A stretch of DNA of 64,000 nt from Dehalococcoidia bacterium (GCA_965221895.1 CBDCSX010000002.1:1595366-1659365), one strand, 5' to 3'; positions 1-64,000 are shown, counted from the first letter of the stretch. Translations and numbers: made by a program. Notes: generated from the letters alone by a model not told the origin.

Positions 1-19
1 GCCCAGATTATACTCGATG

Positions 20-480
20 GGGAGCGAGGGAAGGGATGGGTTCCCGCCCTCGTCTGCACGAGGGCAGGCTCTCCGCGGGAACAACGGAGGTGGAGGGGGG
101 CGGGATGACATGTGGGTGGCGCAAGGGGGATGGGTCCCCGCATCCGCGAGGACACAGGAGGGGGAGGAGTTCCCGCCTCCGTCTTCACGAGGGCAGGCTC
201 TGTGCGGGGACGACGGAGGTGGGGGCGCGGGATGACATGTGGGTGGCGGAAGGGGGATGGGTCCCCGCATCCGCGAGGACACAGGAGGGGGAGGAGTTCC
301 CGCCCTCGTCTGCACGAGGGCAGGCTCTCTGCGGGAACAACGGAGGTGGAGGGGGGCGGGATGACATGTGGGTGACGGAAGGGGGATGGGTCCCCGCATC
401 CGCGGGGACACAGGAGGGGGAGGAGTTCCCGCATCCGTCTTCACGAGGGCAGGCTATGCGCGAGGACACGGGAGGGGGAG
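20..480. repeat. Tandem minisatellite with a ~124-bp G-rich unit, ~3.7 copies (units begin near 46, 170, 296, 424). The array runs to the window edge and so may be longer.
   Basis: Direct reading: 'ttcccgccYYcgtctKcacgagggcaggctct..gcggg.ac.acggaggtgg.gg.gcgggatgacatgtgggtg.cg.aagggggatgggtccccgcatccgcg.ggacacaggagggggaggag' recurs with a few substitutions per copy. The overlapping ORFs (17..235, 36..572, 112..375, 185..469) are artefacts of the repeat. Confidence 0.8.
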
Positions 481-504
481 GCTTTCACCCCCATCCTGGC
501 CTTC

Positions 505-570
505 CCCCTCAAGGGGGGAGGGCGGTTCGCGAACCGCCCCTACAAAGAGGGGGGGCGGGCGGAAGGGGTT
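505..570. repeat. REP-like element: a 20-bp perfect palindrome GGGCGGTTCGCGAACCGCCC (524-543) flanked by G/C runs. It is copy 1 of 3 in the window.
   Basis: The same palindrome plus a 'cctacMagaGGGGGGG' tail recurs at ~38199-38232 and ~39009-39040. Confidence 0.7.
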
Positions 571-1141
571 AGCCGTTGCCTCGACGGTTTTGGGCCTCCA
601 TCCTGGCCAGAATGTCCCGGATCTCCGCCAACAGCTCGTTGGCAACGGTCGGCGTTGCAGCGAGAGCAGCGGCGGCGGGCGTCGATTCGACGACGCCCTC
701 CAGCACCAGCTGGCGCTGGCGAAGGATCTCGTCCCGGAAGGCAACGGCGTCAACCACACCTATGAGGTCTCCCTCGCTGCCGGCGTTCTGCCCCGACTGG
801 CCCGCCGTCTCGACCTTCAAGCCCCTCACTCCGCAGAAACGCATCCAGGGGTCGTCGTGCAGGCGCACGTCCGTCACACGGTTCAGAGGAATGGTGGCTT
901 CTTTTCGGAAGAAGACCCCTTTGTTTACCTGGACTGCGTTGGTGGTGAGACGGGCGGACATTCGCCTCAGGCTTTCGGGGGCGTACCAACGACAGAACAG
1001 CAGCCCAAAGGGGATCAAGGGGATGCCAACGACGCTGATTATCATGAAAAATATAACCACCCCGGTGGTGTGCTTCTTCACCATGGGGTCGAATTCGGCT
1101 TCCTGAATGGTTTCGCCTGTAACGTCCGTGAAACCAGTCAT
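569..1141 (-). CDS. Bacterial PH-domain (bPH_2 / YdbS-YdbT-like) membrane protein
   Basis: N-terminal hydrophobic segment followed by the typical 'ATIPLNRVTDVRL...DDPWMRFCGVRGLKVETAG' PH-like core. The start was moved to the ATG at 1141, which is preceded by AAGGAG. Confidence 0.6.
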   Translation of the reverse strand: MTGFTDVTGETIQEAEFDPMVKKHTTGVVIFFMIISVVGIPLIPFGLLFCRWYAPESLRRMSARLTTNAVQVNKGVFFRKEATIPLNRVTDVRLHDDPWMRFCGVRGLKVETAGQSGQNAGSEGDLIGVVDAVAFRDEILRQRQLVLEGVVESTPAAAALAATPTVANELLAEIRDILARMEAQNRRGNG

Positions 1142-1210
1142 TTGGGGACTCCTTACAGAGGTGTGGGTCCGAATCAAGACGAATGGAACAGCCCAAGTCG
1201 AGGGCCGGCG

Positions 1211-2044
1211 TTAATACATGAGAGCGCCGCCGGCCACGGGTAGCGAGACGCCAGTGAGATAGTCCGACTGGTCGGAAGCTAGGAAGGCGGCCGCGTCGGC
1301 TACGTCTGCGCCTTGGGCCACCCGGCCCAGGGGTATGGCCTTGGCCCGTTCTGCAAACATGCGGGCGCGGTACTCCTCCGCCGTCTCGCCTTCTGACGCC
1401 AAGGCCGCCGCAATCCCCGAGATTCTCTCCGTATCCACCAGCCCGGGGCAGATGGCGTTGACGTTTATGCCGTGGGGCGCAAGCTCCAGGGCCAGGGATT
1501 GGGTGAAGCCGATGAGGGCAAACTTAGAGGTGCAGTAGGCGGCGTACCGGGCTATGCCCTGCTTGCCCGCGCCTGACGAGATGACGATTATTTTTCCCCG
1601 TTGGCCAGCGCGAAGCATTTGCCGCGCCACGGCCCGAGAGCATAGGAACGTGCCTTTGACGTTGACGCGCTGCACCATGTCCCAGGCATCTTCCTCCAGC
1701 TCCACCACAGGTACACGGTCAGGACCCGCCGCCGAACCGGCGTTGTTGACCAAGATGTCTATGGGGCCTAAACGCTCGGAGGCTTCGCGTACCATGTCGT
1801 CCACTTGGCTGGCGTCGGAGACGTCGGCGATGATGCTCATTGACCGGCGGCCCAGGCTTTGAATCTCTTCTACGACGCTGTCCACGCCGCGCCATGCGAC
1901 GGCGCCACCGTGAGGGTTGGACTTTACGTCATTGACCACCACGTCGGCCCCTTCTTGGGCCAGACGAACGGCTATGGCCCGCCCGATGCCATGCTGTCCT
2001 CCTGCGCCGGTGACAAGGGCAACTTTACCTTCCAGGTTATACAT
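1211..2044 (-). CDS. SDR family NAD(P)-dependent oxidoreductase (FabG-like)
   Basis: TGAGGQHGIGRA Rossmann motif, NNAG, and catalytic Y-x3-K (YCTSK). Confidence 0.8.
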   Translation of the reverse strand: MYNLEGKVALVTGAGGQHGIGRAIAVRLAQEGADVVVNDVKSNPHGGAVAWRGVDSVVEEIQSLGRRSMSIIADVSDASQVDDMVREASERLGPIDILVNNAGSAAGPDRVPVVELEEDAWDMVQRVNVKGTFLCSRAVARQMLRAGQRGKIIVISSGAGKQGIARYAAYCTSKFALIGFTQSLALELAPHGINVNAICPGLVDTERISGIAAALASEGETAEEYRARMFAERAKAIPLGRVAQGADVADAAAFLASDQSDYLTGVSLPVAGGALMY

Positions 2045-2052
2045 TTCAGATC

Positions 2053-2451
2053 CTACCAGTGGCCATGAGTTTGACAGGCGTTCCTGAATGTTACACCTTC
2101 GGGGTATAACTCATCAAACGGGAGCAGGGCTGCGCCCGCACGATAGGGCGGTGTGGTGATTGCTCGAGCTAGGGCTGCGCCGGCTTCCTTAACGGGCGGT
2201 TCAGCACCAACCAGGAACAGTAATCCATCCATTAGCCGCTCCAGTGCCTCCACCTGCGATATTCTGCCATCTTCGAGGTCAGTCAAAACTCTCCGTACAA
2301 TTGAACAACCCTGAGCGCCGTAGTATGCGGGAGGAGGGGGAGTTGCCGTTGACGTGGGAGGCGACGTAGCCGGTTGTCCGCCGCAGGCCAAAACCGCAGC
2401 GACGAGCGCCGCTGTCACTAGAACCAGAGTCGCGCACTGCAGTTTGGGCAT
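2053..2451 (-). CDS. Small secreted lipoprotein, hypothetical. The start was taken at MPKLQC; the upstream ORF extension is probably spurious.
   Basis: Signal peptide 'MPKLQCATLVLVTAALVAAVLACGG' with a lipobox, followed by a Pro/Thr-rich stretch. Confidence 0.4.
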   Translation of the reverse strand: MPKLQCATLVLVTAALVAAVLACGGQPATSPPTSTATPPPPAYYGAQGCSIVRRVLTDLEDGRISQVEALERLMDGLLFLVGAEPPVKEAGAALARAITTPPYRAGAALLPFDELYPEGVTFRNACQTHGHW

Positions 2452-2477
2452 TGCGGTACGGCGAAGGCGGGAGGGTC

Positions 2478-3386
2478 TTACATCATCCGCTCGATGATCT
2501 TCTGGGACTGCTCCTTGGTGATGCCCAGGGGGCGGAAGCCCAACGGCCCGCCTTCTTTCAGCACCGGCTCCTGGCCGTGGAGGGTTGGGGCCTGCCTCTG
2601 GAGAAACACGCCGGTATAGATCGTGTCGCCCCACAACATTGCCTTCTCGCAGGCGGCCTTCCAATCGCTGGTGTCGTGTCCTTCGTCCTCCAGCTTCTTG
2701 ACCCGGGTCTTGAAGAAGGGGTGGGTATTGTCCTTATTAAAAGTGACGCAGGGACTAAACACGTCGATAAGGGAGAACCCCTTGTGCTGCATGCCCTGGA
2801 CGATCATCTCGGTTTGGTGGCGGATGTCTCCACTGTAGGCGCGGGCCACAAAAGTAGCACCGTTCATGATAGCCCCGGTGATGGGATTGATGGGGGGCTC
2901 GACACTGCCGAAGGGGGTACTCTTGGTCTTCATACCCTCGGTGCTGGTGGGGGAAATTTGGCCGGTGGTAAGGCCATAGATCTGGTTGTTCATCACCACC
3001 ATGGTGAGGTCCACGTTGCGGCGGGCGGTGTGAACAAAGTGGTTGCCGCCGATGCCGTAGCCGTCCCCATCGCCGGTGGTGACGACGACGTTCATTTCGT
3101 GGTTGCCCATCTTTGCCCCCGTGGCCACGGCCAGGGAACGGCCGTGGAGGGTGTGCATACCATAGGCATTGACATAACCGGGTAGGTTGGAAGAGCAGCC
3201 TATGCCGCTAATGACGAGTAGCTCGTGGGGACGTAAGCCCATTTCGGCAAAGGCCCGCTGGAGGCTGTTGAGCACTCCAAAGTCGCCACAGCCCGGACAC
3301 CAGTCGGGAGTGACTGGGCCACGAAAGTCTCTGGCAGTCAGCTTGCGGGCAGGCTTGCCTGTCGCGATATCTACTACGGTTGTCAT
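2478..3386 (-). CDS. korB: 2-oxoacid:ferredoxin oxidoreductase, beta (TPP-binding) subunit
   Basis: TPP-binding 'GDGDGYGIGGNH' region and conserved 'GCSSN' motif. It sits immediately downstream of the alpha subunit and is preceded by an AAGAGGTGA RBS. Confidence 0.85.
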   Translation of the reverse strand: MTTVVDIATGKPARKLTARDFRGPVTPDWCPGCGDFGVLNSLQRAFAEMGLRPHELLVISGIGCSSNLPGYVNAYGMHTLHGRSLAVATGAKMGNHEMNVVVTTGDGDGYGIGGNHFVHTARRNVDLTMVVMNNQIYGLTTGQISPTSTEGMKTKSTPFGSVEPPINPITGAIMNGATFVARAYSGDIRHQTEMIVQGMQHKGFSLIDVFSPCVTFNKDNTHPFFKTRVKKLEDEGHDTSDWKAACEKAMLWGDTIYTGVFLQRQAPTLHGQEPVLKEGGPLGFRPLGITKEQSQKIIERMM

Positions 3387-3398
3387 CCTATCACCTCT

Positions 3399-5180
3399 TT
3401 AGACTATTACTTCCTGATACGGCACATGAATATCGGTGGCGCCGCTGAGAATCTCCATAATGCCCTCGGTAACGTGGTGGGGCATGAAAGGCTCTCCGTC
3501 GTACTTGCGCACGTGGCCATCCACGGAGAGGCCCGTCTCACTGCGCAAGTACCGGTAGAACTGGCCGGAGTAGTTGTTCTCGACCATGATGGTCTTCTTT
3601 GATTTGGAGAAGATTTCGACAATTTCGTCGCCCATCAAGGGGACTATCCACTTGATTGGCAGGTGGTTGGCAGTGACACCCCTCTCCGCCAATTGCGGGA
3701 TGGCCTCTTTAATGACGCCGTAGGTGGAACCCCAGCCGACGATGGTCACGTCGGCGTCTTCGGGGCCTTCCAGTTCCGGGGCGGGAACCAGTTTAGACAA
3801 TAGCTGGAACTTACGCGCCCGCTTCTCCACCATCTTGCGACGCTTGTGGGGATGGGTAAACTCGTCGCTGATGAGGATTGAATCCTCGTCATGCTCGTCG
3901 GTGGCCACCACGTGGGTGTAGCCTTCCAGACCAGGGAGCGCCCGGGGCGAAACGCCAGTCTCAGTGTTGAGATAGCGCTTGTAGCCGTTGGGGGCGGCGG
4001 GTTCGGTAATGATTTCGCCACGGTCTATGACGGGCTGCATGTTAAGGGTGTCGGGGTCGAAGCTGAACCGGCCCTCGCCAATGACCAGGTCGGAAATGAC
4101 GATGCCGGGGCACTGGGCCTTGTCCACCAGGTTGAAAAGCTCCGGCATGGTGTTAAAGGCGTCAAGGGCGTCTATGGGAGCAACTATAAATCGCTCGAAG
4201 TCGCCCTGGCTGGCGCCCAAAACCTGCCATAGGTCGCCTTGTTCCGACTTTGTGGGGACGCCGGTGGACGGTCCTGCGCGCATGACGTCGATAAAGACTA
4301 CGGGAATCTCCATCATGCCGGCGCTGCCTATCGCCTCCGTCATAAGTGCGAAGCCGCCGCCGGAGGTGGCGCACATGGCGCGGCAGCCGGTGTGGGCCGC
4401 ACCGATGGTCATGTTGGCCACGCCGATTTCGTCCTCGACCTGCCGCACCATTATGCCTAACATGCGGGCGTAGGCCGCCATCCAGTGAAGAACCCCTGTT
4501 GAGGGGCTCATTGGGTACGCTGCGTAGAACTTGACGCCGGCGGCCGCGCCGCCCATTGCGACAGCGTCGTTGCCCGCCCAGACTGCCAGGGGCTTCTCGC
4601 CCACGGGGGCGGGCGGGTCGTAGGGCGCGAAGTTTTCCACCGCGTACTCATAGCCGGCCCGGGCAAACTTCACGTTTTCGTCCACCACCGCCTGGCCATG
4701 ACGCGCGAACCGCAGGTTGAGGCTGTCTTCGAGGGTCTGGAAGTCAAGCCCCAGCATGTACATGATGGAGCCCACGGCCACGGTGTTCTGGATAAGCCGG
4801 TTCCTGCTGCCGCCTGTCAGGTGGGAGATGGGCAACGCGCAAATCTGGACGCCCTCCTGGGCATCGTTCACCTTAATGCGGTCGCCGTTGAAGACGATGC
4901 TGGAGCCCGGCCCCATGAGACCCACGTGCCGGTCGGCGGTGTCCTGGTTCAGACACAGTAGAAGGTCCAGCTTGTCTCCATGAGTCAGCACTTCCTCCTC
5001 CCCCACTCGCATGGTGAGGAAGATGTGGCCGCCACGAATGATGGACTGATAGGCGTTGTAGGTGTAGAGGTGAAGGCCGCGGCGCACAAAGACCCGGGCC
5101 AGAATGTCGCCCGGGGTGGCGATGCCCTGACCGGCCTCGCCGCCAATAGCCATGGCGAAATCGAACTTCCCTGAACTCAT
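3399..5180 (-). CDS. korA: 2-oxoacid:ferredoxin oxidoreductase, alpha subunit (2-oxoglutarate/pyruvate type)
   Basis: Length and conserved OFOR alpha domains (pyruvate-flavodoxin oxidoreductase N-terminal and transketolase-like). The start was set at MSSGKFDF, preceded by a GAAGGAG RBS. Confidence 0.85.
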   Translation of the reverse strand: MSSGKFDFAMAIGGEAGQGIATPGDILARVFVRRGLHLYTYNAYQSIIRGGHIFLTMRVGEEEVLTHGDKLDLLLCLNQDTADRHVGLMGPGSSIVFNGDRIKVNDAQEGVQICALPISHLTGGSRNRLIQNTVAVGSIMYMLGLDFQTLEDSLNLRFARHGQAVVDENVKFARAGYEYAVENFAPYDPPAPVGEKPLAVWAGNDAVAMGGAAAGVKFYAAYPMSPSTGVLHWMAAYARMLGIMVRQVEDEIGVANMTIGAAHTGCRAMCATSGGGFALMTEAIGSAGMMEIPVVFIDVMRAGPSTGVPTKSEQGDLWQVLGASQGDFERFIVAPIDALDAFNTMPELFNLVDKAQCPGIVISDLVIGEGRFSFDPDTLNMQPVIDRGEIITEPAAPNGYKRYLNTETGVSPRALPGLEGYTHVVATDEHDEDSILISDEFTHPHKRRKMVEKRARKFQLLSKLVPAPELEGPEDADVTIVGWGSTYGVIKEAIPQLAERGVTANHLPIKWIVPLMGDEIVEIFSKSKKTIMVENNYSGQFYRYLRSETGLSVDGHVRKYDGEPFMPHHVTEGIMEILSGATDIHVPYQEVIV

Positions 5181-5271
5181 TAGGCTGCTCCTTCTTACTT
5201 GGTGGGCCCTACGGCCTTGCGGCGACGGAACGGCGCAAGTTGCCGGCTCATATAGGGAAGGGCCCCGATTC

Positions 5272-5287
5272 TGTTGTACATACAACA
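5272..5287. promoter_or_regulatory. Candidate operator palindrome TGTTGTA-CA-TACAACA in the korAB upstream region
   Basis: 7-bp perfect inverted arms lying ~90 bp upstream of the korA start on the minus strand. Confidence 0.25.
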
Positions 5288-5560
5288 CTTCCGTCGGCGG
5301 CGCAAATAATAGAGGCGGGCCGGATTGGCCCCCCATTGAGCCGCAGTATATCTATTGTCAACAAGGAAGTATAGCGTTACCCGTTGCCGTAGGCAACCTT
5401 GAGAGATACTATAGCTTGGGAATCGGGCATTGGGCGACGGTGGTTGCCGCCTCATCCAACCCCAACCGATACTCACATATCTTAGATTCTTGGGAACAAT
5501 CAGCAAGGCTCGGATACTAACATTACAGTTCAGAATGCGCGAAAGTGAAAATAGACTGCG

Positions 5561-5788
5561 ATGAAACGGAAACTTACCATCATCGTGGACACCGAGTTAA
5601 TTTCGATGGCCAAGCGGTATGCCCGCACACGTGGCGTCTCCCTTTCGTCGCTGGTAGAGCAGTCGCTTAGAGAGATGACGAGAGGGGAAACGCCATCCTT
5701 CTCCTCTCGTTGGCGCGGCAAGTTTCAGGCAGCCCAGTGCAAAGACGACCCACGATACGATGCGTTAGCCAAAAAATACCTCCAATGA
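5561..5788 (+). CDS. Type II antitoxin (VapB-like / DUF6364-type) whose toxin partner is only a stub
   Basis: 'KLTIIVDTELISMAKRYARTRGVSLSSLVEQSLREM' is an antitoxin-type N-terminus. ATGA overlap with the downstream PIN stub. Confidence 0.55.
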   Translation: MKRKLTIIVDTELISMAKRYARTRGVSLSSLVEQSLREMTRGETPSFSSRWRGKFQAAQCKDDPRYDALAKKYLQ

Positions 5789-5880
5789 TTCTTTTGGACA
5801 CCGACGTGCTTATAGACGTCGCCCTCAACAGGCATCCTTATTCGGAATCGGCTTCGGAGCTTCTGGACGGTATGGAGTAA
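5785..5880 (+). pseudogene. Truncated VapC (PIN-domain) toxin remnant of ~31 codons
   Basis: Translation 'MILLDTDVLIDVALNRHPYSESASELLDGME*' is a canonical VapC N-terminus ending at a TAA. The terminator and the next gene follow with no PIN-domain continuation in any frame. Confidence 0.6.
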
Positions 5881-5900
5881 GGGCTCGGCGCAGCATCTGT

Positions 5901-5938
5901 CCCAAAAAGATAGGGGCCGGTTTGAAACCGGCCCCTAT
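5901..5938 (-). terminator. Rho-independent terminator for glnII (minus strand), also usable from the plus strand
   Basis: Perfect hairpin 'ataggggccgg-tttgaaa-ccggcccctat' followed on the minus strand by TCTTTTTGGG. Confidence 0.65.
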
Positions 5939-5965
5939 TGAATGGCTCTGAATGTCTAGGCGGGA

Positions 5966-7021
5966 CTATTCGTCTCCGTTGTATCTCACGCCGCAGATGG
6001 TCTCCATGACCAAACGGGTGACGACGTAGGGGTCCATGTTGGCGTTGGGCCGCCGGTCTTCGATGTATCCCTTCTGGTCATGGTGCACCTGCCAGGGAAT
6101 GCGCACCGACGCGCCCCTGTCCGACACGCCGTATCGGAATTCCTTGTAGGAGCAGGTCTCGTGCAGCCCGGTGAGCCGCTCTTCGATGCCATAGCCGTAG
6201 TTTTCAATATGGACTTCGTGGCGGGTGCCCAGGGCCTCCGCCGCGTCGATGCAGGGCTGGTAGCTGTGGCGCATCTCCCTGGTGGAGAAATTGGTATGAG
6301 CGCCGGCGCCGTTCCAGTCGCCGCGGGCGGGCTTGGGGTAGAGAGTAGCGTTGATGCCAAAGTCCTCGGCCACCCGGTAGAGGAGCCAACGGGCGAGCCA
6401 GAGCTGGTCGGAGACCTCCACGGCGGGCAAGGGGCCAATCTGAAACTCCCACTGTCCGGGCATAACCTCGGCGTTGATGCCCTCAATCTTCAACCCGGCC
6501 TCCAGGCAAGCCTCCAGGTGAGCCTCCACTACCTCCCGGCCGTGGACCTCGTCGTCGCCCACGCCGCAGTAGTAACCACCCTGGGGCGGGGGATAGCCGG
6601 ACTCCGGGAAGCCCAGAGGTCGAATGCCCTTGAAGAAGGTATACTCCTGCTCGATGCCGAAGATCATTTCGTGTGTTCTAGTCATTTCGGCAACGGCTGC
6701 GCAGGCTGCGCGGGTGTTGCTCGCGTGGGGAGTCAGATCCGTGTTCAGTACCTCGGTCATAACCAGGATGTCTCCACGGTCCCTCTCCAGCAACGTGTCG
6801 AGCTTCTTGCGAACCGGGTCCTTTATGGAGAGAACGGGCCGTATGACGCAATCGGAGTTCGAGCCGACTGCCTGGTTGGTGCTGGAGCCGTCGAAGCCCC
6901 AGATGCCTGGCTGCTCAACTCTCATGCCAACCCTGGTCTTGGAACGGATCTTGGCGGTGGGCTTGGACCCATCTATCCATATATACTCTTCTCTTCGATA
7001 GTCTTCCCTTCTTATCAGCAT
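5966..7021 (-). CDS. glnII: Glutamine synthetase, type II (eukaryote-like GSII)
   Basis: ~350 aa with GSII hallmarks 'EQEYTFF' and 'MPGQWEFQIGP'. Confidence 0.8.
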   Translation of the reverse strand: MLIRREDYRREEYIWIDGSKPTAKIRSKTRVGMRVEQPGIWGFDGSSTNQAVGSNSDCVIRPVLSIKDPVRKKLDTLLERDRGDILVMTEVLNTDLTPHASNTRAACAAVAEMTRTHEMIFGIEQEYTFFKGIRPLGFPESGYPPPQGGYYCGVGDDEVHGREVVEAHLEACLEAGLKIEGINAEVMPGQWEFQIGPLPAVEVSDQLWLARWLLYRVAEDFGINATLYPKPARGDWNGAGAHTNFSTREMRHSYQPCIDAAEALGTRHEVHIENYGYGIEERLTGLHETCSYKEFRYGVSDRGASVRIPWQVHHDQKGYIEDRRPNANMDPYVVTRLVMETICGVRYNGDE

Positions 7022-7560
7022 ATCACCCTTCCAACTCCTTCATTGTTTATCTGCGGCTTACGCGGCGTCATAGGTACGAATCCGTGTGTGGGTATGCCGC
7101 TTCCAGGCACGGGACCCCAACCCTCGTTGCAGGTTGGCAGCAGAGGTCCCGCAACCCATTGGAAACACGCTAAAAATATAGCAGAAAGAGCGTCGCACTT
7201 CAATTTCTTTGGGCGCAGGGTCTATGATACATGGTGTCTCGGAAGGCGGACGGGTGGCAACAGGACAAGGCAGTCTATTGTGAGGGAATCGACGTTATGC
7301 CGTCGCAGCCTGCCGTTTGCAGACGGTTAGGCCTGGCACGGAACCAGCAAACGCGTCGATTGCAGCAGAGGGCCTCAAACCAGCGCGTATTACGCAACTC
7401 TTAATAGAGGCGAGGCTTATTAAGTTTTGGGCCTCAATTCTTAATAAGGGGATCAGGTTGAGCTTGCAGGCTAATGGGCCGCTTCTCATTTGCCAGCTTT
7501 GACACCTTCTGGGGCCGATGGTATATTTCCCTCCGTCCTTCGAACCGCGGCCCGCAGGAG

Positions 7561-8367
7561 TTGGCGTTGCCCCTGAATATCTTCGTACTGGCCAAGCAGG
7601 TCATCGACCCGGAGATGCCCCGTTCCGCCTTCCAGGTGGACCGGGAGAATCGCCGCGTCGTCAGCCCTTCCACCCTGCCGCCGGTGGTGAACGGCTTCGA
7701 CGAAAACGCCGTTGAAGCGGCTCTTCGCATCAAAGACTCCCAAACCGCCGTAATAACCGTCATCTCAATGGGCCAGAACTTCGCCCTGGACGTGATGAAG
7801 AAACCCCTCTCCATGGGCGCCGACAGCCTCGTACTTCTCCAAGACGACGCTTTCGCCAACACGGTGGACAGCTTCGTCGTGGCCCGTATTCTGACGGCGG
7901 CGATAAAGAAGCTCGGCCCCTTCGACCTCATCATCGCAGGACGACAGGCTTCCGACTGGGACAACGCCCAAGTTCCCCTGGCGGTGGCGGAACTGCTGAA
8001 CCTTCCCAGCGTCACCATAGGCAAGAAGGTGGAGGTGGGCGACGGTCGGGTGACTGTGGAGCGCCAGATGCCGGAGGGTACGGAGATTGTAGAGGCCCCC
8101 ATGCCCGCCCTGGTAACGGTGAGCAACGAGTTGGGCCAGCCCCGCTACCCCACCCTGAGGGGCATAATGGCTGCCACTCGCAAGCAGCCCGTTGTCTGGT
8201 CTCTCGGGGATTTGGGATTAGACGCAGGTCAGCTTTCGCCCCAGGTAGAAACGGTTGACCTGTACGTGCCTGTAACGGAAGCCGATTGCGAGTTCATAGA
8301 AGGGGAGGACGCCGCAGACGCGGGCCGGCTGCTGGCCCTCAAGCTCAGGGAGGCCAAGCTCGTCTAA
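7561..8367 (+). CDS. etfB: Electron transfer flavoprotein beta subunit. A TTG start at 7561 was chosen; the longer ORF from 7474 is not protein-like.
   Basis: 'NIFVLAKQVIDPE' N-terminus typical of EtfB/FixA, followed directly by etfA. Confidence 0.75.
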   Translation: MALPLNIFVLAKQVIDPEMPRSAFQVDRENRRVVSPSTLPPVVNGFDENAVEAALRIKDSQTAVITVISMGQNFALDVMKKPLSMGADSLVLLQDDAFANTVDSFVVARILTAAIKKLGPFDLIIAGRQASDWDNAQVPLAVAELLNLPSVTIGKKVEVGDGRVTVERQMPEGTEIVEAPMPALVTVSNELGQPRYPTLRGIMAATRKQPVVWSLGDLGLDAGQLSPQVETVDLYVPVTEADCEFIEGEDAADAGRLLALKLREAKLV

Positions 8368-8385
8368 TGGACAATCGCGAGTTGA

Positions 8386-9387
8386 ATGGTTATGTCTGAA
8401 TCTGCAGGCGTTCTGGTTCTCGCCGAAATGGATGGCGGCTCCCTTTCGTCCACGGCGGCGGAACTTCTTGCCGCGGGACGCGAGGTGTCGGAAGGGCTGG
8501 GCTTGTCCCTTTCCCTTGCCGTGTCGGGAAGCGACGTCGGGCCGGCAGCGCAGGAAGCCGCAACTCTCGGGGCGCATCGTGTTTACGCTGTGGAGGACGA
8601 GCTTCTGACCGGCTACCCCCCGGAGCTTGTCCTGGAGACGTGGTCACAGATATGCAGACAGACCAATCCTACTGTAGTCTTGATCGCCAGGACCACGGCA
8701 GGCCGGGATCTTGCGCCGCGGCTGGCGGTCCGGCTGGGCGTGGGGTTGGCCCAAGACTGCCTGGAAGTCACCGTCGACGAAGCGTCGGGGCGAATGATTG
8801 CTCACCGTCCCGTCTACGGCGGCAATGCCATGGCCGCCGTGGTGTGCAACGGAACGCCCCATATGGCGTGCATCCGTCCTAAGGCATACGAACCTTTGGA
8901 ACCGGATGATTCTCGGACGGCGGAGGTTATTCCTCTCAGCGTTTCCCTGGATGACTCTATGGCGAGGGTGAAGCTGGTGGAGCGGGTTGCGGAGGAGTCG
9001 GAGGGGGTGCAGCTGGAATCGGCCAAGATAGTCGTCGCCGGAGGGCGGGGGCTGGGGTCGCCAGCGCCCTTCAAAGACCTGGAGGTCATCGCCGGATTGC
9101 TGGGGGCTGGCGTCGGCGCGTCGCGGGCCGCGGTGGATGCGGGTTGGGTGCCTCCCTCGTGGCAGATAGGGTTGACGGGCAAGACCATTACGGCTGACCT
9201 GTACATAACGGTAGCCATCAGCGGGGCCAGCCAGCACATGGCGGGCTGCTCCGGCTCGAAGGTGATAGTAGCGGTGAACAAGGACGCGGAGGCCAACATC
9301 TTCAAGGAGGCCCGCTACGGAGTGGTGGGCGACTGGCAGAAGGTGCTGCCGAGCTTTACGGAGACGCTGCGGGAGCTTCTGGCTTAA
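8386..9387 (+). CDS. etfA: Electron transfer flavoprotein alpha subunit
   Basis: EtfA/FixB domain order and the C-terminal FAD-binding region 'ITVAISGASQHMAG'. Confidence 0.8.
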   Translation: MVMSESAGVLVLAEMDGGSLSSTAAELLAAGREVSEGLGLSLSLAVSGSDVGPAAQEAATLGAHRVYAVEDELLTGYPPELVLETWSQICRQTNPTVVLIARTTAGRDLAPRLAVRLGVGLAQDCLEVTVDEASGRMIAHRPVYGGNAMAAVVCNGTPHMACIRPKAYEPLEPDDSRTAEVIPLSVSLDDSMARVKLVERVAEESEGVQLESAKIVVAGGRGLGSPAPFKDLEVIAGLLGAGVGASRAAVDAGWVPPSWQIGLTGKTITADLYITVAISGASQHMAGCSGSKVIVAVNKDAEANIFKEARYGVVGDWQKVLPSFTETLRELLA

Positions 9388-9466
9388 ACGGGGGACGGTC
9401 GCCGCGTGGGTGGTGGTGAGGTGGCGCGTAGGTGAAAGGGCTTACCTTGTCCTAGAGAAGTTGTTG

Positions 9467-9742
9467 TTACGTCCTTGGTGCCGAAGTAGCGGCCAGTTTG
9501 CGACGAGCCTGGGCGAGATCATAGTGGGCTTGAAAGCGCATCCAGAAGTCGGCATCACTCCATCCGATGCGCTCCAATGCAAGTGCCACCGACGTCGAGA
9601 CGCCGCAACGACCATTTAGCAGGCGAGAAGCTGTGTTGCGACTAACTCCGAGGCGAGCAGCGAATTCGTTGACGCTCCAACCCATCTCCTCCACACTATC
9701 CCGAAGGCTTTCTCCGGGATGACTCGGATTATCTCGGCTCAT
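9467..9742 (-). CDS. higA: HigA-family antitoxin (XRE HTH)
   Basis: 'WSVNEFAARLGVSRNTASRLLNGR' HTH_XRE motif. ATGA overlap with the upstream higB. Confidence 0.75.
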   Translation of the reverse strand: MSRDNPSHPGESLRDSVEEMGWSVNEFAARLGVSRNTASRLLNGRCGVSTSVALALERIGWSDADFWMRFQAHYDLAQARRKLAATSAPRT

Positions 9743-10026
9743 AGTCTTACCTCCCAGTGATAATCTTCCAGGTTAATGCCCACGGCTTCACCGTGCACGA
9801 ACCGGAAGGTAATCCGCCAATTTCCACTCACTCGGACACTCCAAACATCCTTGCGATTGCCCTTTAATTGATGAAGGCGGTTGGCGGGCTGATCCATCTG
9901 GCTAGGGCGAACGGCGAAGAATAACTGGTCAAGGATTCGGCCAATTCTTCGCACATGGGCAGGATTGAGGCGGCGGGCGTCTCCTCGCTCCCAAAACCGC
10001 CGCAACCCCGAGTGCCTGAATTCCAC
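9739..10026 (-). CDS. higB: HigB toxin (RelE/ParE superfamily). The toxin-first gene order is typical of higBA.
   Basis: 'LKGNRKDVWSVRVSGNWRITFRF...EDYH' matches the HigB plasmid-killer family. Confidence 0.7.
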   Translation of the reverse strand: MEFRHSGLRRFWERGDARRLNPAHVRRIGRILDQLFFAVRPSQMDQPANRLHQLKGNRKDVWSVRVSGNWRITFRFVHGEAVGINLEDYHWEVRL

Positions 10027-10084
10027 GGACCTATAGTACCGTATGGCGGTACATGCTGCAAATTGTCAGCGGGCTGAGTGCGGT

Positions 10085-10930
10085 CTAACGAACGCCGCCG
10101 AGGACCACGTTGTCTATGAGACGAACGGAGCCTATCCACGCCGCTGTGGAGACCATGGCGCCTGCCGTGGCCGACTCCAACTCCTGCATCGAGTTGGAGT
10201 CGGCGATGCTGACGTAGTCGATACTTTGCACCAGCGGTTCGGCCTCCAAGATGGTGCGTGCACGTCGCTTCAGTTCGGCGGCGCGGGTTTCTCCGGCCAG
10301 CCATAGTTTCTCAGCCTGTCGCAAGGCGCGGTATAGCACTACGGCGGCGCGGCGCTCCGACGGGTCGAGGCGGCTGTTGCGGCTGCTGTAGGCCAACCCG
10401 TCGTCCTCCCGCACCGTTGGCGACACCACTATCTCCACGGGCAAATTGAGGTCTCTCACCATCGCCTTGACCACGGCGGCCTGCTGTCCGTCCTTCTGCC
10501 CGAAATAGGCGCGGGTGGGCGACGTGACGTTGAACAGTTTGGCTACAACCGTCGCGACGCCCTGAAAGTGCCCAGGGCGATGAGCGCCCTCCAATCGACG
10601 GGAAACCGCGCCAACCTCCACCCATGTGTCCATACACGGTGGGTACAACTCCGACGTCTCCGGGGCGAAGACTAAGTCCACCTTCTCATCCTTCAGGATG
10701 GCCAGGTCCCGGGCCAGATCCATAGGGTAGGCGCTGAGGTCTTCCTCTGGGCCGAATTGGGTGGGATTAACGAAGATGCTGACCACCACCGAGGCGTTCT
10801 CGCGCCGGGCCCTTTGCACCAGCGATAGATGTCCGGGGTGCAGGTAGCCCATGGTGGGCACAAGACCCACTGGGCGGGGTAGGCTCCTGCAGGCTTGGGC
10901 CATGTCCGAAACGGATCCGATGACGCGCAA
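10085..10930 (-). CDS. panC: Pantoate--beta-alanine ligase
   Basis: 'VPTMGYLHPGHLSLV' HIGH-class motif and length. Confidence 0.85.
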   Translation of the reverse strand: MRVIGSVSDMAQACRSLPRPVGLVPTMGYLHPGHLSLVQRARRENASVVVSIFVNPTQFGPEEDLSAYPMDLARDLAILKDEKVDLVFAPETSELYPPCMDTWVEVGAVSRRLEGAHRPGHFQGVATVVAKLFNVTSPTRAYFGQKDGQQAAVVKAMVRDLNLPVEIVVSPTVREDDGLAYSSRNSRLDPSERRAAVVLYRALRQAEKLWLAGETRAAELKRRARTILEAEPLVQSIDYVSIADSNSMQELESATAGAMVSTAAWIGSVRLIDNVVLGGVR

Positions 10931-10935
10931 CGATT

Positions 10936-11772
10936 TCAGTCTTCCAGGAGGTCTTGAAGCAGCGCCTCGTCCATGTCGAAGCTCTCCTTTGAGGTGGGAA
11001 AGACGCCGTCCCTCACCTCCTGGGCGTACCGTTCAAGGGCGGCGGCGATGGTCTCGGAAAGGTTGAGATACTGCCGGGTGTGCTTGGGGACAAAATCGTC
11101 GTAGAGGCCTAGAATGTCGTGGATGACCTGCACCTGGCCGTCGCAGTGCGGCCCGGCGCCGATGCCGATAGTCGGGATGGAGAGTTTCTGGGTGATGATG
11201 CGGGCCAAGGGCGCGGGCACAAGCTCCAGCACCAGGGAATAGGCTCCGGCTCCTTCCAATGCCCGTGCATCTTCGAGCAGCCGGACAGCCTCTCGCCTGG
11301 CCTTACCCTGAACCCGATACCCACCGAATTGGTGCACCGATTGGGGAGTGAGGCCCAGATGTCCCATGACGGGGATGCCCGCTTCGACTATTCGGCGCAC
11401 CTTCTCCACCGTGGGGCCGGCGCCCTCCAGCTTCACCGACTGCGCGCCTCCTTCCTGCACCAGCCTTCCGGCGTTCCTTACGGCATCCTCCATGCTTGTC
11501 TGGAAGCTCATGAAAGGCATATCCGTCACCACCAGCGGACGCTGCGCTCCCCTGACCACGGCCCTCGTATGCCGCACCATGTCTTCCATGGTCACCGGTA
11601 TGGTGGAGTCATAACCCAGGCAGACCATCCCCAGGCTATCGCCCACAAGGACGATAGGGAAGCCCGCCCGGTCCGCCAACCGGGCGAAGGTGTAGTCGTA
11701 AGCGGTGACTACGGGTATTCGCTGGCCCTTGGCCTTCATGAACCGTATGCGTCGGGCCGTCATTCTAGCCAT
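10936..11772 (-). CDS. panB: 3-methyl-2-oxobutanoate hydroxymethyltransferase. The start was trimmed to MARMTARR.
   Basis: 'VVTAYDYTFARLADRAGFPIVLVGDSLGMV' is the PanB signature. Confidence 0.85.
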   Translation of the reverse strand: MARMTARRIRFMKAKGQRIPVVTAYDYTFARLADRAGFPIVLVGDSLGMVCLGYDSTIPVTMEDMVRHTRAVVRGAQRPLVVTDMPFMSFQTSMEDAVRNAGRLVQEGGAQSVKLEGAGPTVEKVRRIVEAGIPVMGHLGLTPQSVHQFGGYRVQGKARREAVRLLEDARALEGAGAYSLVLELVPAPLARIITQKLSIPTIGIGAGPHCDGQVQVIHDILGLYDDFVPKHTRQYLNLSETIAAALERYAQEVRDGVFPTSKESFDMDEALLQDLLED

Positions 11773-12988
11773 GGGACCGGCCTCCATCGTTGTGCTTACG
11801 GCTAGATGCGGAAAGTTCATTCATCGGTTGAAGATCGTTGGCTTCGACAGGCGCCCACAGGCAGACAGCTTCTTCAAATTGGGTAAGCAGGCATTCTAAT
11901 TCACGCAGCTTCTTCTGGTCGAGGGCGGACGTCAGGGGGATTGATGCTCTTGTCAGTTCAATGTATAACGGAAGAACCTCGGGCGCACGGGCTTGTAAGG
12001 CCGCCAGATGTCGGCGCAGGGTGGCTACGTCTCCCCTCACTACGGGGCCGGTGATGGCCGCTTCGGGGCCGAGGGCTGCCGCGTTCTCGAGGGTGGTTCG
12101 AGCAAGAGGGATAATGGCTCGGAGAGCCGTTTCCTGGTCGACGCCCATCGCCTTCCAGAGGGCGACGGCGGAGCGGAGCAGAGCGACAAGGGCGCCGCAG
12201 CTCATGACCGCGGAGGCGTGATACAGGGGGCGGTCAGCCGGTTCAATTTCGATGGTCCGGCCACCCAGGTCTGACGCCATAGCGTCTAGAGTTTCCCGAA
12301 GCCAGCCACTTCCCTCCACGGCGAAGGTCACGCCTTCCAATCGGGCTTGTGCCACGGCAGCGGCGTCTTCGTCCGTCGGCAAGGAGGTGAATGTCTGAAG
12401 GGGATGGAAGGAGCCGCAAAGAGCGCCCGCAGTTGCGGCAGGGCTGAGAAGCTCCGACGTGCCCGCGCCGCTGCAGTGCGCCACACCCCGGCCTGCAGGC
12501 CAGTTTAGGGACGATGCCACCTGAGTGATTACGTCGTCAGGGACCGTCAAGAAGACGATGCGGCAGCGGTCCACTATCGCTTGGGGTTCAGTCTCCGCGC
12601 TGCATCCGGGAATCAGGCGGGCGAGACGAAGGGCCGAAGCGTAGGAGCGGCTGGCCACAGCCCCGACATTCCAACCAGCCGCGGATAGGGCCAGTGCCAA
12701 GGTAGTCCCCAGGGCGCCGGCGCCAATGAAACCGACAGCGGGGCGGTCATCCGAGCGACGCGTCAACGGGGTAGCGGCAGCTTCTTCGGGCGCAGCTTTG
12801 CTTACGGTTGCGCGGAAAGGCGTGGGATACGTGTGGGATTTCCCGTTGGCATCAGGGCGGACGGCAGGTTCGGCATCCGCAGACGAAGCAAACGGAGCGA
12901 TAGTTATAGAAGGGGAAAGTATTTCCAGCGTTGCCGTCTCGGTCCTCATGGGATCCCAGCGGCCTCCTGAACTCGTCGGAAGGCTCAC
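11765..12988 (-). CDS. Rossmann-fold/DUF2520 family oxidoreductase, a putative PanG-type ketopantoate reductase. The N-terminal ~90 residues of the ORF are probably not translated.
   Basis: 'VGFIGAGALGTTL' dinucleotide fold and a C-terminal DUF2520-like 'AITGPVVRGD' region. It overlaps the panB start by 8 bp, which is an operon-type arrangement. Confidence 0.55.
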   Translation of the reverse strand: MSLPTSSGGRWDPMRTETATLEILSPSITIAPFASSADAEPAVRPDANGKSHTYPTPFRATVSKAAPEEAAATPLTRRSDDRPAVGFIGAGALGTTLALALSAAGWNVGAVASRSYASALRLARLIPGCSAETEPQAIVDRCRIVFLTVPDDVITQVASSLNWPAGRGVAHCSGAGTSELLSPAATAGALCGSFHPLQTFTSLPTDEDAAAVAQARLEGVTFAVEGSGWLRETLDAMASDLGGRTIEIEPADRPLYHASAVMSCGALVALLRSAVALWKAMGVDQETALRAIIPLARTTLENAAALGPEAAITGPVVRGDVATLRRHLAALQARAPEVLPLYIELTRASIPLTSALDQKKLRELECLLTQFEEAVCLWAPVEANDLQPMNELSASSRKHNDGGRSHG

Positions 12989-13139
12989 CCCCCGAACGGG
13001 TGGATGGCGCGGTTATGATACCACCGCGGCGGTAAGCCTTCAACGTGGGGGTTCTCGACGGGGGCGACGAGGCCTTGGCCCAAATTGCGCTCCGAACGAG
13101 TACAGTTTCTTACTAATGTGTGAGCAATACAATAGGCTA

Positions 13140-13240
13140 TTTGTGTCACACGGCGGGGTTGCAGTTCTGAACTCCTATTTCGGGAGTGGGCCTCCGTGCC
13201 CTTTGAGTTCAGAACCGGATATGGCTGCTGTGTGACAACG
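13140..13240. promoter_or_regulatory. Nested inverted repeats upstream of the protease lipoprotein gene
   Basis: Outer arms 'tgtgtcacac'/'gtgtgacaac' and inner arms 'gttctgaactc'/'gagttcagaac' form a long imperfect hairpin. Confidence 0.25.
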
Positions 13241-13272
13241 TCGCCCAATCCCACAACAAGGGGGTTCCTGCT

Positions 13273-14822
13273 TTGTTACGGCTCGCTGGCGTACTATTTA
13301 TAGTAACCCTTTGTACCGTAGCCTGCATCACCGTAAACGCACCACCCCAAACCACGCAACCCACTCCGATGTATACACTAATGCCGACACCTGCGCTGGC
13401 AACCGCACCCACTGCCAGGACAACCCCCACTCCGACGGCTACGTCCACACCAACAGCGGCACCCACTGCGAGACCGACACCCTCACCGTCTGCTATCGCA
13501 CCATCGACGCCAACTCTCATTCCCGCACCTGCACTTGTTCACAACGTGGAAGATCTAGTGGCTCGGGTGAAACCGGCCGTCGTCAGGTTGAGCCAGGGAA
13601 GAAGCACGGGTTCGGCGTGTTCTATGAAATTGAAGGTATTCAACAAACACCGTATATTCTCACTAACTATCACGTGGTAGACGGGGCTACACAGGTTGAT
13701 GTGCTTTTGGAGAGTGGACAGACCTACATCGGAGAAGCAATCTGGACGGATTCACAGAGGGACTTGGCTATAGTGGACGTTACTTGCTGCTTGGTCCCCA
13801 CCGCGCGTCCACTAAGTATACCCTTGGCTGTTGATGCGCCGCGGGATGGAGCGGAGGTCATTGCCATGGGTTTTCCACTAGGATTCTATAGTGTTAGGAC
13901 TACGAGGGGCATTGTGGCTTCTAGTTGGTACGATACACAGTCCGATAGCTGGTGGATTCAATCCGATGCTGCTACCAATCCAGGCAACAGTGGAGGGCCT
14001 CTACTTAATGTAGACGGGGAAATTGTGGGCATCAGTACATCCAGGGAAGAAAGCAGCGCGTCGGGTCGGCCCGTGGAAGGAATCAACTACGCGGTCTCAA
14101 CCGTTACCATTCAAGAGGTTATTCCAAGCCACTCAGAGCTAAACGCAAAGCCCTCATCGGTTCCGACTCCAGTAGCGCGCGCAACTCCAAGGCCAACCCC
14201 TGCGCCTACACCAAAGCCAACAGAAACTCCAACTCCGGCACCAACAATAATTCCCACTCCAAGTCCAACGGCAATTCCTACCCCTGAAACACCTCCTCAT
14301 TCCTGTAGCTTGGCAGGAATAACACCGGCTTACACGATGCTGGACAATTATTCATACTTCGTTTCCGCTCACTTCATGGATATCAACCCGGCGGTGAAGC
14401 CGACACTTCTTAATTTGTTCCCGGAAGTAGCGGGGGCGTACATTGTTGAATTCATCGATGATCCCTTGAAATACGCTTCCTTCCGCGACTTTCTCCAACG
14501 GGTTAATTTTGTAACTGCCGCGGAGGCCAATCTTGAGGATGGCCTCCAAGCAATGCAGGATCGAGGCTTGTTGCCCAGCGCAGACGAGTCGCTGCAGGAA
14601 TACAATCAACGACTAGCCTTGGACCCATGTGCACTTGCCCGGATCTCCATTTTCCGGGACGATGACATTATGACAATACTTGCTGTTGGCGTTGCCAGGG
14701 AAGTTAGTACGGGCGTCGCGCAACGTTACGCGGTGGACGGTATGATAGATAGCATCAACGCTTACAGATGGGAAGATCCAACCACGCCGCTAATATACTT
14801 CGTTCTGCGATATATCGAGTAG
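13273..14822 (+). pseudogene. Lipoprotein S1-family (trypsin-like) serine protease with a Pro/Thr linker and a C-terminal domain, interrupted by a 1-nt frameshift near 13612
   Basis: Frame 1 gives the signal peptide with lipobox, a PT linker and 'VKPAVVRLSQGRSTGS'. Frame 0 continues 'GVFYEIEG..TNYHVVDG...NPGNSGGPL'. Adding one G at 'ggttcg(g)gcg' restores 'GSGVFYEIEG', which aligns with the paralog at 59753-62330. Confidence 0.6.
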
Positions 14823-14870
14823 TTGAAGAATCCCTGAGATTCTGCGGATTATCGCCATCGAGAAAGTCAG

Positions 14871-15332
14871 TTGTGGATCATACGGGCCAATGTCGCAAAA
14901 ATCGGTGAGAGATTAGGAATAGTAGAGATGAACACAGGAGAATTCGAATCTAGAGACAGACTGAAGTATGTAGATGCAATGTGGGATGAGACTCCACCAG
15001 CTTCGCCATCCGCTATTAGGCTATACGTGGACTGTGTAGCAGAGGCTGTTTCAAAATACGATAGAGTTTCGCCCGAAACCCGAACTATAGAGTTGTTCCT
15101 TAAGGCTTTTGCAAGATGTCTAGAATCTAGAACCGCGTCTCTTGGAAAAGTTCTGGATAGAAGAGATGTGGAAGATTGTAACCATTTGATTCGTGCAACC
15201 GGGGCTATGGTATTGGTTTACCGGCATAGAGATTTTTATGAGGCTGGAAGTCCGTTTCTAGATTGTGCGTTACCTAAACTGATGCCGGGAAAGGGTCCAT
15301 GCCCATATCATCAGCCAAAGAACCAAGAATAA
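14871..15332 (+). CDS. Hypothetical protein in a lower-GC islet
   Basis: Open reading frame with no recognisable motifs. Confidence 0.35.
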   Translation: MWIIRANVAKIGERLGIVEMNTGEFESRDRLKYVDAMWDETPPASPSAIRLYVDCVAEAVSKYDRVSPETRTIELFLKAFARCLESRTASLGKVLDRRDVEDCNHLIRATGAMVLVYRHRDFYEAGSPFLDCALPKLMPGKGPCPYHQPKNQE

Positions 15333-15502
15333 GCGTGTATCTAACAACGTGATTGTCCCCCTCGTTTGACCACCCATCCCCCTTGCCCTATTCTGGCCTT
15401 GAATGCTGCCCGGATTAATAACCCCACGGAGCAGGCCGTGGAGGTGTTCCTGGTGGGCACCCAAATTCTTGGGAGCGGCGGGAGACTGCCCACTTCATGT
15501 TC

Positions 15503-15531
15503 TTGACAGTGGTTTGATAGCTTCCTATAAT
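15503..15531 (+). promoter_or_regulatory. Near-consensus sigma70-type promoter TTGACA-17 nt-TATAAT upstream of the DUF1800/DUF1501 pair
   Basis: Read directly: ttgaca(15503-15508), a 17-nt spacer, then tataat(15526-15531), ~85 bp upstream of the start at 15616. Confidence 0.55.
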
Positions 15532-15615
15532 TGCGTCACCTCTATTTGACCTCGGCGAAAGCTGCGGGCTGTTAGGGGCGCATGTAGTTTGTAGATTATA
15601 GAAAGGAGTGGCTTA

Positions 15616-17031
15616 ATGGCAAATAAGGACATCGCATTGATGGCCCACCTGATGCGCCGCGCCGGTTTCGGAGCCACCTACGACGAGCTTGAAGCAAGAG
15701 CCGCCAAGGGCTACGAAGCCACCGTGGAAGAGCTGGTGGACCCCGACGCCCACGGTGTGTCGGAGTACGACGAGTTGACTTTGGCTCGGTACTTCCCAGA
15801 CATGGAAGTTCCTTCCGCTCCCGCCATGGGCACCGCCAACTTCATGTACCACCTGTACACAACCCCTCGTCCCCTGGTGGAAAAGATGACCCTCTTCTGG
15901 CACATGGTCTTCGCCACCGGCAACTCCAAGGTGGACAACCCACCGGAGATGCTCCAGCAGATTGAGATGTTCCGCCAGCACGGAATGGGGGACTACAAGG
16001 AACTGCTGGTTCGCGTTTCCAAAGACCCCTCCATGATATTCTGGCTGGACAACAACGAGAACCACAAGCGCGCCCCCAACGAGAACTGGGGCCGCGAGCT
16101 CTTGGAGCTTTTCTCCATGGGGCAGGGCAACTATTCCGAAGACGACGTCAAGATGGCTGCCCGGGCCTTCACCGGCTGGACCATCCTTCCCAAGATTCCG
16201 CGCACTCCCTATCAGCGCCACCACTGGAAATTCATCTACAAGGCGGAGGACCACGACCATAGTGAAAAGACCTTCCTGGGCCACACCGGCCGCTTCAACG
16301 GGGAGGACATCATAGACCTCATCGTGCAGCAGCCGGCCACCGCCAATTTCATGGCCCGTCATCTGTACAACTTCTTCGTCGCCGACGAAGTCCAGGTACC
16401 CAGCTGGCTCGACGTGCCCCCCAAGGACCCCGAGGCCGTTCAAGCCATCGCAAAAACTTTTATCGATTCCGACTACGACATTAGGACTACCCTGCGCTTC
16501 ATCTTCAAGTCCGACTTCTTCAAGGACGAGAGCGTATGGTTCGCCAAGGTGAAGAACCCCGCCGAGGTGGTAGCAGGCACGATTCGCCTGGTCGGAGACT
16601 TTCAGGAACCCCGCCCCGGAGTGCTTAACATCGGACTAGAAGGCACCTACCAGGGGCAGGACCTGATCAATCCCCCCAGCGTCGAGGGCTGGCATACGGG
16701 TCAGGAGTGGATAGACACCGGCTCCCTGGTTCGCCGCGTCAACTTCGTCGCCGACAGCTTCAGCAACACTGACATGCCCGGCGTCAAGTTCATCATCAAC
16801 CGGCTGGGCGCCAGCGATACCCTCACCCCCGAGGAGCTCGTGGACGGCTGCCTGGAACTCTTGGGCGCCGTTCAGATAAACGACGAGACCCGCGAACAGC
16901 TCCTCACCCACGTCCGGGCCGACGGCGACATTAGCCGCGGCTCCACGGAGGAAGAGACCAGGACTTTCGGCAAGAGAGTAACGGAAGTACTGCAACTAAT
17001 AGCCGCAACCAGGGAGTACCAGTTCGGCTAG
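15616..17031 (+). CDS. DUF1800 family protein
   Basis: N-terminal 'HLMRRAGFGATYDEL' and overall DUF1800 length, paired with DUF1501 downstream. Confidence 0.75.
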   Translation: MANKDIALMAHLMRRAGFGATYDELEARAAKGYEATVEELVDPDAHGVSEYDELTLARYFPDMEVPSAPAMGTANFMYHLYTTPRPLVEKMTLFWHMVFATGNSKVDNPPEMLQQIEMFRQHGMGDYKELLVRVSKDPSMIFWLDNNENHKRAPNENWGRELLELFSMGQGNYSEDDVKMAARAFTGWTILPKIPRTPYQRHHWKFIYKAEDHDHSEKTFLGHTGRFNGEDIIDLIVQQPATANFMARHLYNFFVADEVQVPSWLDVPPKDPEAVQAIAKTFIDSDYDIRTTLRFIFKSDFFKDESVWFAKVKNPAEVVAGTIRLVGDFQEPRPGVLNIGLEGTYQGQDLINPPSVEGWHTGQEWIDTGSLVRRVNFVADSFSNTDMPGVKFIINRLGASDTLTPEELVDGCLELLGAVQINDETREQLLTHVRADGDISRGSTEEETRTFGKRVTEVLQLIAATREYQFG

Positions 17032-17083
17032 GCGATTGGAAAGCTTAAGATGAACCTTAACCCCAATGAAAGGAGCAAACGTC

Positions 17084-18208
17084 ATGGCTAAAGATCCAGT
17101 CTTGGTAATTTTTCAGCTAACCGGAGGTAACGATTACCTCAACACCATTGTCCCCCGACAGGAACCCCTTTACAGGGACTACCGTAAGATGGTGGTCATC
17201 CCGGAGGGTGACGAGATACCCATCGACGACAACTATGGCTTCCACCCGGAGATGGCCCCGATAAAGCAGTTCTGGGATGAGGGCAAGATGGCTCTCATTC
17301 ACGGAATCGGATACGACAACTCCCCCAGGTCCCACTTCCGCTCAATGGACATCTGGCACACCTGCGAGCCGGACAAGGTAGGCACTGAGGGTTGGGTGGG
17401 TCGCTCCATCCAAGCCGTAGACCCCAACAAGGAGAACGTCCTCACGGGCGTGAACTTTGGCCAGGGTCTTCCGCGGGCCATGGCCCTTCCCGGCGTACCC
17501 GTAGCGTCCGTTTCCGACATCGAGAACTACGGCGTGCTCACGGGCATCACGGACCAGGACCAGCGCATGCGCGCCCTGGACCGCTTCCAGCGGATCTACT
17601 CGCCCGCTATCGGCCGCGGCCCCGTCATGGACTATCTGGGACAGACGGGTCTGGACGCCCTCAAGGGCGCCGACATTCTGAAGACCGCGCCGGAACAGTA
17701 CAGTTCCTCCGTGGAATACGCCGCGACCCCCATCGCTCAGAAGCTCCGTGGCATCTCCATGGTGCACCAGGCAAACCTGGGGACCCGTTTCTTCTACACC
17801 CAGCACGCCAGCTTCGACACCCACGCCAGCCAGATGCCCGGCCACCATCAGCTCTGGAAGGACTGCTCCGCGGCAATCTCGGACTTCTTCGCCGACCTGC
17901 GCGAGCACGACGCCGCTGACAACGTTGTTCTCATCATGTTCAGCGAGTTCGGTCGCCGCGTCCGAGACAACGGCTCCGGCACCGACCACGGCGCCGGCGG
18001 AGTCGCCTTCGCAATCGGCGATCCCGTCGTGGGCGGTCACTTCTCCGAGTACCCCTCGATGAACGAGGCGGACCTACAGGAGGGCGACCTGGCCCCCAAC
18101 TACGACTTCCGTGGCTTCTACTCCAGCCTGCTGGAACAGTACATGGGTCTTGACCCGACGGAAATCGTCGGCGGCACCTTCGAGCAGCTCGACTTTATCG
18201 CAAAGTAA
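17084..18208 (+). CDS. DUF1501 family protein (sulfatase-like fold)
   Basis: 'VLVIFQLTGGNDYLNTIVP' is a DUF1501 N-terminus. The ATG at 17084 has an AAAGGAG RBS. Confidence 0.75.
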   Translation: MAKDPVLVIFQLTGGNDYLNTIVPRQEPLYRDYRKMVVIPEGDEIPIDDNYGFHPEMAPIKQFWDEGKMALIHGIGYDNSPRSHFRSMDIWHTCEPDKVGTEGWVGRSIQAVDPNKENVLTGVNFGQGLPRAMALPGVPVASVSDIENYGVLTGITDQDQRMRALDRFQRIYSPAIGRGPVMDYLGQTGLDALKGADILKTAPEQYSSSVEYAATPIAQKLRGISMVHQANLGTRFFYTQHASFDTHASQMPGHHQLWKDCSAAISDFFADLREHDAADNVVLIMFSEFGRRVRDNGSGTDHGAGGVAFAIGDPVVGGHFSEYPSMNEADLQEGDLAPNYDFRGFYSSLLEQYMGLDPTEIVGGTFEQLDFIAK

Positions 18209-18252
18209 GCTCTCTTTGCCAAGGGACCCCTTAGGTATCCGGTAACAAACGA

Positions 18253-18300
18253 CGGGCCACCCCGCCATGGGGTGGCCCGTCGCCATTTTTCATGAAATCC
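18253..18300 (+). terminator. Rho-independent terminator
   Basis: 13-bp perfect stem 'gacgggccacccc'/'ggggtggcccgtc' followed by a T-run 'ccatttttcatg'. Confidence 0.7.
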
Positions 18301-18316
18301 ACTTGAGGGAGCAAAC

Positions 18317-19321
18317 ATGCCAATAACGCAAATAGCCACCGGCCGGGCCTTCAGCTACATGGACAACATCGGTCAAATCGGCACCTCCGGCCCCAGCCTC
18401 CGCCATCCCGTGGGGCTAGCTCGCGGCGCCAACGACGTTCTATACGTGGCCAACTGGGGCACGGAATCCCAAGGCGGCGCCAGAATCACCAAGTGCGTCA
18501 TGTCAACCCAGGAGTGGCTGGCGGACATCGGACAGCACGGCTCCGGGGACGGGGAGTTCATCTGGCCCGGGGGTCTCGTCGCAGACTCTGACGAGAACCT
18601 TTATCTAACGGACCAGGCGGACAGCAAGGTTGTCATCTTCGACAAGGAGGGCGGGTTCATCGCCAAGTGGGGGGAGGAAGGCTCCGGGGAGGGCCAGATG
18701 TTTAGGCCCAGCGGCATAGCCTTAGGCTCCCAGGGGAACCTGCTCATCTCCGATACTCGCAACCACCGCATCCAGAAGTTCACCAAGGACGGACAGTTCC
18801 TGGGGTCCTTCGGCTCATACGGCTCCGGCGAGGGCGAGTTCGACCTGCCCTGGGGTCTGGACGTGGACGCCGACGACAACGTCTACGTTGCCGATTGGGG
18901 CAACAACCGTGTCCAGAAGCTCTCGGCGTCAGGGGAGCACCTTCAGACGTTCGGCGAATCCAGCGACCAGGTGCAGCTAAACCACCCCAGCGACGTTTCC
19001 GTGGACAAGGACGGGGACGTGTTCGTAGCCGATTGGGCCAACAACCGGGCGATAGTCTACCAGCCCGACGGCACGTTCCTGGTCACGCTGATTGGGGACG
19101 CCACCAACCTTTCCGAGTGGGCCAAGTCGAAGGTCGCTGCCAACCCGGACCTGGCCAAGGCCAGAATGCGGGCCGACCTTGAGCCAGAATGGCGCCTCTG
19201 GCATCCCGCCGCCATTCTGGTGGACGACGACTACAACATCCTCATCGCCGAGGCCCAACACATGAGGGTGCAGATCTATCAGAAGGACCCCGACTATTTT
19301 GAAGCACAGTTTACGCTGTAG
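18317..19321 (+). CDS. NHL-repeat beta-propeller protein
   Basis: Repeated 'xxGxGxGEGxFxxPxGIAxDxxGNxYVADxxNNRVQKF' blocks. Confidence 0.75.
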   Translation: MPITQIATGRAFSYMDNIGQIGTSGPSLRHPVGLARGANDVLYVANWGTESQGGARITKCVMSTQEWLADIGQHGSGDGEFIWPGGLVADSDENLYLTDQADSKVVIFDKEGGFIAKWGEEGSGEGQMFRPSGIALGSQGNLLISDTRNHRIQKFTKDGQFLGSFGSYGSGEGEFDLPWGLDVDADDNVYVADWGNNRVQKLSASGEHLQTFGESSDQVQLNHPSDVSVDKDGDVFVADWANNRAIVYQPDGTFLVTLIGDATNLSEWAKSKVAANPDLAKARMRADLEPEWRLWHPAAILVDDDYNILIAEAQHMRVQIYQKDPDYFEAQFTL

Positions 19322-19344
19322 GCGAACACAAACTGCAAGAAACG

Positions 19345-19385
19345 AAGAAGGGGCGGTCGGGTGGGCCGCCCCTTCTTTGCTTTAG
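19345..19385. terminator. Bidirectional terminator hairpin between the NHL gene (+) and fic (-)
   Basis: 'gggcggtcgggtgggccgccc' stem-loop followed by CTTCTTTGCTTT. Confidence 0.55.
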
Positions 19386-19425
19386 CTTCTCAAGAATCAG
19401 ATCGGGGTGCCATGTCATCCTCCGC

Positions 19426-20637
19426 TTACGATATCTGATACTTGCCAATGGCGTTGAAATCTATCTGTACCCAAGCCTCTGCCCGCTTTTCAAAGACAAC
19501 CTTGATGAATCCCAATTCTCCCAATCTATTGAGTTCTCTTATGATGGTTCGGACAGTCACTTCTCGATAGGCGGCTCTCACGAAGGCAGATTCCAACGCC
19601 TCGTGTAGAGCGACTTTACGGGACGGACTCTCATCAAACGGGTCTTCCGGCTCCGTCTCATCCAAGAGAAATTGCAACAGTTGAACTTCCCTATCGTTCA
19701 ACAAACGACGTCGAGGGCTGACCTTTCTGTTGTGACTGGCCACCAGCATTTGCCTATACATTACCCTGTTTAGCTTGGTCTTGACGAAGTTGTTTATGCC
19801 CATAAGTTCTTCCAAGAACCCCTCTACACCAAACTGTATGAAGGCAGTCACGTTCATCTTGGGCGCCGTACGTCTGGCCTCATTCAGGCGAACCCTATAC
19901 CTGTCCGCGTTCCTGTAAAAGAAGTTGGACAACCCATAGAATCCGTGCACGTTGTACCCGTGTTGGAACAGTATTCCGGCCTCCAGTAGCCTGGAAACCC
20001 TGCCGTTGCCGTCACCAAAAGGATGAATGGTCACTAAGAAAAAGTGCGCCAGCAGGGCTTGAATAACCGGCATCTCAGATGGCAATCTTCCGGAGTTCAG
20101 GAAGGACACGAATTCTTCCATCATCCGGGGCAAGTCGTTGTGAGACGCGCCCCAATGAATCCCGCCGAGATCCGGTGCACCCACCCTAACGGGATTATTC
20201 CGCAGCGCGCCGGGCACGTTATCTTTCTCGTCCGAACCCTGGGTAAGCAGCCTATGCATCGTCAGGATGTCGCCCATGCTCACTGGCGACGAACCCGGGG
20301 CGAACCGGTCTTTGACCCAGTCCTGCCCTCTGGCAGCATTGGCTATCTGCGTTATCTCGCGTGACTTATCCGTTGGCGACACGGCCGCCTCCCGTTCGAT
20401 CCGCTCTATTTGCACCTGAACTTCGGTCTCCGACAGAGGGTTGCCTTCAATGGCCGTCGTCCCATGGACGGCCCGCACCTTATTCAACCTGTCCAGTTGC
20501 TTAACCCATTCTGGGGCTAGGACCAAGTGGCTCGCCGACTGTCTATGGGCCTCAATGCTAATCACCGTATTGAATAATGCGCTGCCCTCCAAGTAGTAAT
20601 CAAAGCCAAACCGTTCCCAGAAATTCTTCGAGTCCAA
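19426..20637 (-). CDS. Fic/DOC family protein (AMPylation-type) with a C-terminal winged-helix-like extension
   Basis: Fic motif 'HPFGDGNGRVSRLL'. The locus is lower in GC. Confidence 0.8.
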   Translation of the reverse strand: MDSKNFWERFGFDYYLEGSALFNTVISIEAHRQSASHLVLAPEWVKQLDRLNKVRAVHGTTAIEGNPLSETEVQVQIERIEREAAVSPTDKSREITQIANAARGQDWVKDRFAPGSSPVSMGDILTMHRLLTQGSDEKDNVPGALRNNPVRVGAPDLGGIHWGASHNDLPRMMEEFVSFLNSGRLPSEMPVIQALLAHFFLVTIHPFGDGNGRVSRLLEAGILFQHGYNVHGFYGLSNFFYRNADRYRVRLNEARRTAPKMNVTAFIQFGVEGFLEELMGINNFVKTKLNRVMYRQMLVASHNRKVSPRRRLLNDREVQLLQFLLDETEPEDPFDESPSRKVALHEALESAFVRAAYREVTVRTIIRELNRLGELGFIKVVFEKRAEAWVQIDFNAIGKYQIS

Positions 20638-20649
20638 AGTACCACCCCC

Positions 20650-20812
20650 CCATTTGACAGCTTATTTGACACGCTATTTGGCACTGGACAAAGTGTCTTT
20701 CATAGCTGATTCATAGCTAAACCATACCATAATTCGGCATCACTAGTTATTTGACGTCACGTTATTTGACAGATTATTTGGCACGCTATTTGACACGTAT
20801 TCTTAGGCACAC
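20650..20812. promoter_or_regulatory. Iteron-like array of 8 copies of TATTTGRCAC at ~11-13-bp spacing, in clusters of 3 and 5, between the divergent fic and aminotransferase genes
   Basis: Read directly: atttgacagc / ttatttgacacgc / tatttggcactgg ... ttatttgacgtcacg / ttatttgacagat / tatttggcacgc / tatttgacacg / tattcttaggcacac. Confidence 0.5.
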
Positions 20813-20955
20813 TTTCATGCCCCCAATCGTAAGCGTAACTTTAGACGGCTTTCTTGACGCGCTCGATTTCGTCCCTCAAAAATCCCCACTGGTTGACAAG
20901 CACGTTGGCTACACCTTTATAATGCCGTTATCCTACGGATTCTGGAGGATTCATT

Positions 20956-21870
20956 ATGGCCGAAGAGATTATTGCCTATTTTAATGGTGAGTGGATTCCA
21001 AAAAGCGAATGCAAGATAAGCATGGACAACAGGGGCTTCCGCCTCGGTGACGCCGTCTTCGAGGTGGACCGCACCTATGGCGGCAAGTTCTTCAACATGG
21101 ACGATCACATGGACCGCCTCTTCCGCTCCCTCAAGTACACCCGCATCGACCCCGGCATCTCCCGGGATGAGATGAAGCAGATTACCAGCGAAGCCGTGGA
21201 GCGCAACTGGCACCTGGTGCCTGAGGGCAGTGACATGAACGTGCGGCAGATGATCACCCGCGGCGAGGGATCCAGCGTCAACGACGGCTCCCCCGCAACG
21301 GTGTTCGTCACCGCCTACCCCATGGGCTTCGACCGCTACGCCCATATCTACGATGAAGGCGCCCACGTGGTCTTCGCCCGCACCCGCTCATACCATCCCG
21401 ACTCCCTTGACCCCAAGGTCAAGCACGTCAGCCGAATGAACTTCGTTCTGGCGGAGTTGGAAGCGTCCGACGTGGACCCGGATTCGTGGCCCGTCCTCCT
21501 CGACCTGGACGGCAACATCTCCGAGGGCACCGGCTTCAACTTCTGGATTGTCACCGACGGCAAGCTCCGCACCGCCGGAGACCGCACCCTTCTTCAGGGA
21601 GTCTCCCGAAAGACCCTCCTGAGTCTGGCCGACGAGTTGGACATACCCGTCGAACTGGATGACATCCAGCTTTACGACGCCTACACGGCCGACGAAGCTT
21701 TCGTTTCCGGCACCAGCCACTGCCTGCTCCCTGTCTCCAAGCTCGACAACCGGCCCATTGACGGGGACGTGCCCGGACCGGTGGTCTCGCGGCTATTGGC
21801 CGCCTGGAGCGAACGGGTAAGCGTGGACCTCGTCGGCCAAGCCCAGGCCCAGGCCGGCATCTCCAGCTAG
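20956..21870 (+). CDS. Class IV (branched-chain / D-amino-acid) aminotransferase family protein
   Basis: Length and class IV fold motifs ('FEVDRTYGGKFF', 'EGTGFNFW'). Confidence 0.65.
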   Translation: MAEEIIAYFNGEWIPKSECKISMDNRGFRLGDAVFEVDRTYGGKFFNMDDHMDRLFRSLKYTRIDPGISRDEMKQITSEAVERNWHLVPEGSDMNVRQMITRGEGSSVNDGSPATVFVTAYPMGFDRYAHIYDEGAHVVFARTRSYHPDSLDPKVKHVSRMNFVLAELEASDVDPDSWPVLLDLDGNISEGTGFNFWIVTDGKLRTAGDRTLLQGVSRKTLLSLADELDIPVELDDIQLYDAYTADEAFVSGTSHCLLPVSKLDNRPIDGDVPGPVVSRLLAAWSERVSVDLVGQAQAQAGISS

Positions 21871-21963
21871 ACGGATCCAGGCTCCCAAGACGACATACAC
21901 GTCCGGGCCGAAAACTTCGGCCCGGACGTTCGAAATCCGAATTAAGATTACGGAGGACTTTTT

Positions 21964-22890
21964 ATGCGTAAAATGACCCTAGGCAGGACCAACTACCAGG
22001 TAACCCAGCTGGGCTACGGCGCCTTAGAGGTGCGCGGCACGAGCCAGGATGACGACCGGGGCCGGATGCCCAACGAGGATCGGGCAGACCAGATCCTCAA
22101 CGCCGTGCTGGACTCCGGCATCAACTTCATCGACACCGCCTGGTGCTACGGCCGGAGCGAAGAGATGATGGGTAAGTACATTAACAAGCGTCGCGACGAA
22201 TACGTCCTTGCCGCCAAGACGGGCCATGGACGTTGCAGCGCCGACAACTTCGCCAGCTACAACCGCAAGGACATGCTGGAATGCCTGGAGGAGAGCCTTC
22301 GCAACCTGGGCACCGACCACCTGGACATTGTACAGCTGCACAACCCGACGGCGGAGGACGTGGAGGAGAACGGCTCCATCGAGACACTACAGGAGATAAA
22401 GGCCCGCGGCCTGACCAAGTTCATCGGCGTATCCAGCGTACTTCCCCACCTGGAGAAACACCTGGCCACGGGGGTCTACGACGTGTTCCAGATTCCCTAC
22501 TCGGCGCTGGAGCCGGACCACCACGACATTATCACGAAGATTGCCGAGGCGGGCGGCGGCACCATCATACGTGGCGGAGTCGCCAAGGGCGAACCCGGGG
22601 CCGGCGCGGGCGCCGACGGCCGAGTTCACAGCAGTGGCGGCAAGCGATGGGACGCCTTCGAGGAGGCGAACCTGGATGAACTGCGCGAGGATGGGGAGTC
22701 CCGTACCGCTTTTCTGCTCAGATTCACCATGTCACACCCGCACGCCCACACCATCATTGTCGGCACACAGAACCCGGCGCACCTGAGCGAGAACGTGGCG
22801 GTGGCCGCCCGGGGTCCCCTCGCCGATGACGTGTACGCAGAGGCGAAGAAGCGGTTAGCGACCATAGGGTTGGTGCACGGCAGCCAGTAG
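21964..22890 (+). CDS. Aldo/keto reductase
   Basis: 'LGYGALEVRG', 'IDTAWCYG' and 'LQEIKARGLTKFIGVS' AKR signatures. Confidence 0.8.
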   Translation: MRKMTLGRTNYQVTQLGYGALEVRGTSQDDDRGRMPNEDRADQILNAVLDSGINFIDTAWCYGRSEEMMGKYINKRRDEYVLAAKTGHGRCSADNFASYNRKDMLECLEESLRNLGTDHLDIVQLHNPTAEDVEENGSIETLQEIKARGLTKFIGVSSVLPHLEKHLATGVYDVFQIPYSALEPDHHDIITKIAEAGGGTIIRGGVAKGEPGAGAGADGRVHSSGGKRWDAFEEANLDELREDGESRTAFLLRFTMSHPHAHTIIVGTQNPAHLSENVAVAARGPLADDVYAEAKKRLATIGLVHGSQ

Positions 22891-22976
22891 CCAGAGGTTG
22901 CCATAGGAACACAACGAATCCGCTGGGGGCGACATGTGAACCATCTCCTCTCCTTACACCGCAAACGCAATAATTC

Positions 22977-23456
22977 ATGAGGAGGCCACAGAGCATCGAA
23001 AACCCAGAGGATGCGCCTAATGAATCCATCTGGAGCGCCCTCGCGGAAACCAAACATTGGTACCTCGGATTCTTCACACTCCTAGCGACTTCTGGAGAGA
23101 TCATCGTAATTGCTGGAGAAATTGGACAACACCAAGGTATAATGGAAACGTGGCGCGCCGTCATGGGCCCTTCCGCCGACGTAATGGCCACCTCTGCCGG
23201 CGCAGCCTACGCCCTAACAGAAATCGGGAGAAACTCAGTGGTTATAGCCAAGTCCTTGGAAAAGTGGCTCGAAGACCGGCGCAAGAGACGACTTGAAGCC
23301 GCCCGCGAAGTCGCCCGCAAAGAGGGGCTCCAGGAGGGACGCCAAGAGGGTCGGGTGGAAGAGCGCGAGTTTTGGCTAGAATGGTTGGCCCGGCGCGAAG
23401 AAGCTGAAGCCCGCGGCAAAACTTTCAACGAACCGCCCCCCAATGGCAAACTCTAG
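22977..23456 (+). CDS. Hypothetical protein with a charged coiled-coil C-terminus
   Basis: ORF only. Confidence 0.3.
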   Translation: MRRPQSIENPEDAPNESIWSALAETKHWYLGFFTLLATSGEIIVIAGEIGQHQGIMETWRAVMGPSADVMATSAGAAYALTEIGRNSVVIAKSLEKWLEDRRKRRLEAAREVARKEGLQEGRQEGRVEEREFWLEWLARREEAEARGKTFNEPPPNGKL

Positions 23457-23524
23457 CCTCCCCTTAGGGGCGATTAGCGAAACACCCCTACCAGAGTGAC
23501 GTAGTTTGTGTTTCGGCCAGTGGT

Positions 23525-24091
23525 TCAGGCCCGGGGCGTTAGCTCCGAGACTTCCACTCCCGTAAGGACTGCAACCACCGGGTCGGCCAACTGGCCGGCC
23601 CGTTCCTTTATCCCGTCCCGGTCCAGCGTTCCCACCGGGTGGTGGGTGTAGACCACCGGAAAGTTGGGCGCGCCCCATGTCTCCGCCATGCCGGTAGCCG
23701 TAACCTCAAACCGGTCGGTGCAAATTACCGCTGCGGGGATGCCTGCCTTCTCCACGTGAATTCCGTCGTGCACACTGCACGCGCTGCAGGACCCTCAATC
23801 ACCCACCGCGACAATTGCTCCGTCGCATTCCTTGGCCATCCGCTCCACAATCTGCGGGTCTGCCGGTTTCGAGGCGGAGGGCTTGCGATGGTACATCACC
23901 ACTGAAGTCTCGAACCGGTCTTCCAGAATGGACGCCAGGTCCTCCAGAAGCTCCTTGGCGTTTGTCTTGCTGTCGTCAATGAGGCCAATCCGCTTGCCCC
24001 TAATATCCAGAAGCCTTGGCGCAAAGCTGAAGCTTGCCACCAGGGGTTGCGTCGTGGGATCCACCAGTTCATAGCCGCCGTTCTTCGTCAT
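23525..24091 (-). CDS. UGSC-family selenoprotein. It forms a single gene with an in-frame UGA (Sec) at 23795-23797; the ORF track split it into ORFs of 98 and 82 aa.
   Basis: Minus-strand read across the junction: '...AIVAVGD-TGA-GSCSACSVHDGIHVEK...' gives the U-G-S-C motif. A hairpin 'cctgcagcgcgtgcagtg' begins 3 nt after the UGA and is SECIS-like. Confidence 0.7.
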
Positions 24092-24191
24092 AACACGCTC
24101 CTTCTGCCGCTGTTAGATATAAATGGGCGAGACCATCGGGGCGGTCTTCGCTGAATATGTTCTTGAATAGACTCTCCTGTGCTTTAGGGCA

Positions 24192-25265
24192 TCAGCCGGA
24201 GGGCCACTGCACCCTGCGGGTCACCGATTCCGAGGAGACCCTAGGCCCCCAGCTTGGAATCACCGCCATGTGGGAGGACTCCGCGCCGCCCGCGAACACA
24301 ACCATTATATCTTCCGGCGAGAGAATAAGCTTCAGATACTTCTGCTCGTCGTCGGCAGTTATGTTTCCTTCCAGCATACCGCCGCGCTTCAGGTCGGCCA
24401 ACGACCGTTTTAGCCTTGGGTGCAAGTAGCGCCGGATGTCGTCCTTCGTCCAATCCTCCCAAACGTCGCTTGTGCCGGCAAACACCACTACCACCTCCCC
24501 TTGGCGCACCACGGTGGAGGTGTCGCCAACGGAACCGGCGGAGGCCATGGACGTGCCCAGGCTGGAGATAACGTCGGCGGCGGAGTAGAGCATCGTCTCC
24601 GGGCGGTTGCTGGCCCGCACCTGACGCGGCCCCTCGCAGGCGAAGACCGTGACGGCGCTGTCCTCCCGGTCGAAGCCCCGCTCCACATGAAGCGGCGTCC
24701 AAGAGGTTCCCGCCTCGTTCTCGGCGATGCAGTAGCTGAACTTACCCGGATGCCCCAGGATTGTGCGGTCGAAAAGGCCCGGTATTGCGGCACAGGTGTT
24801 CATCAGGATGAGCCGGACGGCCCGCCCGATGGTGGAGTTGGCGCGATTGCCGGGGCCAAACAGGTTGTTGCGGCTGTTGATGCCCAGGGCAGGGACTACC
24901 GGGCCGTTGAGAATAACGAGAATGGCGGCCCCGCCGAGGCTGGACGACGGGCCGATGAGGTTGAACGCCGGGTCCAGTATTGCCTCCGCCGTCGCGAGCA
25001 CCACCGGGAAGTATTCCGGCTTGCAGCCCGCCATCACCGCGTTGGCGGCCACCTTCCCTACGGTAACCTCTCGACGACGCTCCGGCAGGCCGCCAATGAC
25101 CTCATCCGGCGGTCGGTTGCCAACGGACAGGAACTCATTCACCCGCTGCAGCGTGGGCGGCACTACGGGTAGGCCATCCGTCCAGCCCAAGGCGTAACAC
25201 TGCTCGACGGCCTCTACAGGGTCGTTCCATTGAGACTGTACCAGGGAACCCAAACCGGAGGTCAT
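24192..25265 (-). CDS. Hypothetical protein of unidentified family, adjacent to the selenoprotein
   Basis: 357-aa ORF, Gly/Ser-rich, with no motif I can name with confidence. Confidence 0.4.
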   Translation of the reverse strand: MTSGLGSLVQSQWNDPVEAVEQCYALGWTDGLPVVPPTLQRVNEFLSVGNRPPDEVIGGLPERRREVTVGKVAANAVMAGCKPEYFPVVLATAEAILDPAFNLIGPSSSLGGAAILVILNGPVVPALGINSRNNLFGPGNRANSTIGRAVRLILMNTCAAIPGLFDRTILGHPGKFSYCIAENEAGTSWTPLHVERGFDREDSAVTVFACEGPRQVRASNRPETMLYSAADVISSLGTSMASAGSVGDTSTVVRQGEVVVVFAGTSDVWEDWTKDDIRRYLHPRLKRSLADLKRGGMLEGNITADDEQKYLKLILSPEDIMVVFAGGAESSHMAVIPSWGPRVSSESVTRRVQWPSG

Positions 25266-25296
25266 TTTTCTTTCCCTTTCGAAGCGTCCAAATTTC

Positions 25297-25704
25297 TCAT
25301 TGTCCTACGGTGGAAGCGCCGGCGGAGGAGATCTCCTCGTCCTCTTCGCCCGACCCGCCGGCGGTCCCGACGGCCCCGACGAGAACGCCACCCTTAAAGA
25401 CGGGCATGGCCCCCTGTTGGGGCATGAAGCGACCATGGTGCATCTGCTGCAGCCCGTGAGCCACAGGGCGGGCAGCGCGCTCCAGCAGCTCGCCGCTGGG
25501 CACGCCCTCGTAGGCGACGGTAGACACGGCCTTGCCCCGGCTGCTCTCGGTCCACCACCAGATAGCACCGTCCATCCTTGCGGCGGCCACCAGGTCGCCA
25601 CGGGCGTCCACGACGGAGACGGCAACGACGAGGTTGAGGCTGCGGGCCTTGTCGAAAGCCGCTTCCAGGATGTTCATTCCATCTTGCAGGGTGATGCCGG
25701 ACAT
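25297..25704 (-). CDS. GlcG/HbpS-family heme-binding protein (DUF336)
   Basis: 'VVAVSVVDARGDLVAAARMDGA...GAVGTAGGSGEEDEEI' DUF336 pattern. Confidence 0.7.
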   Translation of the reverse strand: MSGITLQDGMNILEAAFDKARSLNLVVAVSVVDARGDLVAAARMDGAIWWWTESSRGKAVSTVAYEGVPSGELLERAARPVAHGLQQMHHGRFMPQQGAMPVFKGGVLVGAVGTAGGSGEEDEEISSAGASTVGQ

Positions 25705-25777
25705 ACTTTGTCTCCGTCGCTAGGGTTTGGGGTCAGAATAGCGTAAGGGGGACAGAGTGGTCAAACGGGGGGGGCTA

Positions 25778-27835
25778 TCAATAGACCGGGACAGTGTACT
25801 CGTGGTAGCGCACGGGGCCGAAGTGGGCCTGGTTGACCTCGTATCCCTCAACGAAGCCCGGGTTGTAGACTGCTTTCTCAAATACCCACAAAAGGGGAAT
25901 GCTCAGGAACTCATCATGCCAAAAATCGCCGAGTTCTTGAATTAATTTTTTCCGCTCCATAGGATCGGCCACGGTGTCAAAATGTTCCTTCCACTCGGTG
26001 ATGAAGGGCAATTCGTAGTATGGCCTGATGCTTTTCCGCCACAGGAATCCCATGCCCGCTGAGGGCAACTGCGGCGACCAACGAACCAAAAAAATGGTTC
26101 CGTTCAACGCGCGATTCATCAGCCCCTCCTGAACAAGTGAGTGCTCAGTAACCGTCAGGAAAGCGTTTATGCCGATCTCTTGCCACATTTCAGCAATCGC
26201 AAGCGTAACTTCGGGAATTTCCGGTGTCCCTCTCAGGTTCGATGAAGCAAAAAGGTCCAGACTGAAGCCATCAGGATAGCCGGCTTCAAGCAATAGTTCC
26301 CGGGCTTTTTCCGGATCGTAAGGATAGGGCCAGCCGCCATCTGCACCAGTCTTGCCATCGGGCCCAGGAATGGGCGCCCATTCATCTTTGAAGGAATCCC
26401 GCCACTCGGCCATGTGGGAGACGGCGCTGGGTATTGCGTCTCCACCAAAGAACGTGTCATTGATGTAGTTCCGGTCGATAGAGTAATTGAGCGCCTGTCT
26501 AACTAACTTGTTCCGGGTGGGTGCATTCTCACTATAGTTGGGTGTAGGTGTGCCATCCAGTGCCTCGGGCAGGTACCAGGGAATGACCCCCCATAGGTGG
26601 AAGCCAGGCAGAGTGCTTTTGGCAATCTCCAAGCCATATTCTTCAGTCCGATCGAACACTTCCCTTGGAAGCTGGCTAATGTGGGACTCTCCGGTTATTG
26701 TCATAGCCAGGACTAATGCAGGCTCTTGGATCCAAAGGAACTGAAGCTCGCGGAAGTCCGGTTCCTTCCGGTAGTGCCCCACGTTCCTTTCCAGCAGGAA
26801 GTGCTCGTTGCGGATGTACTCCACGAAGCTAAATGCCCCTGTTCCAATAGGGTGGTTGGTGTAACCATCCTCGCCGCCTACGTCGTCCCAGTAGTCTTTA
26901 CTGATGAGCCCGAAGGTCCAGTCCTCTGAAAGGTAAATGTGGGCGTCCGGATGGACGAAGTCCAAATTCCAGGTAACGGCGTTACCTTCAAGCACAATAT
27001 CTTCACCACTTTCGAGCCATGGCCTCCACGTGCCGGTGTTATTGGCCCGATCTGATTCTATTCCAGCCTGCAAGAGCCATGTCCACCGAACATCTTCTGG
27101 TGAGACCACGTACTCGCTTGACTTACCCTTCATGTAGTAGGGAATGTTCTCTTTGAGGTGGAAAGTCCACTTCCTGGCATCATCACTGACGGACCAAGCC
27201 TCTGCGAGGTGGGTATTTTCTACCGCTCCGGTCTTACGATTCACGCCCACCAGATAGTCATAGAGATTGTGGAGAGGCCCGCTGGAACTCTGGAATGTCA
27301 TGTAAGGGAGTCTCACTTGATGGGTAGGCGGCGGCATCGCTATCTTCAGCCTGGGGTCCAAGGGGATAAGCTGGGTTGTAGGGGAGGTTGGCGTAGGGAT
27401 GGGCGTGGCAGTCGGCGGCGCTGCTTCTGAGGGCGTAGGCATCGGACTGGCTGCGGGCGTAGCACTTGGGGTTTCTGTGGGGACGGGTGTTGGTAGCGAT
27501 GTCGGCCTCGCTGTAAGGATTGGCGTGGGAACTTGTCTCTCATTAGGCACCGATGTGGCGATAGGCGTTGGTGAAGGAGTCGGCCGCGTTGTCGGTGTGA
27601 CTGTAGGTACCGGCCTCGCCATAGGGACAGGAGTGGGAATAGATCCAGACGTTTGTGGCAAATCGTCTTCTGTCCCACACCCAGTGGCAACCAACATCAC
27701 TGCTAATACTACACCGAGAGAAAAGGCCAACCTGGTGACGTGGGACGATTGCTCACGAATGAATATGACTAGCTCAATTAAGAACACCAACTTATAATTA
27801 GAAGTTGGCGAAATTCTGAAGGGATTCATAGGCAT
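25778..27835 (-). CDS. ABC transporter substrate-binding protein, family 5 (peptide/oligopeptide type), a lipoprotein with a Pro/Thr linker. The start is uncertain; the ORF runs to 27946.
   Basis: Lipobox 'LVATGC', PT-rich linker, and SBP_bac_5-type body. Confidence 0.7.
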   Translation of the reverse strand: MPMNPFRISPTSNYKLVFLIELVIFIREQSSHVTRLAFSLGVVLAVMLVATGCGTEDDLPQTSGSIPTPVPMARPVPTVTPTTRPTPSPTPIATSVPNERQVPTPILTARPTSLPTPVPTETPSATPAASPMPTPSEAAPPTATPIPTPTSPTTQLIPLDPRLKIAMPPPTHQVRLPYMTFQSSSGPLHNLYDYLVGVNRKTGAVENTHLAEAWSVSDDARKWTFHLKENIPYYMKGKSSEYVVSPEDVRWTWLLQAGIESDRANNTGTWRPWLESGEDIVLEGNAVTWNLDFVHPDAHIYLSEDWTFGLISKDYWDDVGGEDGYTNHPIGTGAFSFVEYIRNEHFLLERNVGHYRKEPDFRELQFLWIQEPALVLAMTITGESHISQLPREVFDRTEEYGLEIAKSTLPGFHLWGVIPWYLPEALDGTPTPNYSENAPTRNKLVRQALNYSIDRNYINDTFFGGDAIPSAVSHMAEWRDSFKDEWAPIPGPDGKTGADGGWPYPYDPEKARELLLEAGYPDGFSLDLFASSNLRGTPEIPEVTLAIAEMWQEIGINAFLTVTEHSLVQEGLMNRALNGTIFLVRWSPQLPSAGMGFLWRKSIRPYYELPFITEWKEHFDTVADPMERKKLIQELGDFWHDEFLSIPLLWVFEKAVYNPGFVEGYEVNQAHFGPVRYHEYTVPVY

Positions 27836-27973
27836 TGCCTGTAGGGGAACGGAATTTCTTGTCGACGTAGTATACAATACGCACATCAGAATGCAACTCG
27901 GTACGAAGTCAAGGGACGACAAACCCCGGCAAGCATTACTCACCATTTATAACCACCGCAAGGAGATTCTCCT

Positions 27974-29554
27974 ATGGCAGATGTTATTATTCGAAACGGT
28001 AGAATTATTGATGGGGCGGGGAACCCCTGGTATCACGGCGACGTGGCAGTCTCGGGCGGGGTAATATCAGCCGTTGGGGAGGTAATGGAGTCCGCGCCGA
28101 CGATCATCGACGCTCAGGGTCTCTGCGTCTGTCCTGGCTTCATCGACATGCACTCCCACCCGGACCTTACGCTCTTCTACAAGGACGTGGAGGACTACAA
28201 GCTGCGGCAGGGGGTCACCACGGAGGTCGGCGGCAACTGCGGGTTCACCGCCGCGCCCCTCAGCGACGCCACCGCCGACGACCTTCAGAGTTATACCGCC
28301 TTCATCACGCCTCCCAGTGGGGTAACGTGGGACTGGCGCACCTTCAGCGAATACCTGAATGCGGTGGAAGAGTCCCGCCCCGCCACCAACCTGGCGCCCC
28401 TGGTCGGCCAGGGAACTGTTCGAATCGCGGTTATGGGCTTCGACGAGCGCGCGCCAACGCCCGACGAGCTTCGAGAGATGCAAGCTCTTGTCCAAGAGGC
28501 CATGGAAGCCGGCTCTTTCGGCATCTCAACCGGCCTCATCTACGTCCCGGGGGCCTACGCCGCAACGGAAGAGATTGCCGCTATGGCCCGGGTCGCATCC
28601 CAGTTCGGCGGCTTCTACGCCACTCACATGCGAAACGAGGGCGACGACCTGATGAAGTCCATCGAAGAGACCCTGACCATCGGACGAGAGGCGAACCTGC
28701 CCGTCCAGATATCCCACCACAAGGCCACGGGAAGCGCCAATCACGGCAAGGTTTCCCAGTCTCTGGAACTTATCGGAGAGGCCCGGCGGCAGGGCATGGA
28801 CGTCACCGTGGACCAGTACCCCTACGCCGCCGGCAGCACCACCCTGCAGGCCGTGCTGCCCCCGTGGGCCCAGGAAGGGGGCGTTGACCGGGTGGTAGCC
28901 CGACTTCAAGACCCCGAAACCCGGGCTGTCGTAGAGGAGGAGCTACTCAACGAAAAGGGAGAGACTCGCATCGGCGGCGCACTGGAGAACATCCTAATAA
29001 CCACGGTGAAGTCGGACGCCAACCGCCGGTTCGCCGGCCTTACCATCGGAGAAATCAGCGACCTTCGTAACAGCTCGCCGGTGGATGCCGTCCTTGACCT
29101 GCTGGTGGAGGAACGCTGCGCCGCAGGCATGGTGGTCTTCTCCATGGACGAGGCCGACGTGCGGACGGTGATGGCCAGCCCCCACACCATGATCGGCTCT
29201 GACGGGCTGTTCCAGCTGGGCAACCCCCATCCACGGATCTACGGCACCTATCCCCGCATCCTGGGCCGATATGTTCGGGAGGATGGACTGCTCACCCTGG
29301 AGGAGGCGGTGCGAAAGATGACGTCCTTCCCCGCCCAGCGGCTCGGCCTGCACAACAAGGGGGTGCTGCGTCCGGGGGCCGACGCGGACATCGTGGTCTT
29401 TGACCCCGATACTGTTATCGATCGGGGAACCTTCCGGGACCCCAACCAGTATCCCGTGGGCATCGAATACGTGCTCGTCAACGGATGCGTCAGCGTTTCC
29501 GAGGGGCGGTTTACGGGCGAAACAGCGGGGCAGGTTTTGCGCAAGGGACGGTAG
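27974..29554 (+). CDS. N-acyl-D-amino-acid deacylase (D-aminoacylase), amidohydrolase superfamily
   Basis: 'IIRNGRIIDGAGNPWYHGDVAV..GFIDMHSHPD' and the overall D-aminoacylase architecture. Confidence 0.8.
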   Translation: MADVIIRNGRIIDGAGNPWYHGDVAVSGGVISAVGEVMESAPTIIDAQGLCVCPGFIDMHSHPDLTLFYKDVEDYKLRQGVTTEVGGNCGFTAAPLSDATADDLQSYTAFITPPSGVTWDWRTFSEYLNAVEESRPATNLAPLVGQGTVRIAVMGFDERAPTPDELREMQALVQEAMEAGSFGISTGLIYVPGAYAATEEIAAMARVASQFGGFYATHMRNEGDDLMKSIEETLTIGREANLPVQISHHKATGSANHGKVSQSLELIGEARRQGMDVTVDQYPYAAGSTTLQAVLPPWAQEGGVDRVVARLQDPETRAVVEEELLNEKGETRIGGALENILITTVKSDANRRFAGLTIGEISDLRNSSPVDAVLDLLVEERCAAGMVVFSMDEADVRTVMASPHTMIGSDGLFQLGNPHPRIYGTYPRILGRYVREDGLLTLEEAVRKMTSFPAQRLGLHNKGVLRPGADADIVVFDPDTVIDRGTFRDPNQYPVGIEYVLVNGCVSVSEGRFTGETAGQVLRKGR

Positions 29555-29707
29555 CACCGCCGCGAACTCTCCCTCTCAATTGGCGGACATTTTCATCAAT
29601 ACGACTGCACGCAAACCTTTATAGTTGCGGTATATTGTCATATATTGACATGATTCAACATTTACCGCATCATGGCTTGAAAATCTCTTGCACCGTAGGA
29701 AGCAGTC

Positions 29708-30199
29708 TTGGAAGTCAACGACACACCATCGGCGCTGATGTCCCTGCCACAACTGGCCCGATACCTGGCCATGAAGGAGCGCACCATCTATGACTGGGCC
29801 CAATCAGGCAAAATCCCTGCGTTCAAGCTAGGCGCCACTTGGCGGTTCCGTCGGTCAGAGATAGACGCGTGGCTGGAGACTCAGCGGGTAGGAGTCGACG
29901 TCGCCTCTCTCCGCGCACCCCTGGTACCGCCGGTGCAACCCCCGTTGACGGCGTGGGAAGTTCGCCGGCAGAAGGAGGAAGCTCACCGGCAGCTAGTTGA
30001 GGCCTGCCGAAAGGAAATTGAGATGGTCATCCGCGACGAGAGCCGAAGCGTGTTTGTTATTGACCAATTTACCTACCAGTTCGGGGCCGACGTGGTAAGG
30101 GAAGTGGTGGAACAGCTTCGAAAGGAGAAGCTAATCACTGTTTCAGAGCACCGGGGACGAGACGGAGAGAAAGTCAAAGTTATTGGAAGGAGGAACTGA
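29708..30199 (+). CDS. Excisionase-family (AlpA/Xis-like HTH_17) DNA-binding protein with a C-terminal extension
   Basis: 'LPQLARYLAMKERTIYDWAQSGKIPAFKLGATWRFRRSEIDAWLE'. An AT-rich region containing the palindrome TGTCATATATTGACA lies upstream at 29625-29655. Confidence 0.65.
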   Translation: MEVNDTPSALMSLPQLARYLAMKERTIYDWAQSGKIPAFKLGATWRFRRSEIDAWLETQRVGVDVASLRAPLVPPVQPPLTAWEVRRQKEEAHRQLVEACRKEIEMVIRDESRSVFVIDQFTYQFGADVVREVVEQLRKEKLITVSEHRGRDGEKVKVIGRRN

Positions 30200-30200
30200 A

Positions 30201-30722
30201 GTGACATTTCTGGGATTAGGTAAGCCAAGGAAGCTCGAAGATCTCAAGATTGACGACCTCCGAAAGGAGCGAGCGCAGCAGGAGATAAAGCAGGATATTC
30301 TCTTGACGGCCTTGCGGCGGGCCCAAAAGGAGTACGACCGCCTGTTGGAGGTGGCGTCGGAGCCGGGGATAAACGATGCGGCAAGGAACGTGGCGGCCTA
30401 CCGGATGAGCCACGCCTCCAAGCGAAGGGGCAGGGCCGAGGCCGACCTGTGCCGGGTTATAACTCGAATGACTGTGCTGGATTCTGCCATCGACAACATC
30501 AGTATGAAGATGGACCTGCAGAAGCGCGGCGTTTGGAAACAGATCAACGACCTTGATAAGGAAACCTTGGTTGAGCAATTGGATGCCTTCGTCGTTAGGA
30601 CAAAAGCGGCAGACGACAAGTTAGAAGCCATGACTGAGGTGAACGTTGTCTTCCACCGTGGACCTGAATTCGACCGGGCCAGAGCCGCTATCGAGGAAGC
30701 GGCCAGCGAGAAGATCGACTAG
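30201..30722 (+). CDS. Coiled-coil hypothetical protein, with a GTG start 7 nt after GGAGG and 1 nt after the upstream stop
   Basis: Charged heptad-like sequence. Tight translational coupling to the genes on either side. Confidence 0.5.
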   Translation: MTFLGLGKPRKLEDLKIDDLRKERAQQEIKQDILLTALRRAQKEYDRLLEVASEPGINDAARNVAAYRMSHASKRRGRAEADLCRVITRMTVLDSAIDNISMKMDLQKRGVWKQINDLDKETLVEQLDAFVVRTKAADDKLEAMTEVNVVFHRGPEFDRARAAIEEAASEKID

Positions 30723-30742
30723 CTCGGAAGCGCGGACATCTC

Positions 30743-33259
30743 TTGAGACAGGAAGAACATGACACTTTAATCCTGCGTCCGGGCCGGCCCACTGGCGGGC
30801 TATTCGGCAAGTCGCTGACCGTCGGTCCCTACCAGGTTGGCATTGTCGTCCGGGACGGCGAACTGCAGCCTCCCTTCTCGGAAGGCACTAGAAGGCTGCC
30901 GAGAGGCCACGCGATGGAGACCTACGTGGCCTCAACAGCACCGTTCAATCTGGTCTTCTGGCTTGCCGACCCGGGCGATCCGGAAAGACCGGCGCAAGGA
31001 CTCTCGCTGGATCAGCCCGCACTCACCGCCGACGGACTGCCCGTCACAGGCCGTATGGAACTCACGCTATCCGTCACATCCGAGTATGCCGCCCGGCTGC
31101 TGCGACTGAGGAGAATGGGCCAACGCGAGATCAGGGCGAGCGACGTCTCCAACGCCATCAGGGGCGAACTGGTTGCCAAGGTGCTGGCTCTGGAACTGCA
31201 TCGCTACACGTCCGACGAGTTGCGGGGCAACCGAGCCCCTCTCCAAGACATACACGGCTCCATCAATACGGAGCTAGCCTCGACTATCTCGGGCTATGGC
31301 CTCCGTCTGGACAATTTCAACGTCAGCTGGGGCCTTACGCTCCAAGAACGGGAACATATCAAAGAGGCTCGGCACAGGAGCGCCATACGGGACATCGAGC
31401 GAGAGGGGGAGTTGGAGCAGGCCAGGTTGAGAGGGGAACCGGCAAGGAACGCCGAAACCATCGAACAAGCGCCGCCTCCGCGCAGCGAGACATCTGATGA
31501 ACCATCAACAGATGCAGATTCGAAGGATGGCGGACAGGGCTTCGGAGGGCCATCAGAGCCAGGCAACCAAGGAGTGCAACCGAGGGGAGCATGGGATCCC
31601 AAGTGGGTACTTGCGGTGGCCGTGGTGGCAATAGTCGGACTCGCTGGCGCATTGTTATATTTCACTAGCTTGGACTCATCCGGCGCTTCTCCGGAGGAGT
31701 CCTCCGTGACAACCGCGGAACCCATGCCGATACCGCTCCAAGACCACAACTGTCCCGACTTTGAAACGCAGTCGGAAGCCCAAGACTATTATGAGCGTGC
31801 GGGAGGTCCCGATTTAGACCCGCACCGACTTGATGACGACGGCGACGGCATCGCCTGCGAAGGATTTTTTTCAGATAGATTGCCCACAGACTCGCCGCCA
31901 TCTTCAACCAGGTCCGACACCCCGACTCCTGCGCCCACTGCCGCTTCAACGGCCACACCGCCAGTTGCATCGCAGCCAATAATCATCAATGTGTCCATAC
32001 CTTCGCCAATGCAGACACCAACCGCTGTGCCGTCGCCTACGGTCACACTCAATCCAACGACTGTGCCAACCGCCGTGCCGACACCAGCGGTTACACCCAA
32101 TCCAACGGCTGCACCAACCCCCGTATCGATACCCACACCCAAGTCGTCAGAACGTACAAGGGGCGATTTGTCGTGCTTTGTACCAGAATGCTCTCGGCGC
32201 TCAGATCCGCTCAAAGACTCTTTCGACAACTTTTTGGTAGAAGCCACGTTTGTCAACCCAACTAGCACGGACGAATTCAAGTATGGCTTCACCATCGACG
32301 GCACGTTCAATAATAACGTCTCCGAGCAGATTGAGATCAGGATAACCAACGACCGGACTTGGAGGGCGTTCATCCGAAAGGTCTACCATGAATCCGCACC
32401 GGTCAACATAGACCGACGACAAATCGAAATTGACGGCGGGGAGATACCCTATCCAATCGTGAACACCAGCGCTGGAGGTTCCAACAAACTAGAGGCAACT
32501 ATTGTTGGAGACGAAGGGTGCCTTTATGTAAATTCTATTCTTATTTCCTGCTTCGACATCTCAGGCCGCTCCCTGACGAGGGGGATACTCGTATCTTCTG
32601 AGAAAGGAGATGTCCGGTATAACGGCTTTAGAGCAAGGGAAGCGATGGCAGGAACTGAGGGGCCGCTTGCGACCCCAAGTCCCACGCCCACGCCCGCATC
32701 AATACCAACTCCCATGTCGGCAGAACGTGCCAGGGGTGACTTGTCCTGCTCAGTGTCAGAATGTGCGCAACGCTCAGATCCACTCGGCATCTCGTTCGCC
32801 AACTTTTTGGTTGAGGCCACGTTCTTCAATCCGACCAGTATGGAATCATTCAAGTATGGCTTCACAATCAAAGGTGCGTCCCAGGATGACATCATTGAAA
32901 GGATTGAGATCAGGGTCGCCAACGACCGAACCTGGAGAGCGTACATCCAAAAGTCCTCCCATGAGTCCTTTCCCGTCAATTTAGATCATCGGCAAATAGA
33001 AATTAGCGGCGGGGAGATACCCGTTCCATTCGTCGACACTAACGTCGGAGGCTCCAATCGGCTCGAGGCAACCGTTCTTGGTGACGAAGGGTGCCTCTAC
33101 GTCAATGGCATTTTCATTTCCTGCTTCGACCTGTCCAACCGCGCCTTTACGAGGGACATAGCCGTATCTTCTATGCAAGGTGACGTCCTGTATACCGGCT
33201 TCAGAGCAAGGGAAGCGCTGGCAGGAACTGAGTGGCCGCTTTCCACGCCCCCTCCATAG
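30743..33259 (+). CDS. Multidomain membrane protein: N-terminal SPFH/band-7-like domain, TM helix (~aa 287-306), Excalibur Ca-binding domain, Pro/Thr linker, and 2 tandem copies of an uncharacterised ~150-aa domain
   Basis: Excalibur 'CPDFETQSEAQDYYERAGGPDLDPHRLDDDGDGIACE'. SPFH-like 'ETYVASTAPFNLVFWLADP...SNAIRGELVAKV'. Repeated domain 'LVEATF(V/F)NPTS..FKYGFTI...GCLYVN.I.ISCFD(I/L)S' at aa ~535-690 and ~715-835. Confidence 0.6.
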   Translation: MRQEEHDTLILRPGRPTGGLFGKSLTVGPYQVGIVVRDGELQPPFSEGTRRLPRGHAMETYVASTAPFNLVFWLADPGDPERPAQGLSLDQPALTADGLPVTGRMELTLSVTSEYAARLLRLRRMGQREIRASDVSNAIRGELVAKVLALELHRYTSDELRGNRAPLQDIHGSINTELASTISGYGLRLDNFNVSWGLTLQEREHIKEARHRSAIRDIEREGELEQARLRGEPARNAETIEQAPPPRSETSDEPSTDADSKDGGQGFGGPSEPGNQGVQPRGAWDPKWVLAVAVVAIVGLAGALLYFTSLDSSGASPEESSVTTAEPMPIPLQDHNCPDFETQSEAQDYYERAGGPDLDPHRLDDDGDGIACEGFFSDRLPTDSPPSSTRSDTPTPAPTAASTATPPVASQPIIINVSIPSPMQTPTAVPSPTVTLNPTTVPTAVPTPAVTPNPTAAPTPVSIPTPKSSERTRGDLSCFVPECSRRSDPLKDSFDNFLVEATFVNPTSTDEFKYGFTIDGTFNNNVSEQIEIRITNDRTWRAFIRKVYHESAPVNIDRRQIEIDGGEIPYPIVNTSAGGSNKLEATIVGDEGCLYVNSILISCFDISGRSLTRGILVSSEKGDVRYNGFRAREAMAGTEGPLATPSPTPTPASIPTPMSAERARGDLSCSVSECAQRSDPLGISFANFLVEATFFNPTSMESFKYGFTIKGASQDDIIERIEIRVANDRTWRAYIQKSSHESFPVNLDHRQIEISGGEIPVPFVDTNVGGSNRLEATVLGDEGCLYVNGIFISCFDLSNRAFTRDIAVSSMQGDVLYTGFRAREALAGTEWPLSTPPP

Positions 33260-33270
33260 CCCAATCTCTA

Positions 33271-33370
33271 GACCCCAACCAGTATCCTGTAGGCATTGAG
33301 TACGTGCGATCAACGGATGCTTCAGCGTGTCGGAGGGCGGTTTGCGGGGGAGACGGCGGGTGGGGGGGAA
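33271..33370 (+). pseudogene. Orphan, frameshifted ~95-bp copy of the D-aminoacylase 3' end (corresponding to 29436-29530)
   Basis: 'gaccccaaccagtatcctgtaggcattgagtacgtgcg-atcaacggatgc...' is ~80% identical to the gene end. The differences are mostly synonymous, plus a 1-nt deletion. Confidence 0.7.
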
Positions 33371-33448
33371 CAAGGCAAAGCAACGCCCCGGCAGGCAACT
33401 TAGCCGCCAACTTTGATTCCACCCGATCCTTCGGTGTATGATAGGTGT

Positions 33449-33652
33449 ATGGTACGCACCAACGTAGATATCGACGATCGGGCGTGCGCCGAGGTGATGC
33501 GGCGATATCAGCTATCCACCAAGCGCGAGGCGGTCAATTTTGCCCTCCGCACCCTGGCTGCGGAGTCCCTATCCTTAGCTGAGGCCCGCAACCTCCGCGG
33601 CATCGGCTGGGAGGGCGACCTGGACGTAATGCGGTCTTCATCCTCGCCGTGA
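33449..33652 (+). CDS. vapB: VapB-family antitoxin
   Basis: 'MVRTNVDIDDRACAEVMRRYQLSTKREAVNFALRTLAAE' with a 4-bp overlap onto the PIN gene. Confidence 0.75.
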   Translation: MVRTNVDIDDRACAEVMRRYQLSTKREAVNFALRTLAAESLSLAEARNLRGIGWEGDLDVMRSSSSP

Positions 33653-34044
33653 TTCTGGTCGACTCCTCAGCCTGGATAGAGTTTCTTCGAGACACGGGAT
33701 CTACGGTCTGCGAGGCGGTGGACCGGTTGCTAGGACAGGAGGTGGCCGTCTGCGACGTCATTAGCATGGAGATCCTCGCCGGCGCTCGTGACGAATCGCA
33801 CTTGGCAAGCCTACGACGCCTGCTAGCCAGGGCCGCCATGATCCGTACGAGGCCAACGGACTATGAAGACGCTGCTGCGCTCTATCGTCGCTGCCGCCGG
33901 GGAGGAGAGACCGTTCGCAAGCTGGTCGACTGTCTCATCGCCTCGGTAGCCATACGCGCTGGTGTGGCCGTTCTGCACCAGGATGCTGATTTCGACACCC
34001 TAGCCCGTCATACGAAACTGCAAGTGCACCAATCCAATCCTTAA
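33649..34044 (+). CDS. vapC: VapC PIN-domain toxin
   Basis: 'MILVDSSAWIEFLRDTGS...CDVISMEILAGAR...DCLIASVAIRAGVAVLHQDADF' PIN acidic residues. Confidence 0.8.
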   Translation: MILVDSSAWIEFLRDTGSTVCEAVDRLLGQEVAVCDVISMEILAGARDESHLASLRRLLARAAMIRTRPTDYEDAAALYRRCRRGGETVRKLVDCLIASVAIRAGVAVLHQDADFDTLARHTKLQVHQSNP

Positions 34045-34134
34045 AGGCTTCTTACCCCTGATTGACAGCCTCCGTCAATTCTGATGCAATAGGGGCGGTA
34101 TCCATACTTTCAAATTAGGAAAGGAGGCGCCGCT

Positions 34135-35148
34135 ATGACAAACACTTTCGTATACGTTGGACTCGGCACGGAAGGAGGCGACGAAGGCCACGGCCTCTAC
34201 CGCCGCTCACTCGACGGCGACTCTTGGGAGCTTAAGGTTGACGGACTTCCTCCCGACCCTGAGATCCGCGTCATCGCCATCGCGCCCAACGACCCCGCAG
34301 TCATCTACGCCGGCGCGCAGGACGGCCTCTACCGCAGCAGCGATCGCGGAGACTCCTGGGAGAAGATGACCCTGCCGGGCGAACTCGTGCCCGTCTGGTC
34401 CGTTGCCTTCCATCCTCACAACCCCCGCGTCGTCTACGCCGGCGGCGAAGAAACCAAGCTCTACGTATCCGAAGACGGCGGCGAAAGCTGGGAGCTAATG
34501 CCCATCAGCGCCACCTTCCCATCGGTTACTACCACCCCTCGCCAGATGCCGAAGCGGGTCCTTGGCATTTCCCTAGACCCGGACCATCCGTCCGACATGT
34601 ACGCCGCCATCGAGGTGGGCGGGCTACTCAAGAGCACCGACGGCGGAGCCACCTGGGAGAGCGTCAGCGAAGGACATTACCAGAACGACGACCCCGTGGA
34701 CATGCACAGCGTGTTGGTCAGCAGCCACCGGCCCCGCCACATCTCCACCATCTCCCGCATCGGCCTCTCCAGAAGCACCGACGGCGGCGACCACTGGTCC
34801 CCCGGCAGAATTCAGATGCTCAGTCAGCGGGGCACCTACTGTCGGGTGATTCGGGAAGACCCCCAGGACCCCGACACCCTCTACGTGGGCGCTGGACCGG
34901 AGTTCAGAGGAACCCCAGGCGCGCTGTTTCGCAGTCGGGACGGGGGCGACAGTTGGAACCAAGTAGACATGGGCCTCACGCTGAATTCCACCCTCTTCGG
35001 ATTCGCCATCAACGCTGCCGACCCGAGCCAGATGTACGGGGCCACCCGTAACGGACAGGTAGTGGGCACTCGCGACGGAGGGCAAACGTGGGAAGACCAC
35101 TCGCTGCCCCAGGGAGTCAGCGAAGTCAACGCCCTGGCTATCGGCTAG
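34135..35148 (+). CDS. BNR/Asp-box repeat beta-propeller protein (sialidase-like / Ycf48-like fold), cytoplasmic
   Basis: Six S-x-D-x-G-x-(S/T)-W repeats (SSDRGDSWEK, SEDGGESWEL, STDGGATWES, STDGGDHWSP, SRDGGDSWNQ, TRDGGQTWED). Confidence 0.7.
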   Translation: MTNTFVYVGLGTEGGDEGHGLYRRSLDGDSWELKVDGLPPDPEIRVIAIAPNDPAVIYAGAQDGLYRSSDRGDSWEKMTLPGELVPVWSVAFHPHNPRVVYAGGEETKLYVSEDGGESWELMPISATFPSVTTTPRQMPKRVLGISLDPDHPSDMYAAIEVGGLLKSTDGGATWESVSEGHYQNDDPVDMHSVLVSSHRPRHISTISRIGLSRSTDGGDHWSPGRIQMLSQRGTYCRVIREDPQDPDTLYVGAGPEFRGTPGALFRSRDGGDSWNQVDMGLTLNSTLFGFAINAADPSQMYGATRNGQVVGTRDGGQTWEDHSLPQGVSEVNALAIG

Positions 35149-35300
35149 AATTGGGCTGCCTAGTGTCGAAAGCCACCACCCTACCTATAGCATCAGACAC
35201 CAACATCGCAGAGGCGGGATCGCACTACGCCGCCTACTGCGCTTGGGCCAATTAGCGGCCGGGAATTCCCGCCAAAACTTAATCTGTTAGGAGAATCAGA

Positions 35301-36542
35301 ATGTCCATCCCCGCCACAACGGTTATCAAAGCCAAGGCAGTCATCGACGGCACAAGCGACAAGCCACTGGAGCACGCCGCCGTCATCGTCGAGGGAGACA
35401 CCATCAAAGAGGTGGTCCAGGGAGATTTTTCAGGTCTGCCCAGTGGTCCGCACGTACGAACCCTTGATTACCCGGAGGGATACCTGCTGCCGGGGATGGT
35501 GGACGCCCACACCCACCTGATCTTCGGGGAATTCGGCTCCTCTTACGAGGAGGTAATGGAAAACGACTCCGACCAGATACTGCTGCTGAGGGCCGCCAGG
35601 AACGCCCTAACCCATCTCCACGCCGGCGTGACGACCATGCGGGAGAACGGGGCCCGCAACCGCGTGACCTTCGACCTACGGGAGGGGGCACGCCGAGGGT
35701 ACACCACCACCCCCCGCCTCTACCTCTGCGGACGACCCGTTACCCTCACAGGGGGGCATTTCTACTGGTGCAACCAGGAGGCCGACGGTGAAGACGGGGT
35801 GCGCGCCGCCGTGAGAGAGCTTGTCAAGGACGGCGCGGACCACATCAAGATCATGGCATCCGGCGGAGGCACGGCTATAACCGACAACCGCAGGACTTCC
35901 TACAGTGTCGAAGAGCTGCGGGCCATAGTCGACGAAGCCCATAACTTCGGCAAGCTCACAACCGCCCACTGCCTGGCCACTGAGAGTCTGACAAACGCCC
36001 TGGAAGCGGGGGTAGACATGATCGAGCACGCCGGATTCATCGAGCCAGACGGCTCCTTCAAGTTCGACCAACACATCGCCGAGCGCATCGCCGAACAGGG
36101 TGTATACGTCAGCCCGACGGTGCAGACGGGGTACCGCCAGCGGGAGTCGCTGGTGGCCAAGGAGTTGGAGCGCCCGCTGACCGCGGAGGAACAGGGCCGG
36201 TTGGACGGCCTCAAGGCCAAGTGCGAAAGCCAGATGGAGTTTCTGGGGCGGATGTGGACGGAATGCGGCATCAGCATCATCTCCGGCACCGACGCCATTC
36301 AAATCTTCGGCGACTACTGCCTGGGGCTAGAGCTTATGGCCGAATCCGGCATGAGCAACATGGACGTCATCCGCGCTTCTACCAGCGTGGCGGCCAAGTC
36401 CATCGGCGCAGGAGACATCTTCGGCAGCTTGACGCCGGGCATGGGCGCAGACATGGTCGTGGTAGACAAGGACCCGGTGGAGGACATTCGCGCCCTTCGC
36501 TCCATGACCATGGTCATGCGGGCCGGAGAGCAGATAGTCTAG
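35301..36542 (+). CDS. Amidohydrolase family metal-dependent hydrolase
   Basis: 'GYLLPGMVDAHTHL' metal-binding HxH motif and overall amidohydrolase_1 layout. Confidence 0.75.
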   Translation: MSIPATTVIKAKAVIDGTSDKPLEHAAVIVEGDTIKEVVQGDFSGLPSGPHVRTLDYPEGYLLPGMVDAHTHLIFGEFGSSYEEVMENDSDQILLLRAARNALTHLHAGVTTMRENGARNRVTFDLREGARRGYTTTPRLYLCGRPVTLTGGHFYWCNQEADGEDGVRAAVRELVKDGADHIKIMASGGGTAITDNRRTSYSVEELRAIVDEAHNFGKLTTAHCLATESLTNALEAGVDMIEHAGFIEPDGSFKFDQHIAERIAEQGVYVSPTVQTGYRQRESLVAKELERPLTAEEQGRLDGLKAKCESQMEFLGRMWTECGISIISGTDAIQIFGDYCLGLELMAESGMSNMDVIRASTSVAAKSIGAGDIFGSLTPGMGADMVVVDKDPVEDIRALRSMTMVMRAGEQIV

Positions 36543-36573
36543 CCCCACACCCTACAGGCGGAATAAACCACTC

Positions 36574-36607
36574 CAGTAAGGGCAGGTCTAAAACCTGCCC
36601 TTACTGG
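36574..36607. terminator. Bidirectional terminator hairpin between the amidohydrolase gene (+) and the MFS gene (-)
   Basis: 14-bp perfect stem 'ccagtaagggcagg'/'cctgcccttactgg' with a tctaaaa loop. Confidence 0.55.
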
Positions 36608-36618
36608 ACCTGCCCTTG

Positions 36619-37836
36619 CTATTGCTTTCGCCTTCGGGATAATTGGGATCGGGGGCCTGTCTCCGGCACCATCAGCCCCACCACCAGCAGGCCCCAGGAA
36701 AGCACCGCCCACAGCATGAAGCCGGGGACGAACGACCCCAGCCAGTCCGTCATGAACCCTACCGACATGGGGCCTACGATGGCAATCCCGCTGGCCACGG
36801 CGAACATCGTCGCCCATGCCACCGCCACCTGTCCTTCCGACAAGCCCTTCATCTCCATAGGAATTGTCATCAACACGGGCAGATAGATAAAGCTGGCGAC
36901 GCCCAATGCAACAATCGCGACGTATATGACCGCTTCGTTCTGGAAGAGGAAGCAACCCATCCCCGCCAGGCCCACCACTGCGCCTGGAATCACCAGGAAG
37001 GGCTTTCGCACCCCCAATCGCGCACTAAGAAACCCGCCCGTCAGCGACGCCACGACTCCCACTATAGAAATCAGGCCCACTACCGAGCCCGCCTTCGTGA
37101 GCGACATTCCAAAGACCTCGTTGTAGTAGGTGGGAAGCCAGGTTGTCAACGCCAGATTCTGGGCGAATGCCGCGCCGTCGGCCAGCCCCAGCAGCAGTAT
37201 CGTCTTGGAGCGAACAGACCTCGCCATTTCGCGGATGGACACCCTTCGCATCTTCCCTTCTGCGGCGGGCGGCGGCACCCTGCCAAAGGCCACCCAAACC
37301 GCCCCAACCACCAGCATCGCCGCCCCGAAAACCATAAGCGTCGACTGCCATCCAATGGCCGAAGACAACGGCCCGGAGGCGAAGGTACCTATGCCAATGC
37401 CCAGGATGAAGAAGGTCATGTGCAGGCTGTTCATCAGCGGCAGCTCCCTCGCGCTGAACCAGCGCATGAGGATGGGCGCCGTAGCCGGCATGATTAGCAC
37501 GAAGGCCAGAGCGTGCACCAGTCGCAGCGAAAGCAGGACTAAGAAGTGGTCCGCCAGGAAAGTTAGGCCCATGGCGGCGGCAACCACGCATCCGATAGCG
37601 AATACGAGCTTCAGGGGCGCCTTGGCGACCAAAATGCCCCCGGGTATGACGAACAAGGCTTGCGTTATCAGCACGCCGGACATGAGGAAGCTGGCGGCCC
37701 CACGGCTAACCTGGTACTCATCGATGATGAGGGGCATGATGGGGGTTACGACGGAGAAGTTGGCGGAATAGAAAAGATTAAAAAGCAGGATTATCCCTGC
37801 TATGACGAATCGATATCGGCTCTTCTTTGGGTCCAA
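36619..37836 (-). CDS. MFS transporter
   Basis: 12-TM hydrophobicity pattern. The other five ORFs on this interval are antisense or frame artefacts. Confidence 0.7.
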   Translation of the reverse strand: MDPKKSRYRFVIAGIILLFNLFYSANFSVVTPIMPLIIDEYQVSRGAASFLMSGVLITQALFVIPGGILVAKAPLKLVFAIGCVVAAAMGLTFLADHFLVLLSLRLVHALAFVLIMPATAPILMRWFSARELPLMNSLHMTFFILGIGIGTFASGPLSSAIGWQSTLMVFGAAMLVVGAVWVAFGRVPPPAAEGKMRRVSIREMARSVRSKTILLLGLADGAAFAQNLALTTWLPTYYNEVFGMSLTKAGSVVGLISIVGVVASLTGGFLSARLGVRKPFLVIPGAVVGLAGMGCFLFQNEAVIYVAIVALGVASFIYLPVLMTIPMEMKGLSEGQVAVAWATMFAVASGIAIVGPMSVGFMTDWLGSFVPGFMLWAVLSWGLLVVGLMVPETGPRSQLSRRRKQ

Positions 37837-37960
37837 CTTATTTCCAATGGAGGCGCACCCTTCGTGCTTTCTGCCGTAGGGGGAGACTATCTTAGACGGG
37901 TTGGGTGGAGTTTGTCATTCCGAAGGGGCACCGGAAGGAGAAGGGGAGGGCGGGTTTCAA

Positions 37961-38131
37961 GAGCCTGTTTCAGAAGTAGCAACCAAGTCATTGAGCTCGT
38001 TCGTTCACAACGGCATAAGGCGGAAACAGCATATCTACTAGTCGTATATCGCAGCATTTGTGGATATGGTTACGCCTGTCGTCACGCCCTTTTGCCGCGG
38101 ACAGACGCGCGGGAACTTTTGAAACAGGCTC
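37961..38131. mobile_element. MITE copy 3 (171 bp) with 17-22-bp terminal inverted repeats GAGCCTGTTTCAGAAGT / ACTTTTGAAACAGGCTC
   Basis: TIRs read directly. There is no ORF, and the element belongs to the same family as the copies at 50956-51125 and 51534-51705. Confidence 0.65.
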
Positions 38132-38135
38132 TTCA

Positions 38136-38240
38136 AACCAGCGCCTACGGGTGGGGGTCTTGCCATCGGATAAACCGTCTACGCAATAGGCGGGAAAAGG
38201 GCGGTTCGCGAACCACGCCTACCAGATGGGGGGCAATATC
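38136..38240. repeat. Left ~105-bp direct repeat flanking brnTA; contains the REP-like palindrome
   Basis: ~88% identical to 38942-39050. Confidence 0.7.
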
Positions 38241-38320
38241 ATCGTGCGTATCCGGACAAACATTGACTTTTGGTATGTCCTGTAACTACAACTTTGTAAT
38301 ATGGTGAAGGGCGACTGTAT

Positions 38321-38611
38321 TTGCGTTGGACTTGGAACCAGGCCGAGGATCGGGGGAATCTTGGAGCACACGGCCTCGACTTCAATGCAGCAGCGCTTGT
38401 GTTTGACGATCCTATGTCTGCGACGCGGGAAGACCCATATCCACATGAGCAAAGGTGGCGAACAATGGGCGTGTTAGGAAATCAAGTCTTAATGGTAGTC
38501 CACACATGGCCCGCCTTTGACGAAGAGACTGGCGAAGCTATCGGCCGCATCATCTCCGCACGCAAGGCGACGAGTTATGAAAGGATGGCTTATGAAGAAG
38601 GACTTGACTGA
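38321..38611 (+). CDS. brnT: BrnT toxin (RelE-like ribonuclease, DUF497)
   Basis: 'FDDPMSATREDPYPHEQRWRTMGVLGNQVLMVVHTW....RIISARKATSYERMAYEE'. Confidence 0.75.
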   Translation: MRWTWNQAEDRGNLGAHGLDFNAAALVFDDPMSATREDPYPHEQRWRTMGVLGNQVLMVVHTWPAFDEETGEAIGRIISARKATSYERMAYEEGLD

Positions 38612-38882
38612 GTTGCCGTCAGACGTTCAAGCGCAGTTACGGGACTTAGAAGCTCTGCCGGACGACCAGATTGATACAACCGACGCCCCAGAGATTCTCG
38701 ACTGGACCGATGCCAGGCGCGGGGTGTTCTACCGGCCTATAAAGCAACAGATTACGCTAAGGCTCGATGCAGACGTCATAGCCTGGTTCAAGGCCCATGC
38801 TCGTAACGGTCGTGGGTATCAAACAAACATCAATGGAGCGCTTCGCGCGCACGTACAGCGGTCGGCTCGTTCGGTAAGGTAA
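38592..38882 (+). CDS. brnA: BrnA antitoxin. The start was moved to the ATG at 38592, which follows an AAGGA RBS and overlaps the brnT end.
   Basis: C-terminal 'ITLRLDADVIAWFKAHARNGRGYQTNINGALRAHV' BrnA/CopG-like region. Confidence 0.7.
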   Translation: MKKDLTELPSDVQAQLRDLEALPDDQIDTTDAPEILDWTDARRGVFYRPIKQQITLRLDADVIAWFKAHARNGRGYQTNINGALRAHVQRSARSVR

Positions 38883-38941
38883 TCTTGACCGTCGTGTCGA
38901 GCCACCGGTCGCCATGGAACTTGCGGAGATGGCGGGTTTGA

Positions 38942-39050
38942 AACCAGCCCCCTACGGGTGGGGGTCTTGCCATCGGATAAACCGCCTACGCAATAGACGG
39001 GGAAAGGGCGGTTCGCGAACCGCCCCTACCAGAGGGGGGGGTAATATCGT
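38942..39050. repeat. Right ~105-bp direct repeat flanking brnTA, preceded by a degenerate MITE-TIR-like 'gggtttgaaaccagcc'
   Basis: Alignment to 38136-38240. The palindrome GGGCGGTTCGCGAACCGCCC is perfect here. Confidence 0.7.
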
Positions 39051-39163
39051 CCGATTCTCCGTGAGCGGTCTTGTCTAGTCTGGACACCAACCCCAAAAGA
39101 CTGTAGTTTTTTATGGGCGCTTCTAAACATCGGCGCGCCAGTCCCAACCTCCAAGGAGCTAAG

Positions 39164-41767
39164 ATGACCCAGTCCTCTCCCTACCGACTGCCCCCCAACG
39201 TCCGGCCTACGGCCTACAGGCTGACGCTGACGCCGGACCTGGAAAACTTCACCTTCACCGGCCAGGTGTCCATAGATCTGCAGGTTTCCGAATCCACGGG
39301 ACGAATCCTGCTCAACGCCGCCGAGCTTGAAATAACCTCCGCTAGCATCACGGACGCATACGGCGGGCCCATGCCCGCGTCCGGGATTCTCCTAGACGAA
39401 AAGCGGGAGCGGGCCTACCTGACGTTTCCCAGGGAGATCGCTACGGGCAGGGCAACCCTGTCGATGGAATTTTCCGGCATCCTCAACGACCAGCTAAGGG
39501 GCTTCTATCGGTGCCGTTACACGGACGCAGACGGGGCCGACCGCAACATGGCCGCCACGCAGTTCGAGGCCACTGACGCCCGCCGAGCCTTCCCCTGCTG
39601 GGACGAGCCTGCCGCCAAGGCCACCTTCGAGCTTACCCTCCGCATCCCGTCGGAGCTAACGGCAGTATCGAACACCATGCCCGAGGCGGAGACGCCCGCC
39701 AAGGAGGGCACGAAAGAAATCCTTTTCGCCCCAACGCCAAAGATGTCTACATACCTGCTGGCCTTCATCGTTGGAGACCTTGCCGCCGTGGAAGAACGCG
39801 CGGCCAACGGCACCCTCGTGCGCATCTGGGCCACCCGCGGCAAGGAGGAGCAGGGCCGCTTCGCCCTCGAAACCGCCGTAGACCTACTGACCTATCTGGA
39901 CTTCTACTTCGGCATTCCCTACCCCCTAGAGAAGCTGGACCACCTCGCCCTGCCGGACTTTGCCGCCGGCGCAATGGAGAACTGGGGGGCTATTACGTAC
40001 CGGGAGATCGCCCTCCTCTTCGATCCGGCTAACTCCGCCGCCAACACCCGCCAGCGCATTGCCGAAATCGTTGCCCACGAGATGGCCCACATGTGGTTCG
40101 GCGACCTGGTTACTATGGAGTGGTGGGACGACCTCTGGCTCAACGAGAGCTTCGCCTCCTGGATGGGCAACAAGGCCGTGGACCACATCCGCCCGGAATG
40201 GGACATGTGGACGCAGTTCGTCTACCAGGACACCAACGGCGGATTGAGCCTTGACGGTTTGAAGAACTCTCATCCCATCGAGATGCAGGTTGCAAATCCG
40301 GCTGAGATTGGCGAGCTTTTCGACGCGATCAGCTACAACAAGGGCGGTGCAGTGCTCCGGATGCTGGAGGATTTTCTGGGCGAGGAGACTTTCCGCCAGG
40401 GCATTCACCACTACCTCAAGAGCCATCAGTACGGCAACGCCCGCACGGAAGACCTGTGGGCCAGCCTGGAGTCTGTTTCCGGCAAGCCCATCACGGCCAT
40501 CATGAACACCTGGGTCAAGCAGGCCGGCTATCCCGTCGTGACGGTGGAGGAATCCACCGACGCCTACATCGGAGGCCCTGTCCTATCGCTCACGCAAAGC
40601 CGCTTCCTCTACGACCGTCTGATGAGTCCGGAGGACGAAGACGCCTCCCTATGGCAGGCGCCCGTAAGCATCCAACAGGCCGGCGTGCACTCCAAGGTCG
40701 CCGCCCTCATGGTGGGCAGCACTCTGAATGTGCCCCTTGATTCAGCCGACGACGCAGGCTGGGTCAAGGTCAACGCCGGCCAAACGGGCTTCTACCGCGT
40801 CAACTACGACGCCGACCAGTGGAAGCGTCTGGGAGAAGCCGTCGGCTCCATGGAACTGCCGGCCACTGACCGGCTTGGCCTACAGAACGACGCCTACGCC
40901 CTGATGCGCGCCGGCTCTCTATCCCCCGCCACCTTCCTTGCCTTGGCGGAAAACTACCGCGGCGAGACCCACGTTTCCGTGTGGAGCGACCTGGCCTCCA
41001 ACCTCGGCTCCTTCGACAACCTCATTGGCAGCCAGCCCTACTACGACCGGTTCCGGCCCTTCGCCCAAGATATTTTTAGAAAGGCCGCCCAACGGATAGG
41101 CTGGGAGCCTCAGCCCGACGAAGGACACCTGGACACGCTGCTGCGGACCACCATGCTGGGGCAGCTGGGCACATACGGCGACGAAGCGACGATTCAGGAA
41201 GCGCGGGCCCGCTTCGACCGTTTCCTGGAGCGGCCCGAATCGCTGTCCCCCGACCTGCGGGGAATGGTCATCGCACTGACGGCCCAGGCGGGCGACGGGG
41301 ACACCTTCGACACCCTCCTCCAGTTGGAGGATGCGGCGGACCTACAGGAAGAGAAGATGCGCCTACTGCGCGCCCTTACTCGTTTCCAGCGGGGAGACCT
41401 GCTCCAGAAGACCCTGGAGCTAACCCTCAGCCCAAGAGTACGAACCCAGGACAGCGTGTCGCTGGTTATCGGCGTGGCCGTTAACCGAATTGGCGGGGAC
41501 ATGGCCTGGGAGTTCATCAAGAACAACTGGGACGAGTTCAACCGACGTTACGGCGCGGGCGGATTCGCCATCATGCACCTCGTCAGTATCATCGGGCGGT
41601 TCACCACCCTGGAGCACGCCGACGACGTGGAGGCGTTCTTCGCCGAGCATCCGGCGCCGGGAGCACAGAGGACCATCCAACAGGCCCTGGAGCGCATCCG
41701 AATCAACGCCCGGTGGCTGGAGGTTCGGGGAGCGGAGGCCGGTGAATGGCTGAGCGCGCGGAGTTAA
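39164..41767 (+). CDS. pepN: Aminopeptidase N (M1 family)
   Basis: 'GAMENWG' and 'HEMAHMWFGD' (HExxH-18-E). The start was set at MTQSSPY with an AGGAG RBS. Confidence 0.9.
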   Translation: MTQSSPYRLPPNVRPTAYRLTLTPDLENFTFTGQVSIDLQVSESTGRILLNAAELEITSASITDAYGGPMPASGILLDEKRERAYLTFPREIATGRATLSMEFSGILNDQLRGFYRCRYTDADGADRNMAATQFEATDARRAFPCWDEPAAKATFELTLRIPSELTAVSNTMPEAETPAKEGTKEILFAPTPKMSTYLLAFIVGDLAAVEERAANGTLVRIWATRGKEEQGRFALETAVDLLTYLDFYFGIPYPLEKLDHLALPDFAAGAMENWGAITYREIALLFDPANSAANTRQRIAEIVAHEMAHMWFGDLVTMEWWDDLWLNESFASWMGNKAVDHIRPEWDMWTQFVYQDTNGGLSLDGLKNSHPIEMQVANPAEIGELFDAISYNKGGAVLRMLEDFLGEETFRQGIHHYLKSHQYGNARTEDLWASLESVSGKPITAIMNTWVKQAGYPVVTVEESTDAYIGGPVLSLTQSRFLYDRLMSPEDEDASLWQAPVSIQQAGVHSKVAALMVGSTLNVPLDSADDAGWVKVNAGQTGFYRVNYDADQWKRLGEAVGSMELPATDRLGLQNDAYALMRAGSLSPATFLALAENYRGETHVSVWSDLASNLGSFDNLIGSQPYYDRFRPFAQDIFRKAAQRIGWEPQPDEGHLDTLLRTTMLGQLGTYGDEATIQEARARFDRFLERPESLSPDLRGMVIALTAQAGDGDTFDTLLQLEDAADLQEEKMRLLRALTRFQRGDLLQKTLELTLSPRVRTQDSVSLVIGVAVNRIGGDMAWEFIKNNWDEFNRRYGAGGFAIMHLVSIIGRFTTLEHADDVEAFFAEHPAPGAQRTIQQALERIRINARWLEVRGAEAGEWLSARS

Positions 41768-41879
41768 TTTTGACTGCGCTGAGGAGCATATTGCCACCAG
41801 TTCGCGCAGAGTGGCGGAATTGCCAACCATCCGGGGCTAGGCGGAACATCGACCTCCGCGGCGGGCCGTCCCTAGGACG

Positions 41880-42944
41880 TTGAACCGGGCGAATTTTCCT
41901 GCCTTGGCTCAGACCTTGCTTTCCCGCCCACAGCTTTTCGCGTCGGCCGCCCTGCTGGGCCTGCTTTTACTAACGTCAACGCCCCTGGCCTGCCACCGAG
42001 CCGACCCGTCGGAAGACCCGGGAAGCCTCGTCATCTACGCTGCGCGTGAGGAGCAGCTGGTCGGCCCCGTGGTGGAAAGATTTCGGGAGGAGACGGGAGT
42101 GCGGGTAAAGGTGAAGTACGGCGGCACGGCGCAGGTGGCGGCCACTCTCCTAGAAGAGGGCGACGCCAGCCCCGCCGACCTGTTCTGGACGCGCGATCCC
42201 GGAGGGCTGGGCGCCCTTTCCGGCAAGCTCAAGTCTCTGCCGTCGGACATTCTGGACTTAGTGCCCGACAGGGCCCGCTCTTCCGAAGGCCAATGGGTGG
42301 GCATCACTGCACGGGTGCGGGCGCTGGTCTACAATCCTGAGCGCGTTGACCCCCAGGAGCTTCCCCGCTCCCTTCGCGATCTGACGGAGGCACGCTGGAA
42401 GGATAGGGTGGGGTGGTCGCCTACAAGCGGGCCCACCCAGACCATGATCACCTTCATGCGCTACGCCTGGGGAGAGGAGGAGACCCGGCGCTGGCTTGCA
42501 GCCCTGGAGGAGAACGGGGCGGTCAAGTACGGCGGCCACACGTCGGTGGTGGCGGCAGTGCACCGGGGCGAGGTAGACGTGGGGTTGGTCAACCACTACT
42601 ACGTCCACCGGTTCAGGGAGGAGCACGGCCAGGACGCCGCCGTTGAGAATCACCACCTGCCGGAAAAGGGGCCGGGCAACCTGGCCATGATATCCGGCGC
42701 GGGCGTCCTGCGAACGGTGAAAAACGAGGCCAACGCCCACGCCTTCCTGCGGTATCTACTTTCGGCCCACGCTCAGGCTTACTTCACCCATCAGACCTTC
42801 GAGTATCCAATGGTAGAGGCTGTGCCCATCCACCCCGACCTCACACCTCTGGCCGAAATCAACACCCCCGAGGCAAACATGGACGACTTGGCTGACTTGC
42901 AGGCGACGCTGGGGCTGCTGCGGGAGTTGGGGGTTGTGCCGTAG
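41880..42944 (+). CDS. Fe(3+) ABC transporter substrate-binding protein (FbpA/AfuA-like)
   Basis: Signal peptide and SBP_bac_1/11-type 'VIYAAREEQLVGPVVERFREETGVRVKV'. Confidence 0.65.
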   Translation: MNRANFPALAQTLLSRPQLFASAALLGLLLLTSTPLACHRADPSEDPGSLVIYAAREEQLVGPVVERFREETGVRVKVKYGGTAQVAATLLEEGDASPADLFWTRDPGGLGALSGKLKSLPSDILDLVPDRARSSEGQWVGITARVRALVYNPERVDPQELPRSLRDLTEARWKDRVGWSPTSGPTQTMITFMRYAWGEEETRRWLAALEENGAVKYGGHTSVVAAVHRGEVDVGLVNHYYVHRFREEHGQDAAVENHHLPEKGPGNLAMISGAGVLRTVKNEANAHAFLRYLLSAHAQAYFTHQTFEYPMVEAVPIHPDLTPLAEINTPEANMDDLADLQATLGLLRELGVVP

Positions 42945-43069
42945 GGGGGCGTACTGAATAGGGGAGAGTAGAGAGGGGAGTTCCTTCAGGCCTCGGACGC
43001 GATGTGTCAATGCCAAAGCCACAGACGGGTGAAAATCGCCGCGTTCGGCCCTTCGGCCTTAGAGTGTCG

Positions 43070-43282
43070 CTACCCTATCAATTGCAGAATGACGTTTAGG
43101 CCAGCCAAAACCAATCCAACGACGCTGATGGTAGATACCACCAACACCTTTAACGCTTTAATGTCCCCACGAACTTCGGCCAAGTCTGCTTTCGTTGCGT
43201 AGTGCTGACGATATTCGTCTCGCAACGACGACAGTTCTTCCCTAAGCTCACTTCGGGTAATGGGCTGTTCCGCCATTGCCAT
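43070..43282 (-). CDS. Small coiled-coil protein with a C-terminal TM helix (XhlA/DUF1640-like), downstream of the AbiTii-like gene
   Basis: 'SELREELSSLRDEYRQHYATKADLAEVRGDIKALKVLVVSTISVVGLVLAGLNVILQLIG'. The start was trimmed to MAMAEQ. Confidence 0.45.
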   Translation of the reverse strand: MAMAEQPITRSELREELSSLRDEYRQHYATKADLAEVRGDIKALKVLVVSTISVVGLVLAGLNVILQLIG

Positions 43283-43436
43283 TGCTATCCTCCGATACTC
43301 TCTGTACCAGAGCCTAACAAAACCGATGTGCGACGGCAAGCAGCGGTTGGCACCGGTGTTCTCTCAATTCCTCGGTTGAGTGGGCTGAGTCTCGAGTACT
43401 CCACATACTATTCGCCATGCGGGACCGTTTATGCTA

Positions 43437-44339
43437 TCACCCTCCGTAATAGCTCCTAATTCCATCTATTAACACCTTTGGAGCCGTTGCGAGGCTGATC
43501 TTCCATGCTCCAGATGCCGCCTTTTCTATCATTTTCCCTACCCAAGCCTGAACTTTCGGTCCAAATTGACCTTGAGAAGGATCCTGCTCAGTAGCAACTA
43601 TTCTTTTGAGTTCACTCAGGTCATTCTCATCGACCTTATGGCCAGCCAAGTGATTTACAAGCGATGCAATGTCACCCTTGCGAATGGGATTAGCTTGTTG
43701 TTGTACGTTTTCTCCGCTGGCTACGATGTTGTGGTCGCCATGGATATTGATGTTGAAAAGGTTCCTCACCGTCTCTTGCTTCACTTCGCCACTCTTCAGG
43801 TTTTCCGACGTGACATTGTTCTCCTGCAGGCCAAGTATGAAATCTAACAGCTTGTTCTTCACCTTATCCAGAATTCCAGCGATGTGTGAGGGGAGAATCG
43901 GCTGGTGTGCATTTACTAAAATCATGCCATCTGTCATTTGTGTTGCATCTCTAGCCAACATCACGAATTCTACAGGCCATTCCCTCTTATATTTCCCGTC
44001 CCCCTGGTTTAGCATAGCTTCAAGCTCTCCCACACCCTGGGAAAGGACCAATTTCTCAGCGAATTCCTTTACCGGGCTAGGTAGACTTTGCGTAGGAAGT
44101 GGTACCTTCCTTGCCATCGTCTGGAAGGAGCCACTGAAAGTGCCAAGATTGAGAGGGCGAGAACCTCTGTAGTTAGGCACTTTTTTCAAATCTGGGTAGC
44201 CATTGAGTTCAGAGTCAACCCATTCCCGAAATTCAGGTAACCCCAAATCGTTGGCGAGTATCTTCGCCTTCCTTAGGGTATTCGAGACACTCGCTGATTC
44301 ATCAATCAAGTCAGAGCGAATATTGTCGATTAGAGCCAT
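43437..44339 (-). CDS. AbiTii-like abortive-infection domain protein; the islet is lower in GC
   Basis: N-terminal 'LIDNIRSDLIDESASVSNTLRKAKILANDLGLPEFREWVDSELNGY' resembles the AbiTii N-terminal domain. Confidence 0.5.
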   Translation of the reverse strand: MALIDNIRSDLIDESASVSNTLRKAKILANDLGLPEFREWVDSELNGYPDLKKVPNYRGSRPLNLGTFSGSFQTMARKVPLPTQSLPSPVKEFAEKLVLSQGVGELEAMLNQGDGKYKREWPVEFVMLARDATQMTDGMILVNAHQPILPSHIAGILDKVKNKLLDFILGLQENNVTSENLKSGEVKQETVRNLFNINIHGDHNIVASGENVQQQANPIRKGDIASLVNHLAGHKVDENDLSELKRIVATEQDPSQGQFGPKVQAWVGKMIEKAASGAWKISLATAPKVLIDGIRSYYGG

Positions 44340-44526
44340 TTCTTTCCCAACCTACCTACGTTACTACTGTTCTTAATTTACCATAGTCCCCTATTCCAAT
44401 TGCCGCTTGGTGTGGCCTGTGCTACATTGCAACGTAAGCGCGACGAGATTCTTCGCTTCACTCAGAATGACATAAGTCGCGCTCGGAATGACAGTTGTCA
44501 CGCCATCCCAGCCCAAGGAGTTGAAG

Positions 44527-46278
44527 ATGACTAACGCTTACTCGGTTAAGTTTGAGCCGCATATCCCCCTGACCCTCGGAGACGGGACCATGTCCTACGT
44601 GGACGTGTTCCGGCCCGACGCTCCCGGTCGTTTTCCCGCCCTTCTCCAGCGCACGCCCTACGACAAGGGAGGGCCCGGCAGCCGCTCCGGACCCGTCGAC
44701 GCCATTCGGGGGGCCATGAACGGCTACGCCGTCGTCATCCAGGACGTTCGCGGTCGGCATAGTTCGGACGGCGAGTTCTACACCTTCGTCAACGAATCCG
44801 ACGACGGATATCACTCCGTGGAGTGGGTAGCGTCCCAGCCCTGGTGCAACGGCAAGGTGGGCATGTACGGCGTGTCCTACGTGGGCGCAACCCAGTGGCT
44901 CGCGGCCAAGGCAAAGCCCCCATCTCTGACGGCCATCGTCCCCGGCGTCACCGCCTCCGATTACCACGAAGGTTGGGCCTGGCAGGGCGGCGCCTTTGAG
45001 CTTGGCTTCAACCTTTCCTGGGCCGTCGGCCCCCTGACCGCCGCCAACTGGGGCAACCTCTCCAAACGTCTGGGCCTCCCCCAGCAGCAGCTGAACGACG
45101 TCATTCACGCCAAGGACAATCTGACCGACGGATTCCTGCACATGCCCTTGGAGGAAGTGCCTGACCTGAAGGGCGGCCTGGCTCCCTACTACTACGACTG
45201 GCTGGCCCATCCGGAGTTCGACGACTACTGGAAGAGCGTCTGCATCGCCGAGTCCCACTCCGACATCGACGTGCCCGCGCTCAACTGGGGCGGGTGGTAC
45301 GACGTGTTCCTCGGCGGCACAATCGACAACTACGTGGGGATGCGCCGACGAGGGGCGACGGAGGCCGCCCGCAAGGGTCAGCGCCTGCTCATCGGACCGT
45401 GGATTCACGGCAACTCGCCCGTTGACGTTTCGGGCCAGTTCCACTTCGGCACCCGCGCATCTTCTGCAGTCCTCGACCTGCCCGGGATCATCCTCCGCTA
45501 CTACGACCACTGGCTCAAGGGAGAGGACAACGGAGTGGCTGACGAAAAGCCGGTGCGCATCTTCGTCATGGGAGAAAACAGGTGGCGGATGGAGGATTCG
45601 TGGCCCCTGGAGCGGGCGGTGACCACCAACTTCTACCTGCATAGCGGCGGGAGGGCTAACACCCTGAACGGCGACGGGTCGCTGAGCGTGGACGCGCCGG
45701 GCAACGAGCCGCCGGACGTGTACGCCTACAACCCCCTGGACCCGGCCCCGACTCGAGGCGGCGGCCTGTGCTGCGACCCCGCATTCATGATGTCGGGCGC
45801 CTACGACCAGCGGCCTATCGAGGCTCGCCCCGACGTTCTGGTGTACAGCACGCCGGAACTTGAACGAGACACGGAAGTCACCGGCCCCGTGACGGTCACT
45901 CTGTACGCCGCCAGCTCCGCCGTGGACACGGACTTCACCGGCAAGCTGGTGGACGTTGAGCCCTGCGGCTGCGCCCGAAATCTAACCGACGGCATCATAC
46001 GCGCCAGATATCGTAAGCCGCGACAGCCTGCGAGCCTCATCCAACCCGGTGAAGTCTACGAGTACGCCATCGACGTCTGGGCCACCAGCAACGTGTTCAA
46101 GAAGGGACACCGGATTCGGTTGGAGATTTCCAGCAGCAACTTCCCCCGGTTCGACCGGAACGCCAACACCGGCGGGGACATAGGCGCGGGGACGCGGCTG
46201 GTTCCGGCTTTGCAGACAGTGTTCCACGACGGGGAGTATCCGTCGCACGTGAGCCTGCCGCTGGTGCCGAGGGGGTGA
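44527..46278 (+). CDS. CocE/NonD family hydrolase (S15 X-Pro dipeptidyl-peptidase fold)
   Basis: 'ALLQRTPYDKG', 'GVSYVGATQW' (GxSxxG), and a C-terminal beta-sandwich domain. Confidence 0.8.
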   Translation: MTNAYSVKFEPHIPLTLGDGTMSYVDVFRPDAPGRFPALLQRTPYDKGGPGSRSGPVDAIRGAMNGYAVVIQDVRGRHSSDGEFYTFVNESDDGYHSVEWVASQPWCNGKVGMYGVSYVGATQWLAAKAKPPSLTAIVPGVTASDYHEGWAWQGGAFELGFNLSWAVGPLTAANWGNLSKRLGLPQQQLNDVIHAKDNLTDGFLHMPLEEVPDLKGGLAPYYYDWLAHPEFDDYWKSVCIAESHSDIDVPALNWGGWYDVFLGGTIDNYVGMRRRGATEAARKGQRLLIGPWIHGNSPVDVSGQFHFGTRASSAVLDLPGIILRYYDHWLKGEDNGVADEKPVRIFVMGENRWRMEDSWPLERAVTTNFYLHSGGRANTLNGDGSLSVDAPGNEPPDVYAYNPLDPAPTRGGGLCCDPAFMMSGAYDQRPIEARPDVLVYSTPELERDTEVTGPVTVTLYAASSAVDTDFTGKLVDVEPCGCARNLTDGIIRARYRKPRQPASLIQPGEVYEYAIDVWATSNVFKKGHRIRLEISSSNFPRFDRNANTGGDIGAGTRLVPALQTVFHDGEYPSHVSLPLVPRG

Positions 46279-46319
46279 TTGCCCGACCTCTCGTTTAACT
46301 TGCCTTCAGGCCAACATTT

Positions 46320-47576
46320 GTGCGAAACTACCGAGCTATGAGCAGCGACTTCATAAAGCGGAAATCTCTCGTATTTGTCCTCGCGGCGGTGGTGGTGGGG
46401 CTTGTGGCTTTTGTGGGGGCGTGCGTGCTTGTGTATGAAACCGGGTGGTTGAGCAACGAGGAATACGACTGGAGGGAGGAAGTGACAGGCTCGCGCCCTT
46501 TTGTTCCCCCTCAGTGGTCTTCTGACGGCACGAAGATGATAATAGATTGGTGGGAGATCCCCTACCTAGTTGACACTGGTCCTGACCCACCAATGCTCAA
46601 GCGAATAGTCGCAGGAAATTACCAGGAACGCTTCTATCCCCGCATTTCTCCAGACGGATTGCGGATAGTCTTCTCAACGGAGCGACACGCGAGTTACGGA
46701 CTTATGAGGGAGATTGGAGTCTCCAACCTTGACGGGTCTGAATATCGACGACTAACCAGAAATAGATATTTTCAATCAGCCCCGGCGTGGTCTCCCGACG
46801 GCTCCCACATCGCCTTGTTCTCCAAACCTCAAAGTGACGAGGAAACCTACTACAGATTTCAAAGCTTATATGTGATTTCAGCCAGAGGCTCCAGCCCACA
46901 GAAACTTGTTGAGTGGGTTCGGGCTTTCGGCCCTCCTGTCTGGTCTCCCGATGGCCGCAAGATTGCATTATTGAGCCGCCCAAGAGCAACATCGGGTGAC
47001 GGCATTATCTACGTTATCGACCGAGACGGATCTAACGCGATCAAAATTCCTGGGGCTTCCAGCCAACCAGCCTGGTCTCCCGACGGAAGCTCTATAGCTT
47101 TTCTGCGTGGAGAAAAACGCGAATCCCTACATGTCGTCAACCCGGACGGTTCCGGGTTGCGGAAGCTAGTCGATTTGGACCCCGACACTTTACTAAGACG
47201 GAACTGGTATCCGGAACTTTATTTGTCTTGGTCTCCGGACGGTTCGGAGATCTTACTGCGGGACTACCCTTTCATTTTGGTCAAAGCCGATGGTACGGAT
47301 TACCCTGAGGGAGAATCACCATACGCCGTATTTGCCGATTCGCAAGATTGGCGCAGAGCCTACGCCTCCTGGTCTCCGGACGGCTCAAGAATTGCCATCA
47401 CTGTAGAGCGAATGGGTGAATTCGGGCCCATTGCTGGCGATGCCGTTCTCCTCACCATGGCGCGAGACGGGTCAGACAAGCGGGTGCTGGTAAGGCACGG
47501 CCATGAATACAGACCCTATGCCGTTCCCAATGAGCCGTGGGAGGGAGAAGGGGAATGGGTGTGGCATTCTCCGTAG
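46320..47576 (+). CDS. TolB-like (PD40/WD40-like beta-propeller) lipoprotein, paralog 1
   Basis: Lipobox 'AFVGAC' and repeated 'WSPDGS.IAF' blocks. Ends '...VPNEPWEGEGEWVWHSP'. Confidence 0.7.
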   Translation: MRNYRAMSSDFIKRKSLVFVLAAVVVGLVAFVGACVLVYETGWLSNEEYDWREEVTGSRPFVPPQWSSDGTKMIIDWWEIPYLVDTGPDPPMLKRIVAGNYQERFYPRISPDGLRIVFSTERHASYGLMREIGVSNLDGSEYRRLTRNRYFQSAPAWSPDGSHIALFSKPQSDEETYYRFQSLYVISARGSSPQKLVEWVRAFGPPVWSPDGRKIALLSRPRATSGDGIIYVIDRDGSNAIKIPGASSQPAWSPDGSSIAFLRGEKRESLHVVNPDGSGLRKLVDLDPDTLLRRNWYPELYLSWSPDGSEILLRDYPFILVKADGTDYPEGESPYAVFADSQDWRRAYASWSPDGSRIAITVERMGEFGPIAGDAVLLTMARDGSDKRVLVRHGHEYRPYAVPNEPWEGEGEWVWHSP

Positions 47577-47585
47577 GGGGGAATC

Positions 47586-47709
47586 AGCCCCGGTTCGACC
47601 GAAACGCCAACACGGGAGGGGGGACGCGGCTGGTTCTCGCGCTGCAGACCGTGTTCCACGACGCGGAATACCCCTCCCACGTAAGCCTTCCCCTGGTGCC
47701 TAGGGACTA
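47586..47709 (+). pseudogene. Orphan copy of the cocE 3' end (corresponding to 46143-46278), with an in-frame 12-nt deletion and a TAA stop in the homologous position
   Basis: Would encode 'PRFDRNANTGGGTRLVLALQTVFHDAEYPSHVSLPLVPRD*', compared with cocE 'PRFDRNANTGGDIGAGTRLVPALQTVFHDGEYPSHVSLPLVPRG*'. Most of the nucleotide differences are synonymous. Confidence 0.75.
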
Positions 47710-47798
47710 ACTGAATACATACATCCGCAAGTCATCGGCTTTTGACTTGCCGTTTCGCAACGCTTGTGCGAAACTAACCATCGATAGGCGGTGGTTTC

Positions 47799-49016
47799 GT
47801 GCAACGGAAATACATTGTAGTCGTCCTGGCGTCGGTTATGGTGGGGCTTGCGGCTTTTGTGGGAGCGTGCGCGCTTGTTTATGAAACCGGGTGGTTGAGC
47901 AGTGACGATGATGTAGGATACCCTGTTGGATCTCCTCCCCTCCTGCCTCCCATATGGTCTCCTGACGGCACAAAGATAGTATTGGACTGGTGGTCAGGGT
48001 CGTACCTGGTTGAAGCAAGATACGATGGCGTAGAACTCACTAGAATCTACGTGGAAAATGAATGGGAGAGGATTTATCCCCATATCTCCCCAGACGGCTC
48101 ACGGATAGCCTTCTCAACAGGGCGGAACTCGTTTGATGTATATGACTCTGATATTCGGCTTACCGACTTAGACGGGGGCAATTATCGATATCTGACCAGA
48201 AGCAGGGGTAATCAATTTGGTCAAAGGTGGGCACCCGACGGCTCAAGAATCGCCTTTATCTCATGTCTTCGCGTTCGCAAAGATGCGGTCGAGAGGACCT
48301 GTAGCCTATACAGCATAGCTGCCAACGGTTCCGGGCCCCGCAAGCTTGTTGACTCGGTGCAAGCTACCGGGGGCATCGCCTGGTCTCCTGATGGAAGGAC
48401 GATCGCATTCTTCGGCCATGAACGGGACCAGTTAGGCGAATGGCCGAAGGCCCATTTCATATACATCGTAGACGGCGATGGTTCAAATTTGGCCAGGCTT
48501 GCAGAAGCTTCTAGTCTACCGACCTGGTCCCCTGACGGAAGCTCTATTGCTTTTCTGCAGGGAGACACCAGAGACGCATTGTTCGTCGTCGAGCCGGACG
48601 GCACCGGGTTGCGGAAAATTGCCGTTCTAGATTCCATACCAGAACGGTCTTGGTTCCCAAGAACATACTTGTCGTGGTCTCCAAATGGTTCGGAGATTCT
48701 GCTGCAGGATTATCCCTTCATCTTGGTCAAGGCGGATGGCACGGAATACCCGGAGGGGAAAGCGCCTTATGCGGTTTTTGTCGACTCAGAAGATTGGGAA
48801 CATGCCTACGCGTCCTGGGCTCCGGACGGTTCAAGGATTGCCATCACTGTCCAGCAGGCCGGCGGAAACGACCCAGATGACAGAGAAGCCTTTCTCCTCA
48901 CCATGGCGCGAGACGGGTCAGACAAGCGTGCTATGGTAAGGATCGACGAACGTGTCTATGCCGTGCCCAATGAGCCGTGGGAGGGAGGGGGCGAGTGGGT
49001 GTGGCATTCGCCGTAG
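47799..49016 (+). CDS. TolB-like (PD40) lipoprotein, paralog 2
   Basis: ~60-65% identical to paralog 1, with N- and C-termini nearly identical. Confidence 0.7.
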   Translation: MQRKYIVVVLASVMVGLAAFVGACALVYETGWLSSDDDVGYPVGSPPLLPPIWSPDGTKIVLDWWSGSYLVEARYDGVELTRIYVENEWERIYPHISPDGSRIAFSTGRNSFDVYDSDIRLTDLDGGNYRYLTRSRGNQFGQRWAPDGSRIAFISCLRVRKDAVERTCSLYSIAANGSGPRKLVDSVQATGGIAWSPDGRTIAFFGHERDQLGEWPKAHFIYIVDGDGSNLARLAEASSLPTWSPDGSSIAFLQGDTRDALFVVEPDGTGLRKIAVLDSIPERSWFPRTYLSWSPNGSEILLQDYPFILVKADGTEYPEGKAPYAVFVDSEDWEHAYASWAPDGSRIAITVQQAGGNDPDDREAFLLTMARDGSDKRAMVRIDERVYAVPNEPWEGGGEWVWHSP

Positions 49017-49020
49017 GGGG

Positions 49021-49105
49021 AATCAACCACGCTTCGAGGTGAACGCCGACATGGGCGGGAACATGGGCGGGGAGACGCGGCTGGTACGAACGCTTGCAGT
49101 CCTGG
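49021..49105 (+). pseudogene. A second, more diverged orphan fragment of a cocE-like 3' end
   Basis: 'cgcttcgaggtgaacgccgacatgggcgggaacatgggcggggagacgcggctggtacgaacgcttgcag' is ~75% identical to cocE 46148-46225 and retains the 12 nt that the 47586-47709 copy lacks. Confidence 0.55.
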
Positions 49106-49123
49106 GGATAAACGCCTCAGACT

Positions 49124-49540
49124 ATGGTAGGCTCAGAATCAGGGACAAGTGATTTGGGATTCTTCACAGTTCGTAAAATTTGGCCGGCGTTACTCTTCTT
49201 GCCTACTGGAGTCGGGATCGCACTCGCCTTCACCTTACTGCAATCCATCGATACATGGCTTCAAATTCTGGTTGCGGCGATAACAATGGGGACTTCTTTT
49301 CTTGCTGGGGTGTTCTCAACGGGTCTGGGGATTGCGTTACTTCTGCCTGTTGTTGTGCTGGCTAGTCTTTTGGTGGCTTTCAGACTTTTCGGGGCGCCGT
49401 CTACTGACGTTGAACCTATAGGTTTCGCGATTCTACTTTCTCTCATCTATGGAGGTGTGGCGTACTTTGCCTTCGGGGCGGGATGGATAGTGCGCGGGTT
49501 GCTTGTCGGATTCCACGAGGGAAATAACCGGCAACGTTAG
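49124..49540 (+). CDS. Small polytopic membrane protein, hypothetical; lower GC; true start uncertain
   Basis: 3-4 predicted TM helices. Confidence 0.4.
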   Translation: MVGSESGTSDLGFFTVRKIWPALLFLPTGVGIALAFTLLQSIDTWLQILVAAITMGTSFLAGVFSTGLGIALLLPVVVLASLLVAFRLFGAPSTDVEPIGFAILLSLIYGGVAYFAFGAGWIVRGLLVGFHEGNNRQR

Positions 49541-49630
49541 AGCGGCAAACTCCCTCGTTTGACTTGCCGTTCTGCCGATGGTAGCGTTCAAACATAGGGG
49601 TACTCGCCCCATCCACTTTCCTAACGGAGG

Positions 49631-50089
49631 TTGTGCCAGGTGTACACCAAGAAAATCCTCGGCCTGGAAGAGAGCCAGGCCGCCATTGCCGCCATGATTG
49701 CCGAGTTCCAGAAGAATCCGGAGAACCCGCCCGCTGCTTTTGCAGTGGTGGACGAAGTGGGGCATCTGCTGGCGTACGCCCGCACCGACGGTTCCCGCCC
49801 CATCATCTCCCGGAACGCCATCAAGAAAGCGTACACCGCCGCCCTGCGGGGCATGACCACCGAGACCTTCTTCGAGGAGATGAACCATCGGGGTTGGCGT
49901 GTAGGCGACATGGGAGACCCTATGCTTATCGCCGTTCCCGGCGGCGTGCCGGTCATTGACCCGTCGGACGGCGCGGTCCTGGGTGGCGTGGGCGTCGCCG
50001 GCCTTCCCCCAGGCCCCGGCGACGACGACATTGCCGAGGTGGGCGTCAAGGCTACGGGCTTTTCGCCAATCCCCATTAAGCCCGGCTAA
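49631..50089 (+). CDS. GlcG/HbpS-family heme-binding protein (DUF336), second copy
   Basis: 'AFAVVDEVGHLLAYARTDG...GGVGVAGLPPGPGDDDIA'. Confidence 0.65.
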   Translation: MCQVYTKKILGLEESQAAIAAMIAEFQKNPENPPAAFAVVDEVGHLLAYARTDGSRPIISRNAIKKAYTAALRGMTTETFFEEMNHRGWRVGDMGDPMLIAVPGGVPVIDPSDGAVLGGVGVAGLPPGPGDDDIAEVGVKATGFSPIPIKPG

Positions 50090-50189
50090 TTCCGTTGCTC
50101 GCCGAGGCTCTTTCCTTCACCCCAAGGCAAGGGCGTGGGAATCCGACAGTTAACCTCATCCCGTATAGATTATAAAGAGGTGAGCGGCC

Positions 50190-50927
50190 ATGCTGGAATT
50201 CTTCGGGCATCTTGAAAGACTCGCCTCGGACCTCTACCCGTGGCGGTGGCTCATCATGGCCATCGTCCTGCTGGTGGTCGCCGCCGTACTCCACTACGCC
50301 TACAAGCGGGGCTGGCACACCTACGCCTGGGAGCGGAGGGTGCGCTTCGGAATCATCGGCGCACCCGTGCTGGCCCTGCTGCTGTTCATCGCGTGGGACC
50401 TGGGTTCGCCCCTGTTCATCAACAAGACCGTCGAGGAGGAATTCCCCTTCGCCTTCTCCGCCCAACCGCCCGCAGAGGTGACGATGGAGGAAGTGGAGAT
50501 GGCAATGGAGGTTATGGCGAAGGTGGACTCGCCCGCAATGGAGGCGATGCCTGAGGCGATGATGATGCCCGCAGCCCCGGAAAGGCTCAAGTCGGGAATG
50601 TTCAGCGACCGGGACAGGATACACAAGGGCAGCGGCGAGGCGATAATCTATCGGGCTGAAGACGGCTCCCACCTGCTGCGGCTGGAGAACCTGAACGTCA
50701 CCAACGGGCCGGACCTGCACGTTTTCCTTTCCCCGCATACCGACCCAAGTGACCGGGACGACGTGATGTCTCCTGGATACTTCAGTCTGGGGCCGCTGAA
50801 GGGCAACCAGGGCAACCAGAACTACCCAATCCCATCGGACCAGGACGCGGCGGCGGTGGGGAGCGTCATCATATACTGCAGGCCTTTCCACGTGATATTT
50901 ACAATCGCGCCTCTGACGGAGGGATAG
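50190..50927 (+). CDS. Membrane-anchored DM13 domain protein
   Basis: 'NGPDLHVFL...LGPLKGNQGNQNYPIP...VIIYCRPFHVIF' is a DM13 signature. Two N-terminal TM helices. Confidence 0.65.
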   Translation: MLEFFGHLERLASDLYPWRWLIMAIVLLVVAAVLHYAYKRGWHTYAWERRVRFGIIGAPVLALLLFIAWDLGSPLFINKTVEEEFPFAFSAQPPAEVTMEEVEMAMEVMAKVDSPAMEAMPEAMMMPAAPERLKSGMFSDRDRIHKGSGEAIIYRAEDGSHLLRLENLNVTNGPDLHVFLSPHTDPSDRDDVMSPGYFSLGPLKGNQGNQNYPIPSDQDAAAVGSVIIYCRPFHVIFTIAPLTEG

Positions 50928-50955
50928 GGCGTCACCAACACGCGGGCGGGTCGGG

Positions 50956-51125
50956 GAGCCTGTTTCAGAAGTCGGATCTCTCCGTGAATTGGACCTTCTG
51001 GATTCCGGCTTTCGCCGGAATGACGGATCTTGGGGCCATATTCCATGTTCCCCGTCGGGGAGTCGTAGAAAATCGTCTTAACATGCTTAGCATATATCAT
51101 GGGTGAGGACTTATGAAACAGGCTC
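50956..51125. mobile_element. MITE copy 1 (170 bp)
   Basis: TIRs GAGCCTGTTTCAGAAGT...ACTTATGAAACAGGCTC. The first ~85 bp are identical to copy 2. Confidence 0.65.
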
Positions 51126-51169
51126 CACGGCCCGTCCCTATCAGAACGGGGGGTGGGGCGCCGGTTGGG

Positions 51170-51310
51170 GGGATGGGTTTCATTGTTGTTGTAGAGATGA
51201 TTCGTTTTGGGGTGACTCGTTTTGCTGTGTGGTGGAAACGAGTGGTGTTTTCCTTCGTAATTGGGGACTCGTTATTTGCTGTGGTGAAAACGAATGGGGC
51301 TTTAACCGTA
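51170..51310. repeat. Cluster of short G-flanked hairpins with GACTCGTTT / AAACGAGT stems, lying between the two MITE copies
   Basis: Examples: 'gactcgttttgctgtgtggtggaaacgagtgg' and 'ggggactcgttatttgctgtggtgaaaacgaatgg'. The same motif family occurs at 59455-59650. Confidence 0.5.
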
Positions 51311-51533
51311 CTTTAACCGTAGACGTAGCAACGCTGGATGGCCATGAGCCTGGCAGGGGCATGGACAGCGCGGAGGAGGAGTTCAGTGGAGCCTTCGATG
51401 ACGTTATGATTTCGTCTATATGTTTCATGGAAGGAAGGGTAAAGGGGAGTGCGGGTTAGTGGCAAGGAGGAGTTGTCACTATTGGGAGGAATGAGGCGGG
51501 TTGGGATGATTTGGGTGAGAGGGCTGGTTTAAA

Positions 51534-51705
51534 GAGCCTGTTTCAGAAGTCGGATCTCTCCGTGAATTGGACCTTCTGGATTCCGGCCTTCGCCGGAATG
51601 ACGGGATTAGAGGCCATATTACCAAATATAGAATTAGAATCAGCGTCGATAATTGTCTTGCCACGCTTAACATAAACCATAGGTTAGGACTTCTGAAACG
51701 GTCTC
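51534..51705. mobile_element. MITE copy 2 (172 bp)
   Basis: TIRs GAGCCTGTTTCAGAAGT...ACTTCTGAAACGGTCTC. Confidence 0.65.
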
Positions 51706-51774
51706 CAAGGGTCGCCCCTACGGGGGACGGGAAGTTCTGACACCTTCCTGCTAGTATGAGACAATGGCCCGGCC

Positions 51775-53073
51775 ATGCTCATCCGTCCTTTTCTGAACAT
51801 ATACCAACGCTTCAGCGGCTCCTTCTATGGCTGGAAGTTGGTGGGCCTCAGCTTCTTCATGCTCACCCTATCCTCCCTGGTATCCTTCCAGGGGGTGGGG
51901 ACTTTCGTCGTGGCCCTGGAGCGGCAATTCGGTTGGAGTCGCACTGTCCTTTCCGGGGCCTTCGCCCTAACGCGCGTTCAGGGAGCAGCCCTTGGACCCA
52001 TCGAAGGGGTGCTCATCGACAAGTTCGGCCCCCGCCGGATGGTCATGGCGGGATTCATCGTCATGGGGATCGGGTTCGTTCTTTTTTCACTTGTGGGAAA
52101 CGCCTGGCAGTTCTACATTGCCTTCGTTGTCATCAGCCTGGGCGCGGGGCTTGGGGGATGGCTGGCCATGATTGCCGCCGTCACCAACTGGTTCATCAAG
52201 CACCGCGCGATGGCCCTCTCCCTTGGCATGTCGGGCACCCACGTGGCCGGACTGCTGGTGCCTCTGCTGGCGCTCGGAATCGAGGGCTATGGCTTCGAGA
52301 AGGTGGCGCTTGGGATCGGCGTTGTCCTGCTGGTCATAGCCATTCCCGCCGGGCGGCTGGTCAAGAACTATCCGGAAGAGTACGGACTGGTCCCCGACGG
52401 CGAGCCCGCGCCGCAGGAGTCCGAAGACCCGTCCAAGCCCAGTGCCCCGTCGGACCCTGAACCGGCTTTCACCGTGAAGGAGGCGCTACAGACCCGCGCC
52501 TTCTGGTTCATCGCCTTCGCCCACATCGCCTCGGCGGTGCCCATTGTCACTTTGTCCATCCACCTGGTGCCCAAACTGACAGACATCGGCCTGTCTCTGA
52601 GCATGGCGGGCGTAGTGGTGGCTCTATATACAATAGTGGCGCTGCCCTTCCAGTTCCTCTCGGGCTACCTGGGCGACAAGCTGCCCAAGCCGCCACTCAT
52701 CTTCCTATTCCTCACGCTGCAGGCCATCGCGCTGCTGGTCATTGCCCAAACAAACAGTATCGCCGGAGCGTTACTTTTCGCCGTGCTGTTCGGCATCGCC
52801 TTCGGCGGGCGGATGCCGCTGCTCTTCTCCATAAGGGGGGAATACTTCGGCCGCAAGTCCTTCGCGACGATTATGGGGATGTCACAACTGCCGTCGAACT
52901 TACTGATGATAGGCGCGCCGCTGTTTGCGGGGATCATGTTCGACGCGACGGGTTCTTATTTCATACCCTTCACATTCTTCGCCGGGTTCACTTTCGTGGG
53001 GGCGTTTCTGATTCTGTTTGCGAAGAAGCCGATACCCAAAGAGCCGCAGCCGAAACCCTGGGAAACGGGCTAG
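51775..53073 (+). CDS. MFS transporter (OFA/Nar-like MFS_1)
   Basis: 12-TM pattern with a central loop. ORF 51756..52460 is a frame artefact. Confidence 0.7.
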   Translation: MLIRPFLNIYQRFSGSFYGWKLVGLSFFMLTLSSLVSFQGVGTFVVALERQFGWSRTVLSGAFALTRVQGAALGPIEGVLIDKFGPRRMVMAGFIVMGIGFVLFSLVGNAWQFYIAFVVISLGAGLGGWLAMIAAVTNWFIKHRAMALSLGMSGTHVAGLLVPLLALGIEGYGFEKVALGIGVVLLVIAIPAGRLVKNYPEEYGLVPDGEPAPQESEDPSKPSAPSDPEPAFTVKEALQTRAFWFIAFAHIASAVPIVTLSIHLVPKLTDIGLSLSMAGVVVALYTIVALPFQFLSGYLGDKLPKPPLIFLFLTLQAIALLVIAQTNSIAGALLFAVLFGIAFGGRMPLLFSIRGEYFGRKSFATIMGMSQLPSNLLMIGAPLFAGIMFDATGSYFIPFTFFAGFTFVGAFLILFAKKPIPKEPQPKPWETG

Positions 53074-53888
53074 GTGCCGATGCGCGGGCCGGCGGTGCAG
53101 GCCTCTCGGAGGGTCTCCAACACCGACAGGATGGCCAGGTAGCTGGTGCGGGGATTACGGTCGTGGGGTCGGTTCTCCAGGGTGAACCGCATGACGCCAA
53201 AGCTGCCGCGAGCGTAGATCTGGTGCACGTTGCCGGGGGATTCCGGGTCTGCCACCACCTTCACGCGGGTTTTCTCCGGCCCAAGGCCTGCCAAGCTAAG
53301 GGTGGCCCCGACGTTGACGTTGGCGGGAAAGAGCTTGATGGCCTCCAGGGCCGAACCATCGAATATCACCTGCGCTTCCGTTATCTCTTTGGACTCCCAC
53401 TCCTTGAAGCCGGGAGCGCCCATGAGACCTCGCGGAGGCTTCGTGGTGGTCAGGACTACTTCTTCCAGAAGGCCCCGCGTTGCGCGAATGGCGTCGATGC
53501 CCCCCAGGGCGCCGGTGGGGATAATGAAGCGAAGGCCCTGCTTTTCGGCGAGGTCGGCAAGCCTCTGGAAGAGGGCCGTATCCGTGAGGGCGCCGGAGCT
53601 GACGACCATCAGGTCCTTGCCGGCGGAGAGCACCTTCTCCGCGTGGGCTTTTACGGCGCTGGGAGAGGCACACTCGACCACCATCTCCATCCCTGGGGCC
53701 GCCAGGAATTCATCCATGTCGGTGAAGGCGGGAATCGCGCCGCCCAACTGCTGGGCCAACTCATTGGCAATGGCGGCGTCCATGTCAAAGAGGGCGGCTA
53801 TCTCAGCGCTCCCCACGCGCCCACCGGAAACCTCGGTGGCTATCTCCGTGCCGATGGCCCCGCAGCCAATCAAACCAATCTTCGTCAC
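53070..53888 (-). CDS. nadX: L-aspartate dehydrogenase
   Basis: 'KIGLIGCGAIG' and the DUF108 aspartate-dehydrogenase C-domain; ~270 aa. Confidence 0.7.
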   Translation of the reverse strand: MTKIGLIGCGAIGTEIATEVSGGRVGSAEIAALFDMDAAIANELAQQLGGAIPAFTDMDEFLAAPGMEMVVECASPSAVKAHAEKVLSAGKDLMVVSSGALTDTALFQRLADLAEKQGLRFIIPTGALGGIDAIRATRGLLEEVVLTTTKPPRGLMGAPGFKEWESKEITEAQVIFDGSALEAIKLFPANVNVGATLSLAGLGPEKTRVKVVADPESPGNVHQIYARGSFGVMRFTLENRPHDRNPRTSYLAILSVLETLREACTAGPRIGT

Positions 53889-54020
53889 TTCACCCTCGCT
53901 ATCGGTAGTCTGAACTCTGCGATTTTCGTACTGACGGCCATCACCGCAGCCCCCTTGGGCAAGAAACCGCGAACCTCTGGGATTATAGGAGCGGCCCTCT
54001 CAAGCGGTCAAGCAGCGCAG

Positions 54021-54314
54021 CTATAGGGACACGATGACCTCAACATCGTAGTCTATCACCTCCACCTCAGCCCTTTGACGGACGATGAAGTCCACCACGG
54101 ATTGCAGGGTCTTGTCGGCGTGGGGAGCGCGATTGCTAACGCAACAGACGCCGATGGTCAACTTCTGCCACAAGTCGTTGTCGTCCACCTCGGCGATGGC
54201 CACGTTGAACTTATTGGAGACCAGGGCAATAAGGGAGCGGGATATCCGGCGCTTGGCCTTCAGGCTCTGTGCCCCGTGAAGCCGCAGGGATAGACGGCAA
54301 ACGCCCACGTTCAT
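54021..54314 (-). CDS. DUF503 family protein
   Basis: ~97 aa with a 'LHGAQSLKAKRRI...FNVAIAEVDDND' pattern. Confidence 0.55.
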   Translation of the reverse strand: MNVGVCRLSLRLHGAQSLKAKRRISRSLIALVSNKFNVAIAEVDDNDLWQKLTIGVCCVSNRAPHADKTLQSVVDFIVRQRAEVEVIDYDVEVIVSL

Positions 54315-54504
54315 GACCGAAGTCTCCAGTGGGATATGGAGGGAGTATCGAAGCCATCAGCGGCGTTTAGGTGGCCCGCGAACATGCGCAACATGAAGGG
54401 CAGTATAGTCGGCGGCTTCAGGGGCCACAAGCCAGACCCGATTCGTTCGTCGGCGTTGTGCCAGGGGCCGACTTGCAATAGACTCTGAAGCCGGAGGAGC
54501 AACT

Positions 54505-55485
54505 TTGGACGTTCTATTCGACCGCGGCATATACCTGCCGAGTCTTGACCTGTGGCTGGATTCCAAGAGGAAGCAGCCTATCGGCTACATTTCCCACGCC
54601 CACGCCGACCACACCGCCGCCCATAAGAGGCCCATACTCACGCCCGCCACGGCGATTCTCCTCCGCAAGCTGGTGCGCCGCTCCGAGCCACACACGCTGG
54701 AGTACGGAGAAGTGTACGACGCACCCCATTATTCGCTAACCCTCTATCCCTCGGGACACTGCCTCGGTTCGGCGCTGGCGCTGGTGCAATGCAAAGCGAC
54801 GGGCGAGCGCGTCCTCTACACCGGCGATTTCCGGGCAAAGCCGAATCCCACCGCCGAACCCCTGGCCACGGTGCCTTGCGACGTGCTCATAATGGAGTCC
54901 ACCTACGGCAGAGAAGACTACGTGTTTCCGCCCCAGGAAGAAGTTCTGGAGCGGCTTTTTCGAAGCATGTCTCAATGGCTGGAGGCTGGAGGCGTGCCCG
55001 TGGTGCTCGCCTATCGGATGGGCAAGACGCAGGAATTGCTGCATCATCTGCTGGCCCGCGGCTTTCGGGCAGCCCTGGAGGAAGCAGCCTACGAGGTGAC
55101 CCGCAGCTACGAGGAAGCGGGTGTGCGGTTTCCAAAAGACTATCGCGCCTTTGACGGCACAGTCCGGGACGGCGAGGTACTGATCTTCCCGTCGGGACGT
55201 CGAACTAAGACGACGCTGTCGGGCGTCAGAAACAAGCGGTACTTCGGAATGTCCGGCTGGGCGTTGAACGGACACAGGGAGCACTGGCTGGGCGCGGACG
55301 AGTCGTTTCCCTTCAGCGACCACGCCGATTATACGGAGCTGCTGGCATACGTAAAGGCCGTGGGCGCCCGGCAGGTCTACACCGTCTACGGCTTCCCGGA
55401 CCTGGCCCAACATCTCAGGACCATGGGGTACGAGGCAACGCACTTGGAGAAGGCGACGTCCAGCGTGCAGTTGAAGTTTGCCTGA
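54505..55485 (+). CDS. MBL-fold/beta-CASP-like metallo-hydrolase, resembling the ligase-associated DNA-damage-response exonuclease family. No ligase or helicase gene is adjacent.
   Basis: 'YISHAHADHTAAH', 'GHCLGSA' and 'GDF' metallo-beta-lactamase motifs. Confidence 0.5.
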   Translation: MDVLFDRGIYLPSLDLWLDSKRKQPIGYISHAHADHTAAHKRPILTPATAILLRKLVRRSEPHTLEYGEVYDAPHYSLTLYPSGHCLGSALALVQCKATGERVLYTGDFRAKPNPTAEPLATVPCDVLIMESTYGREDYVFPPQEEVLERLFRSMSQWLEAGGVPVVLAYRMGKTQELLHHLLARGFRAALEEAAYEVTRSYEEAGVRFPKDYRAFDGTVRDGEVLIFPSGRRTKTTLSGVRNKRYFGMSGWALNGHREHWLGADESFPFSDHADYTELLAYVKAVGARQVYTVYGFPDLAQHLRTMGYEATHLEKATSSVQLKFA

Positions 55486-55532
55486 CGCGGCGGGGTGTCG
55501 TCGGAAACTACTGGATATAAGGAGGAAAAGAA

Positions 55533-55850
55533 ATGATACGGCTAACTGTTCTCTACCCAAACCTCAAGGGTTCCCACTTTGACTGGGACTACTACATCAA
55601 CGTTCATACGCCCCTGGCGCAGAAGCGCTTCGGCAAGACGGTCCTCAAGTGGGAGGTAGACCGGGGTGTGGAGGGGGAAGAGTCGGGGCAGCCAGCGCCC
55701 TACCAGGTTGCGGCCTTCATTACCTTAACTTCACTGGAAGACTTCCGGAGAATCTCGAAGGAGCACGGCAAGGAGTTGAAGGGAGACTTTCCCAACTACA
55801 CGAACGTCTACCCCCAATTCCTAATCAGCGAAATCTCCTTCAGCGAGTAG
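55533..55850 (+). CDS. EthD-domain protein (TIGR02118 family)
   Basis: 'MIRLTVLYPNLKGSHFDWDYYINVHTPL' N-terminus. Confidence 0.65.
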   Translation: MIRLTVLYPNLKGSHFDWDYYINVHTPLAQKRFGKTVLKWEVDRGVEGEESGQPAPYQVAAFITLTSLEDFRRISKEHGKELKGDFPNYTNVYPQFLISEISFSE

Positions 55851-55876
55851 ACGGTCGTCGGTTTGGCGTATTCCCG

Positions 55877-57394
55877 TCACCTAGAGATGTTGGGCGTCTT
55901 CGCGGAATCCGGCTGCTGGGGGGAGAGACTGAAGTCTCGGGGAAGGAACACCGCCGCGGCCACGCCCAGAACCAAAACCACCACCACCACCAGTCCGGCA
56001 TGGGATAGGGCCACGGCGAAGGCCTCCGCCTGGGCGACGTTGCCCACCGCCGGGCCGAAGGTCTGCACAGCGTCATAGTCCGTCGTCAGGTCCCTCTCGG
56101 CCAACCCTACCCTCAGCGAAGTGAGAAACACCGACGACACTAGCGCTATGCCCAGGGTGGCCGAAACGTTCTGGGTCATGTAGACGATGCCCGAAGCCAC
56201 GCCGGCCTTGTTCACCCCCAGCGAGTTGACCAGAACGGTGGTGGTAGTCACGAAGGCGGCGGCTCCGCCCACGCTGGCCAGCAGTAGGCTTATCAGCAGG
56301 GATCCATAGGTGGAAGACGCGTCGAAAGTCAGCCAGACCAGGGCGGCGGCGCAGGCAATGAGCATGCCCGCTATCATGGGCCATCGCGGTCCGAAGTTGT
56401 CTACAATCTTCCCCCAAACCAGTGTGGCCACCACGATGGCCCCGCCGGCGGGCAGAAACAGCAAGCCGGCTTCCAGTGCGTCCTTGTGCAGGAAGTCTTG
56501 CAAATAGATGGTGCTCATGAATATCACCGGCACGAAGGCGAAACCGATGGCGAATCGCACCAGAATCCCAACGCTGAAGGCCCGGTTGCGGAAGAACCTC
56601 GGGTCTACGATGGGATACTCTAGGCGGGCCTCCGTAAACGCCAGAGTCACGATAGAGACAGCTGCTCCGGCGAACAGCAGCAGCGTCATCGACGACGCCC
56701 AACCATTTTCGTTGCCGCTCACAATGGCCAGAGCCAGCGTTAGCACTGAAACGGCGATGAGGACCACGCCCAAGTAGTCGATGCGCCGGTCTATGGACTC
56801 GTCCCGCGACTCCTTCACGGTCAGAAGGATAATGACCACGGCCGCCAATACCACCGGTATGTTCAGCAGGAAGATTGCACGCCACTCCAGGAGCGAGGTA
56901 AAGGCTCCGCCGATGAGCGGCCCGGCGATAAACCCCAGGGCTCCGATGCTTCCCCAAAGGCCGATGGCCGTGCCCATGTTCCTGTTCTGGTAGGCCGCCG
57001 TCAAGACCGAAAGGGAGGCGGGCATCATCATTGCGCTTCCCAATGCCTGGATCACCCGGGCCGTCAGCAGCGTTTCGATGTCCACGGAGAAGAACCCCAC
57101 CAGCGAGCCGACGGCGAAGAGGACCGCCCCGGCAACAAGGAACCGCTTGCGCCCGAAGATGTCCCCCAGCTTGCCCCCTACGATGACCAGCACGGCAAAG
57201 GTGAGGGTGTAGGCCTTGATGACCCAGCCCCTCTCCACCAGGGTGACCTCGAAGTCTCGCTGAATGGAAGGCAGGGCCAGGTTGATGACGGTAACGTCGA
57301 GCGCCACCAGAAAGGCGGTAAGACAGGTGGCCAGCAGGATGAGGCGGCGCTTCAGGTCGTCAGACACTTCAAAGGAGGCAAAAGAGGCAATCAA
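55877..57394 (-). CDS. MFS transporter, DHA2 (EmrB/QacA) 14-TMS type. The start is uncertain: the ORF extends to 57511 but the N-terminal ~40 residues are Arg-rich and not protein-like.
   Basis: 'DDLKRRLILLATCLTAFLVALDVTVINLALPSI' DHA2 motif and 14 hydrophobic segments. Confidence 0.7.
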   Translation of the reverse strand: MIASFASFEVSDDLKRRLILLATCLTAFLVALDVTVINLALPSIQRDFEVTLVERGWVIKAYTLTFAVLVIVGGKLGDIFGRKRFLVAGAVLFAVGSLVGFFSVDIETLLTARVIQALGSAMMMPASLSVLTAAYQNRNMGTAIGLWGSIGALGFIAGPLIGGAFTSLLEWRAIFLLNIPVVLAAVVIILLTVKESRDESIDRRIDYLGVVLIAVSVLTLALAIVSGNENGWASSMTLLLFAGAAVSIVTLAFTEARLEYPIVDPRFFRNRAFSVGILVRFAIGFAFVPVIFMSTIYLQDFLHKDALEAGLLFLPAGGAIVVATLVWGKIVDNFGPRWPMIAGMLIACAAALVWLTFDASSTYGSLLISLLLASVGGAAAFVTTTTVLVNSLGVNKAGVASGIVYMTQNVSATLGIALVSSVFLTSLRVGLAERDLTTDYDAVQTFGPAVGNVAQAEAFAVALSHAGLVVVVVLVLGVAAAVFLPRDFSLSPQQPDSAKTPNISR

Positions 57395-57422
57395 TCTCCC
57401 TGGCGGGTGATGCCGATTCGGC

Positions 57423-58766
57423 CTAAGCCCTCTCTCCTTCCGTAACAGGCACCGCGACAATGGGCGGCGGCGCGGCCTCCTGCGGTAAGCCGGGCCGGCC
57501 CTTCTTCTCACGAATAGTCAGAATGAGGATGGTGGCAATCACCAGCAGAACCAGGTTAGACCAGATCGCAAGATCGTAGGTCCCCCGAGCGTCGAATAAA
57601 TAGCCGCCCAAGGCGGCACCCATGCCGGACCCGAGTGGCATGACCGCGAACATGGTCCCATAGATTGTCCCCAAATGCTTCAAGCCAAACTTGTCGGAGG
57701 CAAAGGCGGCGGTGAGGGCTACCACTGCGTTCCAGGACAGCCCCACCAGGATGATGCCTGTCAGGAGAGTCCCCAGCCCCATAGCGGGTATACCGAGGAA
57801 GGAAATCCCCATGGAAAGAAGCACCAGCACGAAGCCGACACAACGCAGGGCGTAGGAGAAGCTGAGGAATGACCTGCGACCATGCCTATCGGAGAGATGT
57901 CCCAGCACGAGAGCGCCCAGGATGGCGCATCCGCCGATGAGGCTGAAGCTGCCGGCGGCTATCAACCGGCTGTACCCGAGGTCGGTGATGTAGGCCACGA
58001 AGTGAGCGTTCACGAAGCTCATGGTGTAGCCTCATACGAAGTAGCCGAAGGTTAGCTTCCAGAAGAAGGGCGTCTTGAACGCTTCGACAAAGGTAGAATC
58101 CCGAAAGGCCAGGGCAGGGCTGCCACTCTGTCCGTCGGCGCTAACGATGGTTGGAGGCGCGCCTTCGGGCTTCAGGCCCACGTCTTCGGGGCGATTCTTT
58201 ATGAACAGCAAGCCTATCGGGAAAATGACCAGCAGCAACAGGATGCCAAGGAATTGGTAGGCTTGCTGCCAGCTGAACCACTCCACGAATACGGACGACA
58301 CGGGCACTAGCACCATGCCGCCGATGGCGCCGCCGCCGTTGATGAGTCCCAAAGTCAGCCCGCGTCGCTGGAAGAACCAGGAGCTGACAATCTTGGTCAG
58401 AGTCGGCCCCGCCGCCAGGGTGAGGCCGATGCTCATGACGGCAAATATGGCAAAGAGGTGTACCAGGGTCTGGATGTAGGGCAGAAGCAGCAGCATGACG
58501 CCGACTATGGCGATGCCGATGAGGGCCACGGCCTTGGGGCTGTATCTATCGGCTAAATACCCACCCAAGGGCCGCAGCAGGCCGGAAAGCATGAAGGTTG
58601 TGCCGAAGGCGGTGGCGAGGACGGCGCGGCTCCAGCCGAACTCCTCCGTCATGGGCTTGAGGAAGACGCCGAAGGAGAAGTGGCTGCCCGACGCGCCGAA
58701 GACGATGAAGGCGCAGGCAAAGGTAACTATCCAGCCGTAGTAGAGGTTTCCCCGGTTCAACAGCAT
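57423..58766 (-). pseudogene. MFS transporter (OFA-like) interrupted by a single in-frame TGA at 58032-58034. It is either a pseudogene or a recoded site.
   Basis: Minus-strand read '...KLTFGYFV-TGA-GYT-MSFVNAHFVAYITD...'. The halves of 244 aa and 199 aa are each ~6 TM, together making one 12-TM transporter. Confidence 0.6.
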
Positions 58767-58907
58767 GACAAGGCTATCTTAAGACAGTAGCGGCGGGGAT
58801 GACAACGCCTTTAACTACGCAAGGCGTGGAAAGGTGGGGGCCAGAGTGCGCCGGTTGGGTGGGGATGGTAGAATGATTGGGAAACATATGACGCAAGGAC
58901 GTGAAAG

Positions 58908-59297
58908 ATGGGTGCAACGCATGTAACCGTAGCAATCCGCAACCCTGCCGAACGGGACCGGGTGTGGGAAGGCGAATTCCTGGTTGATACAGGCGCTACA
59001 GATTGCCTGGTTCCCCGCGCGGCCTTGAAATCTATTGGCCTGCAACCGCGAGGCAAGCGCACATACGAACTGGCCGACGGCAGCGAAATCCAATTCGACG
59101 TCGCCGTTGCCGAAGTGGAGTTCATGGGCGATTTCGTCGGCTCCACGATCTTATTTGGGGATGACGACGCCGAGCCGCTGTTGGGCGTGACCGCGCTGGA
59201 ATCGATGGGCGTCGAGGTGGACCCGCTCAACCAGACGCTGAAGCGGCTGCCGGCCGTCCGGCTCAAAGGCTTCCGTCACCGCCACGCCACGTCCTAG
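58908..59297 (+). CDS. Retropepsin-like (clan AA) aspartyl protease
   Basis: 'FLVDTGATDCLVP' DTG catalytic motif; ~129 aa. Confidence 0.65.
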   Translation: MGATHVTVAIRNPAERDRVWEGEFLVDTGATDCLVPRAALKSIGLQPRGKRTYELADGSEIQFDVAVAEVEFMGDFVGSTILFGDDDAEPLLGVTALESMGVEVDPLNQTLKRLPAVRLKGFRHRHATS

Positions 59298-59454
59298 CGC
59301 ATCACCATCCCCCCGTAAACCATCCCCCGAAGGCGGCAAACCCCCTCAGCTTTTCCCTAAGGGGGCGGGCTGGGAGCTGCAAGTCATCCTGTGCCCACCG
59401 ACCCTAGGGCGCCCAGCTTCGGCGAGATTCTTCGCTACGCTCAGGATGGCATTC

Positions 59455-59650
59455 GGGTAACGGGGGGTTGTTTGTGGGAAACGAGTGGGTTTTCGGGGTA
59501 CTCGTTTCCGGGGTTTTAGCTTTGGGGAGGACTCGTTTGTGATAACGAGTATAGGGCTGTTTTGGGGTGTCTCAGGCGTGGATCTGATTGATTTTAGGGG
59601 GAGGACTCGTTTTATTTTTTCTGGGGGAAACGAGTCGGGGGTTGAGGCAA
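59455..59650. repeat. Second locus of GACTCGTTT/AAACGAGTC hairpin repeats (at least 3 hairpins)
   Basis: 'gggaaacgagtgggttttcggggtactcgtttccgg', 'ggaggactcgtttgtgataacgagtatagg' and 'ggaggactcgttttattttttctgggggaaacgagtcgg'. Confidence 0.5.
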
Positions 59651-59752
59651 GGCGGGGGTAGGGTCGAAGGGCAGGTTGGCGGCAGCAGGGCGAATGTATG
59701 TTCATCGGGGGGATGGTAACACGAAGTGGGGCGTTTGGGGAATGGGTAGATG

Positions 59753-62330
59753 TCAGGGCGCCCAGACGGTGAAATTCCGGAAGTCTACGTCGCGGTTGCT
59801 GGTGCTGTAGAAGCCGGCGATGGCGGAAATACCGCCGGCTTCAAGGTTGAAGTCGAGAATCAAGGTAGCCTCAAGAGTCCCGTTGACAAAGAACCAGCCT
59901 GTATCTCCCATAGAAATGAGCAACAGTTGGTTTTGGCTTCCCGGGCCGTCACGCCAGTTTGAGAGGCGACCCGAACTCAATCCGGTATACTCATCGTCCC
60001 CAACGCTACGTGTGTGGTGCTCCCATTGACCACTATTGTGAACTGATATTGCTTCAAGATGGCCGGAGAAAGGCCTACGGAAGATAAACCCGTAGTCCCA
60101 TTTTCCTGATTGAGGATTGATAAACTCAACCTCTGTCACAAAATCGCGGGAGTGCAAACCACTTCTGTGGGTTCCGACGATCCCTTCGCCGTATTCAATA
60201 GTTTCGCTTGTTGGGCCGTACCGACGGCTCAGGTCGTAGCCCCGGAAGTTCTCGTATTTGGTCGAGGCTCCCGCTTTTTCGCTGCCGGCGTAGGCACCTG
60301 TCATGATTGCCACGTCTCCACTGACCGTCACGTCACTCAGATCAAAGGAGGCGATGAAGGTTTGGTTAACGAAGAGCCATCCCTCTTCTTCTAACGCCAC
60401 CACCATTATCTGATTCTGCTGCCCTCCCCGTAACTTCAAGTTGGAAACAACACCGGCGGCCACCTGATTGTACGGAGCGTCATTACCGGACTGCACAGAC
60501 CATCTCCCTCTACTGCTGATAATCACCTGCAAGAAGGAGGGATCATCTTCGAAAAGGTCGTATCTCAGGAAGAAGCCGTAGCTCCAGGGGTGTTCGGAAG
60601 CGTCGTACGGATTGGTGAAGGTGGCCTCCACCATTAGGTCGTCAAGGGAGACATCGGCGTATTCGGTCTGGATGAAATTGTCCTCGGGGTTGTGTTGCAG
60701 ATCCCCATCGAGCGGGCCGAAGTCGTAATCGGCACTGGGGGTTGGGGTGAATCCAGGCGTGGGAGTTGGGCGAGGTGTTGGCGTTGGGGTGGGTGAAGGC
60801 CGGGCGGTCTTGAGGGTGTGCAGTTGTTCCTGGATGGTGGGGGCGGCGATGGCGAAGCCGACGTTATCTACCGGCCGTCCGCTTTGAGTTTCTTCCTGGC
60901 GGAAGGTGTTGATGCCTAGAATCTGGCCGGTTTCGGAAAGCATCGGGCCGCCGCTGTTACCCGGATTGATGGCCGCATCCGTCTGGATAACGAGGCTCTG
61001 ATGACTTTCGTCGTAGCGAATGGCGGAAACGATGCCCTTGGTGACCGTTGCCTCCCCTGGAAGCCCTAGAGGATAGCCCATGGCAAAGACATCATCACCC
61101 GGATTGAGTTCGGAAACGTTTCCAAAGGAGAGGGCCCGGAAGTCGCCGCAGCAGACACGGAGGACGGCCAAGTCCCGGACCGCATCCGTGCCGAGAATTT
61201 CGGCGCTGTAGGTAGAGGAGTCGTTAACCTCCACCTGGGTATCGCTTTCGTCCTCGATGACATGAGTAGTTGGTGAGAACGAGGGCTGCATCGTCGTCGA
61301 CCTCAAAAATCACGCCGGAACCGGAGCCTTTGTCGGTGCGAATTCTGACGACTGAAGGGCGCACGTCCTCAATCATGGCGCTGATGGTCGGCGTTGGTTC
61401 GGGCGTGGGGGTCGGCGCAGGAGTGGGGACGGGCGTCGGGGTGGGAGTTGGCGTTGGCTCAGGGGTGGGAATTGGGGTTGGTACAGGCGTGGGCTGAGGT
61501 GTTGGTACAGGCGTAGGCTCCGGAGTGGGCGCTGGCGTTGGGGTGGGAATGGGCGTTGGGGTTGCCGTTGGAGCCATGGTCGGCGTGAGCGTGGGAGTGG
61601 GGATTGGGGTGGGAATGGGAGTAGGGATGGCCGTGGGAGCCACGGTCGGCGTGGGCGTGGGGATTGGCGTGGGTTCAGCCGTGGGCGTGGGGGTGAGGAG
61701 GGCGACGACAATGGGAGGCTCGGTGACGCCGGGGTAGTCGAGGCTCAGATACCGACGTTCGTCGGAAGTTGAGCCGGGGGCGACGTAAATCAGGACAAGG
61801 TCGTCCTCGTCTACCGGCACTTGGAAGCAGACCTTGCCTTCGAGTTGGCTACCTTTTGGAATTTCGCCTTCAAGCCGGTCGGGTATGGAACCGCAGGAGT
61901 GTATTACCGGGTTGTAGTCGCTGCGGCTGCTGCCCACCAGATGAAAGTGGGTATGGCTGACGTTGACGGTGTCGGCGCCGGTTAGGTTAAAGATGCGAAG
62001 AGCAACCATGTAGTACCGATAGCCGGGGGGAGGCGAGGGATTGTCGGGGAAGTTTTGGAGGAGAAATGGTTGCGCGTCTTGCATGACGCCGACGACCTGC
62101 ACTTGCAGCCCGTTGGAGCCAACGAGTACGTCTCCGGCAGGGTAGGGGTTGTCGAGGGTGAAGCCTGGTGGGGCGGGGGTAACGATTGGAGTTGGGGCAG
62201 GCGTAGGTTCAGGCGTGGGAGTTGCGATTGGAGGCGGCGCGGGGGTTGGGGTGCTTCCGCCGCCGCAGGCGACTGCGACGAGGGCGGCGAGCAGCAGGCA
62301 GGGAAGGAATAGAATTTTCAATAGGCGCAT
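59753..62330 (-). pseudogene. Lipoprotein S1-family serine protease paralog: DUF4352-like N-domain, PT linker, protease domain, PT linker, and 2 copies of the domain shared with the 838-aa protein. It is interrupted by a frameshift (1 extra nt) near 61270.
   Basis: ORF 61224..62330 ends '...[19 protein letters not shown]|SCHRGRK'. ORF 59753..61306 continues '|HVIEDESD...GNSGGPM'. Removing one nt at 'aactac(t)catgtc' restores TNYHVI. Confidence 0.6.
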
Positions 62331-62470
62331 GGGTGTATTTCAGATAGGGGTTGGTATTGTATCAAAAGAGTTGGTCTGAGGGAGGGAGGCGTCGAGATGA
62401 TGGATCCCGGAGAATGAAGTTACGGAAGGCTACCTTGCGGTTACGATGGGCAATTGCAGCATCACATCTC

Positions 62471-63193
62471 TCATGACATCAACATCTGCCGAAAACAACG
62501 ATTAACCATTTGGTCGCACGAAGGACATTCTATTATGCATTCGGCAATCATTTCTGGTCCACTCACCAGCAAATTCAATCCTTTCCCTAACAAGCACGCA
62601 TCGCGTTTAGCTATCCACGCTTCGTATTCGCTCCTGCATTTTAGGTTTCCACACTTCACATTGGCCTTGAGCGTTGCGCTTCTGAACTTGTTGGCAACTC
62701 TGTAGAACTCACTTGAGCCAGAAACTCGCGCAGCAGATGCAACTAGGCCCTCGTACTGTTCCCAACCTAGTTCTGAAGTGAAGTCAAAGAGAAAGAGTAC
62801 ATTCAACATAGGAACAGATACTTCTATCCCCTGCCTGATGTCTTGAATGGCCATTACATACTTCAGGTTGCTAGGGTCGTTTCCCAACCCAGCGAAGATT
62901 CCAACCTCGAAGCCAATCCACGCCTGCGTCCAGTATTTTCCTGATACTTCGTCGCCCAAGAGGACAAAGAGCATCTCACTTTCAGCTATCTTGTCCGCCA
63001 GGACCTTGGCTGGAGGAGCCTTTATACGGTGCTCAGGGCTGAGTTCGTATAGGAAGGGTGCAACACCAGCCTTGCAACAGGCACACTTTAGTTTCTTGGC
63101 TATCTCTTTGTCATTCGCTGAATGTGAAACAAATGCCTGCTTCATGTGTTGGCCATTACAAACTCTACATTCGAAGCCTTGAGACTGTGACAC
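62471..63193 (-). CDS. TIR-like domain protein with N- and C-terminal Cys-rich (zinc-ribbon-like) segments, in a lower-GC islet
   Basis: 'KQAFVSHSANDKEIAKKL...APFLYE...EMLFVLLGDEVSGKYWTQAWIGFEVG' fits a TIR/TIR-like (DUF1863) pattern. C-x2-C pairs at both ends. Confidence 0.4.
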   Translation of the reverse strand: MSQSQGFECRVCNGQHMKQAFVSHSANDKEIAKKLKCACCKAGVAPFLYELSPEHRIKAPPAKVLADKIAESEMLFVLLGDEVSGKYWTQAWIGFEVGIFAGLGNDPSNLKYVMAIQDIRQGIEVSVPMLNVLFLFDFTSELGWEQYEGLVASAARVSGSSEFYRVANKFRSATLKANVKCGNLKCRSEYEAWIAKRDACLLGKGLNLLVSGPEMIAECIIECPSCDQMVNRCFRQMLMS

Positions 63194-63263
63194 TATTCAT
63201 CCTCCTCTGGGTACCCATTGAGGCGCTGGTTTAGTATTTCAAAGGGCGACATCCGAATAGCGC

Positions 63264-63974
63264 CTAAGGCACAATTTCACATATGAATTCGATTGCATCT
63301 TCGACTCTTGTCTTAATTGCAATTAGTTGAGGTAGCGAGAATCTTCCCGCTGGGCCATGCGCACCAGAGTTAAGGTCTTTGAACAAGACAGACAGATTCT
63401 TGATGTTTGCCTCGGTAAAATCCTCAAGGGCTTCATTGCCTAGTCCGCGGCGATCCAAACAATAATGTATTTTGGCACGTCGAGTAGGCATACCACGCTC
63501 AGTAACTTGACAGTCTGGAAACCATGACAACACCTCGCCGTCGGGAGCTCCGCAATTGAGAATATCCGCGAGGATTTCCCTTGAGCTTGTACAAAAATGC
63601 CGGGCAGCATCCGGGTTATGAGGGTTCAGAGCAAATAGGGCACCGGACCAGCGATCCTGTATGTCTACAGGATAACCCTTTAGCGATTCCGTTAACTTCG
63701 TACTAGTAAGTTCTTCATCTCCCAACTGTACTTGGCTGTTGTATCCAAGCAACGTGTTGAGCACATTCGCGCTGTTGGCAGTGTCTCGTTCAGCGAGGTC
63801 TGAGAGAAATGGATTCGCATTACTATGGTCTAGTCGTTCATACGCAGAGTTGAGAGCAATAACAGACAAATGCGACGAGGTATAGCTGATGGGGATTGTT
63901 CGAGAAGAAAGACTCTTTAGGGCGGATCGTAGTCGGGATCTGTTGGCCCTGACGCGTGCATTGTGTGCCCGCAC
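63264..63974 (-). CDS. Hypothetical protein upstream of the TIR-like gene on the same strand. It may extend beyond the window edge.
   Basis: ORF only; lower GC. Confidence 0.3.
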   Translation of the reverse strand: MRAHNARVRANRSRLRSALKSLSSRTIPISYTSSHLSVIALNSAYERLDHSNANPFLSDLAERDTANSANVLNTLLGYNSQVQLGDEELTSTKLTESLKGYPVDIQDRWSGALFALNPHNPDAARHFCTSSREILADILNCGAPDGEVLSWFPDCQVTERGMPTRRAKIHYCLDRRGLGNEALEDFTEANIKNLSVLFKDLNSGAHGPAGRFSLPQLIAIKTRVEDAIEFICEIVP

Positions 63975-64000
63975 TTTGCGGTTAAGTACGTCAATGGCCC

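Follow-up and report, generated by a model that had tools for sequence, protein, structure and literature searches.

The variable regions of SAR11 genomes are recombination-driven hotspots that lie between core genes and lack mobile-element genes (PMC11796062). In homology-facilitated illegitimate recombination, one homologous anchor in a shared gene and one illegitimate joint together capture foreign DNA (de Vries & Wackernagel 2002; Prudhomme et al. 2002; summarised in PMC2884548). Arrays of orphan rhs-CT/rhsI and cdiA-CT/cdiI modules are rearranged by recombination between the main gene and its orphans (PMC3967940), while in tycheposons successive integrations displace earlier elements inward, with partial tRNAs left behind (bioRxiv 10.1101/2020.12.28.424599).

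The locus described here lies in a 64-kb stretch of DNA (the window) from an uncultured Dehalococcoidia bacterium and occupies the slot between cocE and glcG, both of them core genes. On the plus strand, cocE is followed by a first PD40 gene, a cocE-end copy, a second PD40 gene, a further cocE-end copy, a small membrane ORF and the HbpS/GlcG-like and DM13 genes (Table 1); a sequence-only reading had listed all of these elements in this order, with coordinates off by only 1-2 nt. A unit of cocE end, leader and TolB ORF recurs head-to-tail with a period of 1440-1446 nt. Orthologs of cocE begin at MTNAYS, and the 3′ third of the gene is the left homology arm. The locus is likely to be an integrase-free variable island, in which a tandem array of a hypervariable TolB-like gene was built and reshuffled by homologous, partly unequal recombination after a single illegitimate joint.

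Table 1. Features of the cocE–glcG slot and its flanks, in window coordinates
Feature	Position	Strand	Remarks
cocE-type S15 peptidase gene	44527..46278 (or 44488-46278)	+	Pfam Peptidase_S15 4e-58, PepX_C 6e-51; intact
Repeat copy 0, last 44 codons and stop of functional cocE	46144..46278	+	aligns with 47588-47710 and 49027-49085
Leader 1	46279..46337	+	conserved TolB-unit motif TT(T/G)ACTTGCC...CAAC..TTGTGCGAAACT
TolB-like allele 1, membrane-anchored 7-bladed PD40 beta-propeller	46338..47576	+	Pfam PD40 4e-26
Junction J, copy 1	47574..47587	+	TolB stop TAG + GGGGGGAATCAG fused to cocE codon Pro552
frag1, internal orphan cocE 3′ end	47588..47710	+	open frame, stop TAA, 12-nt in-frame deletion
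Leader 2	47711..47798	+	holds 13-mer at 47742-47754
TolB-like allele 2 (TolB2 type)	47799..49016	+	58% aa identity to allele 1, dS 1.18
Junction J, copy 2	49014..49026	+	TAGGGGGAATCAA, homologous to 47574-47587
frag2, distal orphan cocE fragment	49027..49085	+	5′ part only; 80% identity over 59 nt
Small multi-pass membrane protein gene	49124..49540	+	no Pfam match; GC3 0.50; low-GC cargo
Native glcG promoter region	49541..49630	+	-35 TTGACT 49559-49564; -10-like TAGCGT 49582-49587; spacing N17
HbpS/GlcG-like (49631-50089) and DM13 (50190-50927) genes	49631..50927	+	Pfam; conserved right flank of the slot

The order SBP-cocE-slot-glcG-DM13-MFS is conserved across relatives, and the GlcG-like/DM13 flank keeps its synteny in all related loci, at 91-99% nucleotide identity among clade members. 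Within this frame the slot is empty in L002, L004 and L008, holds one TolB gene and no fragment in L006 and L007, one unit with a distal fragment in L001, L060, L087 and L089, two units in the window and L078-L082, and three in L088. Both presence and copy number (0, 1, 2 or 3 units) are therefore polymorphic, with boundaries at the repeats, as the sequence-only reading had suggested a comparison of genomes might reveal. The small membrane gene stands 3′ of the distal fragment in every clade member and is confined to the fragment-bearing clade; paralogs with 71-75% identity occur at an unrelated locus that has no orphan fragments. The composition of the slot cargo is foreign-like, with a GC3 of 0.57 for TolB allele 1 and a range of 0.56-0.65, against ~0.80 for the flanking genes. 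The region around the slot also gathers defence and toxin-antitoxin genes.

The TolB-like genes encode propeller lipoproteins of 405-418 aa in which an FVGxC motif is invariant. The ORF of allele 1 opens with GTG at 46320, the ATG at 46338 being the likely start, and the AlphaFold model of its product (pLDDT 81) finds its nearest folds among TolB and S9 peptidase propellers. Nineteen TolB genes fall into 13 allele classes, between which dS is 0.5-1.2 and dN/dS 0.23-0.45, compared with a dS of 0.17-0.31 for the cocE body within the clade. Differences among alleles cover the whole ORF and include indels. The product is probably a surface-exposed propeller under diversity-maintaining selection. 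A diversity-generating retroelement target was rejected, as the variation is ORF-wide with indels and the scanned ORFs of the window contain no reverse transcriptase domain.

On alignment both fragments proved to be genuine cocE 3′ ends, as had been claimed, frag2 comprising only the first ~59 nt. Although 20 of 123 nucleotides differ between frag1 and the resident cocE end, the amino acid is altered in only 3 codons, leaving 38 of 41 aligned residues of the C-terminus identical (NG86: Sd 15.5, Nd 3.5, dN/dS 0.055, dS 0.73), and none of 100,000 random-substitution simulations matched so few amino-acid changes. This mostly synonymous pattern upholds the view that frag1 evolved as a functional cocE end, in the sense that it bears the signature of having been one or of having been copied from one. 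The stop is kept as a TGA to TAA change; since frame and stop survive in about 45% of neutral simulations at this divergence, the kept stop alone is uninformative. The nearest copies of frag1 are 84-89% identical to it, and in relatives each half of an internal fragment finds a 96-99% match in a functional cocE end from another genome. The 12-nt deletion is real, but it gives no sign of the independent origin that had been read from it, being private to the frag1 of the window and absent from the 6 other internal fragments. Codons of frag2 differ from those of cocE synonymously in 3 cases and non-synonymously in 8, in line with neutral decay of this truncated copy. Its orthologs (L060, L001, L078-L082, L087-L089) are likewise truncated or frameshifted, with the proviso that L079 and L080 are low-coverage long-read assemblies with frameshifts, in which single-base details are unreliable. 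The proposal that older units are pushed distally holds for the fragments, of which the distal is decayed and the internal intact, but cannot be shown for the TolB bodies, these being exchanged on their own: that of the distal TolB2 is 99-100% identical in genomes whose identity elsewhere is 92-96%.

Plain tandem duplication in place, followed by divergence and with no import, would make the TolB genes and fragments old local duplicates. It would account for head-to-tail units that have one common junction, and duplication within the array does occur, as units 1 and 3 of L088 are 99-100% identical over ~700 nt. Yet the dS of 1.18 between the two TolB genes of the window far exceeds that of the flanking genes (~0.2-0.3; range 0.17-0.31) in the clade to which two-unit arrays are limited, which argues that the units were assembled from pre-existing alleles and are not in-place duplicates. 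One distal allele is moreover combined with four different proximal alleles, the nearest genome, L082, carries two other alleles, and neutral drift of a pseudogene cannot yield differences that are almost only synonymous, as in frag1. As the sole process, in-place duplication is already contradicted, and we regard it as improbable.

Exchange between strains has left tracts whose limits can be followed. Against L082, the closest genome, the flanks of the window are 95-100% identical while identity in the two TolB bodies is only 52-70%; divergence sets in near 45790, within cocE, where identity falls from ~97% to ~91%, and extends to 49104. The TolB2 type is 97-100% identical at the amino acid level in L078, L079, L081 and L088, and has spread recently among strains. 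Between the window and L081 a stretch of 1,136 nt (47852-48987) that ends within the ORF contains one mismatch, against a background divergence of 6-7%, and the boundaries of the TolB2 tract against L078 and L079 differ from these. Tract ends vary by genome pair and fall in the conserved ends of the TolB ORFs. Particular leaders and fragments are not tied to particular TolB bodies: leader 2 is 94% identical to the internal leader of L082, although the distal TolB there is a different allele, and the leader-1 type also precedes the second TolB of L078, which shows that leaders are shuffled. The functional cocE end itself is 2-3 times as diverse as the rest of the gene (nucleotide diversity 0.11-0.17 compared with about 0.055 in the gene body, 8 genomes), with the step at the repeat boundary, 46144 (Fisher p down to 2e-6); compared with outgroups, this end is less diverged than the cocE body.

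The leader 1 motif lies 5′ of every TolB allele, including those of outgroups without fragments, and is probably a promoter or regulatory region. A homologous junction J is found 3′ of the aligned TolB units of the window, L078, L079, L080, L082, L088, L060, L001 and L089, so that a single joint of TolB stop and cocE fragment, with ambiguous microhomology, is common to all units examined in the clade of the window. In the outgroups L005, L006 and L007 the glcG promoter lies 10-20 nt past the homologous TolB stop. A strict consensus scan did not call this promoter in the window; its TTGACTT-N-GGTGGTAGCGTTC signature stands directly 3′ of cocE in the empty-site genomes L002, L004 and L008, and directly 3′ of TolB in L005-L007. 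The 13-mer TTGACTTGCCGTT, which the sequence-only reading had picked out as a recurring motif of the spacers, is indeed exact at 47742 and 49559, but two exact copies are not striking, and that at 49559 is the glcG -35 box, not an att core.

That reading had also raised site-specific integration, by which units of TolB and cocE end would be placed in an attB in the 3′ end of cocE by a tyrosine recombinase supplied in trans, with newcomers displacing older units. The layout of restored target gene, cargo and orphan target end is one that such elements leave, and the single junction common to all units examined would be expected of them. However, Pfam detected no domain of an integrase, recombinase or transposase in the window ORFs scanned, all of 150 aa or more, and the gene tables for about a dozen related loci (L078-L082 and L087-L089 among them) list no integrase, in agreement with the earlier statement that none is present. 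The window also contains no tRNA and no Rfam match, and no relative was found on phage, plasmid or viral contigs. The three linkers have no common inverted repeat or structured site, and 11 of 200 shuffles fold at least as well as the linker does (z -1.6). Tracts stop at variable points in ORF ends, and independent orphans at cocE, SBP and other genes differ in boundary and target. Site-specific integration of this kind is quite improbable; a site-specific integrative element or tandem island array was rejected because no integrase was found in the window or the related loci searched and exchange is not confined to a fixed short att core, and an integron cassette array because neither an integrase nor a shared attC-like palindrome was found in these sequences and a conserved leader precedes every TolB unit. 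What is supported is accretion at the cocE end, with homologous recombination rather than site-specific integration as the supported mechanism, and the alternative offered in the same reading, homology-anchored capture from relatives, fits the data. The locus shows what is expected of a tandem array maintained by unequal homologous recombination (a shared J, head-to-tail order, and 1, 2 or 3 units in the clade) and of a recombination-driven hotspot or flexible genomic island (position, allelic diversity, tracts and composition).

It is very improbable that the internal fragment is itself functional, be it as a cis element for TolB expression, through translation of a 55-57 aa ORF that overlaps the end of TolB, or by being reached through frameshifting. 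All seven internal fragments seen have an open frame and a stop, and gene callers predict a 55-aa ORF in L078, L079, L080 and L081, yet frame and stop would survive neutrally about as often as stated above. The fragments also bear private non-synonymous changes and in one case a 4-codon deletion, descent or gene conversion accounts for their apparent constraint given the match of their halves to functional cocE ends elsewhere, and one-unit genomes and outgroups have no internal fragment.

Under homologous recombination, the array can be reconstructed in three steps. One illegitimate joint would first have fused DNA just past a TolB stop to cocE codon Pro552, most likely by homology-facilitated illegitimate recombination of DNA from a relative, with the left crossover within cocE and the right end joined inside the 3′ end of the recipient's cocE, leaving TolB between direct repeats of the last ~135 nt of that gene. 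Among the related genomes compared, neither a donor of this founding event was found nor the postulated recipient, in which the small membrane gene would follow cocE and TolB would be absent. Unequal homologous recombination between the repeat and a functional cocE end, in the same genome or on incoming DNA from other strains, would then gain or lose whole units; the copy-number change and a duplicate within an array are shown, while the crossover would be their likely cause. Each internal fragment would be a recombinant joint with sequence from functional cocE ends, and would for that reason look selected, keep its stop and precede a TolB leader, the distal fragment being an old, decaying relic. 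Finally, the comparisons show that co-occurring strains swap TolB bodies, leaders and cocE ends by homologous recombination in the linkers and at the conserved 5′ and 3′ ORF ends of TolB, which keeps many old alleles in circulation. Two homologous-recombination routes fit such an array equally well, misaligned import of a unit and in-place duplication followed by allele replacement.

Comparable scars, consisting of a core gene, cargo and an orphan 3′ end, recur elsewhere. One lies at an amidohydrolase gene in the window (left boundary 92 nt), an independent cocE orphan is found in L005 (83 nt), and the neighbouring SBP gene has orphans in L001, L004, L006, L079 and L089 (52-53, 90 and 92 nt); outside the window, orphan 3′ ends also occur at an AMP-binding gene and a MoCoBD gene, and L065 carries a direct repeat of at least 190 nt. 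Orphan ends always extend to the stop, while the left boundaries of independent orphans vary across different genes (52-53, 83, 90, 92 and 135 nt). We would entertain, as a doubtful but possible extension, that orphan ends are more than scars: cargo might carry along a duplicate of its upstream core gene's 3′ end, loop out between repeats and re-insert by a single crossover into the intact gene of a relative without inactivating it. If true, this would be a RecA-dependent equivalent, free of integrase, of the cassette arrays seen in integrons or tycheposons, and would give Dehalococcoidia, and perhaps other lineages with few mobile elements, a general means of acquiring genes.

Tycheposons resemble this locus in that cargo blocks are separated by partial 3′ ends of the target gene, with older relics farther from the intact gene, but they encode or depend on tyrosine recombinases and defined att cores, neither of which was found in the window or related loci. 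The Rhs and CDI arrays likewise have a full gene followed by displaced 3′ fragments that retain homology to it. There, however, the orphan encodes a variable toxin domain and the next gene is its immunity partner, whereas the fragment in the present array carries the conserved, invariant terminus of a peptidase gene, and what varies is a complete gene apart from it, provided with a leader of its own; an Rhs/CdiA-type orphan module array was rejected on these grounds, the gene that follows the conserved cocE terminus being a propeller lipoprotein and not an immunity gene. Homology-facilitated illegitimate recombination predicts orphan target-gene ends with event-specific boundaries, as seen here. 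The process is known from competent species transformed in the laboratory, while in these uncultured Dehalococcoidia it is suggested by scars, and the later gain of units would require homologous pairing only. With SAR11-type hotspots the locus has in common a fixed core-gene position, cargo of one or two genes, many diverged equivalents, homologous exchange in the flanks and no integrase or transposase. It differs in being a tandem array of 1-3 units separated by copies of the 3′ end of the upstream core gene, and in that this separator repeat is the recombination substrate and more diverse than the remainder of that gene.

Within the window, the slot between the core genes cocE and glcG is occupied by a tandem array in which the repeating unit comprises a cocE end, a leader and a TolB-like ORF. 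A repeat finder and three-way alignment give a period of 1440-1446 nt for the whole unit. The same short joint, TAG GGGGG(G)AATCA, follows the stop codons of both TolB genes (TolB1 and TolB2), after which cocE sequence resumes from codon Pro552; this joint of TolB stop and Pro552 is referred to here as junction J. The sequence-only reading had described intact cocE followed by two TolB-like genes, each closed by an orphan copy of the cocE 3' end, and then by a small membrane gene, and this order is confirmed by the ORF map, Pfam scans and direct alignment. The block at 46.3-49.6 kb has a GC content of ~52-57% against ~60-68% either side, with a GC3 of 0.57 in both TolB genes and 0.50 in the membrane ORF compared with 0.79-0.83 in neighbouring genes. 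An 11-nt inverted repeat, in which a conserved leader motif pairs with the TolB2 start-codon region, could form a regulatory hairpin; a strict sigma-70 scan called zero promoters.

Features of the cocE-glcG slot and of comparable structures (L-numbers denote related genome loci compared with the window)
Feature	Locus	Position	Evidence or remark
Three tandem ~115-nt repeat copies (80-90% identical)	window	33-352	immediately 5' of ORF 368-1243 and extending into its start
Amidohydrolase gene	window	27974-29554	structure spans 27974-34044
HTH_17 protein	window	29708-30199	amidohydrolase insert
179-aa ORF	window		amidohydrolase insert
838-aa SPFH/Excalibur protein	window		amidohydrolase insert; two internal repeats
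Amidohydrolase 3'-end copy	window	33271-33360	92 nt, frameshifted, 83.7%
VapB/PIN pair	window	33413-34044	after the amidohydrolase orphan
Low-GC (~47%) island	window	42950-44450	directly 5' of cocE; AbiTii and 89-aa ORF
AbiTii abortive-infection gene	window	43437-44339	minus strand; SBP-cocE slot
cocE, S15 peptidase with PepX_C domain	window	44527-46278	Pfam
PD40 beta-propeller gene 1 (TolB1)	window	46320/46338-47576	Pfam
Internal cocE 3'-end copy	window	47588-47710	alignment
Inverted repeat TTGTGCGAAAC / GTTTCGTGCAA	window	47764-47804	
PD40 beta-propeller gene 2 (TolB2)	window	47799-49016	Pfam
Distal, shorter cocE-end copy	window	49027-49085	alignment
Small membrane ORF	window	49124-49540	
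HbpS/GlcG-like gene, then DM13 gene	window		3' of small membrane ORF
MITE-like elements	window	50944-51137; ~51522-51717	DM13-MFS spacer
ORF with 'predicted pPIWI-associating nuclease' domain	window	63264-63974	minus strand; window edge; pP_pnuc_1, 8e-36
Empty slot	L002, L004, L008		glcG promoter TTGACTT-N-GGTGGTAGCGTTC within 94-363 nt of cocE
One TolB gene without cocE fragment	L006, L007		TolB stop 10-20 nt from glcG promoter
TolB-promoter arrangement as in L006/L007	L005		plus own cocE orphan and a further gene
One TolB, distal fragment, membrane ORF	L001, L060, L087, L089		
Two units, window-like	L078, L079, L080, L081, L082		
Three units	L088		
Other cargo	L003		828-aa ORF, P-loop-like GKGKS motif, by-eye reading
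Insertion splitting TolB gene	L006	12493-14730	2.3 kb
SBP-cocE slot: PIN_10/DUF433	L078, L079, L081		
SBP-cocE slot: PLD/DpnI_C nuclease	L089		others elsewhere
SBP orphan, 52-53 nt	L001	7430-7481	
SBP orphan, 52-53 nt	L004	7178-7230	
SBP orphan, 52-53 nt	L089	2290-2341; 3650-3701	
SBP orphan, 92 nt	L006	7720-7811	
SBP orphan, 90 nt	L079	2452-2541	
AMP-binding enzyme gene and orphan	L036	12609-16382	
MoCoBD_2 gene and direct repeat	L065	892-3058	
Small membrane ORF paralogs	L092	7001-7375	
	L095/L096	7001-7363	
	L094	7001-7339	

A cocE protein scan restricted to one genome per species yielded 77 loci, almost entirely in MAGs of Dehalococcoidia / SAR202 type, and further related loci were added through TolB homolog look-ups; an exact-protein look-up with the cocE of the window gave no match. 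The order SBP - cocE - slot - glcG - DM13 - MFS is conserved in the related loci and the slot itself is variable. Its content ranges from zero to three units, and thus the presence/absence polymorphism with boundaries at the repeats, which the sequence-only reading had anticipated, was found: unit-sized gaps coincide with the repeats. Two samples each contained two different strains (L078 with L081, and L079 with L080). The insertion that splits the TolB gene of L006 holds a 324-aa ORF resembling an IS1595-type transposase and a gene for a collagen-like (G-x-y repeat) secreted protein, both read from translations.

The two orphan ends of the window have had different histories. The internal copy and the resident cocE end mismatch at 20 of 123 aligned bases, with the amino acid altered in only three codons, and Nei-Gojobori counting gives 15.5 synonymous and 3.5 non-synonymous differences (pS 0.47, pN 0.04, dN/dS 0.055), bearing out the earlier claim that the differences lie mostly at synonymous sites. 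None of 100,000 random-substitution simulations had as few amino-acid changes, although the retained frame and stop are uninformative taken alone, as 45% of simulations keep both. The distal copy aligns over its first 59 nt only, and its codon differences (3 synonymous, 8 non-synonymous) are as would be expected of a decaying pseudogene. Across the loci, each of the seven internal fragments retains its full length and a stop, and every distal fragment has been truncated or frameshifted. An in-frame deletion of 12 nt in the internal copy was taken up as a possible marker for a donor allele of cocE and rejected: neither the functional cocE ends in the 77 genome loci nor any other functional or orphan copy found has it, and it is a private later event. 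The sequence 3' of the distal fragment in L001, L078 and L087 (GGGGATGACGGTGGGGGAG) was likewise dropped as a native empty-site spacer; it is probably repeat-element sequence, because it occurs twice in L087 alongside GGATTCCCGC-type palindromes.

The TolB alleles themselves are old. The 19 genes found at the slot fall into 13 classes below 85% amino-acid identity, with dS of 0.5-1.2 and dN/dS of 0.23-0.45 between alleles, and TolB1 and TolB2 are separated by a dS of 1.18. Targeted hypermutation cannot explain these alleles, since differences and indels are found throughout the ORF, which also shows purifying selection. Duplication in place followed by drift cannot yield such divergence either, given that the cocE body has a dS of only 0.17-0.31 among fragment-carrying genomes (0.64-1.7 against the more distant L089 and L002-L008). 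These comparisons show the units to have been put together from old alleles. The TolB2-type allele (97-100% amino-acid identity) takes the distal position in four two-unit genomes and the middle one in the three-unit genome, and the proximal alleles paired with it are all different.

Recombination tracts can be followed at base resolution. Against L081, where background divergence is 6-7%, the TolB2 body (47852-48987) is identical apart from one mismatch, and divergence returns inside the ORF ends. In the L079 comparison, TolB1 is 98-99% identical over its last 300 nt and 61-78% identical elsewhere, and a near-identical stretch runs from TolB2 into the membrane ORF. In the comparison with the closest genome, L082, the flanks are 95-100% and the DM13-MFS spacer 99-100% identical, but identity falls to 52-70% in both TolB bodies, and the divergent stretch extends from near 45790 inside cocE to 49104. 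Leaders are shuffled relative to TolB bodies: leader 1 of the window is the internal leader of L078, and leader 2 corresponds to that of L082, in which another allele follows it. Units 1 and 3 of the three-unit locus L088 share 99-100% identity over ~700 nt and the 3' end of unit 3 matches L087; this is duplication within the array followed by mosaicism. The DM13-MFS spacer is largely unalignable with relatives other than L082, has a strong positive GC skew and carries two MITE-like elements with a common 87-nt core (93% identical), each containing the palindrome GGATTCCGGC...GCCGGAATG; terminal inverted repeats of 30 nt bound the first element.

The functional end of cocE is part of the exchangeable portion of the locus. 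In eight genomes, diversity in its last 135 nt is 0.11-0.17 compared with a body mean near 0.055, and the step coincides with the repeat boundary (Fisher p down to 2e-6). Within the clade the dS of the end is about twice that of the body, and against most of the more distant genomes it is below it. The 5' half of the L088 internal fragment best matches the L079 functional end (99%), while the 3' halves of the L081 and L078 internal fragments best match the functional ends of the window (96%) and of L078 itself (97%). With functional cocE ends of other genomes as the closest counterparts of such half-fragments, one allele pool feeds both functional ends and internal orphans, and this accounts for the selected look of the internal copy in the window without the fragment having to be expressed.

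The interpretation offered by the sequence-only reading is partly supported. It had allowed for site-specific integration at an attB within the cocE end, and nothing points to such a system: integrase, transposase and reverse transcriptase domains were found neither among the scanned ORFs of the window nor in the gene tables of related loci, no tRNA was found, Rfam gave nothing credible in 43-52 kb, the linkers have no common inverted repeat or notable fold, and the ends of the recombination tracts vary. Viral contigs and phage and plasmid collections held no close relative of TolB, the junction or the cocE-end motif. Accretion at the cocE end and its other suggestion, homology-anchored capture, are both upheld. 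A single illegitimate joint, J, common to the units aligned, would have placed a cocE-end direct repeat around TolB. The simplest route to this founding joint is homology-facilitated illegitimate recombination, a concept summarised in PMC2884548: the left crossover would lie inside cocE and the far end of the donor would be joined inside the recipient cocE 3' end, with the expected product "donor end - cargo - recipient's orphan end". Unequal homologous recombination between the repeat and the functional end would then change unit number through a crossover that we infer, the unit-number polymorphism and the L088 duplicate being the observed parts of this step. Homologous recombination in conserved ORF ends and linkers replaces the contents of units, and this step is directly seen. 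The parental arrangements postulated for the founding joint were not found among the related loci, nor was a donor with a cocE-TM arrangement as source of the small membrane gene. Distant homologs of that gene (56-75% identity, similarity beginning ~15-30 nt upstream of the ORF) lie without an orphan fragment at unrelated loci of related genomes, between Amidohydro_2 and Peptidase_M24 genes or after an alcohol dehydrogenase gene.

The scar pattern is not unique to cocE. L005 carries a distinct cocE orphan (83 nt including the stop) behind a minus-strand ORF, which by eye resembles a HAD hydrolase. The SBP-cocE interval is a second variable, defence-rich slot; in relatives it contains orphan SBP 3' ends, with the stop retained, which lie between cargo genes and so separate them, and the window has none. 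Behind the amidohydrolase gene of the window come a 3.7-kb insert, most of which has reduced GC, and then a copy of the gene's own 3' end. Further cases come from other Dehalococcoidia: in L036, a nucleotidyltransferase/HEPN pair and then a NucS_C-like ORF lie between an AMP-binding enzyme gene and an orphan of that gene's last 54 nt, and in L065 a MoCoBD_2 gene has a direct repeat, at least 190 nt long (95%), on both sides of a 1.2-kb lower-GC insert, which holds a small membrane ORF. A rough scan of 97 loci and 1,065 ORFs of at least 200 aa, in which the last 150 nt of each gene was sought within 8 kb downstream, gave 39-47 same-orientation copies, or at least 13 distinct events by our count, compared with 6-14 matches (~2-4 distinct, several artefacts) in each of three control configurations; with many syntenic loci and crude gene calls, this count is approximate. 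Matches that came from antisense shadow ORFs of cocE (L081 and L089), from L096 genes with internal repeats, from a repeat family of L040 or from doubtful parent ORFs (L040, L041, L043 and L063) were discarded as artefacts. In this rough scan the scar is far commoner 3' of genes than in the control configurations, a hint that these bacteria commonly gain genes by an integrase-free route of which orphan 3' ends are the mark.

An N-terminal hydrophobic helix, an invariant FVGxC motif that we read as lipobox-like and a seven-bladed PD40 propeller characterise the TolB-like proteins; the structure model (pLDDT 81) has TolB and S9 peptidase propeller domains as top structural matches. Known defence-system models (PADLOC) matched only AbiTii and neither TolB nor its neighbours, and a JGI metagenome scan with the TolB alignment returned only relatives at 27-28%. 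Old alleles, exchange among co-occurring strains and defence or toxin-antitoxin neighbours together suggest a surface protein under diversity-maintaining selection. The strong polymorphism, with old alleles kept among co-occurring strains beside such genes, makes this propeller lipoprotein a candidate determinant of phage or host interaction. The nuclease-domain ORF at the window edge may mark a prokaryotic Argonaute-type system just past it.

Gene gain and exchange at fixed hotspots in mobile-element-poor bacteria are still mostly inferred from presence/absence patterns. The value of this locus is that it provides an unusually legible record of the process, preserving as intermediates an illegitimate joint, a core-gene-end direct repeat, arrays of one to three units and base-resolved recombination tracts. 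If the enrichment of scars holds genome-wide, orphan 3' ends could be a simple marker for homology-anchored gene capture, allowing captures to be counted and dated in uncultured lineages. Tandem islands at tRNA genes resemble the array in layout only. Rhs/CDI orphan arrays are similar in that displaced gene ends recombine with the main gene (PMC3967940), but here it is the fragment that is conserved, with a separate gene as the variable module. The cocE-glcG locus fits the picture of SAR11 hotspots and flexible islands, whose turnover runs through homologous recombination in the core genes on either side and which carry no mobile-element genes (PMC11796062).
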